From a virus (lineage: Duplodnaviria > Caudoviricetes): a DNA stretch of 55,092 nt. The notes beneath the pieces are model-generated. The model saw only the letters and a list, made by a program, of their open reading frames with translations. It made no database searches and was not told where the DNA came from. Position numbers and translations under genes: made by a program. This document shows, in pieces, positions 1 through 55,092 of this stretch (its first letter is position 1; every line of letters begins with the position of its first letter). The stretch spans positions 1 through 55,092 of IMG/VR virus record IMGVR_UViG_3300018432_000304; one strand, written 5' to 3'.

Positions 1-1
1 C

Positions 2-214
2 CGCGACAACATCCGCGGCCTGTGGGAGTGGATCGACGGGAAGGCCTACTACGAGCCGGACATGTCCATCTCCGGGCTCACCGTCTTCACGCCCGGCGGC
101 CGGGTCAAGGCCAGCTTCGGGGACTGGATCATCCGAGGGCGCGAGGGCAGGTTCTACGCCTGCAAGCCCGAGGTGTTCGCCGCGCTGTACGGCAACCCGA
201 ATGGTGCGGCGTGA
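2..214 (+). CDS. Partial phage protein (GDWIIRG..G.FY.CKP..F family)
   Basis: Frame 2 reads ..KASFGDWIIRGREGRFYACKPEVFAALY..; TGA overlaps the next ATG. Confidence 0.7.
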   Translation, partial: RDNIRGLWEWIDGKAYYEPDMSISGLTVFTPGGRVKASFGDWIIRGREGRFYACKPEVFAALYGNPNGAA

Positions 215-390
215 TGGATTTCCTCTGCGACCGCTGCACCCGCCCCACCCACATCTGCCCCTGCACCGACACCGAGGCCGCCCGCCGCGAAGTGCAACGC
301 CGCCACCGCGACTCCGTCCGGTTGGCACGGGCACACGGTTGGGCTGGACACGCCCTCCCCGACCCGGCTGGCAGGAGGTGGGCAGCTTGA
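214..390 (+). CDS. Small Cys-containing hypothetical phage protein
   Basis: MDFLCDRCTRPTHICPC; coupled overlaps at both ends. Confidence 0.55.
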   Translation: MDFLCDRCTRPTHICPCTDTEAARREVQRRHRDSVRLARAHGWAGHALPDPAGRRWAA

Positions 391-803
391 GCGCCGCCCG
401 CAGGTTCGCCGTCGTACTGCCGACCCTGCTCGTCGCGCACAACGTCGCCGACCACATCGTGCAGACCGACCACCAAGCCGCAACGAAGACCACCAGCTGG
501 GCCGCCATGGCCGGACACGTCGGCAGCTACCAGGCCACCCAGGCCGCCGCATTGGCTGCTGTCGCCGCGCTCACCGGTGAGCGGCTGTCCTGGCAGCGCG
601 TCCTGCTCGGCAGCGCGTTCTCGGCCGCCACTCATGCGTTCCTTGACCGCCGGTGGCCGGTGCGGAAGACGCTGGAGGCGACGAGGTCACCGAACTTCGC
701 GGACATGACCGCGCCGCTGCACGGCATGTACCTGGCCGACCAGGCGCTGCACCACGGCTGCCTGCTGGTGTCGGCCCTGCTGATCGCAGGGAGAGCCCGG
801 TGA
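387..803 (+). CDS. DUF3307-like membrane protein
   Basis: AHNVADHIVQTD, THAFLD and ADQALH motifs; AGGAGG RBS before TTG. Confidence 0.7.
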   Translation: MSAARRFAVVLPTLLVAHNVADHIVQTDHQAATKTTSWAAMAGHVGSYQATQAAALAAVAALTGERLSWQRVLLGSAFSAATHAFLDRRWPVRKTLEATRSPNFADMTAPLHGMYLADQALHHGCLLVSALLIAGRAR

Positions 804-1000
804 CTGACCCGCTTGTGGCCCGACTGGCCGAAGTCCTCGTCGCAGCCCAACGCAGGCACCGCACCCGACGCGGCTGGGGCGCCTACACCACGCTCGCCAT
901 CCCGGACGGCCTGATCGACGAAATCGCCGCCGGCATCGCACCCGTGTTGCGCGACCTGGTGCGGGAAACCGTCAACGAGCAGCAGGAGGCGAAGGCGTGA
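800..1000 (+). CDS. Hypothetical phage protein
   Basis: GTGA-coupled ORF VTDPLVARLAEVL.. Confidence 0.55.
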   Translation: MTDPLVARLAEVLVAAQRRHRTRRGWGAYTTLAIPDGLIDEIAAGIAPVLRDLVRETVNEQQEAKA

Positions 1001-1491
1001 CCGCCGCGAGGACCCCAGCCCAGCGGGGCGCCTGGTCCCGCAACAAGGGCGCCAAAGCCGAACGGAACCTCGTCGCCTACCTCCGCCAGGTCGGATTCGG
1101 CGGGGCGGAGCGGGCCGTGCGCACCGGATACCGCACCACGACGCGCACCTCGGCCGACCCGGGTGACCTGACCGGCACCCCCGGCATCGTCTGGTCGATC
1201 AAGGACGTAGCCGAGGCCGAGGCGCGCAAGCCCTCCGTACTGGCGGGCTGGTTCGTCGAGCTCGACGCGATGGAGGGCACCGACGTCGTCCGGCTGCTGG
1301 TGCACAAGCGCAGCGGCTGCGTCGACCCCGGCCGCTGGTGGTGCTGGATGCGTCTCCGGACGCTGCTCGCCCTCGACGGCCACGAGCGGCTGTCGACCCC
1401 CTACGAGGTGCCGGTGCGCATGGATCTGGGCGACGTCGTGCTGTTCCTGCACGCGGCCGGGTACGGCGACCAGGCCGAGGTGGCGTCGTGA
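997..1491 (+). CDS. Holliday junction resolvase-like PD-(D/E)xK nuclease
   Basis: SRNKGAKAER..YLR..GF..AER and DPGDLTG..VWSIK pattern. Confidence 0.7.
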   Translation: MTAARTPAQRGAWSRNKGAKAERNLVAYLRQVGFGGAERAVRTGYRTTTRTSADPGDLTGTPGIVWSIKDVAEAEARKPSVLAGWFVELDAMEGTDVVRLLVHKRSGCVDPGRWWCWMRLRTLLALDGHERLSTPYEVPVRMDLGDVVLFLHAAGYGDQAEVAS

Positions 1492-1814
1492 ACGCCCTCA
1501 GGGGCCGTCAGAGCACCCACCCCCAGCCCCGTAACCCTCGGACGCCACCACAAACGCCCCACGACGCACTCAGACGGCAGCAATGCGCAACCAGAAGCAA
1601 CCTGGTTCGCCACCCTGCGCCAAACCCCACCCAAACCCGCGCCACGACGAGCAACCCTGCGCACCCGAGCCACCACCGAAACCCTCACCGGATGCGCCGG
1701 GATCGCCCTCCTCTGGCCCGGACTGCTCATGCCGTCCTGGTGGCTCGCCGCAGCAGGCATGACCGCCCTCGTCGCCTGGGCCGTCATGTACATCAACGAC
1801 GCCGGGAGAACCCC

Positions 1815-2105
1815 ATGACCGAGCGCTTCCCCTTCGACGACTACCCGCCCGCCGAGAAGCCCCAAGGCGCTGTGAACCCGCTGCACGGATGGAAGCGCTT
1901 CACGAGGTCGCTACCCCGCGTCCACGCCTACCAGCTGCCCGGTTACGGGGTGACCTACCGGTCGCTGCAGCGGTTCATTCACGCCCGCGGACGGTGTGTG
2001 CTCGCCCGCGGTCCGGTCATGGACGACGGCCGACGACTCTGGAAGTGCTCCTGGTGCGGTCACCGGATCGCCGAGCCAGCCCCGTTCCCGGTCGTGATCC
2101 CGTGA
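1815..2105 (+). CDS. Hypothetical protein with C-terminal CxxC
   Basis: GGGAG RBS before ATG; WKCSWCGH. Confidence 0.55.
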   Translation: MTERFPFDDYPPAEKPQGAVNPLHGWKRFTRSLPRVHAYQLPGYGVTYRSLQRFIHARGRCVLARGPVMDDGRRLWKCSWCGHRIAEPAPFPVVIP

Positions 2106-2224
2106 CCCGCCCCCTCCGCGTCACCCTCTACACCGCCGGAGCCCTCGGTGTCCTCGCCACCGCATGGCTCCTCATCGTCGGAGCAGCCGTCACCGCCCAA
2201 CTCATCTGGTGGTGGCTCACATGA
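2102..2224 (+). CDS. Small single-TM protein
   Basis: Coupled overlaps; hydrophobic helix. Confidence 0.45.
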   Translation: MTRPLRVTLYTAGALGVLATAWLLIVGAAVTAQLIWWWLT

Positions 2225-2688
2225 CCACCCCGAACGGAGACCCAGTGACCGACCACCTGGAGCAGGCCGCCGCCAAGAACATCGAGCTTGCCCACCGGCT
2301 GACATCGAGGAACGCGAACGAGGCCGTGACGGCGGAGGAGGCCGCGCAGCACATGACCTACCTCGCCGGTCTCATCCGCGGCGGAGCGGTGCGGGCGCTG
2401 CCGGGGCGCTGCGGAGCAGAGGGGATGGCCCTGCTCGTCGGAGAGGCCCCGTACTGCGCGCTCCGTGCCGGCCACGCGGGCTGGCACGAGGACGAGGACG
2501 GGTGCAGCTGGGGCGAGGTGGACGAACTGCGCGACCAAGCGAAGCTGAGCCAGGAGAAGGAACGCCTGATCATCGAGCAGCGCGACGCGCTCCTACGGGC
2601 AGCACGGGCGTTCCTCGACAACCCCAGCAGCGGTCTCGCGGTGCACGGCCTGCGCGAGGTCGTCGAGCGGGTCGAGGCCGAGAAGTGA
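2221..2688 (+). CDS. Hypothetical phage protein
   Basis: ATGA coupling; GC3-biased frame. Confidence 0.6.
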   Translation: MTTPNGDPVTDHLEQAAAKNIELAHRLTSRNANEAVTAEEAAQHMTYLAGLIRGGAVRALPGRCGAEGMALLVGEAPYCALRAGHAGWHEDEDGCSWGEVDELRDQAKLSQEKERLIIEQRDALLRAARAFLDNPSSGLAVHGLREVVERVEAEK

Positions 2689-2802
2689 GAAGGGCCCTCG
2701 CCGCGCTTGGCTTCGCGACGAGGGCCCAGCTACGCGCAAATGACAGTGACGGGTCATCAGGGAGCGACGCAGCGAAGCGGATCGTACCCCCGGAGGCTGA
2801 TC

Positions 2803-3636
2803 TTGTCCGACATTGACACGCCACATCGGCCGGAATCGGCCTCAACCGACGGTTGCGCCGTCTGCTCCGCCCCAACCGGCGACGGCGCCCGCATCTGCCG
2901 CACGCACTCCGATGGCCTCCTCAGCGACCTCCAAGCCGTCCCCGACCTCGTCGCCGAACTGGAGGTCACCCGCACCCGCCAGTCCCGCATCACCGCCGGC
3001 AAACACGGCGGACGCAGCGCCGAGAGGCCGTTGCCGTGGAACGAGCACACCGCGCAGGTCGCCACCGACCTCAACACCACCGTCAACGCGTGGGCGTTGG
3101 ACACCAGCCGACTCGGGGAGGACGAGCGGGACCTCCTCGCCGAACACCACTACAGCGACACCGCAGCCGCCGCCTCCTGGCTCGCCCGCAACATCCGCAC
3201 CCTCCGACAGCACTCCGAGGCCGGGCAGGCGTGGGATGAGCTCACCAACGCCATCCGGGAGGCGCGGAGGGCCGTCGACCGGCCGTTAGAGCGCGTGTTC
3301 GCCGGACCATGCGGAGCCCCCGACGACGCCGGGTTCGCCTGCAAGGAAGACCTGTACGCCGCCCCCGGGAAGACCACCGTCACCTGCAAGAGCTGCGGCA
3401 ACCACCACGACATGGCCCAACGTCGCGAATGGATGCTGTCCATCATCGAAGACCAGGTCGCCTACAGCGGCCTCCTCGCCGGGCTCGTCTCAAACCTCGG
3501 CGTCCAGATCGGATCGTCGACCATCCGCCGGTATGCCTCCGCCGGGCGCATCAAGGTCATCTCCGTCGACGCCAAGCGCAGGCCGCTGTACCGCATCGGG
3601 GACGTGCTGGACGTGTTCCTCAAGCGAGCCGCATGA
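2803..3636 (+). CDS. Zn-ribbon/HTH DNA-binding protein (candidate late-gene regulator)
   Basis: N-terminal CxxC, central C..C..CxxC, C-terminal STIRRYASAGRI..LYRIGDV winged HTH; typical position before packaging genes. Confidence 0.7.
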   Translation: MSDIDTPHRPESASTDGCAVCSAPTGDGARICRTHSDGLLSDLQAVPDLVAELEVTRTRQSRITAGKHGGRSAERPLPWNEHTAQVATDLNTTVNAWALDTSRLGEDERDLLAEHHYSDTAAAASWLARNIRTLRQHSEAGQAWDELTNAIREARRAVDRPLERVFAGPCGAPDDAGFACKEDLYAAPGKTTVTCKSCGNHHDMAQRREWMLSIIEDQVAYSGLLAGLVSNLGVQIGSSTIRRYASAGRIKVISVDAKRRPLYRIGDVLDVFLKRAA

Positions 3637-3902
3637 TGTCCTGTGTGACCGAACCGAGCAGCGACCAGCCCTTGCTGATCGTGGCTGACAACTACCGGCT
3701 CGCCTGCCACTACGCCACCGAGCACGACCTCGGGCGCGAAGGGCGCAACTGGCGCTACGTGAGCCGAATCGAGCAGGTGCGCGGCATGCGTGGCGGCCGG
3801 TACGCGACCATCACGCTCGGATCCCGGGGCCACGCCACCGGCCGTGTGGCGATGTGGGAGCTCAGCCGCGAGCTGCGCAGGCGTGGGTTCGAGCCGGTGT
3901 AG
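3633..3902 (+). CDS. Hypothetical phage protein
   Basis: ATGA coupling. Confidence 0.5.
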   Translation: MMSCVTEPSSDQPLLIVADNYRLACHYATEHDLGREGRNWRYVSRIEQVRGMRGGRYATITLGSRGHATGRVAMWELSRELRRRGFEPV

Positions 3903-4031
3903 CGCCCGGCGCCTACCACTGAACCCCTGACTTGACAAGAGCCGTAGGTGAACAGCAAGATCCCTATGATTACGCAAGAGCTGGCCCCGGAGACCACGGT
4001 CCCGGGGCCCTCTGCATGTCAGGGGGTCTGC

Positions 4032-4235
4032 GTGCCCGCACTCCACATCGTCGGAGCCGACGGCCACCGATACCCCACCCCCGACATCCCCACCATCGAC
4101 ACACACCTCACAAGCCTCGCCGCCCAACTGCGCCCCAACCAACCGATAGCGCCAGTACGGCGGCGAAACATCCAAGCAACAGTCGATCGGCTCCTCGAGG
4201 CCAGGTCGCTGCTGCAGCAACTGCAAGACGCGTGA
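4032..4235 (+). CDS. Hypothetical phage protein
   Basis: AGGGGG RBS before GTG. Confidence 0.45.
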   Translation: MPALHIVGADGHRYPTPDIPTIDTHLTSLAAQLRPNQPIAPVRRRNIQATVDRLLEARSLLQQLQDA

Positions 4236-4337
4236 CCCTGCCGAAGTGGTGGGGGCTCGCGCTCACCCTCACCCTGCTCATCGCAGTGTGCGCATGGGTG
4301 ATGGTGCGGTTCTGGCCGTAGATGGCAGGAGGCCGCC

Positions 4338-4526
4338 ATGGCCATCTGGCTCAAACGCTTCCACCTCACGATGATGATCGCGTGGGCCGCGCTGGCCATC
4401 CCCGGGATCCTGTGGTGGAAAGAGTCCATCCTGTTCGTGATCATCCTCAGCCTGTACGCCAACTTCGCCGGCGAGTTCGCCGCCTACCAGGCCAGCCGCG
4501 CCGAAGAGAAACAGGACGAGGACTGA
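4338..4526 (+). CDS. Small two-TM membrane protein
   Basis: AGGAGG RBS; hydrophobic segments, acidic tail. Confidence 0.7.
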   Translation: MAIWLKRFHLTMMIAWAALAIPGILWWKESILFVIILSLYANFAGEFAAYQASRAEEKQDED

Positions 4527-4536
4527 GGAGACCGCC

Positions 4537-4845
4537 GTGGGCAAGCTCGAGAAGGTCCCCGGCGTCCAGAACTGGATCGACAAGCTCCCAGCCGGCCTCA
4601 AGGCCCAATGGCACCGATCGATCATCTACCGCGCCGCGGTGCACATGCACCAGGAGCGTGGGATGCCAGTCGGCATGGCCATCGCCTCAGCGATCAACTG
4701 GTGCAAGCACATCGCCGCCACCGGGGACGTCAAGCAGTGGCCCGGACCCCAGAGCGTCAACCCGAAGTCCCGCGCGGAGTGCGTCGCAGCGCTCGCCACC
4801 TGGGAAGCCATGAAGGCGTCCGCGCGAGCCTCCCGGAAGAGCTGA
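4537..4845 (+). CDS. Actinophage hypothetical protein
   Basis: GAGGAG RBS; AIASAINWCK..ATGD..WE motif. Confidence 0.65.
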   Translation: MGKLEKVPGVQNWIDKLPAGLKAQWHRSIIYRAAVHMHQERGMPVGMAIASAINWCKHIAATGDVKQWPGPQSVNPKSRAECVAALATWEAMKASARASRKS

Positions 4846-4847
4846 GC

Positions 4848-5213
4848 GTGGCCTCTGGCCAATGGCAGGGCAGCACCCGCCGCCAGACGCTCGGCAAGGA
4901 CTACTTCCGCAACCGGGCCATCGTCATGCGCCGCGACCAGCGCCAGTGCCAGATCCGCGACCCTGGCTGCATCGGCACCGCGAACCAGTGCGACCACATC
5001 GGCGACCGACTCGACCACCGCCCGGAGAACATGCGGGCCGCCTGCGAGCCGTGCCACCAACGCCGCTCATCCGGGCAAGGCGGAGCAGCCGCCGGACGGG
5101 CCGCCCGCACACGGGCCGCCTCCCGCAACCGTCCACAAGAGTCACACCCCGGCCTCGTGCCACAACCCGCCGCGCCTGAGCGGCCAGCCGCTCCCGGAGG
5201 GAGAACACGATGA
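4848..5213 (+). CDS. Terminase-associated HNH endonuclease
   Basis: RRDQRQCQ..C..CDH..DHRPENMRAACEPCH; upstream of terS. Confidence 0.85.
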   Translation: MASGQWQGSTRRQTLGKDYFRNRAIVMRRDQRQCQIRDPGCIGTANQCDHIGDRLDHRPENMRAACEPCHQRRSSGQGGAAAGRAARTRAASRNRPQESHPGLVPQPAAPERPAAPGGRTR

Positions 5214-5590
5214 AGGTCACGCTCACCCGCCGTTGGGGCCCGTACCGGGCCGGCAAGCAGGTCGACGTCGACGACGTCCAGGGTGCTTGGCTTGTCCAGC
5301 ACAACTACGCCGAGTCCACCCCCGAGGTCCAGGCGCCGGAGCAGCCAGCCGCCGCTGAGGGCGCCCATGGTGCGGACCCGCTCGCCGGTGGTGACGCGAC
5401 CCGCCGTCGCCCCCGCGTACCCCGCAAGGCGTACGACCCGGACGTGAACCGTGCCCTCGCCGGTGAGGGTGTCCCGCCCACCTACCGGGCTGGCCACTCG
5501 GGCCCGGGCAGCAAGCCTGCTGGTGACCCCGCCCTGGACCAGCCCGCCGACAAGAAGCCCGCCAGGCACCGGAGCAAGTCCGAGTCCTGA
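5210..5590 (+). CDS. Hypothetical phage protein
   Basis: GGAG RBS, ATGA overlap; MKVTLTRRWGPYRAGKQVDVDD. Confidence 0.65.
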   Translation: MKVTLTRRWGPYRAGKQVDVDDVQGAWLVQHNYAESTPEVQAPEQPAAAEGAHGADPLAGGDATRRRPRVPRKAYDPDVNRALAGEGVPPTYRAGHSGPGSKPAGDPALDQPADKKPARHRSKSES

Positions 5591-6108
5591 CGGGACCCAC
5601 CCGCCTGGCAGGGGTAGGCGGGCCATGGGTGGGTGGGTGCAGTACCACCACCTACCTAGCCCGCCCCTCCCAGGCCCTGCCACCCAGCCCGCACACCCAC
5701 AGCGGGACAGGCACACAGCCACCTCGACCATCACGAGGTCGAGCACCTCGAACACTGCACAGCGCATGCGCACACGCACACAGCTGCACACGTTGACGTA
5801 CGCGACGAGCTGCACGCAGGTACCGAAGTGGTAGCCGACGCAGGCACCAGCTCACCACGTTGCACAAGCAGCAACGCGCAGGTCGACAGCAACCACACGA
5901 CGTGAGTGCAGCACGTCGTGAAGCACACATGAGCAGCACGACGAGCTCGCGCACAACGCAGCAGCACAAGCACGCAGAGCACAACGAACAGCACGCACAT
6001 CACGACGACGTAGCCCCGCGCTCGAGCCCAGCGCACCAGGCCAGCCAGCCCGAGGTCACAGCCAGTGACGGAGGGTGGGGGAGGCCCCCGACACCGTCGG
6101 CCCCCTAC

Positions 6109-6119
6109 CGGTTCGCCAT
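6109..6119 (+). other. Candidate cos site (CGGTTCGCCAT)
   Basis: Between HNH and terS, after a GGGTGGGGGAGGCCCCC run; resembles the 10-11 nt 3' overhangs of actinophages. Confidence 0.45.
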
Positions 6120-6191
6120 AGCGCCTCCGGCTGTGCGTGCCTCTGATCGGCTTTCCAACTACCGACAGTGACATCCAGGCTGGAGGCCCTC

Positions 6192-6563
6192 GTGTCCACT
6201 CCGAAGGCCCCCGCCAAGCTCGGACCTCAGGGCCGCGCGCTCTGGAACTCGATCATCCCGCAGTACGAACTGCGCCCCGACGAGATGCGGGTGCTCGCTG
6301 ACGCGTGCCGCGAGGCTGACCTGATCGAGCGCCTGCACGACGAGCTGGCCGTCTCCGACCTCATCACCCGCGGGTCGATGGGCCAGGAGGTCGCGTCGCC
6401 ACACGTGAGCGAGATCCGGCAGCACCGCACCGTTCTGGCGAACCTGCTCAAGACCCTCAAGATCCCCGACACCCCCGCTGGTTCGGCGCGGAAGCGCGCC
6501 CAGACCTCGGAGGCCGCCCGCTCGGCCGCTCGCGCCCGGTGGGGCAGTGGCGCGGGTGCGTGA
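6192..6563 (+). CDS. terS: Terminase small subunit
   Basis: GPQGRALW..YELRPDE..LADACREAD..GSMGQ..P.VSEIRQHR..ARARW. Confidence 0.9.
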   Translation: MSTPKAPAKLGPQGRALWNSIIPQYELRPDEMRVLADACREADLIERLHDELAVSDLITRGSMGQEVASPHVSEIRQHRTVLANLLKTLKIPDTPAGSARKRAQTSEAARSAARARWGSGAGA

Positions 6564-8176
6564 TGCAGCGCCCTCCGCTCGCTGCTGACGGGCTCCCGGT
6601 CGGGATGCCTGACCAGTACGGCATCACGACGCTCGGCTGGGGTGTGCTGGCGTGGGCGGAGGAGTTCCTGGCCCAGCCGGACGGTGCGAACGCCGGCGAG
6701 GCGTGGCGGTGGACCGGCACGCAGGCGCGGATCGTGGCCTGGTGGTACGCCGTCGACGACCGCGGGAAATGGCTGTACCGCCGAGGTCAGGTGGTGCTGC
6801 CGAAGGGATCCGGGAAGTCGCCCCTGGCGGCAGCGTTGTGCTGCTGCGAGCTGGCCGGCGAGGTGCTGTTCGACGGGTTCGACGCCTCCGGTGAGGCAGT
6901 GGGGCGGCCGCACCCTTCGCCGCACGTGCAGCTGGCCGCGGTGTCCGAGCAGCAGACGGACAACACGATGTCGCTGGTGCTGGCGATGCTCCGCGAGGGC
7001 GCAGCGGCGAGCGAGATCCCCGGCCTGGACCTGGGTGTGACCCGCGTGCGGACCCGGAACGGGATCCTGATGCCTGTCACCGCCTCGGCGAGCTCGCGGG
7101 AGGGGCAGCGGCTCACGGCCGCGATCCTGGACGAGCCGCACCTGTGGACCGCCACCAACGGCGGGATCCGGTTGGCTGCGACGCTGCGACGCAACCTGGG
7201 CAAGATGAACGGCCGCTCGATCGAGACCACGAACGCCTGGGTACCCGGCGAGGACACCGTCGCCGAGCTCACCTCGGTGTACGCGGACAAGGTCGCAGAG
7301 CAGGCCGCGGACGGCCAGGCCCGGGTGCTTGAGGAGGGTGTACTCCGATTCCACCCGAAGGCGCACGTGCCGTCGCTCGCGGACGGTGACGCGTTGCGGG
7401 CGGGGCTGGAGAGCCTCTACCGGGACAGCCCGTGGATCGATATCGACCGCATCATGGCCGAGGTGCTCGACCCGGCCACGCACCCGTCCGACGCACGCCG
7501 CTTCTACCTCAACGCCGTGGTCAGTGCGGATGACGCGCTGGTCACCGCCGAGGAGTGGGAGGTCTGCTACCTCGACGACGTGCTCGAGCCGGGTGAGGAG
7601 ATCACGCTCGGGTTCGACGGGTCGAAGAGCGACGACTCGACGGTGCTGGTTGCGATGCGGGTGCATGACCGGTTCGCCACGGTCGTGGGCGCTTCGGAGA
7701 AGCCGGAGCGTTCGGTCGGCTGGGAGGTCGACCGGGAGTTCTTCGACGGCCTGGTGGCGTCGATGTTCGCGCAGTACCGCGTCGTCGGCTTCTACAGCGA
7801 CGTGGCGCATTTCGAGTCGTACGTGGATCGGTGGTCCGCGGAGTACGGGTCGGGGCTGCTCTCCGCGGCGACCCCGAAGTCGGCGGTCGGGTGGGACATG
7901 CGCGGGCGTCTGGCGCAGCTCACTGCGGCTACGGAGCGTTTGGTGGCCGGGATCCAGGACGGCAGCCTCCGCCACGACGGTGGTGGGTTGCTGCGCCGGC
8001 ATGTGCTCAACGCGCGGCGGCGCCCGAATCGGTGGGGCATCAGCTTCGGTAAGGAACGGCGCGACAGCCCCCGCAAGGTGGACGCGTTCGCGGCCCTGCA
8101 GCTCGCGGACATGGCCCGCGCCGACGTCATCGCAGTGACCAGCAAGCAGCGACAGCGATCCGGCCGGGTCTGGTAG
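6563..8176 (+). CDS. terL: Terminase large subunit
   Basis: Walker A PKGSGKS, Walker B AILDE, nuclease GFDGSKSDDST and KVDA. Confidence 0.95.
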   Translation: MQRPPLAADGLPVGMPDQYGITTLGWGVLAWAEEFLAQPDGANAGEAWRWTGTQARIVAWWYAVDDRGKWLYRRGQVVLPKGSGKSPLAAALCCCELAGEVLFDGFDASGEAVGRPHPSPHVQLAAVSEQQTDNTMSLVLAMLREGAAASEIPGLDLGVTRVRTRNGILMPVTASASSREGQRLTAAILDEPHLWTATNGGIRLAATLRRNLGKMNGRSIETTNAWVPGEDTVAELTSVYADKVAEQAADGQARVLEEGVLRFHPKAHVPSLADGDALRAGLESLYRDSPWIDIDRIMAEVLDPATHPSDARRFYLNAVVSADDALVTAEEWEVCYLDDVLEPGEEITLGFDGSKSDDSTVLVAMRVHDRFATVVGASEKPERSVGWEVDREFFDGLVASMFAQYRVVGFYSDVAHFESYVDRWSAEYGSGLLSAATPKSAVGWDMRGRLAQLTAATERLVAGIQDGSLRHDGGGLLRRHVLNARRRPNRWGISFGKERRDSPRKVDAFAALQLADMARADVIAVTSKQRQRSGRVW

Positions 8177-8185
8177 GAGGAACAC

Positions 8186-8497
8186 GTGGCTACGCACTCC
8201 GTGGCGGGCGCCCAGGTGGGCGTGCACAACCTGGCGCTGTCAGCAGGCGTAGAGGAGATCGTCCAGTTCTCCGAGGACGTCGAGCAGGTGGAGGTCACCC
8301 AGGTCACGGGCGCCGCGCCGGTGTACTTCTCCACGGACGGCTCGGCAGCCGAGGTGCCCACCGCGGGTGCCCCGTCGGCGTGCTACAGCACGCTCACGAC
8401 GCTGGCACCGGTGGCGTTGGACCCCCGCACGTGGCAGTCGACCAGCATCCGGCTGATCTGTTCGGCCTCCGCGACCGTCTCTGTTGTGAGGGCCTGA
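8186..8497 (+). CDS. Small beta-rich virion-associated protein
   Basis: AGGAGG RBS; between terL and portal. Confidence 0.6.
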   Translation: MATHSVAGAQVGVHNLALSAGVEEIVQFSEDVEQVEVTQVTGAAPVYFSTDGSAAEVPTAGAPSACYSTLTTLAPVALDPRTWQSTSIRLICSASATVSVVRA

Positions 8498-8498
8498 T

Positions 8499-8885
8499 AT
8501 GGGCATCTCGCGGCGTTACTCGCTCGGCGGTTCGTCCGGCTCGGTGGAGGTCGGGGTCGGGGACGTCGAGGGCTTGCAGGACGAGCTGGACGACAAGGCC
8601 GACACCGTGCACACGCACGCGGGAACCGACCTCACCTCCGACGTCGCCATCGCCAACATCCCGACGGGTACGAGTGGCACCACGGTCGCGCTCGGGAACC
8701 ACACGCACGCCATCGCCAATGTCGTCAACCTGCAGACCACTCTGAACGGGAAGCAGGACACGCTCGCGGCCGGGGTTGTCATGACCGGCACCGCGTCGGC
8801 GGTCGAGGACGTGGCGGCCGCGCCCACCATGGAGGAGTTCAACGGCCTCCTCGCCGCCCTCCGCGTCCGCGGTGTCATCTCCTGA
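8499..8885 (+). CDS. Head fibre-like protein
   Basis: DVEGLQDELDDKAD..HTH fibre repeats; C-terminal APTMEEFNGLLAALR..GVI. Confidence 0.6.
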   Translation: MGISRRYSLGGSSGSVEVGVGDVEGLQDELDDKADTVHTHAGTDLTSDVAIANIPTGTSGTTVALGNHTHAIANVVNLQTTLNGKQDTLAAGVVMTGTASAVEDVAAAPTMEEFNGLLAALRVRGVIS

Positions 8886-8938
8886 TCAGCACCCCTTTCA
8901 CTGCGCCGACCGCCGATCATCTCGCCGAAGGGGGATGA

Positions 8939-10414
8939 GTGATGCTTTCCCCCGAAGCCGCCCGCAAGCTCGTGAAGGACACCCTGTTCCCCGGGTGGGA
9001 GACGGAGCGCGAGCGGCTCGACCGGATCGACCGCTGGTACCGGTGGGAGCAGGACCGCATCCAGTTGCCCCGGAAGGCGACGTTGGAACACCGGCAGCTC
9101 GCGGAGCTGTCGAAGGTGCCGTGGCTGTCGCTGGTGGTCACCGCGACCGCCCAGGCGATGTATGTGGACGGGTACCGCTCGGAGCTGGATCCGGAGGGTT
9201 CCACGGACGACGCGGAGAACCCGTCGGAGCTGTCCCCGCCGTGGCGGTCGTGGCTGGCGAACGGGATGGACCGCCGTCAGGTTGCGGTGCACCGGGCGAT
9301 GCTGGCCTACGGCTACAGCTACGTGAAAGTGCTGCCGGGTGAGGACCCGATGACGGGTCGCGAGCAGTCAGTGATCCGCGGTGTGTCGCCTCGGAAGATG
9401 TTCTCGGTGTGGGAAGACGCCGCCGAGGACGACTGGCCGCAGTACGCGATGCAGGTCGTCGAGTCCACGAAGAACGGCGAGCACCTGGTGAAGGTGTTCG
9501 ACGACGAGGGCGTGCACTCGCTGCGGGTGGACACGACCGGCTCCGAGGTCGCTTACCTGGACGGCCCGGAGAGCCATGACGCCGGGGTGTGCCCGGTGGT
9601 TCGCTACGCGAACATGCTGGACCTGGACGGGCGCACGCCGGGGGAGATCGAGCCGCACATCCCGATCGCCGCGCGGATCAACAAAACCGCTTACGACCGG
9701 ATGCTCACCCAGCATTTCAACTCCTGGAAGGTCCGTACCATCGCGGGCTTGCAGGAACCGGAGACTCCCGAGGACGCGGAGCGCAAGCGGCTGCAGGTCC
9801 GCCAGGACGACATCCTGATCGCTGAGGACGCCGACACGAAGTTCGGGAGCCTGGACGAGACCCCGCTCGAAGGGTTCATCGCCGCGCACCGGGCTGACGT
9901 GGAGACCCTGGCGGCAGTGACGCAGACTCCGACGCACGAGCTGACCGGGCAGATGGCGAACCTGTCGGCGGAAGCGCTCGCCGCCGCGCGGGCGTCGCTG
10001 AACCAGAAGGTCACCGAGCGGCAGAAGTCGGCCGGCGCCTCGCACGCGCAGGTGCTGCGCCTGGCCGCGGCGCTCGAAGGCGACGAGGCCTACGCCGGGG
10101 ACGTGTCGGGCCGTGTGACGTGGCAGGACATGGAGATCCGGTCGATGTCCCAGGCGGCGGATGCGCTGGGCAAGATGGCAACCCAGCTCGGCGTTCCGCC
10201 TACGGCCCTCTGGGCGTTGGTGCCGGGTATCGAGAAGACCGACGTCGCCGAGTGGGTCCGCCTCGCGGAAGCAGGAGACCCCATCACGAAGATGCAGCAG
10301 CAGTTGGAGCGGCAACGCGTCACTTCGGAGATCGCAGCCCGCGCCGCTGCCCGCCCGGAACCCCCGCAGCAGCAGAACGGCCAGCGACCGGCTCGCGATG
10401 GCGTCGACGCCTGA
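8939..10414 (+). CDS. Portal protein (SPP1 gp6-like)
   Basis: 491 aa; CPVVRYAN, RINKT, KFGSL, NLSAEAL motifs; position. Confidence 0.92.
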   Translation: MMLSPEAARKLVKDTLFPGWETERERLDRIDRWYRWEQDRIQLPRKATLEHRQLAELSKVPWLSLVVTATAQAMYVDGYRSELDPEGSTDDAENPSELSPPWRSWLANGMDRRQVAVHRAMLAYGYSYVKVLPGEDPMTGREQSVIRGVSPRKMFSVWEDAAEDDWPQYAMQVVESTKNGEHLVKVFDDEGVHSLRVDTTGSEVAYLDGPESHDAGVCPVVRYANMLDLDGRTPGEIEPHIPIAARINKTAYDRMLTQHFNSWKVRTIAGLQEPETPEDAERKRLQVRQDDILIAEDADTKFGSLDETPLEGFIAAHRADVETLAAVTQTPTHELTGQMANLSAEALAAARASLNQKVTERQKSAGASHAQVLRLAAALEGDEAYAGDVSGRVTWQDMEIRSMSQAADALGKMATQLGVPPTALWALVPGIEKTDVAEWVRLAEAGDPITKMQQQLERQRVTSEIAARAAARPEPPQQQNGQRPARDGVDA

Positions 10415-11396
10415 GGGCCGCCGCCTCACCGAGGCGCACCGGCTCGCACAACAGCAGGTGCGCGACGACTTCCTCGCGGAGTTCATCGCACTGTGGGCGC
10501 TGCTGGACTCCGCCCGCCTGGACGAGACCGGACCGGGCTGGATTCAGGCCGTGACCAGGGCGGTTCGTGGGTTCCGCCGGGAGTCCGCCGCAGTGGCCAC
10601 CCAGTACTTCTGGGAGTTCGACGCGGTCGAGGCTCCGAGCTCAACCCCCCAGCCGCGGGTGGACTGGGCCGAGGCGGAGCAGGGCACGTCTCGTCCGGGT
10701 GGTCCTGTCTCGCCCCCTTCGGCTCCGAACACGGGCCGCCCGCCGCGCCGCACCAACGGGGTACGGCGCCAGCGAACGTCCCGCGATCTGGATCGGGTGC
10801 TGGAGCGGTCCGGGATCCGCTTCGACCTCGACGAGCCCGCGTCCCGCCCTCGTGGCGAGCGGCGGACGCGCATTGAGTTCGAGGTGCCGGAGCTGGACGA
10901 GGACCGCCACGACCGGGCCACCGAGGTGTCCCTGATCGTTACCGGGCCTGTCGGGCAGAAGTCCAAGCGCGGCCGCGGGAAGACCGAGCAGGTCGCACGG
11001 GACGAGTCCTTCGTCGAGGCGTCCGGTGCTGCGTCGCGGCAGGTACTCACCGGTGGCCGTCAGAGCCTGCTGCGGCTGATCGATGAAGACACCCGCCTGC
11101 TCGGCTACATCCGAGTCTCTGACGGCGACCCGTGTGCGTTCTGCGCCATGTTGATCAGCCGGGGTCCGGTGTATCGAACGCCGAACCGGGCGTCCTTTCA
11201 GGCCCACGACCACTGCGCGTGCACCGCGGAGCCGGTCTACACCACCGACACGCTTTGGCCGGGTCGAGCTCGGGAGTTCCAGAAGCTGTGGAACGAGCAC
11301 ATCCGAAACCGCCACTCGGGTGCGGATGCCCGCCGTGAGTGGCGGCGGCTGTACGAACGCCTGCAGCGCGAGCAGCGGCGCCAGCAGATCGCTTAG
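10398..11396 (+). CDS. MuF-like minor head/capsid maturation protein
   Basis: DGDPCAFCAMLISRGPVY..HDHCACTAEPVY. Confidence 0.8.
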   Translation: MASTPEGRRLTEAHRLAQQQVRDDFLAEFIALWALLDSARLDETGPGWIQAVTRAVRGFRRESAAVATQYFWEFDAVEAPSSTPQPRVDWAEAEQGTSRPGGPVSPPSAPNTGRPPRRTNGVRRQRTSRDLDRVLERSGIRFDLDEPASRPRGERRTRIEFEVPELDEDRHDRATEVSLIVTGPVGQKSKRGRGKTEQVARDESFVEASGAASRQVLTGGRQSLLRLIDEDTRLLGYIRVSDGDPCAFCAMLISRGPVYRTPNRASFQAHDHCACTAEPVYTTDTLWPGRAREFQKLWNEHIRNRHSGADARREWRRLYERLQREQRRQQIA

Positions 11397-11680
11397 GTCG
11401 CCGGCGGTGGCGGTCCGCCGTAGGCCTGGTGGTAGCGGAACTGCCACGCGTCGTAGTCGCGGGCGTACTGCTCCTTCTCTGCCTCGTAGCGCTTGCGCTC
11501 CTGCTCGTTGGCGGCGGACGCGTTCATCCCAGCCATGCCCCAGATGAGCAGCCAGAACCCGAGCGTGATGACGCTCAGGAGCAGGTGCAGGACGTGCTGA
11601 GGCTGATGCACCCGTGGTTCGCGCGGTGGTGTCGGGGGCGGTCCGACGAACACCGGCTGGCTATGCGGCGGCTGCGTCAC
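11393..11680 (-). CDS. Reverse-oriented small membrane protein (moron)
   Basis: HVLHLLLSVITLGFWLLIW TM helix; Pro-rich ends; coiled coil. Confidence 0.7.
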   Translation of the reverse strand: MTQPPHSQPVFVGPPPTPPREPRVHQPQHVLHLLLSVITLGFWLLIWGMAGMNASAANEQERKRYEAEKEQYARDYDAWQFRYHQAYGGPPPPAT

Positions 11681-11819
11681 GTGCCTCAGTTCGTCGCCGG
11701 CGTGCGCCTTGTTACGCCGCCCTCATGGCTTCCTCCTGACCAGGAGGTTTGCGCCCCGTCACCGCAACGGTGCGGGGTGTTCGCAGTGCCCCGCAACGGG
11801 GCCATCGCAGGAGGCCGCA

Positions 11820-12392
11820 ATGGCTGACAAGCAGGACCAGAACGACGAGCTCGGCGACATCAGCAACGACGAGGCGGAGCAGCTGCTCGCCGACGCCGGG
11901 GATGCCGACGAGAAGAAGGACACCCGCGAGGCCGCAACGGACGAGCGGGATTGGAAGGCCGAGGCCGAGCGCTGGAAGAAGCTTTCCCGGCAGAACGAGA
12001 AGGCCGCGGCCGACCGTGCGGCGAAGCTCAAGCAGTACGAGGACGAGGGCAAGTCGGAGTCGCAGCGCCTGCAAGAGGAGCGCGACTCGCACAAGACCCG
12101 CGCCGAGAAGGCCGAGATCGCACTGCGTAAGCGTGAGATCGCCGAGGAGCACGCTCCGGAGCACGCCACGGTCGCGCAGATCAAAGCAGTCGCCCGCCGC
12201 CTGTCCGGCGACGACGACGACTCGCTCGAGGCCGACGCGAAGGAGCTGTTCGAGCTCATCGCGCCGGAGCCGAAGGCGCCGAAGACCCCGTCCCGCCCGA
12301 AGGAACGCCTCAAGGGCGGTTCTGAGCCGGACGAAGACCCGGAGCCCACGGACCCACGCAAGCTCGCCGACCTCATTCCGAGGCGGCGCTGA
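11820..12392 (+). CDS. Capsid scaffolding protein
   Basis: Acidic coiled coil, WKAEAERWKKLSRQNE; upstream of capsid gene. Confidence 0.85.
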   Translation: MADKQDQNDELGDISNDEAEQLLADAGDADEKKDTREAATDERDWKAEAERWKKLSRQNEKAAADRAAKLKQYEDEGKSESQRLQEERDSHKTRAEKAEIALRKREIAEEHAPEHATVAQIKAVARRLSGDDDDSLEADAKELFELIAPEPKAPKTPSRPKERLKGGSEPDEDPEPTDPRKLADLIPRRR

Positions 12393-12400
12393 GAAACCCA

Positions 12401-12463
12401 CCGCACGGCTCGCCACGGGCCGCCTGCGGGCCGATCTACGACCTCTAGGAGGTTCCCGTGGCG
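12401..12463 (+). promoter_or_regulatory. Conserved hairpin + RBS leader, copy 1 (capsid gene)
   Basis: CCGCACGGCTCGCCACGGGCCGCCTGCGG ... CTAGGAGGTTCCCGTGGCG; near-identical copy at 15198. Confidence 0.7.
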
Positions 12464-13639
12464 AACTCTTTCATCAAGGCGGAGAAGATCGCCGCCCAGT
12501 CCCTCGGCCTGTTGGAGCGGGAGATCATCCTCCCGGCTCTGGTGTGGCGCGACGCGGGCGGTTCGTTCCAGGGCGCGGCCGGTGACACCATCTCGATCCG
12601 GGTGCCGGCCCGCACCCAGGCCCGGACCCGTCAGCTGCGCGGCGCTCGGTCGGATTCCAACGGCGTCGCCGGCATCATCACGATGGACGAGCTGACCGAG
12701 ACCAAGGTCGACGTCACGCTCGACACCGCGGTCTACAACGCCGTGCCGATCACGGACGAGGAGCTGTCGCTCGACATCTCCGACTTCGGTTCGCAGATCG
12801 CCGAGCCGCAGGTGCGCGCGGTCGCGGAGGGCATCGAGAACGCGGTGGCCGCCGAGATGACTGGCGCGTCCTACGCGACCACGATCACGGTGTCCACCAC
12901 GGACCCCTACGACAGCGTGGTCGATGCCCGCGTGGCCCTGAACAAGGCCAACGTGCCCCAGAGCGAGCGTGTGCTCGTCGTGGGTGCCGACCTCGAGGGA
13001 ATCTTCCTCAAGTCGGACGAGCTGCACCAGGCCGACAAGGCCGGGTCGGACTCGGCCCTGCGCGACGCCGTCATCGGGCGGATCGCCGGGTTCAACCAGG
13101 TGGTCGTGTCCAACGCGCTGCCCAGCAACGTCGGCTTCGCGTTCCACCGCACCGCCTACGTGCTGGGCATGCGTGCCCCCTCGGTGCCGGACGGCGCCAC
13201 CTACGGTGCGTCGCGGTCGGCCTTCGGCCTGGCGATGCGTTGGATCCGGGACTACGACTTCCGGAACGTGCAGGACCGGTCGCTGTTCGACACCTACATC
13301 GGCACCAACGTCGTCGCCGATGGCGAGTCGTCCGCCGAGGTCCAGTCGGTGACCGTCACGGCCACCGAGGGCACCTTCACGCTGACCTACAAGGGTCAGA
13401 CCACCGCGGGCATCGCGTTCAACGCGGCAGCCTCCGCGGTGCAGTCGGCGATCACCGGACTGACCACGGTCGGCTCCGGAAACGCCACGGTGTCCGGCTC
13501 GACGGGCGGCCCGTACACGGTCACCTTCGGCGCCGGCCTGGGCAACGTCGATCAGATGCAGGCCAGCGGCGCCACGGTGGCCACCACCACCGGCGGTACG
13601 CCTTCGCTGGTCCGCGCGGTCAAGCTCGTTCTGGCCTGA
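12458..13639 (+). CDS. Major capsid protein (P22 coat-like) with extra C-terminal beta-sandwich
   Basis: GDTISIRVP, AFHRTA, RWIRDYD motifs; EVQSVTV..GTFTLTY.GQTT domain. Confidence 0.9.
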   Translation: MANSFIKAEKIAAQSLGLLEREIILPALVWRDAGGSFQGAAGDTISIRVPARTQARTRQLRGARSDSNGVAGIITMDELTETKVDVTLDTAVYNAVPITDEELSLDISDFGSQIAEPQVRAVAEGIENAVAAEMTGASYATTITVSTTDPYDSVVDARVALNKANVPQSERVLVVGADLEGIFLKSDELHQADKAGSDSALRDAVIGRIAGFNQVVVSNALPSNVGFAFHRTAYVLGMRAPSVPDGATYGASRSAFGLAMRWIRDYDFRNVQDRSLFDTYIGTNVVADGESSAEVQSVTVTATEGTFTLTYKGQTTAGIAFNAAASAVQSAITGLTTVGSGNATVSGSTGGPYTVTFGAGLGNVDQMQASGATVATTTGGTPSLVRAVKLVLA

Positions 13640-13642
13640 TCG

Positions 13643-14098
13643 ATGCGCCCGCTCGCGACGGTCCCTGAGCTCGAGGCCCGTCTCGGGCGGGGACTCGAAG
13701 CCGCCGAACTCGAACGCGGCATCGCGCTGCTCGACGACGCCTCCGCCCTCGTGCGGGACGTCGCCGGCCGCACCTGGATCGACCCCGACACCGGTCAACT
13801 CGACGCGGTGCCGGGGTCGATCCGGTGGGTGGTGCTCCGCGCCGCCGAGCGCGCCATGCGCAACCCGCAAGGGTTCTCCTCTGAGTCCGCAGGTGATTAC
13901 TCCTACCAGCGCACCGGCGTCGAACCGGGCGTCTACCTCACCGAAGGCGAGGAACGGGCGATCCGGCGGGCGCTGGGCAAGACCGGGCTGTGGACGCAGC
14001 CGGTCACCCGCGGCGACGCGCACCTGCACACCGTGTGGGGGGAGGACCAGTTCGGCGCGGAGCTGTTCCCCCTCGACGTCTACCGAGACACCTACTGA
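13643..14098 (+). CDS. Head-tail adaptor
   Basis: LATVPELEARLGR..LLDDASALVR..RNPQGFSSESAGDYSY. Confidence 0.85.
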   Translation: MRPLATVPELEARLGRGLEAAELERGIALLDDASALVRDVAGRTWIDPDTGQLDAVPGSIRWVVLRAAERAMRNPQGFSSESAGDYSYQRTGVEPGVYLTEGEERAIRRALGKTGLWTQPVTRGDAHLHTVWGEDQFGAELFPLDVYRDTY

Positions 14099-14111
14099 GC
14101 GGCGGCGGGCC

Positions 14112-14462
14112 ATGTCGATTCTGCTGGATCACGGCCCGCACGCCGTGAAGATCTGGATCGAGGAGGAGGCCACCGACTCCCGCGGCAACAAGATCCGACG
14201 CCCCGCGGACGACCCGGTGACGGTGACCGGGTGCCTGGTACAACCGATCAGTTCAGCACGGGGCGCGTTCCCCGCGCTGGATGTCAGCCAGGGGCAGAAC
14301 GTGACCGCCGCCTGGCGCCTGATCGCCCGCGAGGCCCCGCTGGGCTGGTGGTCGAGGGTCGAGTTCGAGGGCAAGACGCTGACGGTCCTCGGCGGGCCGC
14401 TGGTCCACAACTCCTCTGCCGGTACCCGGCACATCTCCGCAACCCTGCAAGAGGAGCGCTGA
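14112..14462 (+). CDS. Head closure/stopper protein
   Basis: MSILLDHGPH..DSRGN..GCLVQP; position. Confidence 0.75.
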   Translation: MSILLDHGPHAVKIWIEEEATDSRGNKIRRPADDPVTVTGCLVQPISSARGAFPALDVSQGQNVTAAWRLIAREAPLGWWSRVEFEGKTLTVLGGPLVHNSSAGTRHISATLQEER

Positions 14463-14463
14463 G

Positions 14464-14757
14464 ATGGCCGAGATCTATGCCTTCGCCACTGACGAGTTCT
14501 TCGCCAAGCTCGACGGGGTCCGGGGTGAGCTGCGGCGCACGGCGCACGCTGGTGGTGCTCGCGCTGAGGCAGTTCTGAGTGCGCATCGTGCTGAGGGGCA
14601 TTCCCGGATCACTGTCACCGAGGGCGACAGCCTCGACTGGTTCGTCAACCTCGACGACTCTCGCGGCGACCGGGCTGCTGCTGCCATCGAGTACGGCCGC
14701 AGCGGTGGTAAGCGGGGGGTCACCTCCGGGGTTCACGCCCTGCGGTCGGCCTTCTAA
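14464..14757 (+). CDS. Neck protein (DUF5403-like)
   Basis: AHRAEGHSRITV..DWFVNLDD..AAIEYG. Confidence 0.75.
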   Translation: MAEIYAFATDEFFAKLDGVRGELRRTAHAGGARAEAVLSAHRAEGHSRITVTEGDSLDWFVNLDDSRGDRAAAAIEYGRSGGKRGVTSGVHALRSAF

Positions 14758-15194
14758 TGACCGCCCCGGAGCGGTTCTCGGTCGACTACCTCGACGTGCT
14801 GTTGGAGCTGCTCCGCGCGGACCTGCCGGGCGTCGAGGTGATGACCCGCATCCCCGACCACCTTCCCAACTACCTGCCGCTGGTGGTGATCCGCCGCGTC
14901 GGTGGTGACAGCCCCGCACCGGAGTTCTACGACATTCCGTGGATCAACGTGCAGTGCTGGGCCGACGAGAACCGGGTGGCCGGTATCGACGCCTACCGGG
15001 CTGCGTTCAACCTCGCCGACGACGTGCGGCGTTCGCTCTGGACGGCTTACCGAACCCAGCGCGTCATCGACGGCAAGGGCTGGATCGGCGCGATCCGCGA
15101 GTCGTCGGCCCCGCAGGAGATCTCCGACGGGGACTTGCCGTTCCTCGGCCGTTACGCGGCCACCTACGAGCTCCGGATCCGATCCGCAGCTTGA
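14757..15194 (+). CDS. Tail terminator protein
   Basis: LPLVVIRRVGG..INVQCW; precedes tail tube gene. Confidence 0.8.
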   Translation: MTAPERFSVDYLDVLLELLRADLPGVEVMTRIPDHLPNYLPLVVIRRVGGDSPAPEFYDIPWINVQCWADENRVAGIDAYRAAFNLADDVRRSLWTAYRTQRVIDGKGWIGAIRESSAPQEISDGDLPFLGRYAATYELRIRSAA

Positions 15195-15197
15195 TCC

Positions 15198-15258
15198 CCG
15201 CACGGCCTGCCACGGGCCGCCTGCGGTCGCTCCCTCACCCTAGGAGGTACCCGTGGCG
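15198..15258 (+). promoter_or_regulatory. Conserved hairpin + RBS leader, copy 2 (major tail gene)
   Basis: CCGCACGGCCTGCCACGGGCCGCCTGCGG ... CTAGGAGGTACCCGTGGCG. Confidence 0.7.
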
Positions 15259-15801
15259 CTGACTGACTCCGCTGTGCTCATTCCGGGCACCGGCGAACTG
15301 TGGATCGCCCCGGCTGAGACGGTGATGCCGGCCAGTCTCACCGCCCCTGCCACGCCGTGGGAGAACCTCGGGCATACCTCGCGCGAGGACGGCCTCACGA
15401 TCACTCGTGACGGCGGTGACTCCGAGGTCATCGGTACCTGGCAGAACCCGACGATGCGGGAGCGGCGCGAGCCGACCTCGTTTGCGATCACCGCGTTCCT
15501 GCACCAGGTCGACAACACTGTGCTGGAGATGTACTTCGGCCCCGGCGACATCTCCGAGGACGGGCAGTTCGGCGTCACCTCTTCAACGGCGACGACCGCG
15601 AAGGCGCTCTACGTCCGGATCATCGACGGCGAGAACGAGGCCGGGCTGTACGTGCCGCGCGTGTCGATCTCCTCGGAGGACGACATGGAGGTCGATGTCG
15701 AGGGCTTCCTGGCCTTCCCGGTCCGGATGACGGTCCTGCAGGTGTCGGGCTCCAACCTGATGACCTGGGTCGGGCCCGAGCTCGGCACCCCTGCCGGCTG
15801 A
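15253..15801 (+). CDS. Major tail (tube) protein
   Basis: AVLIPGTG..WENLGHTSREDG..GGDSEVIGTWQN. Confidence 0.9.
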   Translation: MALTDSAVLIPGTGELWIAPAETVMPASLTAPATPWENLGHTSREDGLTITRDGGDSEVIGTWQNPTMRERREPTSFAITAFLHQVDNTVLEMYFGPGDISEDGQFGVTSSTATTAKALYVRIIDGENEAGLYVPRVSISSEDDMEVDVEGFLAFPVRMTVLQVSGSNLMTWVGPELGTPAG

Positions 15802-15803
15802 TC

Positions 15804-15848
15804 GAACGGCGGGCGGCCTTCCCTCCCGGACCGGGCCGCCCGCCGTTC
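15804..15848 (+). terminator. Stem-loop after major tail gene
   Basis: 15-bp perfect IR GAACGGCGGGCGGCC/GGCCGCCCGCCGTTC. Confidence 0.6.
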
Positions 15849-15889
15849 CCCTGTTCGCCAGGTCCGGGAGAGGAGAGGTCCGGGAGACC

Positions 15890-16318
15890 ATGACCACGAA
15901 GAAGGACGAGCCCTCGCTCGTCGACCAGCTCGCCGACGAGGTCAAGACCAAGACCGCGTTCCCGCCCGGCGCGCCGGAGCTCAAGGTGATGCTGGCGATC
16001 CAGCCGCGCAGCCGCCGGGCCGCGTTCAAGCGTCGTTACGCCGAGGTCGCCGAGGCCTCCACTGGGGTGCGCAAGCTCGAGTCCGAGACGAACAAGATCA
16101 AGGACACCGACGAGCGCAAGCCGGCCGCGCAGCTGCGACTGTGGGCCGAGGCCGACGACCTCTACCAGCACATCATCGACATGCTGCGGATCGCGGCCGT
16201 CGACGAGGAGAAGTTCGACGTCTGGGCCGACGAGGTGTCAGACGAGGATCTCAACGCCACGTTCGCCGCCTACCAGGAGCGCGCACAGCCGGGGGAAGCG
16301 CCCAGCTCGACGAGCTGA
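15890..16318 (+). CDS. Tail assembly chaperone (gpG-like)
   Basis: Position; ends ..QPGEAPSSTS across a GGGGGAA slippery site. Confidence 0.85.
   Translation: MTTKKDEPSLVDQLADEVKTKTAFPPGAPELKVMLAIQPRSRRAAFKRRYAEVAEASTGVRKLESETNKIKDTDERKPAAQLRLWAEADDLYQHIIDMLRIAAVDEEKFDVWADEVSDEDLNATFAAYQERAQPGEAPSSTS
16291..16297 (+). other. Programmed -1 frameshift site GGGGGAA
   Basis: The -1 frame stays open to 16677; standard siphovirus G/GT arrangement. Confidence 0.8.
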
Positions 16319-16677
16319 TCGAGGAGCACGGGCAGGCCCTGCTGTACGACCTGCAGCGCCTCGGAGTTGACCTCCGGGACCTGTTCCGGCCGGACAGCGG
16401 GGTCACCCCTCGATACGTGCTCTGGCTCGTCGGGCAACTGCCCCAGGACTCCGCGTTCGCCGCATCGGTGCGAGGTGGGGCCGAGTTCCGGCCCTGGACC
16501 TCGGAGATGTACGTGCTCACCGCTGTAGCGAACCTGCTCAATGCGGCCAACCGGCAGCGCGCGGGGAAGAAGACACGCGAGCCGCTGATCAAGCCGCCGG
16601 CGTCGAAGAAACGCAAGCCGCGGGTGCTGAGTGTCGCTCAGATCGCCGCACGCCAGCGGGCCGCCCGCAACAACTGA
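16294..16677 (+). CDS. Tail assembly chaperone frameshift extension (gpT-like)
   Basis: LIEEHGQALLYDLQRLGVDLRDL..LPQDSAF. Confidence 0.8.
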   Translation, partial: GSAQLDELIEEHGQALLYDLQRLGVDLRDLFRPDSGVTPRYVLWLVGQLPQDSAFAASVRGGAEFRPWTSEMYVLTAVANLLNAANRQRAGKKTREPLIKPPASKKRKPRVLSVAQIAARQRAARNN

Positions 16678-16698
16678 TCACGAACCCGGGGGTGCCTT

Positions 16699-19600
16699 GT
16701 GTCGTCTCCGGGTGGTCGGGAAGTCGGCCGTGTCAGCGTAAGGGTCTTGCCGGACACGGCCGGATTCCGCAGGGACCTCAAGCGCGCCGTAGACGCGGCC
16801 GAGGCCGGCCTCAAGGTCGAGATTCCGGTCGAGTTCGACGTCGACACCGCCGGCCTGCGCGCGCAGCTCGAGGGCATCAAGGCCAAGGTCACCATTCCGG
16901 TCGACCTGGACCTGGACACTGCCGGCCTGCGTGCGCAGCTGGCCGCCCTGGACAACTCGCGGGTCAGCATCCCGGTCGACCTGAACCTGCAGGACGTCGG
17001 CCGGCTGGAGTCCACGCTCGCGCGCCTGCGCAGCAAGACCATCCGGCTCAACGTCAAGGCCAACGGCGTCAGCCAGGCGATCGCCCAGCTCACCGCCCTG
17101 GACGCGGTGATCCGCCGCGTCGACGGCCGCCGGATCAACGTGCACGTCGACGTCGACGCCGCCGCGGCTGCTGCACAGATCGCTGCGCTCGAGGCCGCGC
17201 TCGCAGGCCTGAGCGGCTCGATCGGCTCGATCGGCTCGTCCGGTGGCCAGGCGATGCAGGGCATGCAGCGAGGGGCACTACAGGCCGCAGGCGCGCTAGT
17301 CCTCATCCCACCTCTCGCCGCCGCGGTCGCGGTCGCGGGCGCGGGTATCACGGCGGCCTACGGCGCGGCCGCTACCGCGGTAGCGGCGATCCCGGCGGCG
17401 ATCGCGCTCATCGCCGGGCCGGTCGCGGCCGTGGCTACCGGTCTGGACGGGATCAAGCGGGCCGCCGCGACGATCAAGCCGGAGTTCGACGCGATGAAGG
17501 CCGCGGTCTCGGCGACCTTCGAGCAGGGCCTGATTCCGGTCTTCGATCGGTTGGCCGACACTTTCCCGCGGCTGACCAACGGGATGCAGGGCACCGCGGT
17601 CTCGCTGTCCGACATCGGGATGCGGCTGGCCGAGATGCTGGCCTCCGAGCCGGGTCTGGATCGCATCGATCTGCTCTTCGCCAACATCAACAAGACGCTT
17701 GGCGACATGTCGCCTGGCATCGCGGCGGCGGTCGACGGCTTCCTGATCATGGGCAGCCAGTCCGGCGCGTTCGACGTGCTGTCCAGCGCGGTCAACACCT
17801 TCGGGCAGGCGTTCCGCTCCTCGGTGATCGAGACCGTTAGCGACGGCACCCTCGCCGGGGCGATGAACGGGCTCGAGCAGCTGCTCGACAACCTAGCGCT
17901 GGCCTTCGTCGGCGCGGTCGAGAACGGCCTCGAGGTGTTCGCCGCCGCCGCGCCGGGCGTGAACGCCGCGCTCGAGTCGATCGGCGGGTTCCTTGACCGC
18001 TTCGACTGGACCAGCCTCGGCACTTCGGTCGGCGGCGTGTTCCAGGGCCTCGCGGACGGGATCAACTCCATCCCGCAGGGCACCATCGACGCGATCGAGC
18101 AGTCTTTCGCCGATCTGGCGACGACGTTCCAGTCGGCCGAGTTCGGGCAGGCCATCCAGGACATCGCCGTGTCGGTCCCCGAGGCGATCGACCTGCTGAA
18201 CTCGGCAGCGAAGGAGTTCGACACGATCGCCGAGGGCATCAAGCTCACCCTCGAGACCTTCAACGCGGTGGATCAGAGCTTCACCGGTGCGATCGACGGC
18301 ATCACCGGGAACATCGACCGTCTCCGCGAGGCGATGGCCAAGGAGAACAACCTCGACCCGAAGGACCCGTTCGGGCTGGCCACGGCCGATGACGCGATTG
18401 AGAACATCGTCCGTGGCTGGTTCGGGCTGCCCCCGGTGGTGTCCGACGCCGGCAACCAGACGACGGGCGCCGCCGAGGACTCGTTCGGCAAGGTTCCTCC
18501 GGCGGTCGATAGCGCGCTAGCCGGTGTCCCGCACGCTGTTGCGGGCCAGATGGACCAGGTCCCCGTCGGCGTCGAGCGGCCTCTGAACGAAGTCCCGCCG
18601 ATGGTCGACTCCGCGCTCGGGCCGGTGCCCGCGCACGTGGCGGCCGCGCTGGCGAACATGTCGCCCGAGGTCGCCGCCGCGCTGGTCACGGTCACTGACG
18701 CGTTCCAGACCGGGCTCACCGAGATGCCCGCGATCGTCGACGCGGCGTTCGCCGACCTGAACGCGCCGATCGCGGCGGGGATGACCTCGCTGGCCACTGG
18801 CATCACCACGGGCATGGTCGAGCTGCGCACGGCGCTGCAGACCGGGTTCGCCACGATGGGCGTCGAGGCCGCCACCGGCATGATGCAGGTCGAGATGGCG
18901 ATCAACTCGTCGACTCTGGAGTGGAACACCCGCATCCAGGCAGCGATGACGCTGATGCAGACCACGATGTCGGACGGCTTCGTACAGATCGGCGCCTCGG
19001 CATCGATCGGCCTGATGGCCGTCGAGATGGCGATCAACACCGCCACCTTGGAGTGGAACACCCGCATCCAGGCAGCGATGACGCTGATGCAGACCACGAT
19101 GTCGGACGGCTTCGTACAGATCGGGGCGGGCGCCTCCATCGGGTTGATGGCCGTCGAGATGGCGATCAACACCGCCACGATCGCGTGGAACACCCGCATC
19201 GCCGCCGCGATGATCCTGCTCCAGACCACGATGGCCACCGGCTGGACGGACCTGGGCGCGGGCGCCTCCATCGGCCTGATGGCCGTCGAGATGGCGATCA
19301 ACACCGCCGTGCTCGCGTGGAACACCCGCGTTCAGGTCGGCATGACAACGCTGCAGACCACCATGACCACCGGCTGGACGACGATCGCCGCGTCCACGTC
19401 GATCTCGATGATGGAAGTCGAGATGGCGATCAACACCGCCGTGCTGGCCTGGAACACCCGGCTGGCCGCGGGCCTGGTGGTGCTGCAGACGACCATGTCC
19501 ACCGGCTGGACGACGATCGCCGCGTCCACGTCGATCTCGATGATGGAAGTCGAGATGGCGATCAACACCGCCGTGCTGGCCTGGAACACCCGGATGCAGG

Positions 19601-20397
19601 TCGGCATGACGACGCTGCAGACCACGGTGACCACCGGGATGACCAACATCTCGACCGCGGTGACCGAGGGGATGGTCACCGTCCAGGACGCCTTCACGGT
19701 CAACTGGACTGCGATCGAGACGGCGGCGGCCACCGCCATGACCAACATCGAGACCTCCGTGTCCACCGGGATGACCAACATCTCGACGGCCGCGACTACT
19801 GGGATGACCGAGGTCAAGACCGCCGTATCCACCGGCATGACCGACGCGGTCACCGAGGTCGAGCGGGGCGTCACGGCGATGGTGGCGGCGCTCGAGGGCG
19901 CGGTGGGCCAGTTCCGGACGGCCGGCTCGAACATGGGCGCCGCGCTGGCCGAGGGCATCCGTTCGCAGATCGGGGCGGTACGGGCCGCGGCCGACGAGAT
20001 CGCCGCCGAGGCGGCGCGTGCGGTCGAGGCCCGCGCCCAGATCAACTCGCCGTCGCGGGTGTTCATCGGCTTCGGCGAGATGATGGGCGCCGGTCTCGCC
20101 GCAGGTTTGAACAGGGGTGAATCCGAGGTCGAGCGGGCCGCCCGGTCGATGACCGACACCGTCATCAGAGCGGCATCCGCCATGGAAAGTGTGTTCGCCG
20201 CCGACACCTGGGCCACCGACTTCAACGCCCGGGTGAACACCAGCATGGCCGACCTCGACAAGTCGAGCGCTACCCCGGTGGGCGCGGCCGCGGGTGTGCA
20301 GATCACGCAGAACTTCAATGTGCCCAGCGCGGAGCGAGCCTCCGACGTGGCGGCCGCACGGATGCGCCGGATCGGCGCGATGGGAATCCTCGGATGA
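16699..20397 (+). CDS. Tape measure protein
   Basis: 1232 aa, Ala-rich; EVGRVSVRVLPDT N-terminus; INSPSRVF motif; 11-residue periodicity. Confidence 0.93.
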   Translation: MSSPGGREVGRVSVRVLPDTAGFRRDLKRAVDAAEAGLKVEIPVEFDVDTAGLRAQLEGIKAKVTIPVDLDLDTAGLRAQLAALDNSRVSIPVDLNLQDVGRLESTLARLRSKTIRLNVKANGVSQAIAQLTALDAVIRRVDGRRINVHVDVDAAAAAAQIAALEAALAGLSGSIGSIGSSGGQAMQGMQRGALQAAGALVLIPPLAAAVAVAGAGITAAYGAAATAVAAIPAAIALIAGPVAAVATGLDGIKRAAATIKPEFDAMKAAVSATFEQGLIPVFDRLADTFPRLTNGMQGTAVSLSDIGMRLAEMLASEPGLDRIDLLFANINKTLGDMSPGIAAAVDGFLIMGSQSGAFDVLSSAVNTFGQAFRSSVIETVSDGTLAGAMNGLEQLLDNLALAFVGAVENGLEVFAAAAPGVNAALESIGGFLDRFDWTSLGTSVGGVFQGLADGINSIPQGTIDAIEQSFADLATTFQSAEFGQAIQDIAVSVPEAIDLLNSAAKEFDTIAEGIKLTLETFNAVDQSFTGAIDGITGNIDRLREAMAKENNLDPKDPFGLATADDAIENIVRGWFGLPPVVSDAGNQTTGAAEDSFGKVPPAVDSALAGVPHAVAGQMDQVPVGVERPLNEVPPMVDSALGPVPAHVAAALANMSPEVAAALVTVTDAFQTGLTEMPAIVDAAFADLNAPIAAGMTSLATGITTGMVELRTALQTGFATMGVEAATGMMQVEMAINSSTLEWNTRIQAAMTLMQTTMSDGFVQIGASASIGLMAVEMAINTATLEWNTRIQAAMTLMQTTMSDGFVQIGAGASIGLMAVEMAINTATIAWNTRIAAAMILLQTTMATGWTDLGAGASIGLMAVEMAINTAVLAWNTRVQVGMTTLQTTMTTGWTTIAASTSISMMEVEMAINTAVLAWNTRLAAGLVVLQTTMSTGWTTIAASTSISMMEVEMAINTAVLAWNTRMQVGMTTLQTTVTTGMTNISTAVTEGMVTVQDAFTVNWTAIETAAATAMTNIETSVSTGMTNISTAATTGMTEVKTAVSTGMTDAVTEVERGVTAMVAALEGAVGQFRTAGSNMGAALAEGIRSQIGAVRAAADEIAAEAARAVEARAQINSPSRVFIGFGEMMGAGLAAGLNRGESEVERAARSMTDTVIRAASAMESVFAADTWATDFNARVNTSMADLDKSSATPVGAAAGVQITQNFNVPSAERASDVAAARMRRIGAMGILG
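18889..19620 (+). repeat. Six 132-bp (44-aa) tandem repeats in tape measure gene
   Basis: GTCGAGATGGCGATCAAC starts at 18889, 19021, 19153, 19285, 19417 and 19549. Confidence 0.9.
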
Positions 20398-21281
20398 GCT
20401 TGTACCCGCCGTTCTACCCACCCGCCTACCCGATGGCCAACCCGCCACCGCTGGTGGCCGAGCGGCTCCTGGTCAACGGCGTCGACCTGGGGTCCTACAC
20501 CTACATGACCACCGACGTGTCCAGCCTGCTGAGCGTGGCCGCCCGGCGCGGCGAGGACGTGGTCGTGGCCGGGCGGCACGGCCAGATCCGTCGGGGCGGG
20601 CGGTGCTTCGACGCCGGCGAGATCGTGCTGCCGATGTGGGTGGTCGGCGCCAACCCGGACGGCTCGATCCCCTCCGGCGGGATGGAGCAGGGGTTCTTCC
20701 GCCGCAAGGACCAGCTGCTGCAGCTGTTCTACGCCGACGAGGTGGTGCTCGCGTTCCGGCGCCCGGACGGGCTGGAGCTCTCCACGCGGGCCACGGTCGC
20801 CGAGGTCATGGACTTCACTCGCCGCCACGCCGAGCCGCTGGCGGCGGTCTCGGTGGCCCTGACGCTGCCGGATGCGTTCTGGACCGACACCCAGGACGTC
20901 TCGCAGTCCATCACCGGTGTCACCGGGACGAGCGCCGAGCTGACCGCGTTCGCCGGCAGCACGGCGCCGATCGCGGACGCCCGGATCACCTTCCACGGCC
21001 CGGTGTCCAACCCGCAGCTGACCATCGGCGACCGCTGGGTGCGGTTCAACGGCCTTGTCGCGGCCGGGCGGCAGCTGGTGCTCGAGTGCGGGCACTGGCG
21101 CGCCACCTCGGGCGCCGGGCCGGCCTGGGACCCGTCGGAGATCCAGGTCTACCGGGAGCCGGGCCCGGCCTGGCTGGAGATCCCGGCCTCGTACACCCCG
21201 CTGACCGCCCTGTTCAGCCACTCAGGCGGCGGCAGCGCGACTGTCGAGATCGCCGGCAACCGCAAATTCCTCGCAGCGTGA
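20394..21281 (+). CDS. Distal tail (Dit-like) protein
   Basis: Follows tape measure; RRGEDVVVAGRHG, PDAFW, GSTAPI..ITFHGP. Confidence 0.8.
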   Translation: MSLYPPFYPPAYPMANPPPLVAERLLVNGVDLGSYTYMTTDVSSLLSVAARRGEDVVVAGRHGQIRRGGRCFDAGEIVLPMWVVGANPDGSIPSGGMEQGFFRRKDQLLQLFYADEVVLAFRRPDGLELSTRATVAEVMDFTRRHAEPLAAVSVALTLPDAFWTDTQDVSQSITGVTGTSAELTAFAGSTAPIADARITFHGPVSNPQLTIGDRWVRFNGLVAAGRQLVLECGHWRATSGAGPAWDPSEIQVYREPGPAWLEIPASYTPLTALFSHSGGGSATVEIAGNRKFLAA

Positions 21282-21293
21282 GCAGGAGCTGAA

Positions 21294-21725
21294 GTGTCAA
21301 ATTTCTACGACAGGGCCCGCGAGGGCTTCGTGGCCGGCGAGATCGTCTGGAGGGCCACCGGCGGCTCCGTGATCAAGGCCAGCGCGGTGCGTGGCTACAC
21401 GTTCAACATTGCGCACAAGTTCGTGTCCGAGGCGATCGGCGCCGGCGGCACTCTGGTGGCTACCGAGACGCTCAACTCGCTGACCAACACCAACGGCGTC
21501 CTGGACGCGGCCGACGGGGTGTGGGAGGCGATGCCCGAGGGTCCCGCGGTCCCGCACATCATCATCTACCAGGCCAGTGCGGTGACCGGCGGCGTCGACG
21601 TGCCCGCGTCGCAGCAGCGGCTGATCCTGTTCCTCGACCGGGGCGCCGGCATCCCCATCCTCCCGAACGGCCAGAACGCCAACCTGAACTGGTCGCCGGG
21701 CGCCGACCGGATCGGGAGGTTCTGA
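21294..21725 (+). CDS. Minor tail protein
   Basis: NGVLDAAD..IIIYQ..LILFLD..PILPNGQN. Confidence 0.7.
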   Translation: MSNFYDRAREGFVAGEIVWRATGGSVIKASAVRGYTFNIAHKFVSEAIGAGGTLVATETLNSLTNTNGVLDAADGVWEAMPEGPAVPHIIIYQASAVTGGVDVPASQQRLILFLDRGAGIPILPNGQNANLNWSPGADRIGRF

Positions 21726-21726
21726 C

Positions 21727-23034
21727 GTGACCGTCCCGTTTTCCAATCGGTACACCCCGCGGACCTGGCACGACGGCCCCGGCGGTGGCACGCCGCTGAC
21801 CGCGGCCGACGGCATGAACCGGTGGGAGCAGGGCCTCGAGGCCCTCGACGTCGGCCTGGACGCCGCCGAGGACCGCCTCGACGCGCTGCAGGCCGCGGTG
21901 GGGCAGATCTCCGTCGACCGGATCCCGGCCGGGCCCACCTCACAGCGTCCGCAACCGCTGGTCGGACGGATGTTCTTCGACACGACGATCGGTAAGCCGA
22001 TCATCGGCAACGGCACCCAGTGGCTGGAGTTCGGTGCCGGCGAGGTGGTCGAGGGCCCCGGCAGCTCGACCGCGCCGGCGAACTTCACGGCGATCGTGCA
22101 GACCGACAACAGCATCGTCTGCTCGTGGTCGCCGGTCTCCGGGGCCTCGCACTACAAGCTGTACGAGGTGCGTAGCCCGGACGGCGTGGACGGCGCTACC
22201 GAGCTCACCACGACCTCGTCGACGCGCACCCCGTCGAGTACGGGCTACTACGAGTACTGGGTGACCGCGTTCGTCGACGGCACCGAGTCCGCACAGTCCG
22301 AGCACGGCATTCTGTCGCTGCCCTACGGATCCGACCCGGAGCACCCGGGCGACCCGGGCAGCGGCACCGGTGGCACGCCGGCCGAGGTGCTCGCGCTCGG
22401 CGCCGGCGGCGGTGACTGGAACCTCGGGGTCGGTCGGCCGTCTGGGCACGTCGACATCTCGCCGTCCGACCTGGAGAACGGATGGAGCGAGGCGCCGTAC
22501 TTCTACACCACCGAGGACGGCGCGTGGGTCCACTTCCAGGTCCCGATGAACGGGAAGACCACGTCAAGTGGGACCAAGTACCCAAGGTCTGAGCTGCGCG
22601 AGTACATCAACGGCAGCAAGGCGTCGTGGAACGCCGCGTCTGGCACGCACGTCATGAGCTACCGGGCGAAGGTCATCCACATGGAGGACGAGAAGCCGGA
22701 GTGCGTCATCGGGCAGATGCACGACGGCGGCGATGACACCCTCCAGATCCGGTGTGAGGGCACCGAGTGGGTGTGCAACATCAATGGCGAGACACATTCG
22801 ACCAGCCTGGGCAACTTCTCGTGGGGGACCGAGGTCGCCGTCGAGATCCGGATCGTCAACGGGACGCTCACGTTGAAGATCAACGGATCGACGAAGATCA
22901 CAACCAAGCCAGGGTGGGGTGGATCACAGTACTGGAAGATCGGAATGTACGCCCAGCAAAACGCAGCGAACGGGAACCCGTCCAGCGGGTACGCCTCCTG
23001 CGAGGTCCGTGACCTCGTCGTGTCACACAGCTGA
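21727..23034 (+). CDS. Tail-associated FN3 + polysaccharide lyase family 7 (alginate lyase-like) protein
   Basis: Fibre-type N-terminal anchor; FN3-like segment; PL7 motifs YPRSELRE, GQMH, YWKIGMYAQ. Confidence 0.8.
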   Translation: MTVPFSNRYTPRTWHDGPGGGTPLTAADGMNRWEQGLEALDVGLDAAEDRLDALQAAVGQISVDRIPAGPTSQRPQPLVGRMFFDTTIGKPIIGNGTQWLEFGAGEVVEGPGSSTAPANFTAIVQTDNSIVCSWSPVSGASHYKLYEVRSPDGVDGATELTTTSSTRTPSSTGYYEYWVTAFVDGTESAQSEHGILSLPYGSDPEHPGDPGSGTGGTPAEVLALGAGGGDWNLGVGRPSGHVDISPSDLENGWSEAPYFYTTEDGAWVHFQVPMNGKTTSSGTKYPRSELREYINGSKASWNAASGTHVMSYRAKVIHMEDEKPECVIGQMHDGGDDTLQIRCEGTEWVCNINGETHSTSLGNFSWGTEVAVEIRIVNGTLTLKINGSTKITTKPGWGGSQYWKIGMYAQQNAANGNPSSGYASCEVRDLVVSHS

Positions 23035-23109
23035 TAGAATCTTGAAAAAGGTGACCCCGGGGCGTTGGAGCGCCACCGGGGTCATGTCAGTCCTGGTTGG
23101 AGGACCAAC

Positions 23110-24060
23110 GTGGCGGAGTCTACGCCTGCCCCTGTCGAGGGCAAGACGTGCACAGGCCCTTGTGCCGAGTTCAAGCTATTCGGCGAGTTCTACGCCACTC
23201 GCGGCGGTCGCAGCTTTAGCAGCAGATGCAAGGTGTGCACGCGGGCAGACAACAACAAGGCCTACCGGCAGCGGTCGGACCGTACGGGTAGACCATGTGC
23301 ACCAGAGCCGATCCCCGTCGTGGACGGCCGAAAGCTCTGCGGTGACTGCGGCGAGAACAAGCTCCTGACCGACTTCACCCCCCGCGGTAAGGGGAAGTAC
23401 CGGCGAGAGTGCAGGGTGTGCAAGTTGAAGGCCGAGCAAGCTCGGCGGGAGAGCCCGGAGCACCGGGGTGCGTGGCTTGCGCGAAGGAAGGCGCACTACC
23501 AAGGCAACCGCGAGGCGATCCGCGAGGCGTCTAACGCTTGGCGCCGTGAGCGAGACGCCGCCGACCCGGCAGCCGCGAAGGCGCGGCGGCGGGTGCACTA
23601 CCTCGCCAACCGCGAGAAGTGTTACGCGGACGCCGCGAAGTGGAGGGCCGCGAACGTCGAGCGGCACCGAGCCAACGCGCGCAGCTGGGCTGCGCGTCAC
23701 CGCGCGGAGAACCTCGATCACGTCCGTGAGGTAGGCCGCCGCGCGATGGGCCGCCGGAGGGCTCGCCTGCGCGGCCTCCCGTCCGAGCCGTACACCCTCG
23801 TGGAACTGCTGGAACGCGACGGGACGGACTGCGTCCTGTGTGGCAACCCGCTGAACCTGACCGCGTCGTACCCAGATCCGAACGCACCGACCGTGGAGCA
23901 CCTTGAGTGCCTGTCGTGGCCGGGCGCGACAGCGGGCGACACCCCTTCGAATTGCGGCGTCTCCCACTGGGGCTGCAACAACGCCCGTCGCGACAAGCCC
24001 CACCCGGCCGCCGCCCGCAAGCGCGCCGAACTCCTAGCCGCGGAGGCTGCCGCCTCCTGA
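23110..24060 (+). CDS. Free-standing HNH homing endonuclease
   Basis: Two Cys-rich repeats; ERDGTDCVLCG..TVEH..N..SHWGCNNAR; own TAGAAT -10 and hairpin leader. Confidence 0.85.
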   Translation: MAESTPAPVEGKTCTGPCAEFKLFGEFYATRGGRSFSSRCKVCTRADNNKAYRQRSDRTGRPCAPEPIPVVDGRKLCGDCGENKLLTDFTPRGKGKYRRECRVCKLKAEQARRESPEHRGAWLARRKAHYQGNREAIREASNAWRRERDAADPAAAKARRRVHYLANREKCYADAAKWRAANVERHRANARSWAARHRAENLDHVREVGRRAMGRRRARLRGLPSEPYTLVELLERDGTDCVLCGNPLNLTASYPDPNAPTVEHLECLSWPGATAGDTPSNCGVSHWGCNNARRDKPHPAAARKRAELLAAEAAAS

Positions 24061-24081
24061 CCTAACTACAGAGGGAGTCGC

Positions 24082-27072
24082 GTGCCCGTCATCGAGCCTG
24101 TGTTCCCAGACGGGACGCCCTACCCGGTGATCCCGCCCGGTACGAACACGGTCAACGTGTCGACCTCGTCGGAGCTGTCCGACGCGCTGTCGTCGGCGTC
24201 CGCGGGTGACCGGATCGTCCTCGCCGCCGGCACGTACACCGGCGACTTCTCGATGAGCAACCGCAGCGGCACCGTCGTGGCCGGGATCTCGGTCGAGGCG
24301 GAGAACGTCGGCGGCGCGAGCATCGGGGCGGGGTCGACCTGGCGGCTCACCAACTGCGCCTACGTCACCGTGTCCGGACTGCTGTGGAACTGGCAGGGCG
24401 CGGGCGAGACGCTCCAGGTCCGCGGCACCAGCCACCACTGCCGGATCACCCGCTGCACGTTCGGTCCGAGCTCGCACACCGAGTCGTCGGATGTGCAGAC
24501 CTGGGTGTTCGTCGGCGACGACGCCTACCACATCCGGGTCGACCACAACGAGATCCGGAACAAGGGCACGTCCGGCAACGGTGTGCGGGTCTACGGCAGC
24601 TTCGACAAGGTCGACAACGGCCAGGGTTCCTCGGCCGGTTGCCGGTGGGTGCGGATCGACCACAACATCTTCCGGGCGATCGGGCCGGAGGTGGGGAACG
24701 ACAAGGAGCCCGTCCGGTACGGCGTGAGCTCGATGAGCCGGACGATCGCCAACGGGGTGATCGAGCGCAACGTCTTCCACGACTGCATCTGCGAGCCCGA
24801 GCTGATCAGCGTGAAGATGGGCGGCATCCGGGTCTCCGGCAACACGATCCTGCAGTCCGCCGGTGGCCCGGTGCTCCGTCACGGCACCAACTCGATCATG
24901 AGCCACAACTACATCATCGACCGGGCCGACACGTTCGGCGACACGATCGGCTCCGGCGGGATCCGCTTCTACGACGCCGATCACACGATCGCCCACAACT
25001 ACATCGACGGGATCTTCGGCGGGAACTTCCAGGGCCCCTTGCTCCTCGATACCGGCGACGCCGAGGGCAGCTCGACGGACCTGTCCGCGCACTGGCGGGT
25101 GATCGGCGCCCAGGTCGAGCGCAACGTCATCGTGGGCGGGCCCGAGGGCATCCGGATCGGCGACAACTACTCGAGCGTGCCGCGGGACTGCACGATCCGC
25201 GACAACATCGTCGTGGACACCGACTCGGGGGCGGCGATCACGCAGCGAGTCGCTCCGGCGGCCACCGTGCTGACCAACAACCAGTTCTACCGCACGACCT
25301 CGGCGGCCGGGATGACGGTGGACGCGGACACGATCGCCCGCAAGCCGGGCTTCGGGCCGCGGCTGACCTACCTGGAGCTGGCCGACGTCGGTCCGTCCGG
25401 GGACCTCGGGGACACCGACGGCACTGGTCTCGAGGTCGGCGGCGGCACCGCGCCGGTCGCCGTGCCGGCCGACGTGTTGAACATCGGCGACGAGGACGGG
25501 CAGAACCACTTCCAGCTGCAGTGGGCGGCCGACGGCGCCGGCTCGATCACGATCACGCAGTTCGCGGACGTGGCCGCCGGGTTCGCCGTCGACCCGTACT
25601 TCATCGTCACCGACCACTCCGGCGACGAGCCGCCCGCCCCGGCAGCCGTGCAGTTCCGGGTGCGCGCCGACTCGGCCACCACATCCGGCTCGTCGGAGCC
25701 GCGCTCGGAGCTGCGGGAGACCCGCGCCGACGGCAGCGAGATGGCGTTCGACGCGCTGGCCGGTGAGCACAGCCTGCGCACGACGTGCCGGATCACGCAC
25801 CTGCCCGCCAGCGACCCCGAGGTGACGGTCGCCCAGCTGCACAACGGCGTGACCGGCGACCGGATCAGCGTCCGCACCCAGCTGGTGAGCGGCCAGGTCA
25901 AGCTGCTGGCCCGGATCAACGGCACCGAGGCGATCCGGTTCGCCGAGTCGTACGCGATCGGCAGCGAGTTCACGGTCGAGCTGCGGGTCCGCGACGGCGG
26001 CCTCGTGGAGATCTTCTACGGCGGGTCGTCCACGCCGATCGCGGCGGGCCAGCTCGAGCCCTCCGGCGCGGGCGCGTCGTGGTTCTTCAAGGTCGGCGCG
26101 CACGCCGCGTTCAACGAGACCACCACCTCGGCCACCGAGTACGTCAGCGTGGAGCACCGCGACCTGGTCGTCTCTCATGGCGGGTTCCGGGTGGACGCGG
26201 GCGCGGACACGCAGGCGGTCGCCGGGCAGGTGTTCTCCCGGGACGCGATCGAGGTCGGCCTGACTGGGGTCACGTCGCGCCGGTGGACGATCGTGTCCCG
26301 CCCGCCGGTCCCGGACGACGACGATGACGATCCGGATCCCGACCCGGTCGACATGACCCAGGCCGCGATCCGGCACGGCTGGGGCACCCCACTGCCCAGC
26401 TCGGACGAGTTCAACTACGTCGGTCCGCCGAACTCCACGAAGTGGAAGCTGCCGGGCGCGGACTGGGCCGGGCACGCCGGCAACGGCCGCCGCCGCCCGG
26501 AGCGCACGACCGTCGACGGGTCGAAGCTGGTCATGACCGGCCTGGCCAACGGTGATTCCGGATGGTGCCAGCACCGCCTCGATCAGCAGTACGTGCGCTG
26601 GGAGGCGCGGATCCGCTGCTACCAGGGCGCGCCCTCGGTCGGCGAGCCGGACGCCACCTCCAACGGCAACGACTACCACTGCTTGCTGCTCATCTGGCCG
26701 GAGTCCAACGACTGGCCCGAGGACGGGGAGTACGACTTCTACGAGCTCGGCGTGCCCGGGCAGAACAGCCTCGAGGCGTACATGCACTACCCGCACGACC
26801 CCGACGTGTCCGTGCAGCAACAGCACTTCGAGAAGGCCGGCGTCGACACGTCGCAGTGGCACAACATCGCGCTGGAGTGGACGAGCACGGGCACGCGCGG
26901 CTACCTCGACGGCGTCCAGTGGTTCTCGGCGAGCGGGGGAGCAAGCAGCGTGCGCCGCAACATGCAGGACATGCCCGCGGGCCACCTGGTGATCCAGTGT
27001 GACAACTTCGACGGCACCGATCAGACCCCGGCCACCATCGAAGTCGAGTGGATGCGGGTGTACAACGTATGA
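24082..27072 (+). CDS. Multi-catalytic depolymerase: PL6 beta-helix + PL7 + GH16
   Basis: PL6 EPELISVK..LRHG; PL7 PRSELRE/QLH/FFKVG; GH16 WPEDGEYDFYE; no signal peptide. Confidence 0.8.
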   Translation: MPVIEPVFPDGTPYPVIPPGTNTVNVSTSSELSDALSSASAGDRIVLAAGTYTGDFSMSNRSGTVVAGISVEAENVGGASIGAGSTWRLTNCAYVTVSGLLWNWQGAGETLQVRGTSHHCRITRCTFGPSSHTESSDVQTWVFVGDDAYHIRVDHNEIRNKGTSGNGVRVYGSFDKVDNGQGSSAGCRWVRIDHNIFRAIGPEVGNDKEPVRYGVSSMSRTIANGVIERNVFHDCICEPELISVKMGGIRVSGNTILQSAGGPVLRHGTNSIMSHNYIIDRADTFGDTIGSGGIRFYDADHTIAHNYIDGIFGGNFQGPLLLDTGDAEGSSTDLSAHWRVIGAQVERNVIVGGPEGIRIGDNYSSVPRDCTIRDNIVVDTDSGAAITQRVAPAATVLTNNQFYRTTSAAGMTVDADTIARKPGFGPRLTYLELADVGPSGDLGDTDGTGLEVGGGTAPVAVPADVLNIGDEDGQNHFQLQWAADGAGSITITQFADVAAGFAVDPYFIVTDHSGDEPPAPAAVQFRVRADSATTSGSSEPRSELRETRADGSEMAFDALAGEHSLRTTCRITHLPASDPEVTVAQLHNGVTGDRISVRTQLVSGQVKLLARINGTEAIRFAESYAIGSEFTVELRVRDGGLVEIFYGGSSTPIAAGQLEPSGAGASWFFKVGAHAAFNETTTSATEYVSVEHRDLVVSHGGFRVDAGADTQAVAGQVFSRDAIEVGLTGVTSRRWTIVSRPPVPDDDDDDPDPDPVDMTQAAIRHGWGTPLPSSDEFNYVGPPNSTKWKLPGADWAGHAGNGRRRPERTTVDGSKLVMTGLANGDSGWCQHRLDQQYVRWEARIRCYQGAPSVGEPDATSNGNDYHCLLLIWPESNDWPEDGEYDFYELGVPGQNSLEAYMHYPHDPDVSVQQQHFEKAGVDTSQWHNIALEWTSTGTRGYLDGVQWFSASGGASSVRRNMQDMPAGHLVIQCDNFDGTDQTPATIEVEWMRVYNV

Positions 27073-30000
27073 CCGGTCCGATCGACTTCGACGCCGAACT
27101 CGACTGGACGACGCCATCCGTCGAGGGCGACTACGTCCTGCGCTACGAGGTCGTCTCGAACGAGGGCACGTTCTCCGACGACGTCACCGTGCAGGTGGTC
27201 GCCGCGCCGACCGGGCCGCAGACCGTCACCCCGACCTCGGTCCTCTCGCAGGCGCGCGTGGGCGAGCCGTCGGTCGTCGTCGAGCCGCCGCCGGACGTCG
27301 TGATCACCTACCCGGGTTCGGGCACGTTCCCCGGCGCGGACACCTGGCCCGGCTACGGCCCGGCGGTCGGCCCGGTCGAGCAGACCGTGGTGCCGGACTC
27401 GGTCCCGTCGCGGGCGATCGTCGGCCAGCCGACCGTCACGGTGGACGAGGTCCCGGTCGTGCGGGAGGTCTACCCGGACTCGGTTCCGTCGCGGGCGATC
27501 GTCGGCGCGCCGTCGGTCACCATCGGCGCGGCTCCGCCGGACCAGCCGGTCACCGATCTGTCGCTGTCGCTGTTCGCGATCACCCCGGATGGGGTGTTCG
27601 CGCTGCCGGACTTCACGCAGCTGACGTTGTCGCCGGTGCGGAACTCGGCTGGGTCGCTCACGTTGGAGTATCCGGTCACGGGCGTGAACTTCACCGTGCT
27701 GCGCGACGCCATCACCGGCGGCCGGGATGTCGAGGTGGAGGTGTGGACGTCCGGGACGTCGCAGGGCGCCCTGCGCGGGTATCTGCAGGAGGCGGCGGGC
27801 GACGACACCGCCGAGGGTGACACCTGGCAGTTCGGGGGCGGGTTCCTCGGGCTGCGGATGGACGAGGCTGTGGTGCTGCCGCAGGATCTGGGTCCGCTCG
27901 TCCCGGACGACGATGACGATCCGGACAACGACAAGCACGCGAACGAGAAGCGTGAACTGATCTTCAACGCGTCCACGCCGGGCACGGTGATGGCGACGGC
28001 GATGCAGATCGCGCAGGCGCACGGTTGGCTGGCCGATCTCACCTGGGACTTCACTGCCGCCGCCGACTCCGACGGTGTGCCCTGGCCGCAGGTGATGTCG
28101 AGCAAGTTCTCGCCCGGCGCCACGTACACGCAGCTGCTGGACCGGCTGGTCGCGCTCGGCCTGGCCGAGTGGGATGTGCAGTGGACCGGCGCGCACCGGG
28201 TGCTGCGGATGTGGGTGCCGGAGGGCCGAGGCTCCGACCTCACCGTGCTGGGCGTGCCGGTGGTGTTGCGGCACGGGCAGAACATCCTCGACGCACCCCG
28301 GAAGTGGAGCGTGCGCGAGGCCGGGACGGACGTGCTCGTCGCCGGCAGCGAAGGCCTGTACGACGAGGCCAGCGACGCGTCCGCGGTCGCGCGCCGGGGC
28401 CGGCGGATCGCTCGGTTCGTCTCGGCGAACAACCTCGCGGATGCCGATGCGGTCACCGCGTACGCGTTCAACCAGCTGCCGGTCATCACCTCCGGCCTGC
28501 ACGAGGTCACGCACGGCATCGGCCTGTTGAGCGGCTCGCCTCGCCCGATCGTCACGTACGACGTCGGCGACTGGGTGTTCTCGGAGTCCGGGAAGACTAT
28601 GGAGCGGTTCCGGGTCGTGCAGTGGACCTTGACCGTGGACGCCGACCAGCAGATGTCGGGCACGGTCACCCTGAACGACACGCACACCGACGCGCTCGTC
28701 CGGTTGATGGCTCGGCTGGATGCGATCGAGGCGGGCGAGACGGTCGTCGGCACGAGCACCCCGCCGTCCGGGTCGCTGGACGACATCACCCCGCCGGCCG
28801 CGCCCGAGGGCCTGGTCGTGTCGAGCATCGCCTACCAGGACCCGGCGCACACCAACACCTTGGCGTCGGTGACGGTCGGCTGGCTACCGGTGGTCACCAA
28901 CGCCGACGGCTCCAACCACCCGCTGGTCCAGGCCGCCCGGTACATCATCATCGCGCTGGGCAACATCAACCCGGAGCAGGAAGACACGGTCGTCCACGAG
29001 GACTGGACGTGGACGGACTGCCCGCAGGTCGTGGCCGACTACAACGACCCCCTCCTCGAGATCTACGAGGACGACGGGTCGCCGGGTGGTCTGCCCGGGC
29101 TGGGTGATGTGCCCGCGCAGATCGTGTGGCTGCAGGACTACGTCGACTCGTTCAGCGCCACCCCGACCGCGACCGACGACGTCGACGGGTATCAGATCCG
29201 CTACGCCTACCAGGGTCTTGATCAGGTCGGCGGCATCCCGTCCTCGGACCCGTTCCCGGACGACGACCGGGTGTACTACGAGGCCACGCCCTCGAACGGG
29301 ATCCGCGGCACCTCCTACACCTTCGGCGGCATCGAGGGCGGGGCGAACCTGCGGATCGAGGTCCGCGCGTTCGACCGGTCCGGCAACTTCGGGCCGTGGG
29401 CGGCGATCGGGCACGACACCGCGATCGACGACACCCCGCCGCCGCAGCCGTCGCTGCCGACGATCGAGTCCTGGTTCCGCACGGTCAACATCAGCTGGGA
29501 CGGGCTCGGCGCGATCGGTGAGCCGATGCCCGTCGACTTCGACCATGTCGAGGTGTGGGTCGGGCAGGGCGCGGACATGTCCCCGATCCCGTCCACGGCG
29601 GGGCTGGCGCAGGTGTTCGACCCGCTGAACCCGCTGCCGCAGCACGTTGCGAACCTCTACGCGGGCGGCACGCACAACCTGCCTGACCTGGTCTACGGGG
29701 TCGGCTACTTCGCGCTGCTGCGGGCGGTCGACCGGACCGGGAACCCGTCGAACACCTCGGCGGTGGCCGGGCCCGCGACCGCGGAGCAGCTGGTCTCTGA
29801 CGACCTGATCAACGGGATCATCAACGACCCGGACAAGATCGCGAAGCTGGTCATCCAGACTGGGCACATCGTGGACGGCGCGATCGTCAACGCGAAGATC
29901 GCCAACCTGGCGGTGAACAACGCGAAGATCGCTGACCTCGAGGTTGGCAAGCTCCGCTCCGGCACGATGATCGCGCAGGTAACGATCTCCGGCAAGTTCC

Positions 30001-30953
30001 GCACACACGCCTCCGACGCTGCGGACCGAGTGGAGATCGATCCGGCCGGGATTAGGCTCTACGCGGGCCCCACGGTGATCGGCAACTGGGACGTGGCGAA
30101 CCGGTCGATGCTGGTCACCGGCACCTACCAGAGCGCCCTGTCCGGTGAGCGGATCAACATCTTCCCGGACGGCACGCTGCGCTTCTACCCGACCTCCGGG
30201 ATCAACTACTCGCAGATCTCGAACGTCGGCAACGATGTCGTCTGGAGAGGACCGATCGACTCCAGCGGCCGGTCCGGGCGGATCAACGTCAACGCCCTGG
30301 GCGTCGGCCTGAACTTCTCGGCCGAGAGCGAGATCCCGAACAACCTGCGCGCAGAGGTCGCCGTGTTCGACCGGCGGGCCCGCATCACGTCGCCGTTCAT
30401 CGCGTTCGAGGTGAACGGGAAGCTCGCCCCGACTGATGGGTCGCAGCGGCGCGTGCAGTTCTACCAGACCTCCTCGTCCGGTACGGCGATGCCGTACTCC
30501 TACCTGAACTACGGCGTGTCCTCGTCGTCGGGCCGGGGCGGGATGTGGGGCAACGGCGCGGGCTGGAAGCTCGAGGCCGGCAGCCTGCTGGTCACCGATG
30601 ACAGTCTGAACAGCTTCGCCTCGGTCAAGGCGTCCGACTTCGTGCAGTCCTCCTCGCGCGAGGTGAAGCGCGACATCCGCCGGGGCGAGCACGGCCACGG
30701 GTTGGGCATCGACATCCGGCAGTTCTTCCGCGACGTGCAGGCGGTGACCTACAACTACCGCGACGACCGGCCCGACGCTCCGCCCCGGTTCGGTGTGATC
30801 GCCGAAGACCTCCCCCCGGCCCTGCAGCGGCTCGGCTCCGACGGCAAGGGCGGCGTGGTGCTCTCGGTCGAGCTCGGCTCCCAGCTCGGGCTGCACCACG
30901 CGATGTTGAACGACATCGTCTCCCGACTCGACGCACTGGAAGGCAGCACGTGA
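27069..30953 (+). CDS. Tail hub/central fibre protein with FN3 domains and C-terminal S74-type chaperone
   Basis: DITPPAAPEGL, EVRAFDRSGN, AKIANL repeats; SSREVKRDI..FGVIAEDLP plus coiled coil. Confidence 0.8.
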   Translation: MTGPIDFDAELDWTTPSVEGDYVLRYEVVSNEGTFSDDVTVQVVAAPTGPQTVTPTSVLSQARVGEPSVVVEPPPDVVITYPGSGTFPGADTWPGYGPAVGPVEQTVVPDSVPSRAIVGQPTVTVDEVPVVREVYPDSVPSRAIVGAPSVTIGAAPPDQPVTDLSLSLFAITPDGVFALPDFTQLTLSPVRNSAGSLTLEYPVTGVNFTVLRDAITGGRDVEVEVWTSGTSQGALRGYLQEAAGDDTAEGDTWQFGGGFLGLRMDEAVVLPQDLGPLVPDDDDDPDNDKHANEKRELIFNASTPGTVMATAMQIAQAHGWLADLTWDFTAAADSDGVPWPQVMSSKFSPGATYTQLLDRLVALGLAEWDVQWTGAHRVLRMWVPEGRGSDLTVLGVPVVLRHGQNILDAPRKWSVREAGTDVLVAGSEGLYDEASDASAVARRGRRIARFVSANNLADADAVTAYAFNQLPVITSGLHEVTHGIGLLSGSPRPIVTYDVGDWVFSESGKTMERFRVVQWTLTVDADQQMSGTVTLNDTHTDALVRLMARLDAIEAGETVVGTSTPPSGSLDDITPPAAPEGLVVSSIAYQDPAHTNTLASVTVGWLPVVTNADGSNHPLVQAARYIIIALGNINPEQEDTVVHEDWTWTDCPQVVADYNDPLLEIYEDDGSPGGLPGLGDVPAQIVWLQDYVDSFSATPTATDDVDGYQIRYAYQGLDQVGGIPSSDPFPDDDRVYYEATPSNGIRGTSYTFGGIEGGANLRIEVRAFDRSGNFGPWAAIGHDTAIDDTPPPQPSLPTIESWFRTVNISWDGLGAIGEPMPVDFDHVEVWVGQGADMSPIPSTAGLAQVFDPLNPLPQHVANLYAGGTHNLPDLVYGVGYFALLRAVDRTGNPSNTSAVAGPATAEQLVSDDLINGIINDPDKIAKLVIQTGHIVDGAIVNAKIANLAVNNAKIADLEVGKLRSGTMIAQVTISGKFRTHASDAADRVEIDPAGIRLYAGPTVIGNWDVANRSMLVTGTYQSALSGERINIFPDGTLRFYPTSGINYSQISNVGNDVVWRGPIDSSGRSGRINVNALGVGLNFSAESEIPNNLRAEVAVFDRRARITSPFIAFEVNGKLAPTDGSQRRVQFYQTSSSGTAMPYSYLNYGVSSSSGRGGMWGNGAGWKLEAGSLLVTDDSLNSFASVKASDFVQSSSREVKRDIRRGEHGHGLGIDIRQFFRDVQAVTYNYRDDRPDAPPRFGVIAEDLPPALQRLGSDGKGGVVLSVELGSQLGLHHAMLNDIVSRLDALEGST

Positions 30954-31117
30954 GCAACCCGGACGAGATCGACGTGGGCGAAGTGCTCAACGAGCTGGAC
31001 CCGCTCGGCAAGGCGCTGTTCGAGGGCGCCCTGGGCCGGGTCCGGCTGCGTAAGGCCGCGGCCCGCATCGAGCAGCTGGAGCAGCAGGTGGCCGCGGGCG
31101 GAGACGTGGCTTCGTGA
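30950..31117 (+). CDS. Small coiled-coil protein
   Basis: GTGA-coupled; VSNPDEIDVGEVLNEL..RIEQLEQQ. Confidence 0.6.
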   Translation: MSNPDEIDVGEVLNELDPLGKALFEGALGRVRLRKAAARIEQLEQQVAAGGDVAS

Positions 31118-31446
31118 CCGCGCTGAGCTACGACCTGATGATCGACCAGGGTGCCGACTTCGTGGTCAGCATCCCGATCCTGGACCCGGACGGCGCCCCG
31201 CAGAGTCTCGTGGGGTGGACGGCCCGGGGGCAGGTCCGACAGACCCACGGGGGCGCGGTCGTCCTGCACGATCTCGAGCCGGTGAGCTCCGCCGCGACGG
31301 TCACGGTCACCGTCGACGCGGCCAGCTCGGCGGCCTGGGACTGGCGTGTGGGTGTCTACGACATCGAGCTGGTCGACCCGAGCGAGAAGGTGATCCGCCT
31401 GGTCCAGGGCCGGGTGATCGTCTCCCCCGAGGTGACCCGTGCCTGA
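31114..31446 (+). CDS. Baseplate/fibre adaptor-like protein
   Basis: DLMIDQGADF..GWTARGQVR..GVYDIEL..RLVQG..SPEVT. Confidence 0.75.
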   Translation: MTALSYDLMIDQGADFVVSIPILDPDGAPQSLVGWTARGQVRQTHGGAVVLHDLEPVSSAATVTVTVDAASSAAWDWRVGVYDIELVDPSEKVIRLVQGRVIVSPEVTRA

Positions 31447-32239
31447 GCAGGCCGTGCGGTTCGACGCCGCCGGCGAGGACTACGTCGGGCCCTTGGCTCT
31501 CGGTGCGACGTTCACGATCCTGTTGTGGGCGCGCGTCGCGGCTGACCGCGACACCTACAGCACGATCTTCGGGTTGGACAACAACGTGGGCACCCTCGGT
31601 GCGTGCACGATGCAGACGATCTTTGACGGCACCGCGCTGAACATGACCGCCCAGGGCGGCACCGATCAGAGCATTCACACGATGGCCGTGGGTACCTGGT
31701 ACTGCTACGCGGTCACCCGCACGGCGCAGAGCGGCCCCACGGCGCTGCGCGTCCACTGGGGGACGGCCCCGGACGCGCTCACCCTTGTGGAGGTCGCGGC
31801 GACCGGCGGCTGGGGTGCCGCCGGCTACAGCCAGCTGCGGCTCGGGGAGTCCGCGTGGAGCGGCGAGTGGCTCGACGGTGACCTGGCCTTCGTCAAGATC
31901 TACACCCGGCCGCTCGACGAGTCGGAGATCGAGACGGAGCTCAGCCAGTACGCCCCGGGCGTCACCACCGACCTGCACGCCGCCTACTCGTTCTGGGACG
32001 GCCCGAGCAACGCCGACCTCTCCGGGAACGGGCGGGACCTGGCCGGTGGTAGCGGTGCGGCAACGGACGCAGGCCCGGTCGGGATCCCCTACCTCTGGTC
32101 GACGACCGAAACCCACCCGTCTCCCCGGGCCGGCGCCCCGGTGGTGGGTGTGTCGGTGCGAGCTGGTGCACCTGAGCGCGCGCCGAGCGTGGCGGCCGGG
32201 ACCCCGTTCAACCCGTTCCTCTACCCGCAAGGAGCCTGA
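31439..32239 (+). CDS. LamG/concanavalin-like jelly-roll tail protein
   Basis: VGTWYCYAVT, LRLG, DGDLAFVKIY..L, DLSGNGRD. Confidence 0.7.
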   Translation: MPEQAVRFDAAGEDYVGPLALGATFTILLWARVAADRDTYSTIFGLDNNVGTLGACTMQTIFDGTALNMTAQGGTDQSIHTMAVGTWYCYAVTRTAQSGPTALRVHWGTAPDALTLVEVAATGGWGAAGYSQLRLGESAWSGEWLDGDLAFVKIYTRPLDESEIETELSQYAPGVTTDLHAAYSFWDGPSNADLSGNGRDLAGGSGAATDAGPVGIPYLWSTTETHPSPRAGAPVVGVSVRAGAPERAPSVAAGTPFNPFLYPQGA

Positions 32240-32241
32240 CC

Positions 32242-33288
32242 TTGGCGACCGAGTTCCCCACCTTCGTTGACGTCCCCGAAGGGGAGACCCCCGAGCCCGG
32301 CACCCCGCTGGTGAACGCCGCCTACCTGAATGCTCTGACCGGGGCGGTCAACATCGTCGAGAACCAGCTGCCCGCGAAGGCGAACAGCGCCAGCCTGGCC
32401 ACGGTCGCCACCACGGGCGCCTACACCGACCTGGTCGGCGCGCCGTTCATCCCGGCCGAGCCCGGCGACATCGGGGCGCAACCGGCCGGGGCCTACGCGA
32501 CCACCACGGACCTGGCCGACAAGGCCGACGCCGAGCACACCCACACCGTCGGCGACCTCGACGCGACCGGCACCGCAAGCGCAACCACCTACCTGCGCGG
32601 GGACGGCTCGTGGGCCATCCCGGCGGGTGGCTCCTCCTACACCGACGAGCAGGTCCGCGACGTCATCGGCACCGCGCTGGTGCCCGGCGCGAACGTCACG
32701 ATCACCCCGAACGACGCCGGCGACACGATCACCATCGCGGCCACCGGTGGCGGGGGCGGTGGCGCGGTCGACTCGGTCAACGGGCAGACGGGGGTCGTCG
32801 CCCTGGACGCGGCCGACGTGGGTGCGACCGCGGTCAGCGTGGACAGCGTCCTGGTCGCCGCCCTGGACATCGACTCCGCCGCGGTCACCGCCGCCGACGT
32901 CGGCGCGGCCGGGCTGGACGGCGACGGCCGGGTCTCCGCCGCGCAGATGCCGCGGGTGCCGACCACCGTCCGCACGGTCTCCTACGCCTCCTCGATCACG
33001 CTGACCCCGGCCACGGACGGCAACCGGATCAACGTCACCGCGACCGGCAACATCAGCTCGCTGGCGGCGTCCACCACCGGTGCCGTCGACGGGCAGGTGC
33101 TGCGGGTGGCCGTGCTCGCCTCCGGCGCCGCCCGCACGGTGACCATCGCATCGTCGGTGCGCACCTCGACCGCGCTGACCCGGGGGCCGCATTCGGTCCC
33201 GTCCGGGGAGGTCTGGACCGCGGCGTTCGAGTACTACTCGCTGGCCTCGGCGTGGGTGCTCACCGCCTACACCACCTCGGCGTCCTGA
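32242..33288 (+). CDS. Tail fibre-like protein
   Basis: LATVATTGAYTDL, TTYLRGDGSW, VDSVNGQTGVVALDAADVGA fibre motifs. Confidence 0.75.
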   Translation: MATEFPTFVDVPEGETPEPGTPLVNAAYLNALTGAVNIVENQLPAKANSASLATVATTGAYTDLVGAPFIPAEPGDIGAQPAGAYATTTDLADKADAEHTHTVGDLDATGTASATTYLRGDGSWAIPAGGSSYTDEQVRDVIGTALVPGANVTITPNDAGDTITIAATGGGGGGAVDSVNGQTGVVALDAADVGATAVSVDSVLVAALDIDSAAVTAADVGAAGLDGDGRVSAAQMPRVPTTVRTVSYASSITLTPATDGNRINVTATGNISSLAASTTGAVDGQVLRVAVLASGAARTVTIASSVRTSTALTRGPHSVPSGEVWTAAFEYYSLASAWVLTAYTTSAS

Positions 33289-34136
33289 TGGCGTCGCGAC
33301 TGGTCAAGGCCACGATCGGCGGGCAGCCCCGGGTTGTTGACCTGCTCGCCGGGTCGTACGAGGAGCCCGTGCCCGATCCCGACCCGGACCCCGTGCCCGG
33401 CCGCGCGGTGCTGTTCGAGGACAACTTCGACGGCACGCCGGGCACGATGGCCAGCCCGACGAAGTGGTACTACGAGACCGGGGGCCTCGGCTGGGGCGAG
33501 AACGAACTGCAGGCCTACCGGCGGACCGCCGACAACGCCCACATCACCGCCGATCACATGCTCGCGATCGTGGCCCGCGAGGAGCCCGGCGAGGGCGGCG
33601 CCAACTACACGTCCGCGCGGCTGCACACCCGGTGGGCCGACACGCCGTTCACCTTCGTCTACGGCCGGATCGAGGCCCGGATCAAGGTCCCGATGGGGCA
33701 GGGCATGTTCGCGGCGTTCTGGATCGCCGGGGACTACGACGAGTTCGGTTACCCCGGGTACGGCGAGATCGACGTGCTCGAGACGTTGAACAACGCCGAC
33801 GTCGCCCGGTTCCACTCGCACCAGCCCGAGTGGGTGTTCGGCGAGGACACACCGGTGCACGCGTCCGGGTCGTGGGGCAACGACTTCCACGTCTACGCCG
33901 TCGAGTGGACCGAGGACTCGGTCGAGTGGTTCGTCGACGACGTGTCCTACGCGCTGCAGGAACGCGCCGATCTGCCCGGCGGGGCGACGTGGGTGCTCGA
34001 CGAGACCCGCCCGCAGGGAATCTTGCTGAACCTCGCCATCGGCGGGGACTGGGCGGGCCCTCCGGATGGATCCACGGACTTCCCGGCGACCATGCTCATC
34101 GACTGGGTGCGGGTCCTCGCCCCCGAGGAGGCCTGA
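33288..34136 (+). CDS. GH16 beta-glucanase (laminarinase-like)
   Basis: FEDNFDG, YTSARL, YGRIEARIK, GEIDVLE catalytic motif, FHVYAVEW, IDWVRV. Confidence 0.88.
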   Translation: MASRLVKATIGGQPRVVDLLAGSYEEPVPDPDPDPVPGRAVLFEDNFDGTPGTMASPTKWYYETGGLGWGENELQAYRRTADNAHITADHMLAIVAREEPGEGGANYTSARLHTRWADTPFTFVYGRIEARIKVPMGQGMFAAFWIAGDYDEFGYPGYGEIDVLETLNNADVARFHSHQPEWVFGEDTPVHASGSWGNDFHVYAVEWTEDSVEWFVDDVSYALQERADLPGGATWVLDETRPQGILLNLAIGGDWAGPPDGSTDFPATMLIDWVRVLAPEEA

Positions 34137-34137
34137 C

Positions 34138-34839
34138 GTGGCCACGCCGGCGATCCGCGAAGTCCTGACCGGGACCGCCTACGACGGCAGCACCAGCACG
34201 GTCACCATCACCACCGACGGCGCGCAGGTCGGCGATCTGTTGGTGCTGTTCTACGGCACCGACTACACCTCGTCCGCCCTCGCGGATCACGTCACACCGA
34301 CCGGCACAGCGGGCACCTGGACGCGGCGCACCGCCGCGGTGGCCCGCACTGCGCAGATGCCGATCCTGTCGGTCTGGACGCGCCCGGTCACGGTCACCGG
34401 TACCCAGGTCACGATCACCTCGGCCGGCAACGACGCGGGGGTGTACGCGCACCTCTACGCCCTGGCCGGCGCAGACACCACCTCGCCGGTCACGGGCGGC
34501 CTCGCGAGCATCGTCACCACCCCGACGACCACCTGGGCCGCCCCGTCGGTCACGGTCAACTCCGGGGATCTGCTGCTGTGCGGCTGGCAGAGCCAGTACG
34601 AGAACGTCACCGCCCCCACGGTGCCCACCCCTGCCATGTCCGACCCGATCACCACGGTCAACAACGACAGTGCGGGTGCACTGCGCACCGCGCGTCAGAC
34701 CATCACCGCTGGTGGCGCCTCCGGCACCCGCGTGGCCACCGGCCCGAGCGACACGTACGCGGCCGCATCGATCGCGGTCAAGGGCGTGGGGGGCGCAGTC
34801 GGGCCCGAACCCGCCCGGATGTTCCTCGCCTACGGCTGA
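34138..34839 (+). CDS. Thr-rich putative minor tail protein
   Basis: GAGGAGG RBS; beta-rich GDLLVL/GDLLL repeats. Confidence 0.6.
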   Translation: MATPAIREVLTGTAYDGSTSTVTITTDGAQVGDLLVLFYGTDYTSSALADHVTPTGTAGTWTRRTAAVARTAQMPILSVWTRPVTVTGTQVTITSAGNDAGVYAHLYALAGADTTSPVTGGLASIVTTPTTTWAAPSVTVNSGDLLLCGWQSQYENVTAPTVPTPAMSDPITTVNNDSAGALRTARQTITAGGASGTRVATGPSDTYAAASIAVKGVGGAVGPEPARMFLAYG

Positions 34840-34868
34840 CCCAGCACGAAACGAGGAGGCCCGCCTAG

Positions 34869-35207
34869 GTGGACGCGGTCATCACCACGCTCATCGGGGC
34901 AGCCCCACAACTCGGCGGCGCCGGGATCCTGATCGTCATCATCGGGTTGCTGCTCCGCCGCGAAACCCAGGACCGGGCGGACTACCGCACCAGCCTCACC
35001 GAGCTGTCCACCCGGCACGCCGCCGAGCTGGCGCGCATCAACGAAGCACACGACGCGGAGCTCGCCGAGCTGCGCCGTGAGCTGGCCGGGCTCCGTGGCC
35101 AGGTCACCGAACTGCACGACTTGTTGGATGCCGAAAGATCTCGGCGCCGCGCAGCGGAGGACAACCCCATGGGTGGGCGACACCGGCCGGACCAGCCATG
35201 GCAGTGA
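34869..35207 (+). CDS. Membrane-anchored coiled-coil protein (lysis-region accessory)
   Basis: N-terminal TM followed by coiled coil. Confidence 0.65.
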   Translation: MDAVITTLIGAAPQLGGAGILIVIIGLLLRRETQDRADYRTSLTELSTRHAAELARINEAHDAELAELRRELAGLRGQVTELHDLLDAERSRRRAAEDNPMGGRHRPDQPWQ

Positions 35208-36046
35208 ACCGGCACCGGTTGAAGGTGTGGCCCCGTTCCCGGCTGCTGATGTTGGTCATCGCCGCCGCCGCAGTGGTGTTCCTTGCCGGGAGTGTGTTGT
35301 GGGCGCAATCTGCCCAGCAGGAGGCCCAGATCGAGACTGGGGTGGTCACCGAGCAACGCGACCAGGTCGCCGAGCAGCGCGACGCCACCGCCGCCCAGGC
35401 CGCCTCCCTGGCTGAGCAGATCAAAGTCGCCTGCCGGGACGAGACGCTCGCCGGGCCGGTGTGCGAGCAGGCCGCCGCCGTGGCTGCGACTCCGGTGCCA
35501 CCGGTGCCCGGTCCGGTCGGTCCTGCCGGTCCGCCGCCGACAGCGGAGGAGATCAGTGCCGCCGTTGCCAGCTACCTCGAGACCAACCCCCCGCCGGCCG
35601 GGAGGGCCCCGACGGCCGCCGAGGTAGCCGCCGCGGTCGCAGGCTTCCTGACCGCCAACCCGCCGTCACCGGGTCGCCCCCCGACCGCCGCAGAGATCGC
35701 CGCCGCGGTCCAAACCTGGTACGACGCCCACCCGCCGGCACCGGGGGAGGACGGCAGCGACGGAGCGCCCGGCCGGCCACCCACCGACGCGGAGATTCAG
35801 GCCGCCGTCTCGGCTTGGCTCGCGGCGAATCCTCCGGCGGCCGGACCGAAGGGCGACAAGGGCGAGGACGGGGCGGACTCGACCGTGCCCGGTCCCGCTG
35901 GTCCGCCCGGACCGACCTGCCCGCCCGGGACGTCGCTCGCCGACGTCGAGTTCGCGAGCGGCGAGACCGGCCTCGGCTGCGTCGACACCCCGGCCGCACC
36001 TGACCCGCCGGCCGAAGACGAGGGCGGGCTACTCGACCCGCCCTGA
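35198..36046 (+). CDS. Membrane-anchored Pro-rich/collagen-like protein
   Basis: TM helix; four PPT.AEI.AAV..L..NPP repeats; GxY stretches. Confidence 0.7.
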   Translation: MAVNRHRLKVWPRSRLLMLVIAAAAVVFLAGSVLWAQSAQQEAQIETGVVTEQRDQVAEQRDATAAQAASLAEQIKVACRDETLAGPVCEQAAAVAATPVPPVPGPVGPAGPPPTAEEISAAVASYLETNPPPAGRAPTAAEVAAAVAGFLTANPPSPGRPPTAAEIAAAVQTWYDAHPPAPGEDGSDGAPGRPPTDAEIQAAVSAWLAANPPAAGPKGDKGEDGADSTVPGPAGPPGPTCPPGTSLADVEFASGETGLGCVDTPAAPDPPAEDEGGLLDPP

Positions 36047-36069
36047 CACATCACCTCAAGGGGAGACCT

Positions 36070-36891
36070 GTGAAGAAGACTCTCGTGCCCGCCGCCGTGG
36101 CGGCCCTGTTCGTCGTTATGACAAGCTCGTCGCTCGCGTGGGCGCAGGAGACTGGCCCGGACACCGAGGCGTGTGCCGTGGCTCAGGCCAACCTCGACGC
36201 CGTTCCCGAGCCCGTCGGCGTGCCTTCGGACCTGGAGCAGAAGGACGCCCAGGCGCGCGAGGCGCACAATGAGGCGCGAGCTAAGTACTTCGCCCTGGGC
36301 GAGAACCTGCCTGAGCCGACGAACGAGGAAGGGCTGCGGCTGAACGACCGCCGCGACGACCCGGACGTCGTGGCCGACCTCGACCTGCTCGACAACATCC
36401 TCGACCGCCAGGACGCGATCGTCGAGGTGCTGGCGAAGAAGGCGCCCGCCGACGCGGCTGCCAAGGAACTCGCCGACGACCAGGCGCGCTTCGCTGCTGA
36501 GCAAGAGGCCGTCGAGGACGCCACGGAGGAGCGCGACGGCTCCTGTGCGCCGCCCACCACGGAGAACCCGGTCCCGCCCGTCGAGGACGACGACACCTCC
36601 GGCCTGAACCCGGAGTACGACTGCCGCGACTTCCCGCTGACCGACGGCACCACCGCCCAGGACATCCTGAACGGCGACCTGTCGGACCCGCACAAGCTGG
36701 ACCTCGACTCCGACAACATCGCTTGCGAGACCTCGGAGAACCACGCGGGCAGCGACTCCGACGGTGACGGTGTCATCGACAACCGCGGCGGCGTGGTCGA
36801 GGAGGACTCACTCGACGACACCAGCACTGGCACCTCGGGTGACGTCGTCGTCCCGCAGGGTGGCGTCGCGACCGGTGGCGGTCCGGCTTGA
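36070..36891 (+). CDS. Secreted protein with excalibur-like Ca-binding motif and putative class F sorting signal
   Basis: Signal peptide (AWA|Q); DCRDF..AQ..DPHKLDLDSDNIACE; C-terminal VPQGGVATGGG. Confidence 0.7.
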   Translation: MKKTLVPAAVAALFVVMTSSSLAWAQETGPDTEACAVAQANLDAVPEPVGVPSDLEQKDAQAREAHNEARAKYFALGENLPEPTNEEGLRLNDRRDDPDVVADLDLLDNILDRQDAIVEVLAKKAPADAAAKELADDQARFAAEQEAVEDATEERDGSCAPPTTENPVPPVEDDDTSGLNPEYDCRDFPLTDGTTAQDILNGDLSDPHKLDLDSDNIACETSENHAGSDSDGDGVIDNRGGVVEEDSLDDTSTGTSGDVVVPQGGVATGGGPA

Positions 36892-37499
36892 TCCGGCTGC
36901 CCCCCCTGATCGTTGGGGTGCTGCTGCTCGCAGGATGTTCGGTGGTGGCGCCAGATGCGTCACCACCGGCTGGGGCATCCTCGGTCAGCAGCACTCCAGC
37001 CCCTGTCGCGGTGTCGGAGCCGTGGGCGATCACCATCCCGAAGATCGACGCATCGTCCACCCTGGTGCCGCTCGGGCTGACCGAGCGGCGCGAGCTTGAG
37101 GTGCCGCCCGTGGACCAACCGTTGCAGGCCGGCTACTACGCCGGCGAGAACACAGCGGACGTCGGCGACGAGGTCCTGCCGGGCGAACAAGGCTCGGCTG
37201 TCGTGGCCGGGCATGTCGACGGCACCGGCCCGGACGGCCGCAAGGGCTTCCCCGGCGTCTTCGCCCGCCTCGGCGAACTCGGGCCGGGTGATGACGTACT
37301 CATCGACCAGGCCGATGGCGGGCAGCTCCGCTTCGTCGTCGAACGGGTCGGTGAGTACGACAAGGACTCGTTCCCGTCCGCCGACGTCTACCAGGTAGCT
37401 GACCAGCCGCGCCTGAACTTGGTGACCTGCTCTGGGCCTTTCGACCGCAACGCCGGGCACTACGAGCGGAACACGGTGATCTTCGCGGTGTTGGCGTGA
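36888..37499 (+). CDS. Class F sortase (lipoprotein)
   Basis: Lipobox LLAGC; PGEQGSAVVAGHVD; LNLVTC; GPFD..GHYERN. Confidence 0.88.
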   Translation: MIRLPPLIVGVLLLAGCSVVAPDASPPAGASSVSSTPAPVAVSEPWAITIPKIDASSTLVPLGLTERRELEVPPVDQPLQAGYYAGENTADVGDEVLPGEQGSAVVAGHVDGTGPDGRKGFPGVFARLGELGPGDDVLIDQADGGQLRFVVERVGEYDKDSFPSADVYQVADQPRLNLVTCSGPFDRNAGHYERNTVIFAVLA

Positions 37500-37897
37500 A
37501 GTGCGCGTCGTGTCGGCATCGGCGCGGCGAGCACGACTACCCCCGCCCCGGACATGCCTGCCGGCGGTGCATGTGCCCGTCGTGGTTCGCCCCGATGTGG
37601 TGGCTCGGCCTCGCGGCCCTCAACGACCGGCTGGCCCGACGTGTGTGGAGGACTGATGCTGCGACGACCCCAACGCCTCCCCGGCCAGGCCCGTCTGGAC
37701 CGGTGCCGGGAGGAAGCCCGGTTTTGGAGGAATTACGCCCTGCTGTACCGCTTCGGGGTCCCAGTGGATCGGGTCGCGGAGCAGACAGCGCGGGTCGCCT
37801 CCCGGATCCCCACGCAGCGCCGCCCTGTCGACCTGCGCCCCGCACCGACCGGTATCCCAGCCCGCCCGAACACCCGGTGGGGGAGCAGGAGCGACAG

Positions 37898-38278
37898 GTG
37901 AGCTGGATTCTGGACCGTCTCGCGTGGCTGCACGCCCCATGGACGGACCTCTCCGACGTGCAGGCCGAACTGGCCCGGCACGAGATGGAACTACTAGCAC
38001 TGAGGAGTGCCATGTCTTCCGCAGAGAACCTCGCCTACGAGCGCGCAGCGCAGCTCGTCGGCCTCATCAAGGCCGAGTTCGTGTCCCTGCGCGAGCAGCT
38101 CGACGCGTCCGCCCAGGCCCTCGAAGGCGACGCACAGGCTGATGCCGACCGGCTGAACGGGCTGCTCGACGAGCTGGCCACCGTGGTTCCGGCCGAGGTG
38201 CCGGAGGTGCCGACGCCCGCCCCGGGTGAGCCGGCCGAGCTCCCTTCCGAGCCGGTCGACGGCGACCAGCCCGCCTGA
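37898..38278 (+). CDS. Coiled-coil hypothetical protein (start uncertain)
   Basis: VSWILDRLAWL..AYERAAQLVGLIKAEF; C-terminal part of the 37496 ORF. Confidence 0.5.
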   Translation: MSWILDRLAWLHAPWTDLSDVQAELARHEMELLALRSAMSSAENLAYERAAQLVGLIKAEFVSLREQLDASAQALEGDAQADADRLNGLLDELATVVPAEVPEVPTPAPGEPAELPSEPVDGDQPA

Positions 38279-38424
38279 TGGCCGTAGTCATCGCCCAGCC
38301 GGGCGACAAGACCGCCGCGCTCGCGGAGCTGTGGCAGCTGCGGGACGTGCTCGCCGACGTGGATGACACGGCGGCCGCGCAGGTCCACGCGCTGTACAAC
38401 CAGCTCGTCGTGGACGCGGCCTGA
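38278..38424 (+). CDS. Small hypothetical protein
   Basis: TGATG coupling; MAVVIAQPGDKTAALAELWQLRD. Confidence 0.5.
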   Translation: MAVVIAQPGDKTAALAELWQLRDVLADVDDTAAAQVHALYNQLVVDAA

Positions 38425-38426
38425 TC

Positions 38427-38465
38427 GGAGCCGCCGAGCACTGCTCCCCGGTGCTCGGCGGCTCC
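38427..38465. terminator. Bidirectional terminator hairpin
   Basis: 15-bp perfect IR GGAGCCGCCGAGCAC/GTGCTCGGCGGCTCC between convergent genes. Confidence 0.75.
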
Positions 38466-38471
38466 ACCACT

Positions 38472-38942
38472 TCAGCTGTCGGAAGAGGCCAGCGCGGCGG
38501 AGACGAGCCGTCGGACGGCCTCGGCCCGGGATACACCCTGCTCGGCCGCCCAGGCATCAAGCTTGGGGAGGACGTCGCCGAGCCGGAGCAGCACGGCGCC
38601 GCCGATCTCGGGGCGGCCAGGGCCGCGTTCCTCTTCGACCCGGCCAAAGTGCTCTTTGACGGCCTCGTCTTCCCCGTTGCGGGTCAGCCAGTCGCGGGCC
38701 TCGTCGGTGTCGGTGTAGTGGTAGCGGTCCTGCTCGTCGACCCACGAGGAGAAGTGCCGCAGTACCCATCGCCCCTGCGCGGTCCGGTAGAGGCCTTGGC
38801 CTGAGTTGCGGGTGCGGGTGTTGACGTCGACGCGCTGCTCGCCGTCCCAGTAGGTGTCCGCCTTCCAGTAGGTGGCCTTGGCCTCGTCGAACCAGCCGTC
38901 GTTCTCGGCGGTCTCGGGGTTGGTGACGTAGATGCGGGTCAT
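38472..38942 (-). CDS. Protein with C-terminal ribbon-helix-helix (CopG-like) domain
   Basis: GPGRPEIG..LRLGD..LDAWAAEQGVSRAEAVRRLV; AAGGAG RBS. Confidence 0.75.
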   Translation of the reverse strand: MTRIYVTNPETAENDGWFDEAKATYWKADTYWDGEQRVDVNTRTRNSGQGLYRTAQGRWVLRHFSSWVDEQDRYHYTDTDEARDWLTRNGEDEAVKEHFGRVEEERGPGRPEIGGAVLLRLGDVLPKLDAWAAEQGVSRAEAVRRLVSAALASSDS

Positions 38943-38956
38943 CGTGTGCTCCTTGC

Positions 38957-39307
38957 TCAGAACCAGGGGCTGGTGGTCGCGCGGCTGGGCTGCTGAATCC
39001 ACTTGGCCATCAGGGCCTTGTCGGCGAGGTCAGCGGCGATGCCGCGGGCGATTCGGGCGGCGGGCTTCTCGGTGCCGTCGGTCTTGACGTCGGTGATGGT
39101 GCCGTCGGCCTCGAACCGCTGGTGCGCGCCGCTCGGGTGCTCGGTGGAGGGGGCGGAAGGGCCCTGGCCCGGCGCCAAGTTAGCCATGTAGTAGGTGCGC
39201 TGCTCGCGGACTGCGGCCTGCAGGGCCGCGACCTGGGCGGCGAGTGGGTCGGCGTGGTCGAGGGGGAGCTGCGTGGCGGCCTGGGCGACGGCGGCGAGGT
39301 CGTTCAT
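38957..39307 (-). CDS. Hypothetical protein
   Basis: AGGAGG RBS before ATG. Confidence 0.65.
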   Translation of the reverse strand: MNDLAAVAQAATQLPLDHADPLAAQVAALQAAVREQRTYYMANLAPGQGPSAPSTEHPSGAHQRFEADGTITDVKTDGTEKPAARIARGIAADLADKALMAKWIQQPSRATTSPWF

Positions 39308-39339
39308 GTTGTCCTCCTAGTGCCTTACTCGATATCGGC

Positions 39340-39369
39340 AATCTACTGCTACATGCGCCAGGTCGTCAA
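39340..39369 (-). promoter_or_regulatory. Sigma70-like promoter TTGACG-N18-TAGATT
   Basis: AT-richer intergenic region upstream of the 39307 ATG. Confidence 0.6.
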
Positions 39370-39400
39370 TAGACGACATCGCTTATCCTGAGGAGGCCGC

Positions 39401-39676
39401 GTGCCCTGGGTTGAAGACCCGATCGGCGAGCACGTCCCGGACCCCCTGAGCCCGTCGGGCTGGCGGTGGCGGCGCTACGACGAGCAGCCACCCACTTCGA
39501 TGCTGCCGATCGTCACCCCCGCCGAGGGGCGCACCGTCCGCTACGGCGACCACGAAGACCACGTCCTGCCCGTGCAGCCGCCCGAGCACCCGGGCGGGGA
39601 CTGGGCCAACCCCAACGCCTACCTGTCGTACGACGACGTCGACTCCCGCGGCATCATCGACACCGGAGCGCCCTGA
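39401..39676 (+). CDS. Hypothetical protein
   Basis: GAGGAGG RBS before GTG. Confidence 0.55.
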   Translation: MPWVEDPIGEHVPDPLSPSGWRWRRYDEQPPTSMLPIVTPAEGRTVRYGDHEDHVLPVQPPEHPGGDWANPNAYLSYDDVDSRGIIDTGAP

Positions 39677-39677
39677 C

Positions 39678-40439
39678 GTGGCCGTCACAAGCCAGAACGG
39701 CTGGCAGGCGAACGACCGCTCCTGCATCGCCTCCTACCAGCTGCCCGGTGGGAAGGTCGCGCTCCGCAAAGGCGACGTGTCCGTCGTGCTGCTGTGGGTC
39801 GCGAACCGCTTCCACGCGACCGTGGAGCCGCTCGTCTGGCCCGGGAACTGGGGCTACGCGGAGCGGCCAATCCGCGGCTCGTCCACGACGCTGTCCAACC
39901 ACGCGTCCGGGACCGCCCTCGACTTCAACGCCCCCGAACACCCCCTCGGGAAACGCGGCACCTTCACCGCCGACCAGGTGGCCGCCATCCGCACGATCCT
40001 CGCGTTCTGCGAAGGCGTCGTCCGCTGGGGCGGCGACTACACCAGCCGCGCCGACGAGATGCACTTCGAGGTCAACGCCGGAGCAGCAGACGTCCGCCGC
40101 GTTGCCGACAAGATCCGAGGCGGAACGTCCGCCGCCCCCCAGGAGGACGAATTGAGCCAACAGCAGGTCGACCACATCATCAGCGTGTTCCGCCGCGATC
40201 TCGGCTTCGCGAGAGACCAGATCCTCACGAGGCTGGGTGTGCACAACCCGCCCAACGCGCCCGCGAAGCTCGCCCCCGAGCAGCTCGCCGGCATCGACCC
40301 CGCCCGCCGCGTAGACGTCGGCTGGGCCCGCGACCAGCTCATCCAAGAGCTCGCCGAGCAGCGCGTCCTCATCGAGGCCATCGCCGAAAAGGTCGGCCTC
40401 CAGTTCGAGGACACCCCGAACACCCCCGGAACGCCGTGA
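39678..40439 (+). CDS. Endolysin, M15 family peptidase
   Basis: SQNGW, WGYAERPIRG, SNHASGTALD, WGGDY..DEMHFE. Confidence 0.9.
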   Translation: MAVTSQNGWQANDRSCIASYQLPGGKVALRKGDVSVVLLWVANRFHATVEPLVWPGNWGYAERPIRGSSTTLSNHASGTALDFNAPEHPLGKRGTFTADQVAAIRTILAFCEGVVRWGGDYTSRADEMHFEVNAGAADVRRVADKIRGGTSAAPQEDELSQQQVDHIISVFRRDLGFARDQILTRLGVHNPPNAPAKLAPEQLAGIDPARRVDVGWARDQLIQELAEQRVLIEAIAEKVGLQFEDTPNTPGTP

Positions 40440-40446
40440 TGGGGAG

Positions 40447-41064
40447 CTACGCGACAGTGGTCTGCTGCACTGATACGGTCCTCCTGCGGGTCAGCATCTT
40501 GCTGATGTGGGATTGACTGATCCCTAGCTGACGGGCGATCCCCCGCTGGGACATGCCCCGGTCGGCAAGCAGGAAGACCGACTCCGTCCACTTGGAATCG
40601 TAGAGGCGATTCGCGTCGGCGACCGCCCGGATTTTTTCACACTCCCGGCAAAGCCGGATTTGGCCGCCGTGACCTCGACGGGATCGCTTCCAGCGGGTGT
40701 TCTCTGAGGTCCATCGGTGGCCACGCTGGCACGTCCGGCGCTCTCGTGCGGACCGACGAACGTTGGCCGAACTGGTAGTTGGCGCCAGGTGCATCGGGTT
40801 GACGCATCTCCGGTGAGGGCACGAGTCCCCGCCGCGGCACTCGTCAGCTCGGTGGCAGAGGTGGTCAAGCACCTCGCTAGGGTCCAAGGACCGAACCATC
40901 GCTGCGTATACCAGGCGATGCGCGAGGTTTGTCGTCCCGTTCCTTCGCTGGCCAGGTGCGTGGCCGTACCCGGCCTTAGTGACGCCCCCTGGCCACACCC
41001 AGCACCTGGATAGATCGCTGGTGTCGATCAGCGCGAACAACTCGTCGAAGGTACGCTTACCCAC
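40447..41064 (-). CDS. HNH endonuclease with C-terminal HTH
   Basis: CWVW..GYG..AHR..LDHLC..CVNPMHL..N; MSQRGIARQLGISQSHIS. Confidence 0.85.
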   Translation of the reverse strand: MGKRTFDELFALIDTSDLSRCWVWPGGVTKAGYGHAPGQRRNGTTNLAHRLVYAAMVRSLDPSEVLDHLCHRADECRGGDSCPHRRCVNPMHLAPTTSSANVRRSARERRTCQRGHRWTSENTRWKRSRRGHGGQIRLCRECEKIRAVADANRLYDSKWTESVFLLADRGMSQRGIARQLGISQSHISKMLTRRRTVSVQQTTVA

Positions 41065-41219
41065 GTCGACCCCTCCCGGTCGGCCACGCCCCGAACCTGT
41101 TCCCGCAGGTGTCGGGGCTTCTTTATTGCCCTCGTAAGCATATCAAGAGGGGATCACAAATGGGTGACCATAGTCGGGTCGTCGACCCGGACCCGAGTAA
41201 CCACGAAGGGGAGAACCAC

Positions 41220-41486
41220 ATGTCCGAGCCCAACGGCTTCGCCGACCACGCCGAACCCGCGGCCCCGGTCGAGTCGAAGGTGAAGTGGGGTGCGCTCGCC
41301 GCCTACCTCGGCGGTGTCGCCGCCCTCGCGGTCGTCAACGCCGTCACCGGCAACGACAACCAGCTCCTCATCGCCGCCCTGCCCGACGCGATCGAGCCGT
41401 TCGTGTTGCCGGCCATCCCGGCGGTCCTGTCGGCGATCGGCGGGTTCTTCGCGAAGCACACCCCCCGCCCGGACCTGGGGGTCTGA
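41220..41486 (+). CDS. Holin
   Basis: VESKVKW..two TM helices..AKHTPR; next to endolysin. Confidence 0.7.
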   Translation: MSEPNGFADHAEPAAPVESKVKWGALAAYLGGVAALAVVNAVTGNDNQLLIAALPDAIEPFVLPAIPAVLSAIGGFFAKHTPRPDLGV

Positions 41487-41632
41487 TGTTCCCGATCCTG
41501 GCGATCGTGTGCTTCCTGCTCGTGGTGTTGCGCGCACCCATCGACCTGGACTTGACGAACCTCGGGCTCGTGTTCGTGGCCGCGTGGTGCCTGGTCGGTA
41601 ACTGGCCCATCGGAGGCCGCCTACCCCGATAG
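41486..41632 (+). CDS. Small two-TM protein
   Basis: TGATG coupling; hydrophobic. Confidence 0.6.
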   Translation: MFPILAIVCFLLVVLRAPIDLDLTNLGLVFVAAWCLVGNWPIGGRLPR

Positions 41633-41674
41633 CTCGCCCGGCCCCAGGTTCCCCGTCTTGGGCTGGGCAGCGAG

Positions 41675-41716
41675 ACGCCCCCCGTTCCAGCCTCGTGCTG
41701 GGGCGGGGGGCGTTTT
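41675..41716 (+). terminator. Intrinsic terminator ending the late operon
   Basis: ACGCCCCCCG..CGGGGGGCGT hairpin followed by TTT. Confidence 0.75.
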
Positions 41717-41737
41717 CGCGTTGGGTTAGAAGACCGG

Positions 41738-42058
41738 TCAACCGCCCTTCAGCGCGGCACGGAAATCGGCGGCCCACTTGTCGACCGGCAGCGGGAGCGG
41801 CTCTTCTCGCCCCACGTCGCGGGCTCCCCAGCACGGATGCTCCGGAGCGTGCGGGGACAAGACGCACAGGTCGTCCGCGTTCCCGTCGACCGGCTTCAAG
41901 CAGCGGCCAGGGTTGCGGACCGCGCTGAGGAGCACAGCCCACGTCCCGTCCAGGCCGTTGCGCTCCAAGTAACCGGCGAACTCCCGGACCGGGCAGCCGA
42001 CCGCCTGCCAGAGATCCAAGGTCAGGTACTGAAAGCCCCCACCCTCAGTCATGGTCAT
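41738..42058 (-). CDS. Hypothetical protein
   Basis: GAGG RBS; part of leftward small-gene array. Confidence 0.55.
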   Translation of the reverse strand: MTMTEGGGFQYLTLDLWQAVGCPVREFAGYLERNGLDGTWAVLLSAVRNPGRCLKPVDGNADDLCVLSPHAPEHPCWGARDVGREEPLPLPVDKWAADFRAALKGG

Positions 42059-42068
42059 CTCCTCTACC

Positions 42069-42341
42069 TCACCAGTCGAAGTACTTGTCGTAGCTGCCTT
42101 CGCCGCCGGTCGGCGCCGGCTCCTCCCAACTCACGGGGTGACCCACCCAGTAGAAGGGCGCGGGCGCGGTCCGCTCACCGTTCGGGTCCAGCACATCCCG
42201 GATTTCGACGCACACGGCGGCCGGGATCACCTCATCATGCAAATCCAGGCCGAGGTGCTCCGACAGCAGCCACTGCACGTCGTCGGGCTGCAGCATGCCC
42301 AGATCCTCGGCCAAGTCCTGCGCGGTCATCCCCTCAGCCAC
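42069..42341 (-). CDS. Hypothetical protein
   Basis: VAEGMTAQDLAEDLG..; start overlaps upstream stop. Confidence 0.55.
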   Translation of the reverse strand: MAEGMTAQDLAEDLGMLQPDDVQWLLSEHLGLDLHDEVIPAAVCVEIRDVLDPNGERTAPAPFYWVGHPVSWEEPAPTGGEGSYDKYFDW

Positions 42342-42758
42342 GGGAGGTCCCCCGCAAGCGTCGGTAGTCGAAGGCCGCCCACAGCAGCGCCACCGCCGCC
42401 ACCAGGACGGACCCGAAGACGATCCAAGCAGCTGACCAGTCGCTCCCACTCTGGATGGCGTTGATCCCCACGCCGATCAGGCCTGCCGTGTAGCCGACGG
42501 GCGCCATCACAGCACCGATGAACTCGCCGGGGTGGGGGACCCAGCCCTTGAACGCCAGAGCGTGGAGGCCGATGAGCGTCATCGCTGCGGGCCCGGCGAG
42601 GAGCAGGAGCGGCACCCACAGGGGTGAAAGCAGTACGGCTGCGGCCACCAGGGCAATGTCTCGGGCCCTGGAGCCCCCGTCCACGGTCACGGCGTCTCCT
42701 CCTCGTCCGGTGCCCACTCCGACCGCCATATCCTGCGCGGTCATCCCCTCAGCCACGG
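42316..42758. repeat. 28-bp direct repeat TCCTGCGCGGTCATCCCCTCAGCCACGG
   Basis: Identical copies at 42316-42343 and 42731-42758. Confidence 0.9.
42334..42690 (-). CDS. Multi-TM membrane protein
   Basis: GAGGAGGAG RBS; hydrophobic segments; flanked by 28-bp direct repeat. Confidence 0.6.
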   Translation of the reverse strand: MTVDGGSRARDIALVAAAVLLSPLWVPLLLLAGPAAMTLIGLHALAFKGWVPHPGEFIGAVMAPVGYTAGLIGVGINAIQSGSDWSAAWIVFGSVLVAAVALLWAAFDYRRLRGTSRG

Positions 42759-43068
42759 CCAGTACCACCGATCCCACTTCCCGGCCTTGCTGTGCTGGGT
42801 GTCCAGCGTGAGGGTGAGCCGGTATCGACGTCCACAGTCGCAGCGCCAGATCGCGCCGTGCCCGACGTCCATCCTCGGCATCTCGCAGTAGTGCGTGGTC
42901 TGGCGTCCAGCTCGTACGAGACGTCCTCCGCCCTGCTTCCAGCCGTGCTCGTGCAGCCAACGTCGGTCTGTATCGGCGAGCGCGCGGATGAAGACCTCGG
43001 CCTCTTCGGCGGTCATCTTCTCGTCAGCCACGGTTCTCCTCCTCGTCCGGCGCCCACTCCGACCGCCA
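42695..43068. repeat. 34-bp direct repeat (33/34 identical)
   Basis: Copies at 42695-42728 and 43035-43068. Confidence 0.9.
42741..43031 (-). CDS. Hypothetical protein (HYC..WRCDCG)
   Basis: RBS lies within upstream gene end; coupled start. Confidence 0.55.
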   Translation of the reverse strand: MADEKMTAEEAEVFIRALADTDRRWLHEHGWKQGGGRLVRAGRQTTHYCEMPRMDVGHGAIWRCDCGRRYRLTLTLDTQHSKAGKWDRWYWPWLRG

Positions 43069-43488
43069 ACCCGGCCTCCCGCGGTACACGGACGCGAGCA
43101 GACGCACCGTCGGGCACGGCCACGCGACACCGATGTGGCCGCTGCTGTTGATGGGGTAGCCGACGCAAGTCGAGCAGTACCTGCCGTCGTCGTTCTGCTC
43201 GCCAGTCCACGGCAGGTGCAGTTCGAGGATGCGGCGTTTCGCGGCCACCTCGGCGAGCACCCGCGCCGGATCATGACGGGCGATGTGGGCGGCCTGCTCC
43301 TCGCTGCGGACACCTCCACCCTCATAGCCAGGGCCGGCCACTTCAACGCCAGCTTGATCCTCAATGACGAAGGACCCCGTCCACCCACTGTCCTCACCAC
43401 GGATCCAGCGAAGCCCCCCGGCGGCCTGCGCCACCCGCTCGTCCTCGGCCACCTGCTCGCGCAGCCAGGCCACCAGCTCGTCGGTCAC
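43024..43488 (-). CDS. DUF6221-like protein
   Basis: LVAWLR..HIARHDPARVLAEVAAKRRIL..PCPTVRLLASVY..RPGW..EWAP. Confidence 0.8.
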   Translation of the reverse strand: MTDELVAWLREQVAEDERVAQAAGGLRWIRGEDSGWTGSFVIEDQAGVEVAGPGYEGGGVRSEEQAAHIARHDPARVLAEVAAKRRILELHLPWTGEQNDDGRYCSTCVGYPINSSGHIGVAWPCPTVRLLASVYRGRPGWRSEWAPDEEENRG

Positions 43489-43679
43489 GTCTTCGATCCT
43501 TCCGCACGCAGCTTCAACGTGGCCAGCGCGGCAGCGTAAAGCGTGCATCCAATGGACCGACACCGCGCACACCGACCTTTCCCGTCCGGCCGGTGCTCCC
43601 GCAGCAGCTTCTCCGGGTCACCCTGCCTGTCGATGAGGCGCACCAGGTCACCTGACACCCTCGCCTCTGGTTCCGCCAT
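43485..43679 (-). CDS. Small Zn-binding hypothetical protein
   Basis: EHRPDGKGRCARC..C. Confidence 0.55.
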   Translation of the reverse strand: MAEPEARVSGDLVRLIDRQGDPEKLLREHRPDGKGRCARCRSIGCTLYAAALATLKLRAEGSKT

Positions 43680-43762
43680 GACGGTCCTTCCCATTGCGTT
43701 GAGCAGGTGATTCCTGCGGATCGGGTTGGCCGCTGTCGGACCGCGGCCGCATACTCGGTGTT

Positions 43763-44182
43763 ATGGCGGAGACGGCACTCATCCCGGCCTGGGTCGCGCC
43801 GGCGGCCCGGGAGGTCGCCGACTGCCTGTGGATCGCCCACGCCTGCGCCGAAGAGGCCGGCCCCGGGTCGCGGTGGGCGCAGATCGTCGCGGTCATGCAG
43901 TGGGCCACCGACGGCGACGCAACCCGCGACGACGCGGTCGACATGCTCCTGGCCTCCGACGGCGCCGCCTACACCACCGTGGTGTGGCTCCTCGGCCGCG
44001 GCCCAGCCCCGTTGCGGCTGCCGCGCCGCAACCCCGACGGCACCACCCTCACCGAAACCCAGCTGTACGCCGAGTACATGCACGGTCTGACCGGGCTGCC
44101 GGAGCAGCGGCGTGACGCCGAGACGCGGGCTAGGAAGGACGCCGGCCACTACCGGCGTCTGGCTGCGCTGGTGCCGCACTAG
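43763..44182 (+). CDS. Hypothetical protein, possibly leaderless
   Basis: CATACT 7 nt before ATG; WLLG..P..LPRRNPDG motif. Confidence 0.6.
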   Translation: MAETALIPAWVAPAAREVADCLWIAHACAEEAGPGSRWAQIVAVMQWATDGDATRDDAVDMLLASDGAAYTTVVWLLGRGPAPLRLPRRNPDGTTLTETQLYAEYMHGLTGLPEQRRDAETRARKDAGHYRRLAALVPH

Positions 44183-44556
44183 CGTCCCCTCACACGCGCG
44201 GCACCAGCATCTTCATCGGCGGCTGGGATCCACGCTGGCGGCTCATCCCGCTGTGAAGGGATCAACAGACCCGGTACAGATCGTCGCCGCTCGAGCTCAT
44301 CCCGGGGGACGCGAGAGTTCCCGTACCCACGGCCGCCGTCGTACCTCTGCCAAATCGGGTCTGCGGCGATCTCCTTCCCGGAGTCTCGCATCTGCTCCTG
44401 ATGCTCTCGCCGCGCCCGAGAGATCTCCGCACCCAGGCGGGCTGCCACCACGTACTGGTCGTTCGGCGGCAGTTTCGACAGCTCCGCCGCCAGCTCAGCT
44501 GGATCCATGTCGAGCACCGCCCGCCGCAGCGGTGCCGGGATGTGGCGTGGCTTCAC
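44179..44556 (-). CDS. Hypothetical protein downstream of relaxase
   Basis: GTGA-coupled to relaxase stop. Confidence 0.55.
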   Translation of the reverse strand: MKPRHIPAPLRRAVLDMDPAELAAELSKLPPNDQYVVAARLGAEISRARREHQEQMRDSGKEIAADPIWQRYDGGRGYGNSRVPRDELERRRSVPGLLIPSQRDEPPAWIPAADEDAGAARVRGR

Positions 44557-47500
44557 GACCGCTCCCTCACCATCGCCAGCTCGTCGGCCTGCTCAGGTGC
44601 GGCGAGCCACTGCTGCTGCCGCACCCCGGCCTCTTCGTCCTCGCGGAGCTGGTCCGCCTGTTCGCGGGCCTCGATCTCCAGCAGCGTCTCCCTGGCGCGG
44701 GCCACCGCCTCCGCTGTGGTGTCGGCGTCGGGGACCTCGCGGCGCACACGGGGGTCGTGCTCCGTCGGGTCCGCCACGGCGACGTCGCGGAGGTCGGGCA
44801 CGTTCGTCTCCGGCGACACCGCAGCAACCGGCTCGTCGGTGTTCTCGTCGACCAGGTCGACCTCTGCGATCGGCCGCACCTCATCGCCGGCGACACGGTC
44901 CTGCGCTTCGGCGGCCAGCCACTCCGCCGCTGTCGTCTTGTCCGCCGGGTTCACCAGATCCACACCCCGCCGGCCCAGCTCGGCCTTCGACCGCTCCCCG
45001 CGGTCCCGGGTGCCCGCCGTGTGTAGATACCACCGGGTGCGGGCCTTGTCGGCTTCGTCGAGGTCGAGGGCGCGCTGCTCAAGCTCGTCGGCTTCCCGCT
45101 CCGCCTTCTCCGCCGCGCCGAGGAGGTCGACCTTCTCGTCGCCGTCGAGGGTGTCGGCGCGTGCCTTCCACAGCCCGGAGTCGGTGCGCTTCGCGGCGAC
45201 CGTCTCACTGGTGGTGGCGAGCTCGTCGGCGACGAACCGCGGAGCCAACGTCTGCTCCCGATCCCACGCAGCGGCGCGCACCAGCAGCTGACCGGTGGTG
45301 AGCATCGCCTCCTCCGGCCCCACATCCGGCAGGTCGAGGGCTGCGTGCGCGGTCGCCCACACGGCGTGCTTCTCCGCCAGACCCGCCGGGGGAGCAGCCC
45401 CGAGGGGGTCCTGCTCGTCGGTGTGCTCCATGTTCTCGCGGTGCGCGGCAGCCCAGCTGGCCCGGGATTCCCACTCGGCGCGGCGCAGCGGATCCTCCGG
45501 CACCGGCCCGAGCGTCTCCAGGGCCCACTTCGGCTGTTCCTCCGCGGTGCGCGCACCCAGCTCATGGCGGCGCTCATCGGCTGCGTCGGCCCGGGCCTCC
45601 AACCAGCCCTGCCACCGCTCCGACACCCCAGCCGGGATGAGGTCCCGGTACGAGGAGATCTGCGGGACCTTCTCGTTGAGGGTGTTGCGGATCCGGGCGT
45701 GCAGTACCCGCCCCACCGACGTCGCCCCCGTCAGAGACTTTCCGTCCAACGCCTCGTGCAGCACCTGCTCGGGGTTGCGGCCGGACACCTCGACGTAGCG
45801 GAGCAGCCGATCCACCGACCCCATCGCCTGATCCGCTGCGAGGGCCTCCCGCTGCTCCACAGTGATCGCACCGGTGGCCGCCAGCCGGTCCAGGGCCCGC
45901 GAGGTGGAGCCGGCGCGGACCTCGGCGATCCCCGCCAACAGGCGGTCCACCTGCCGCAGCGTTGACACCTCGTCTTCGCCGGCCTGGGCCTGCTCGGCGA
46001 GCGCCCCCCGCTCGGCCTCGACCCGCTCCAACCGGTCCGCCAGGACAGCCTTCGCCGTGCGCGCCTCCACGTCCTGCGCCTCACCCACCGGCGCATCCGA
46101 GGCAAGCGGCTGGGTCGTCACCCACGCGGTGTTCGCTTCACGGCCGCGGGTCATGCCGACGTAGCTGCCGGTCAGGTCATGCCCGGTGTCGACGGTGCGG
46201 CCCTGCGCCGCGTGCAGCGTGGACGCGTAGGCGAGGGACAGGTGCTCGGCCACATACGAGGCCGGCAAGGTGACCTCGACGCCCTTCCCGGTCTCCACCC
46301 GCAGCCCACCATCCGGGAGCGCGTCGAGGACCCGGTACGTCTGCCGGTTCACCACCGGCACCTCGAGACCCCAGTTGTTGCGCCGCGCCTGCACAAGGTC
46401 CCCGACCCCGGCGAGGTTGCCATCCCGACCGAGCGCCACACCGTCCTCGGCGACCCGCCCGAGGCGGACGAGCTCAGCGCGCATGGCCCCGGACAGGCGA
46501 CCGGCCTGCTCGTTCGAGGACACCATCAACAGCGACTGCTTCCCCGCGAGGGTGTCGGCCAGCCACGCCCTACCGGCGTCCGCTTCCGCCTCCTCCGCGG
46601 TCCCGCACGAGCGGAGCCGGCCGTGCTTGTCGTAGTCGTCCAGCACCGACACGTCCCCGTCACGCAGCCGCAGCGACGCCTCCCGTTCCCACTCCTGCTG
46701 GAACCGGCGAACCTCCGTCAGCTCATACCGGCGTGCGGCCGCGCCGACGTCGGCGAGCGCTCCACCCGGCCCGACCGCGGCCAACTGCAATGGATCCCCG
46801 ACGAGCAGCAACTTCGCGTTAGCTGCCTCGCAGCGGCGGGCGATGTCGGCGACGTCCTGGGTGGATGCCATCCCCGCCTCGTCCACCACGACGAGGTCAC
46901 CGTCACGCAGCTGCCACGTCGGCGACGTCTCCACGCTGGCGCGCCACTTCTCGAAGTTGAACGCCGTCACACCCTCATCGACCATCACATCGGCCGCGGT
47001 CTGGGAGGCGGTCAGGCCGATGGTGCGTCGCCCGTACTGCGCCCACACCTCGGCCAGCGTCCCGACAGTGAACGACTTCCCCGTCCCCGCCGCCGCGTCG
47101 AGCACCTCAACGCACGCACCAGAGGTCGCCACCCCACGCACCGCGGCGGCCTGGTCGACGCCCAGCTCGACACCAGCCGCCGCGAACCGCCGGGTGACCA
47201 GCGCAACCTGCGCGTCGGTCAGCTGCGCCGCACCTGTACGCACGGCGGCCCGCTCGAGGAGGCGGTCGTCGACCATCTGCCCGGAGGTGGCGTACTTCGC
47301 GGACCCCGGACGTTGGAACGCCGACAGGCCGTTCCGGAGCTGGAACTCCGACGGCAACCCGGCCGCATCCTCAGCCGCCACCACAACCGTCGCCTCGGCG
47401 AGAGCTTTGTCGGCGAGCCCCTCCAACAAGGGACGGATCCGGCCGGCAGGCAGGTCGAGGTTCGCCGGCAACGCCGACGACACCGCGAAGATCAGATCGG

Positions 47501-48755
47501 AACGGGTCCACGTCGCCTGGTTCTCACCCACCGCGTCCAGCGCGCGGGCGACCACCTGCGACGGCGACCACTCGTCAGCCGGGCCAGCGTCACGGGCGGC
47601 CAGGAAGTCGTGGGCGACCTTCTCCAGCCCCCCAGCGATCGCACCGCGGGCCTCACGTTCCCACCTGTCCAGCCGCTCCTCGTTCGTCTCCCCGTCATGA
47701 GACTTCGCCTTCCTGGTGAGCAGGGTGGCCTGCTCCCGCAGGTACTTCTGCTCATGCACCGACGCCTCACGGCCGTGGCGCTGCTCGTACTCGGCGATCA
47801 ACTCAGCGGCCTTCGCCGTCACCGCCCGCCGCCGTGACGAGAACAGGTCCCGTACGTCGCGGTCGACCCCGACGATCTCGCGGGACTTTCCGTCCGCGCT
47901 GGCCTCGAAGCGCGCGGAGAACGTGGCGGCCAGCTCCGCCTCAACAACCCGCTCGCCCACGGCGGCGGCGGACATGCGATGCAGCTTCAAGGCGCGTTCG
48001 TCGACACCGACCCACTCGCCGTCGGCGCGCCGGATCTTGTTGAGGATGGCCTGGTGCACGTGCAGCTGCGGGTCCCGGTCACGGGAGTCGTGCTGCAGGA
48101 ACTGGGCCACCACGAACTGGTTGGCGTCGCCCCACCGGTTCGCGCCGCCGCCGTGCTTCCCAACCCGGGCGTACCCGGCGACCTCCTCCAGGTAGTCGAT
48201 GCTGGCGCGGGCACCGGCCATGACGGCCTGTTCGACGGCCTTGTTCATGGCCGCCCACGACTCGGCTTCCTCGAGCTTGCCGGCGGCCCGGGCTTCGTTG
48301 GCGGCCCGTTCGAACGCCACCGACAGCACGGTGATGCTCTTGCTGGGGGAGAACGTCATGTCGAAGAACGCGACCGGCTGACGGGCCTCCCGCTCCGCGT
48401 ACGCCAGGAGCTCCGCCCGCCGTTCCGGTGTGGCGTCGGGTTCCCGCTCGACCGCCGCCCGGTACAGCTCGTCGGAGGTCTTGTAGTGCTTGTGTGGGCG
48501 ACCCAGGGTGCGGGCGTCCACCCACCGCTCCCGGGTGTGGGTGGCCTCGTCGCGGGGGTCGAGCAGGCGGGCGTAGACGGCCTCCATCAGGTCGGAGTCG
48601 ACTACACCCGCCAGCCCGAGCGCGTGGGCGCCCTGCCCGTACCAGAGGCCGGGTGGCTCACCCGCCGCGACGGCGCCGGAGTAGTAGCCCTCCCGACCAC
48701 CCGCCACCGGGCCGGTCAAGTACGAAACGGAGTAACCCTTCGCGAAACCCAGCAT
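44553..48755 (-). CDS. mobF: MOBF relaxase (TrwC/TraA-like) fused to RecD-like helicase
   Basis: EGYY..GEPPGLWYG; DMTFSPSKSIT; QHDSRDRDPQLHVH (HUH); AAGTGKS, VVDEAGM, VGDPLQL, HAAQGRTVD, YVGMTRGR. Confidence 0.95.
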   Translation of the reverse strand: MLGFAKGYSVSYLTGPVAGGREGYYSGAVAAGEPPGLWYGQGAHALGLAGVVDSDLMEAVYARLLDPRDEATHTRERWVDARTLGRPHKHYKTSDELYRAAVEREPDATPERRAELLAYAEREARQPVAFFDMTFSPSKSITVLSVAFERAANEARAAGKLEEAESWAAMNKAVEQAVMAGARASIDYLEEVAGYARVGKHGGGANRWGDANQFVVAQFLQHDSRDRDPQLHVHQAILNKIRRADGEWVGVDERALKLHRMSAAAVGERVVEAELAATFSARFEASADGKSREIVGVDRDVRDLFSSRRRAVTAKAAELIAEYEQRHGREASVHEQKYLREQATLLTRKAKSHDGETNEERLDRWEREARGAIAGGLEKVAHDFLAARDAGPADEWSPSQVVARALDAVGENQATWTRSDLIFAVSSALPANLDLPAGRIRPLLEGLADKALAEATVVVAAEDAAGLPSEFQLRNGLSAFQRPGSAKYATSGQMVDDRLLERAAVRTGAAQLTDAQVALVTRRFAAAGVELGVDQAAAVRGVATSGACVEVLDAAAGTGKSFTVGTLAEVWAQYGRRTIGLTASQTAADVMVDEGVTAFNFEKWRASVETSPTWQLRDGDLVVVDEAGMASTQDVADIARRCEAANAKLLLVGDPLQLAAVGPGGALADVGAAARRYELTEVRRFQQEWEREASLRLRDGDVSVLDDYDKHGRLRSCGTAEEAEADAGRAWLADTLAGKQSLLMVSSNEQAGRLSGAMRAELVRLGRVAEDGVALGRDGNLAGVGDLVQARRNNWGLEVPVVNRQTYRVLDALPDGGLRVETGKGVEVTLPASYVAEHLSLAYASTLHAAQGRTVDTGHDLTGSYVGMTRGREANTAWVTTQPLASDAPVGEAQDVEARTAKAVLADRLERVEAERGALAEQAQAGEDEVSTLRQVDRLLAGIAEVRAGSTSRALDRLAATGAITVEQREALAADQAMGSVDRLLRYVEVSGRNPEQVLHEALDGKSLTGATSVGRVLHARIRNTLNEKVPQISSYRDLIPAGVSERWQGWLEARADAADERRHELGARTAEEQPKWALETLGPVPEDPLRRAEWESRASWAAAHRENMEHTDEQDPLGAAPPAGLAEKHAVWATAHAALDLPDVGPEEAMLTTGQLLVRAAAWDREQTLAPRFVADELATTSETVAAKRTDSGLWKARADTLDGDEKVDLLGAAEKAEREADELEQRALDLDEADKARTRWYLHTAGTRDRGERSKAELGRRGVDLVNPADKTTAAEWLAAEAQDRVAGDEVRPIAEVDLVDENTDEPVAAVSPETNVPDLRDVAVADPTEHDPRVRREVPDADTTAEAVARARETLLEIEAREQADQLREDEEAGVRQQQWLAAPEQADELAMVRERS

Positions 48756-48759
48756 CGGC

Positions 48760-48954
48760 TCAGCGACCCCTGGCGCGGGCGGCCATCCGCTCCGGGGCGG
48801 GCGCCACCCACTCCCATGGCGTCACCGCCGACATCAACCCGGCGAACGCCTCCCGGGCGAGCTGCACCGCCTTATCGGTGCGCGCACCCACCGGGGCGGT
48901 CATCGCCCCCCACGTCCCCGACTGCGGGATGCCATGGTGCTTGTAGTCGCTCAC
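48760..48954 (-). CDS. Small hypothetical protein
   Basis: GTGA-coupled; ends ..ARARGR. Confidence 0.45.
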   Translation of the reverse strand: MSDYKHHGIPQSGTWGAMTAPVGARTDKAVQLAREAFAGLMSAVTPWEWVAPAPERMAARARGR

Positions 48955-49199
48955 CGGGCCCACCCGTCGTCCTGGCTGGTCCTGTAGGCGCCGTCCCAAA
49001 CGGTGACGTCCCGGAGCCTGCTGGCGTGGTCCTTCATCTCTTCGGCCTTCTGCAGCCAGCGTTCGGCCTCGTCGGTTCCCCGGTCGTGCCGGCCTGCGAG
49101 GTTCCGGTAGAACGCGGAGGCTTCGGTGAACTCGTCCATCTGCCCGCCATACAGTTCCTCCCGGGAAGGGACGAACGGTCGTGGCTCCTTCTCGCTCAT
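48951..49199 (-). CDS. Small protein ending DDGWAR
   Basis: ATGA coupling; shared C-terminal motif. Confidence 0.6.
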   Translation of the reverse strand: MSEKEPRPFVPSREELYGGQMDEFTEASAFYRNLAGRHDRGTDEAERWLQKAEEMKDHASRLRDVTVWDGAYRTSQDDGWAR

Positions 49200-49495
49200 C
49201 GGGCCCACCCCTGTGCCTGCTCCCGCGTGTCCTGCGTCGCGTCCCAGGCCCGGTCGGTCTCGTCGAAGTGGGCTTCGAGCTCGGCGACGCGGAGGATGTT
49301 CTGCATGGCCTGCTCCTGCCGCTCGGTGCGCTCAGGGAGGCTGGTGAGCCGGTCGAACGTCCGGCGGTCGCGTGAGGCCTGCGCGTCTCGTTCGGCGTAG
49401 GCCTGCTCAACCTCGGCCTGGATCCGCGCCCGGTCGCTCTTCTCCTGGGGGGCGCGCCAGATCTGGTTGAGGGAGTGCTCGTTCGCGCTGCTCAT
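49196..49495 (-). CDS. Small coiled-coil protein ending QGWAR
   Basis: ATGA coupling; shared C-terminal motif. Confidence 0.6.
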   Translation of the reverse strand: MSSANEHSLNQIWRAPQEKSDRARIQAEVEQAYAERDAQASRDRRTFDRLTSLPERTERQEQAMQNILRVAELEAHFDETDRAWDATQDTREQAQGWAR

Positions 49496-49743
49496 CGGGC
49501 CCACCCGTCGTTCCTGGCGGCCGACTGCTGTGCGCCGTCCCACACCCAGACCTCAGGAGAGTCGATGAAGGCGGCGCACAGGTAGCCGTAGTCGCTCATG
49601 GGCGCGAGCTGCTCCACAGGAACCTCCTGCGCCCCGGCTCGGTGCGAGTCAACGGCGGCCCTGACCTCGTCCATGTCGGCGCCGTGGTCGAAGGTGGTGT
49701 CTCCGCCGCTCCGTGCGGCGACGGCCTCGTCGTACTGGGTCAT
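49492..49743 (-). CDS. Small protein ending NDGWAR
   Basis: GAAGGA RBS before ATG; shared C-terminal motif. Confidence 0.6.
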   Translation of the reverse strand: MTQYDEAVAARSGGDTTFDHGADMDEVRAAVDSHRAGAQEVPVEQLAPMSDYGYLCAAFIDSPEVWVWDGAQQSAARNDGWAR

Positions 49744-49899
49744 TTGATCTTCCTTCGCTGCTGTTCACACCATCGGATCGGAGGATGCTTACGGTGTGGA
49801 CTGCTTGATTCGGGCTTGTGGTGATCTTGTGTGAGTGGTGATCGTGCTGAGATGTGGATCTAGATAGGACTGAATGGACTAGCTGAACTCGGAAATGGA

Positions 49900-50550
49900 C
49901 TAGTGCACAGGGGGGTGGAGCTTCGCGTCGTCGTACGCCTGCGCATCCGCGATCTGCTCAGCTGACGGCTCCGGCGGAAGACCCTGCGACGTCCACGCAG
50001 CCGCGACAGCGCGCATGTGCCCTGCCAGCGGCGCAGCCACCGGAGAACAAGCCGCCGCGCCACCAGGCCGGTGCTTGCCCAGGTCACACGAGCCCAACGC
50101 CTTCTGGATGCGCTCCACGACACGAGGCCGCTGCTGGTCGTGCCACATACCGGCGTGCGCCCCCCACACGCGGGCCGCGTAGGCGTCGGCGTGCGCGGTC
50201 CGCAGCCACCACAGCTCCTCGATCACCCAGGGATGCCACGCCCAGCACGGCGGGAGCTGCACCCCCGGGTAGCGCAGGTAGACGGCGTCCAACCACTGCA
50301 CGAGGTCTTCGAGGAGCGCCTCGGCCTTGTCGGGGTCGGACAGCAGCAGCCACGACGCGGCCGGGCGGGTGTCGTCGATCCCCCGGAGGCGGTCGATCAC
50401 CCGCCCCAACGTTTCCCCGAGATCCCCGACGGCCTGGTCGAGTTCGCCCACCCGCTCCACCGTGGGCTCCCACTCGCCCACCCGGTGGGTGAGGCGGTCG
50501 ATCTCCCGGGCGAGCGCACCAACGTCGGGTGTCGGGTCAGTGGGCGACAT
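49900..50550 (-). CDS. DUF4913-like conjugation-associated protein
   Basis: LVQWLDAVY..PPCWAWHPWVIEELWWL..AH..WHD; next to coupling protein. Confidence 0.7.
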   Translation of the reverse strand: MSPTDPTPDVGALAREIDRLTHRVGEWEPTVERVGELDQAVGDLGETLGRVIDRLRGIDDTRPAASWLLLSDPDKAEALLEDLVQWLDAVYLRYPGVQLPPCWAWHPWVIEELWWLRTAHADAYAARVWGAHAGMWHDQQRPRVVERIQKALGSCDLGKHRPGGAAACSPVAAPLAGHMRAVAAAWTSQGLPPEPSAEQIADAQAYDDAKLHPPVH

Positions 50551-52300
50551 CGGTCAGCTCCCGTGGGTGGGCGAGCACCGGGTGGGTGGGCGCGGTGGGT
50601 GTGGGTGCCGGGTGGGCGACCACGTGGGTGGGCGACAGAGCGGGCGCCCAGGGGGTGAACCCGCGGCGCTTCCACACCGGGTGCACCCACCCGACGGCGG
50701 GTGGCATGTCGGAGAACACGACCACCCGGAACGGTGGGAGGCTCGCGATCTGGGCGGGCGCCAGGACGGGTGTCTTCCGCACCGAGGTGGAGGTGACCTT
50801 GCCGTCGCCGCCGCGGGTCTTCACGACCTCGTCACGGTCACCGGCGAGGGAGGCCCACGCGTTGAGGTCGTCGGGGTCCTTCGTGCCGCCGTAGAGCATG
50901 ACCGAGCCCGCGTTGTTGAGGATCTTGGAGGCCCCGGTGCGTCCCCAGCGATCCACCAGGTCCGCTCGGGACTGGAACGCGCAGATCAGCTGAATCCCGG
51001 AGCCGCCGGAGTCACCGGACCAGTCGGGCAGCGGCACCGGCGACACCCGCGCGGCCTCGTCGAGCGCAAGCATGAGGGGCGGGTCAAGCCGCCCAGCCGG
51101 CTGCAGCGCCGCCAACCGGCGGGCCTCCCGCGCCACATACCCGGTGAACGCAGCCAGCAGCGGCGCTGTGTGCGCCTCATGCCGCCCCAGCAGGTACACC
51201 GTGCCGCGGTCGCGCAGCAGCGTGGCCACGTCGAACGGGGCCCCACCCTCGGTGGCGGCGACCGCGTCCGGGGAGGTCAGCCACCCCAACGCCGGCGTGA
51301 TGGCGTTCGTGATCGACGACTGCGTTTTGTCGGTCAGCGCAACGAACTGGTTAACGTCCTCGAGGAACGCCGTCGGGTCCGGTGACCGCTTCAGCAGGGC
51401 GTTGAGCTCCGCCGAGGCGGCCGCCGGGTTCGCCACCCACCGCTGCACATCGCGCATGCTCCGACGACCGGACGGGTCGAGAGCGGCGGCGTGCAGGAAC
51501 GACGCGAAGTGCCGGCGGGCCTGACCATCCCAGAACTCCCGCTCGTCCCCTTCGGCCTCGGGGATCATGTCGGCGGCCCGGGCGGTGGCAGTGGTGGGGT
51601 CCTGGCAGCCGGTGAGCGGGTTGAACGTGACGGTCGACTCCAGCTCACCGAGCCCACCCGGGTTGAACACCCACACCTCACGCCCGCCGGTCTCCCGGGC
51701 GGTGCGGGTGAGCCCGATGATTTCGGTGCGGGTGGAGGTGGTGAGGACCGCGCCGGGTGCGTCGGAGATGGCCCCGGCGAGCCACGCCGTCTTCCCCTTC
51801 CTTGGCCCGCCGATGGCGAGCACGACGTCTTCGCACGACGCCCACAGCCACATCCCACCGGAGCGGCACAGCTTCACACCGAGCTCGGTGGTGGGTGTCC
51901 GCCACCTCGCCCACCAGCCGACGTCGCGGAGGTGTGGGCGGACAGCGGCGGCCTTGCGGTGCATCGCCCACCAGGACCCGTGCCAGGCGACCTGCCACAG
52001 GGTGGCTACCCCGGAACGTCGGCGGGCGCGTTCCCCGGCGCGGGTGACGGTGCGGGCGTTCCCGGAGCGGAGCCATGCCACCCACCCGGTGACGACCCCG
52101 CCGCCCACGAGGAGGGCGGCCAGGAACGCGGTCGTGCCGTGGGCGAGGTACACCCACACGGCGAGACCCATCCCGAGCCCGGCGAGGGCGGTGACGATGA
52201 GCCTGCGGTCGACCTGGCGGGAAAGCGAACGAACTACAGCGGTGACGGCGACGGTGGCGACGACCCCGCCGGCGGCGAGCAGCAGCAGGGTGGGGTTCAT
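50537..52300 (-). CDS. Type IV coupling protein (VirD4/TraG-like)
   Basis: N-terminal TM helices; GGPRKGKT Walker A; VLTTSTR, FNPL, FW; LALDEAA; QSRADL..WG. Confidence 0.9.
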   Translation of the reverse strand: MNPTLLLLAAGGVVATVAVTAVVRSLSRQVDRRLIVTALAGLGMGLAVWVYLAHGTTAFLAALLVGGGVVTGWVAWLRSGNARTVTRAGERARRRSGVATLWQVAWHGSWWAMHRKAAAVRPHLRDVGWWARWRTPTTELGVKLCRSGGMWLWASCEDVVLAIGGPRKGKTAWLAGAISDAPGAVLTTSTRTEIIGLTRTARETGGREVWVFNPGGLGELESTVTFNPLTGCQDPTTATARAADMIPEAEGDEREFWDGQARRHFASFLHAAALDPSGRRSMRDVQRWVANPAAASAELNALLKRSPDPTAFLEDVNQFVALTDKTQSSITNAITPALGWLTSPDAVAATEGGAPFDVATLLRDRGTVYLLGRHEAHTAPLLAAFTGYVAREARRLAALQPAGRLDPPLMLALDEAARVSPVPLPDWSGDSGGSGIQLICAFQSRADLVDRWGRTGASKILNNAGSVMLYGGTKDPDDLNAWASLAGDRDEVVKTRGGDGKVTSTSVRKTPVLAPAQIASLPPFRVVVFSDMPPAVGWVHPVWKRRGFTPWAPALSPTHVVAHPAPTPTAPTHPVLAHPRELTDVAH

Positions 52301-52557
52301 GACGTCACTACCCGGAGGCTGACGAGCAGGATCGCAACCAAGCCGATAGCCATCACGACGGGCCACACTGCGAAGCCACTGAGAACGGCGGCCACGAGGC
52401 CGCCGGCAGCAGCTGCCACGTCGAGGGCGAGCGTTATGCGGCTCATCGGCCGGTGCCTGGTGAGCCGGCGCCGGTCGACGAGGTTCCCTGCTACGAGACA
52501 GACGCCCGCGGCGATTAGGGCGATGGCCGCGGGATCGGCTACGACAGAGAGGTTCAT
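52297..52557 (-). CDS. Small membrane protein
   Basis: Hydrophobic segments; ATGA coupling. Confidence 0.6.
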   Translation of the reverse strand: MNLSVVADPAAIALIAAGVCLVAGNLVDRRRLTRHRPMSRITLALDVAAAAGGLVAAVLSGFAVWPVVMAIGLVAILLVSLRVVTS

Positions 52558-53228
52558 GACGCGTGTCCGTTCGTGGAGTAGGTGCGGATGAGCTGCTTCG
52601 CCTTGTGCTCGGTGACGCCCAGCTCCCGCTGCAGGCGGACCTTCCCGAGGCCCTGGTGGACGAGCTGGCGGGCCTTGTCGTGGTCGACGTCCTGCGGACG
52701 CGGGTTGGGGGTGGGCCTGCGTGGCGGCTCGGCAACAGGCACGAGCGCGACGGTGGGTGCGCTGCGCCACTGCACGGACATGCCGTTGTCCTCGAGCGCC
52801 GGCAGCTCCTCGCCGGGCTCCTCCTCGACTACCGGTGCTGGCACGTCGGCGCGACCGACGAGGACGAGCAGGTGGACCGTGCCGCCGACCACTGCCGGTG
52901 CAATGGCGCCGACGATGACGGCGGCCCACCACGGCGGTGTCACCTCGAGGGCGTGCCAGCCGGTGGCGGCGGCGTTCGCGGCCACAGTGAGGGCGAGCAG
53001 CGCCCAGGTGAGCCACCGCGCGAACCGGCGTGCGTCCTCACGGCCCCCCGGGGACAGCCACACCGCGCACGACACGGCCGCGCCGGCATCTACCGCGAGA
53101 GGGAGGAGCGGCGCCAAGCTCTCGTTGATCCGGACAGCGACTGCGAGGCTCCGCAGCGCGTCGAACGACAACACGGCAGCGGCGCCGAGGACGACCGCGA
53201 GACCGAGCATGGACAGCCAGCGGCTCAT
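52554..53228 (-). CDS. DUF2637-like membrane protein with C-terminal HTH
   Basis: LSFDALRSLA..LLPLAVDAG..TVAANA; KVRLQRELGVTEHKAKQLI. Confidence 0.75.
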   Translation of the reverse strand: MSRWLSMLGLAVVLGAAAVLSFDALRSLAVAVRINESLAPLLPLAVDAGAAVSCAVWLSPGGREDARRFARWLTWALLALTVAANAAATGWHALEVTPPWWAAVIVGAIAPAVVGGTVHLLVLVGRADVPAPVVEEEPGEELPALEDNGMSVQWRSAPTVALVPVAEPPRRPTPNPRPQDVDHDKARQLVHQGLGKVRLQRELGVTEHKAKQLIRTYSTNGHAS

Positions 53229-53482
53229 CGGTCGATCACCCGCGAGTACAGGAGCGCCCCGCCGGCGACGGCGAGCAGGACGACGAGCCCGATGACGGCG
53301 ATGTGGAACCGGCCGTCGGTGTCGAGGTAGACGCGGATGACCGCGCCGGAGGCAATGGCTGCGAGCACGGTGAGCGGTACGAGCCACACCCCGGACTCGG
53401 CGGACCGGCAGCCCGCGGGGGGGAGGGGCACCGCGAGGGGCTGCGTGGCCTGCTCGGCTGGGGCCTTGGTGGGGGCGCTCAC
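53225..53482 (-). CDS. Two-TM membrane protein
   Basis: Coupled; hydrophobic. Confidence 0.6.
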   Translation of the reverse strand: MSAPTKAPAEQATQPLAVPLPPAGCRSAESGVWLVPLTVLAAIASGAVIRVYLDTDGRFHIAVIGLVVLLAVAGGALLYSRVIDR

Positions 53483-53790
53483 CGTGCCCGCCCCTCGTCG
53501 CCATGCTGGTCCAGCAAGCTCGACCAGTCGACCGTGTCGGATCGACGCACGGCCTCGTCTGCTGCGAGGAGCTCGGCTTGGGTGCTCCTGCGGACTTCCG
53601 CCCAGTACGCCGCGTGCGTTCGGTCGAAGTCCTGTGTCGGGCTCTGTGGGTTGTCGGGGTCGAGTTCCCGCTCGCCGGCGTCCCGCTCGGCCAGATGCAG
53701 GTTGAGCAGCCGCATGACCTGGTCATGGCGGACGGGCGGGACGGCTTCGTTGCCGCGGCCGACCCGCAGGATGCCGCGGAGGCCCTTCAT
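53479..53790 (-). CDS. Hypothetical protein
   Basis: ATGA coupling; MKGLRGILRVG. Confidence 0.55.
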   Translation of the reverse strand: MKGLRGILRVGRGNEAVPPVRHDQVMRLLNLHLAERDAGERELDPDNPQSPTQDFDRTHAAYWAEVRRSTQAELLAADEAVRRSDTVDWSSLLDQHGDEGRAR

Positions 53791-53999
53791 CGGGTCCGCC
53801 CCTCGGCGTCGCTGTCGTGGGCTGCGAGCCAGGTGGTGAGGCCGTCGCGGATCGCTTCTGCCTCGTCGACACGCCAGTCCACCCACTGGTTGCCGTCGGG
53901 GTGTCCCAGCGTGAGGCGGACGCGGTCACCCGAGGCGCTGAGGGTGGTGGTGCCGTGGTCGGTGGTGTCGGTGCTGGGTGGGCTGACAGGATGCTGCAC
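53787..53999 (-). CDS. Hypothetical protein, first gene of mobilisation operon
   Basis: GAAGGAGG RBS before GTG. Confidence 0.55.
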   Translation of the reverse strand: MQHPVSPPSTDTTDHGTTTLSASGDRVRLTLGHPDGNQWVDWRVDEAEAIRDGLTTWLAAHDSDAEGRTR

Positions 54000-54092
54000 A
54001 GCCCCTCCTTCCTGCTGGTTCAGGGGGTGGGGTAGGCCCGGCTGGGAGGTGCGAACTCCTGGTCGGGCCGTCTTCGTGTGGACGCCTAGCCC

Positions 54093-54144
54093 TGTCCACA
54101 TCTGGACAGTAGCGCGGATCCTCAGTACTGTCCAGATGTGGACA
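54093..54144. promoter_or_regulatory. Symmetric divergent promoter/operator (19-bp perfect IR)
   Basis: TGTCCACATCTGGACAGTA..TACTGTCCAGATGTGGACA; TGGACA-N17-TACTGT on both strands. Confidence 0.75.
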
Positions 54145-54851
54145 ACCACATGGATAACCTGATCAACCATGACGAGCCGCGAGGAGCGCAACGCGTTGAA
54201 GAACTTGAGCCGGCTCCTCGCCAGCGACCTTGCGACGATCGACCAGGAGGAGCTCCTGGCAGGCGTCCGCGACGCCGAGGTGGCCTTCGACAGGTCGCCG
54301 GAGTGGAGCGGTCAGCTCCTGGCGGAACTGAAGCGGAGAGGCTGGTCGTGGCCACGTCTCGCTGCGATGACCGGGATGAAGAAGACGACCGTCATTCGTC
54401 GAGCGCAGCCGTACCGATAGACCGCCCGCACACGTACATCCGACCGCTTGCGCCGGACAGAGGCGTCGTCTACCGCCACCACGACGCGGCCGGTGTCCTG
54501 CTCTACGTCGGCTCAACGACGGTCTTGGCGATGCGCCGCCGTCAGCTCTGTCACGGGAGTTCCGCCCGCTGGTGGCGGTTCGTGGTGCGAGTCGAGCACG
54601 AGGAGCACGAGAATCGGCGCGCTGCTCTGGACGCCGAGCGAGCGGAGATCCACGCCGCGACGCCGATCTTCAACCGCAACCGGCCAGGGGGAATCGAGGA
54701 GCACGAGGCGCGGGAATTCGCGTACCTCGCGGCACACTCATGCGTCCCGGACTGGTGGGGGCCGAAGCTGCGTTCGCTCCGGAAGCTCGATCCCGTGACT
54801 CGACGAGCGCACGTGGACGTGCTGCTGTCTGGGATCGGCGTACCTGTTTGA
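54138..54851 (+). CDS. GIY-YIG nuclease-domain protein (start uncertain; overlaps HTH gene)
   Basis: VVYRHHDAAGVLLYVGST..R..H..WW..ALDAERAEIH..PIFN. Confidence 0.55.
   Translation: MDNHMDNLINHDEPRGAQRVEELEPAPRQRPCDDRPGGAPGRRPRRRGGLRQVAGVERSAPGGTEAERLVVATSRCDDRDEEDDRHSSSAAVPIDRPHTYIRPLAPDRGVVYRHHDAAGVLLYVGSTTVLAMRRRQLCHGSSARWWRFVVRVEHEEHENRRAALDAERAEIHAATPIFNRNRPGGIEEHEAREFAYLAAHSCVPDWWGPKLRSLRKLDPVTRRAHVDVLLSGIGVPV
54169..54420 (+). CDS. Small HTH regulator
   Basis: LKRRGWSWPRLAAMTGMKKTTVIRRA; divergent from mobilisation operon. Confidence 0.7.
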   Translation: MTSREERNALKNLSRLLASDLATIDQEELLAGVRDAEVAFDRSPEWSGQLLAELKRRGWSWPRLAAMTGMKKTTVIRRAQPYR

Positions 54852-54888
54852 ACCGCTGGCAAGCGCCCGAGCCGAAGAGTGATCCACA

Positions 54889-54907
54889 TACTCCACGGGT
54901 ACTCCAC
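54889..54907. repeat. TACTCCAC direct repeat, candidate integrase arm site
   Basis: Two copies about 150 bp inside the att core. Confidence 0.4.
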
Positions 54908-55058
54908 AGATTCGGGATCGCAGCGCCACTCGCGGGCGCTCACTCGGGCTCGTTCCGGCCGAGCTCTGAGTAGGCGGCCCTGCAGGTCAGCCCGCTAATC
55001 AGCGCGTCCCGACGCGCACCCACGCTCACTACGGCTCATCGCCCGCCGAGCACTCGCA

Positions 55059-55090
55059 GGGTTACTGGTTCGAGTCCAGTCGGAGGAGCA
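55059..55090 (+). other. att core: 3' fragment of tRNA-Asn
   Basis: GGGTTACTGGTTCGAGTCCAGTCGGAGGAGC = T-arm plus acceptor strand; upstream sequence lacks D and anticodon arms. Confidence 0.75.
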
Positions 55091-55092
55091 TA

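What the first reader, a model, noticed from the sequence alone, without database searches (positions are those of the whole stretch)
44179..55090. Prophage carrying its own relaxase and coupling-protein module inside the att boundary (candidate conjugatively mobilisable phage)
Seen: a complete siphovirus virion/lysis gene set continues into a leftward operon encoding DUF2637-like, VirD4-like, DUF4913-like and MOBF relaxase-helicase proteins, then a tRNA-Asn att core. At the junction, convergent genes share the CTAG at 44179-44182. I saw no integrase, transposase, internal att copy or VirB4/VirB6. Known: relaxase plus T4CP without a mating channel is the architecture of mobilisable elements that borrow a T4SS. 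Inference: one element with two transfer routes, virion and conjugative mobilisation of the excised circle.
Basis: partly seen in the sequence, partly recalled or inferred. Interest (0 to 1): 0.88.

Follow-up and report, generated by a model that had tools for sequence, protein, structure and literature searches.

The report
Temperate phage with built-in relaxase module
A soil actinobacterial (Pseudonocardia-type) tailed temperate phage carries, as a conserved internal part of its own genome next to its attachment site, the DNA-nicking relaxase and coupling ATPase that plasmids use to start mating transfer, so it may spread by cell contact as well as in virus particles, which has not been tested.

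Summary
The window is a 55,092-bp IMG/VR contig with a full siphovirus virion and lysis set. This is followed at 44.2-54.2 kb by a leftward operon: a MOBF relaxase-helicase, a conserved unknown (g66), a VirD4-type coupling protein and a DUF2637 protein. The contig ends in the last 31 nt of a tRNA-Asn. DUF4913 is only a weak lead.

The module is part of the phage, not a neighbour.
- In two sister viral contigs (G002, G003) it lies between the lysis/tail arm and the integrase plus early arm.
- Both of those contigs end at the terminase boundary.
- In cultured Pseudonocardia zijingensis one exact 51-bp tRNA-Tyr repeat pair encloses integrase, early genes, virion genes and the module (~91 kb).
- Phage-linked relaxases form one clade.
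- Only 1 of 12 long portal-sharing viral records has the coupling protein, so it is an accessory module.

No integrase, VirB4-type or FtsK-type ATPase, or internal att copy is in the window. The window stops at the tRNA core because that core is a high-depth assembly node, so attR and attP cannot be told apart.

Conjugative mobilisation is inferred, not shown: no oriT or helper channel was identified. This scan has noted similar phage-plus-relaxase elements on other DNA (35 notes). The closest paper describes phage-ICE tandems, which differ.

The parts
1..5590 (+). End of the early gene arm (small rightward genes; the first ORF is cut by the contig end). The integrase, immunity and replication part is missing from the window.
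   Evidence: ORF 2..214 is 5'-open. There is a DUF3307 gene at 387-803. Homologues of g3, g7-g13 lie at the far end of G003 and at the start of G002.
6192..31117 (+). Packaging, head and tail module: terS, TerL, portal, protease, scaffold, major head, major tail, tape measure, Dit and large tail/fibre proteins.
   Evidence: PHROGs. The module is collinear with G003 at 37-87% identity. The portal is 49-53% identical to those of ~76-kb Gordonia siphoviruses.
31114..37499 (+). Tail-accessory and surface genes: LtfC-like, LamG, GH16, three signal/TM proteins (g44-g46) and a sortase at 37011-37499.
   Evidence: Pfam and TM segments. g44, g45 and g47 are conserved in G001-G003 and G012.
38472..41632 (.). 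Lysis region: RHH/repressor-like gene 38472-39002(-), endolysin 39678-40439(+), weak HTH ORF 40447-41064(-), and holin-like TM ORFs 41160-41486 and 41486-41632(+).
   Evidence: PHROGs and Pfam. Hydropathy.
41738..44182 (.). Small genes that travel with the module: g56-g59 on the minus strand (g57 at 42069-42341, DUF6221 at 43024-43488) and g60 at 43763-44182(+).
   Evidence: DUF6221, E 3.5e-31. g57, g59 and g60 are syntenic next to the relaxase in L080, L081 and L083. g60 is also found in P. zijingensis. All are absent from the module-less relative G012.
44179..44556 (-). Conserved small ORF directly downstream of the relaxase. Its stop overlaps the stop of g60 in CTAG at 44179-44182.
   Evidence: tblastn hits right after the relaxase in L081 and L083.
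44553..48755 (-). MOBF relaxase-helicase, 1400 aa: TrwC relaxase domain plus AAA_30 RecD-like helicase.
   Evidence: Pfam. 674 homologues at E<=1e-20. Invariant Tyr, His and Walker columns in alignment A1. The phage-linked rows form one clade.
48760..49743 (-). Four small overlapping genes; three end in GWAR.
   Evidence: repeat family D1. No Pfam hit.
49744..49899 (.). 156-bp AT-richer spacer with short direct repeats. It is the largest non-coding gap inside the operon and only a candidate promoter or oriT.
   Evidence: Frame plot. Fold not significant, z 0.84. No conserved motif.
49900..50550 (-). g66: conserved protein of unknown function, always between the T4CP and the relaxase. Possibly a distant DUF4913 relative.
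   Evidence: Found in 62 of 90 loci. Alignment A3 has invariant C102, H106, C155 and H160. No Pfam or PDB relative. Atlas lead.
50537..52300 (-). VirD4/TraG-type coupling protein (T4CP) with N-terminal TM helices.
   Evidence: Pfam. TM segments. GKT and DEA motifs are visible in the translation.
52297..54191 (-). Upstream genes of the operon: 85-aa TM ORF 52297-52554, DUF2637 membrane protein 52554-53228, 2-TM g69 at 53225-53482, g70 at 53479-53790, and g71 at 53787-53999 (or to 54191).
   Evidence: Pfam. TM segments. g68 and g69 are conserved in G002 and G003.
54093..54144 (.). Palindrome with 26-nt arms, each holding TGTCCA-N4-TGGACA, in the divergent region between the operon and g72. Candidate operator.
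   Evidence: I9. The motif is unique to the window among the 113 loci held.
54169..54851 (+). Two rightward small genes: g72 at 54169-54420 and g73 at about 54582-54851.
   Evidence: No Pfam hit. g72 has a homologue in L086.
55060..55090 (+). att core: the last 31 nt of tRNA-Asn(GTT), a 3' fragment only. The contig ends 2 nt later.
   Evidence: It is a high-depth assembly node: unitigs of depth 149-200 against ~9 for the phage.

Best explanation
The window is most of the genome of a temperate siphovirus of a Pseudonocardia-like actinobacterium.

Inferred full order: att - integrase - early genes - terS/TerL - head - tail - surface/sortase genes - lysis - [g56-g60 - relaxase - small genes - g66 - T4CP - DUF2637 - regulators] - att. 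The contig lacks the integrase and most of the early arm (about 15 kb, by analogy with G002 and G003).

The ~10-kb relaxase/T4CP operon is an accessory but inherited part of the phage genome (I put this at about 0.9). It sits directly beside attP, so it is excised, replicated and packaged with the phage. It came from the relaxase-T4CP-g66-DUF2637 core of small integrative elements that are common in Pseudonocardia chromosomes.

Most likely function (about 0.5, inferred):
1. After excision, the relaxase nicks an as yet unidentified oriT on the phage circle.
2. The T4CP hands the relaxase-ssDNA complex to a mating channel supplied by another element in the cell.
3. The phage can then enter cells by contact as well as by infection.

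Shown here: gene content, position, synteny, one att pair in a relative, and clade structure. Inferred: nicking, transfer, and the need for a helper.
For: Gene content is confirmed.

The junction is real. A 13,055-nt contig from an independent assembler spans 35093-47170 at depth 8.98. The next contig inside the module has depth 8.95. Both come from what is probably the source sample.

Synteny: g60, DUF6221, g57, endolysin, sortase, g45 and g44 flank the relaxase in L080, L081 and L083, whose relaxases are 66-69% identical to the window's.

G003 (72,180 bp, CheckV 93%) is collinear with the window from terS to g69. It continues with a NUDIX gene, a serine integrase, Prim-Pol/D5 and RusA, and then homologues of the window's left-end genes.

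G002 (69,184 bp) has this order: early genes, tyrosine integrase, a tRNA/tmRNA-3'-like fragment, the module, lysis, tail, and a different head module.

Both contigs end at the early-arm/terminase boundary. In G003 terS starts at nt 61. In G002 TerL is at 67273-68709 of 69,184.

P. zijingensis, contig C1:
- tRNA-Tyr at 157699-157781 with a tyrosine integrase beside it
- an exact 51-bp repeat at 157731 and 248708, and only these 2 copies of the 26-nt core (up to 4 mismatches allowed) in the 124 kb examined
- inside the pair: TerL, portal, major head protein, tape measure, tail genes, g60, relaxase, g66 and T4CP
- no recombinase between the module and attR, and no serine recombinase in the genome

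Tree: the 5 phage-linked relaxases are one side of a branch (SH-like support 93). With 2 more viral-contig rows they make 7 (support 100), out of 75 rows.

Intactness: 1400-aa ORFs with invariant Tyr, His and Walker columns across 14 aligned sequences.

Genome size is plausible: Gordonia phages with 49-53% identical portals have ~76-kb genomes.
Against: - No oriT was identified. All 11-mers shared by the phage-linked modules fall in coding sequence, and the one large spacer has no significant fold.
- No helper channel is known. The five phage records lack AAA_10 and FtsK-type ATPases. Each of 5 Pseudonocardia genomes has one AAA_10 ORF of 1011-1218 aa, which may not be conjugative.
- Non-phage relatives of the module also show no VirB4-sized conserved neighbour within 10 kb.
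- The P. zijingensis relaxase is read as two ORFs of 402 and 1042 aa.
- The module is absent from 11 of 12 long portal-sharing viral records, so the phage does not need it.
- IMG/VR lists the window as 100% complete by CheckV, which conflicts with my inference that an integrase and early arm are missing.
- Whether G002 and G003 have true physical ends is inferred from position only.
Confidence: 0.6

Rival explanations
1. The module is a separate integrative mobilisable element (IME) that merely sits next to, or nested in, a prophage and moves on its own.
For: The same relaxase-T4CP-g66-DUF2637 core is common in small integrative elements of Pseudonocardia genomes. In 15 loci these have their own tyrosine integrase. 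Other relaxase elements also use tRNA-Asn (L030 and L054). G003 keeps a 73-aa relic of a tyrosine integrase beside the module. Published work shows that IMEs nest in ICEs and that ICEs insert into phages (passages of PMC11389934, and of PMC13651849).
Against: The window has no integrase and no repeat flanking the module. G002 has a single integrase in the whole record. P. zijingensis has one att pair around phage plus module and no other recombinase nearby. The position and phage-side neighbours are conserved across elements with three different integration systems. Phage-linked relaxases form their own clade.
Confidence: 0.08
2. The module is part of the phage but serves the phage's own biology rather than conjugation. 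Examples: a relaxase-helicase that starts rolling-circle replication or processes DNA ends, or a T4CP and membrane proteins that act in exclusion of, or interference with, incoming conjugative DNA.
For: No oriT and no channel were found. The module lies beside the lysis and immunity-type genes. HUH relaxases and rolling-circle initiators are mechanistically related (established knowledge, recalled).
Against: G003 has its own Prim-Pol/D5 replication protein. The whole DNA-processing set (relaxase, g66, T4CP, DUF2637) is retained in the same order as in non-phage transfer elements. 11 of 12 close virion relatives do without it.
Confidence: 0.2
3. The module is a self-sufficient minimal transfer system. 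The T4CP, the DUF2637 protein and the small membrane proteins would form their own conduit, so the phage would be self-transmissible without a helper.
For: Across 90 loci the conserved core has no VirB4-sized partner within 10 kb. The operon encodes several membrane proteins: DUF2637, g69, and the 85-aa ORF at 52297-52554. Actinomycetes are known to transfer plasmids with very few genes: passages of PMC3583192 on the Streptomyces Tra translocase.
Against: VirD4-type T4CPs are known only as partners of a VirB4-containing channel (established knowledge, recalled). Only 10 kb on each side was examined. No experiment exists.
Confidence: 0.1
4. Artefact: a chimeric metagenome assembly, or a viral-contig call that swallowed neighbouring host DNA.
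For: The window is a metagenome contig. It ends at a repeat node. PMC10123127 warns that phage-plasmids with conjugation genes may be co-integrates or assembly artefacts.
Against: A second assembler bridges the junction at equal depth. The same architecture recurs in three other viral contigs from other samples and in an isolate genome.
Confidence: 0.02

Closest known systems
Integrative mobilisable elements (IMEs) and mobilisable plasmids that encode a relaxase plus their own T4CP but no mating-pair formation system. This includes the Pseudonocardia integrative elements found here and small actinobacterial MobF plasmids.
   Same: They share the relaxase-T4CP-g66-DUF2637 core in the same order. 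Their MobF relaxases are 33-37% identical on plasmids of Natronoglycomyces, Amycolatopsis (pA387, typed 'mobilizable, MOBF'), Pseudonocardia and Streptomyces. They show site-specific integration at tRNA genes. They lack a channel ATPase. For the IME concept I saw only the listing and abstract of PMC5704250.
   Different: Here the carrier is a complete tailed-phage genome of about 70 kb, with terminase, capsid, tail and lysis genes. The module has no integrase of its own. An IME has no virion genes.
Phage-ICE tandems and the nested ICE::Phage / Phage::ICE structures (Huang et al., Sci Adv 2026, PMC13651849; abstract and passages read).
   Same: Prophage and conjugation genes lie in one co-transferable chromosomal region. 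tRNA genes are frequent att sites. The idea that prophages can travel by conjugation is shared.
   Different: Those structures are accretions of a prophage with a complete ICE: virB4, virD4, relaxase, and its own integrase and att sites. The authors state that they are 'rather than a hybrid element' a functional interplay. Here there is a single att pair and a single integrase, no VirB4 or channel, and a 10-kb module inherited within a phage lineage.
Phage-plasmids that carry conjugation genes (passages of PMC10123127; methods passage of PMC7969092).
   Same: One element has both virion genes and conjugation-related genes.
   Different: Phage-plasmids are extrachromosomal. In E. coli only 6 of 222 carry conjugation-related elements, and the authors suspect co-integrates or artefacts. 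The present elements integrate (attL/attR in P. zijingensis), and the architecture is conserved across diverged members. Plasmid replication and partition genes were not searched here.
Streptomyces plasmid-phage pZL12 (Zhong et al. 2010). The paper is not held. It is known here only through citing passages in PMC3583192 and PMC7157519.
   Same: It is an actinomycete temperate phage reported to be capable of conjugal transfer as well.
   Different: According to those passages, pZL12 replicates extrachromosomally. It transfers with a Streptomyces-type major tra gene plus two adjacent genes; the passage describes Streptomyces tra genes as encoding an FtsK-like double-strand DNA translocase. It does not use a relaxase and a VirD4-type T4CP. 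No FtsK_SpoIIIE domain is present in the five records tested.
TrwC (R388) and TraI-type MOBF relaxase-helicases. The names are recalled; domain membership was tested here.
   Same: An N-terminal TrwC relaxase domain is followed by an AAA_30 RecD-like helicase. Tyr, His and Walker columns are invariant.
   Different: It is encoded in a phage genome. No cognate oriT or accessory proteins are identified. A long C-terminal extension of about 450 aa has no Pfam hit.

Membership tests
MOBF relaxase-helicase (TrwC/TraI type) | N-terminal TrwC relaxase domain (PF08751) | tested here: met
   E 1.2e-45, residues 9-370, above the curated cut-off.
MOBF relaxase-helicase (TrwC/TraI type) | C-terminal RecD-like helicase with Walker A and B | tested here: met
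   AAA_30, E 2e-48, residues 531-716. Invariant G557, G559, K560, D625 and E626 in A1.
MOBF relaxase-helicase (TrwC/TraI type) | Catalytic tyrosines and a histidine triad (the layout of the motif is recalled, not taken from a call) | tested here: met
   Invariant Y12, Y24, Y25 and H222, D223, H232, H234 across 14 aligned sequences. The assignment of these columns to the catalytic motif rests on recall.
MOBF relaxase-helicase (TrwC/TraI type) | A cognate oriT/nic site on the same element | tested here: inconclusive
   No conserved non-coding motif in five phage-linked modules. The spacer 49744-49899 has no significant fold. The palindrome at 54093-54144 is not conserved.
VirD4/TraG-type coupling protein (T4CP) | TraG-D_C / T4SS-DNA_transf / TrwB ATPase domain | tested here: met
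   E 9e-19, 3e-14 and 5e-07, all above the cut-offs.
VirD4/TraG-type coupling protein (T4CP) | N-terminal membrane anchor and Walker motifs | tested here: met
   TM segments within residues 1-77. GKT and DEA strings in the translation.
Integrative mobilisable element (IME) | Own integrase and att sites that delimit the element | tested here: not met
   The module has no integrase or flanking repeat of its own. In relatives the only integrase and att pair serve phage plus module.
Integrative mobilisable element (IME) | Relaxase, with or without a T4CP, but no mating-pair formation genes | tested here: met
   No AAA_10 or FtsK_SpoIIIE in 5 of 5 records. VirB6-type and other channel families were not searched.
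Temperate tailed phage (siphovirus-type) | Terminase, portal, capsid, tail and lysis genes | tested here: met
Temperate tailed phage (siphovirus-type) | Integrase and attP | tested here: inconclusive
   The att core is present, but there is no integrase in the window. An integrase is present at the equivalent place in G002, G003 and P. zijingensis.
Temperate tailed phage (siphovirus-type) | Forms infectious particles that package this genome | not testable with these tools
   There are only indirect hints.
Phage-ICE tandem (PMC13651849) | Accretion of a prophage and a complete ICE (VirB4, VirD4, relaxase, IntICE), each with its own att sites | tested here: not met
   No VirB4-type ATPase, a single integrase and att pair, and no internal att.
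Phage-plasmid | Extrachromosomal maintenance with plasmid replication and partition genes | not tested
   Rep and Par families were not searched. The relative in P. zijingensis is chromosomally integrated.
   0 of 15 family members match at E<=1. The only lead is the nearest Atlas cluster, with DUF4913 on 13% of members.

The most novel reading that the evidence does not exclude
A lineage of integrating tailed phages uses a plasmid-type relaxase and coupling protein to send its own genome as single-stranded DNA through a mating channel, either borrowed or possibly minimal and self-encoded. It could then lysogenise, or start lytic growth in, cells that lack its receptor. Phage host range would no longer be set by adsorption alone. 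'Integrative mobilisable phages' would be a distinct class of mobile element. Other notes of this scan suggest it recurs in several phyla; I did not test those notes here.
Probability: 0.35. Interest if true: 0.9.

Novelty: new variant of a known kind. Interest (0 to 1): 0.77.

Why it matters
Textbooks separate transfer in virions from transfer by conjugation. The surveys I could read treat phage elements with conjugation genes as rare or as possible artefacts (PMC10123127). The closest paper describes tandems of separate phages and ICEs, not hybrids (PMC13651849).

Here a relaxase/T4CP module is an inherited, att-proximal part of several diverged temperate phage genomes. One of them sits in a cultured, non-pathogenic isolate, Pseudonocardia zijingensis CGMCC 4.1545. 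That makes the question directly testable.

If transfer is shown, three things follow. Phage host range and prophage spread would not be limited by receptors. Relaxase counts in genomes would include phages. Virome pipelines that discard 'plasmid-like' genes as contamination would need revisiting.

None of 50,697 deposited phage genomes has a homologue of this T4CP.

Tried and rejected
Context beyond the window
I used the search for related loci, the genome search and the fetch from genomes instead.
- Single-protein locus searches with the relaxase found nothing in genome or viral contigs. The profile A1 was needed.
- Megablast of 6000-30000 against deposited phages gave no match.

Circularity and tRNA calls
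- Joining the window's end to its start gave no sensible ORF continuation, and there are no terminal repeats.
- Rfam gave nothing for the window's tRNA fragment. For G002's fragment it gave only a weak tmRNA 3'-end hit, E 0.014.
- No intact tRNA with G002's 3' end is among my loci, so that attP call is tentative.

oriT
- The shared-11-mer search found nothing outside coding sequence, and the spacer fold was not significant.
- The 54.1-kb palindrome is not conserved in relatives. I do not propose it as oriT.

g66
- Pfam, a PDB profile search and the Atlas gave no secure family.
- I did not run a structure prediction.

Helper channel
- AAA_10 hits in 5 of 5 Pseudonocardia genomes are single conserved ORFs. 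I do not count them as evidence of a T4SS.

Other searches that added nothing
- The window's portal found nothing in P. zijingensis. Its head module is a different one, identified later by PHROGs.
- The metagenome scan (80 loci) added no phage-linked case. 0 of 80 loci had more than a g60-like or g40-like hit, and most contigs are short.

Reads
- In read laying, the depth dips at 52.4-53.1 kb and 53.8-54.4 kb are not evidence of anything. The many short 'joints' with 20-21-nt sides look like metagenome noise.

Papers
- Searches found no description of an integrating phage with a relaxase plus T4CP. This covers only the held open-access library.
The supplementary tables of PMC7969092 and PMC10123127, which list phages and phage-plasmids with conjugation genes, and the data files of PMC13651849 may bear on novelty.

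Mistakes
- The first tree wrongly included an unrelated 1391-aa tail protein of L059. One search failed on a grouping error of mine. One search is the clean tree that I cite.
- In that tree I dropped relaxase ORFs under 1200 aa: 20 of the 93 cluster members. I added the 1042-aa P. zijingensis ORF as a partial row.

Full report
**What the window is.** The window is the whole of a 55,092-bp IMG/VR virus record. It is classed 'linear', with a CheckV completeness of 100. It has about 70% G+C and no intact tRNA. The left end cuts a gene: ORF 2..214 is open at its 5' end. The right end stops 2-3 nt after a tRNA-like 3' fragment. There are no terminal repeats. Joining the end to the start gives no sensible ORF continuation. 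I called 73 genes with a codon-bias model trained on the long ORFs.

**Checking the observation.** PHROGs confirms a full packaging, head and tail set: terS, TerL, portal, protease, scaffold, major head, major tail, tape measure, Dit and a J-like fibre.
- An M15_4 endolysin lies at 39678-40439. It is followed by two small TM ORFs that look like holins by hydropathy only.
- Pfam confirms a TrwC plus AAA_30 relaxase-helicase of 1400 aa, a TraG-D_C/T4SS-DNA_transf/TrwB coupling protein, and a DUF2637 protein.
- 'DUF4913-like' is not confirmed. There is no Pfam hit for the window protein, and none in 15 of 15 family members at E<=1. No PDB relative was found. The only lead is an ESM-Atlas cluster in which 13% of members carry DUF4913.
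- The terminal 23-mer is identical to the 3' end of an intact tRNA-Asn(GTT) of Pseudonocardia parietis. The identity covers 55060-55090.
- The CTAG stop overlap at 44179-44182 is real, and it joins two conserved genes.
- The window has no tyrosine or serine recombinase and no AAA_10 or FtsK-type ATPase.
- It has no second copy of the att core. No repeat of 13 nt or more from its last 243 nt occurs elsewhere.

**Is the module part of the phage?** This was the key question, and the window alone cannot answer it. The relaxase has 674 homologues at E<=1e-20. The named ones are nearly all Pseudonocardia MobF relaxases. With a 14-sequence profile I fetched 77 genome loci and 13 IMG/VR loci. I mapped my 73 window genes onto all of them by tblastn.

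Most loci share only the core: relaxase in 91 of 92 loci, g66 in 65, T4CP in 65, DUF2637 in 30. Three viral contigs stand out: L080, L081 and L083, with relaxases 66-69% identical to the window's. They also carry the window's phage-side neighbours in the same order: g60, DUF6221, g57, endolysin, sortase, g45 and g44.

*G003* (72,180 bp, CheckV 93%), fetched whole.
- It is collinear with the window from terS through the virion and lysis genes to the module. The portal is 78% identical and the major head protein 76%.
- Beyond the module it carries a NUDIX gene, a 73-aa relic of a tyrosine integrase, and a large serine recombinase.
- Then comes a 20-kb array of early genes with Prim-Pol/D5 and RusA. 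Last come homologues of the window's own left-end genes; g12 is 87% identical.

*G002* (69,184 bp) shows the same thing with a different head module. The order is: early genes (g9 at 86%), tyrosine integrase, a tRNA/tmRNA-3'-like fragment, the module, g60/g57, endolysin, sortase, tail genes, then head genes and TerL.

So in both records the module lies between the lysis/tail arm and the integrase/early arm. It sits directly beside the presumed attP, with the att fragment oriented as in the window.

Both contigs end at the boundary between the early arm and the terminase genes. In G003, terS starts at nt 61. In G002, TerL is at 67273-68709 of 69,184. That is where cos or pac ends lie. I read this as a hint, not proof, that these are complete linear genomes with the module inside.

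**An integrated relative in a cultured isolate.** L059 lies on an 812-kb contig of Pseudonocardia zijingensis CGMCC 4.1545. I fetched 141-265 kb of it.
- It has an intact tRNA-Tyr(GTA) at 157699-157781, with a 412-aa tyrosine integrase beside it.
- An exact 51-bp direct repeat of the tRNA's 3' part lies at 157731 and at 248708.
- The 26-nt core occurs only at these two places, allowing up to 4 mismatches, in the 124 kb examined.
- Between the repeats lie a methyltransferase, TerL, portal, a protease/MuF-like protein, the major head protein, an adaptor, the tape measure and tail genes. Then come g60, the relaxase (read as two ORFs of 402 and 1042 aa), g66 and the T4CP.
- Between the T4CP and attR there are HTH proteins, a DNA ligase, DUF5753 and DUF6879, but no recombinase.
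- The genome has no serine recombinase.

**Phylogeny and distribution.** In a FastTree of 75 relaxases, the five phage-linked rows are one side of a branch (SH-like support 93). With two more viral-contig rows they form a group of 7 with support 100. My first attempt wrongly contained an unrelated tail protein.
- Among 12 long viral records that share the portal at 45-78% identity, only G003 has the T4CP.
- G012 (portal 70% identical) keeps the sortase region and a holin-like gene but lacks g56-g73.
- The module is therefore accessory. It travels with the lysis/att side of the genome and is combined with at least three head modules and four integration systems (tRNA-Asn, a tyrosine integrase with a tRNA/tmRNA-like core, a serine integrase, tRNA-Tyr).
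- In non-phage contexts the same core is accompanied by WhiB (30 loci), a tyrosine integrase (15), DUF3987 (7) and HTH proteins. These look like small integrative elements. No VirB4-sized partner is conserved within 10 kb.

**The window's right end.** One soil-metagenome run, probably the source sample, holds the DNA as Logan contigs. Laid on 35093-55092:
- A 13,055-nt contig covers 35093-47170 with one mismatch at depth 8.98. It bridges the phage-module junction.
- The next contig (47141-51756) has depth 8.95.
- At 55053-55092 the graph fans out. There are unitigs of 32-34 nt at depth 149-200. There are also contigs with other flanks, at depths 8.88, 4.07 and 3.72.

The contig therefore ends there because the tRNA-Asn core is shared by many organisms in the sample. 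Whether this phage was integrated (attR) or free (attP) cannot be decided. Because it is the same sample, this is not independent support for anything except the absence of an assembler artefact.

**How it probably works.** Shown: an intact relaxase with invariant Tyr, His and Walker columns, and a T4CP with a membrane anchor and ATPase motifs. Both are kept in diverged phage genomes in the same gene order as in transfer elements.

Inferred: after excision the relaxase nicks an oriT on the phage circle. The T4CP then delivers the nucleoprotein complex to a channel made by another element.

Weak points:
- No oriT was found.
- No helper was identified. One AAA_10 ORF in each of 5 host genomes is inconclusive.
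- The isolate's relaxase is split into two ORFs.

The rivals are a nested independent IME, a phage-internal function, a self-sufficient minimal system, and an artefact. They are weighed in their own sections.

**Comparison with what is known.** No deposited phage genome (0 of 50,697) has a homologue of the T4CP. The only relaxase hits there cover the helicase part alone, at 25% identity, in Mycobacterium phage Adler.

Papers I read, in passages:
- PMC10123127 finds conjugation-related elements in only 6 of 222 E. coli phage-plasmids and suspects co-integrates or artefacts.
- PMC11389934 notes that IMEs integrate in ICEs and satellites in prophages.
- PMC13651849, read as abstract and passages, describes 612 phage-ICE tandems and nested forms made of complete ICEs and phages, each with its own integrase. 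The authors state that these are not hybrid elements.
- pZL12 is known to me only through citing passages. It is an extrachromosomal Streptomyces plasmid-phage that transfers with a Tra-type system. The paper itself is not held.
- My searches found no description of an integrating phage with a relaxase plus T4CP. The library is limited and supplements were closed.

This scan itself has 35 similar notes in at least 32 genomes, including two on actinobacterial prophages. I did not test those.

**Verdict.**
- The structural reading, one phage element with the module inside its att boundary, is well supported by comparative evidence. I put it at about 0.9.
- The functional reading, conjugative mobilisation, is plausible but untested. 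I put it at about 0.5.
- I class it as a new variant of known kinds, a phage/IME hybrid, with high interest because a cultured host makes it testable.

Noticed in passing
window 54093-54144: A near-perfect palindrome with 26-nt arms, each holding TGTCCA-N4-TGGACA, lies in the divergent region between the transfer operon and g72. The motif occurs in none of the related loci, so it is a window-specific operator candidate rather than a conserved oriT.
   Followed up: partly
window 48760-49743 (-): Four small overlapping genes lie upstream of the relaxase. Three of them end in GWAR, and the junction sequence is repeated (repeat family D1). No family hit was found. g62 has weak homologues in L080, L081 and G003.
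   Followed up: partly
window 34869-37499; also G001-G003 and G012: A sortase gene and three signal/TM proteins (g44-g46) are conserved between the tail and lysis genes. They are present in phage relatives both with and without the relaxase module. No LPXTG or LAXTG motif was seen in g44-g46 with a simple pattern.
   Followed up: partly
G003 contig 47238-47363 (locus L101/L083): A 73-aa relic of a tyrosine integrase (C-terminal part of PF00589) sits beside an intact large serine recombinase. This suggests that the integration module was replaced.
   Followed up: no
G006:C1:230905-235238 (locus L059): In P. zijingensis the relaxase is read as two ORFs: a 402-aa TrwC part and a 1042-aa helicase part, overlapping by 4 nt. 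This could be a frameshift, a sequencing error or a natural split.
   Followed up: no
L030 9780-9802 and L054 7785-7857: Other relaxase-bearing elements also sit at tRNA-Asn. In L030 a fragment lies 200 bp upstream of a relaxase and shares TCGCAGG plus the core with the window. In P. parietis (L054) an intact tRNA-Asn lies 2 kb from a truncated relaxase.
   Followed up: partly
L014 (contig of a MAG labelled Dehalococcoidia): A relaxase that nests deep inside the Pseudonocardia clade lies on a contig binned as Chloroflexota. This is probably a binning error rather than gene transfer.
   Followed up: no
window 49900-50550 and alignment A3: The g66 family (62 of 90 loci, always between the T4CP and the relaxase) has invariant C102, H106, C155 and H160, which could bind a metal. 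It has no Pfam or PDB relative.
   Followed up: partly
window 387-803: A DUF3307 gene in the early arm has homologues in the P. zijingensis prophage (57% identity) and on Natronoglycomyces albus plasmid p1 (34%). That plasmid also carries the closest annotated plasmid MobF relaxase.
   Followed up: no
window 42296-43068: Repeats of 34-48 bp (families D4 and D7) link the starts and ends of successive small minus-strand genes between the lysis genes and g60. This suggests cassette-like duplication.
   Followed up: no
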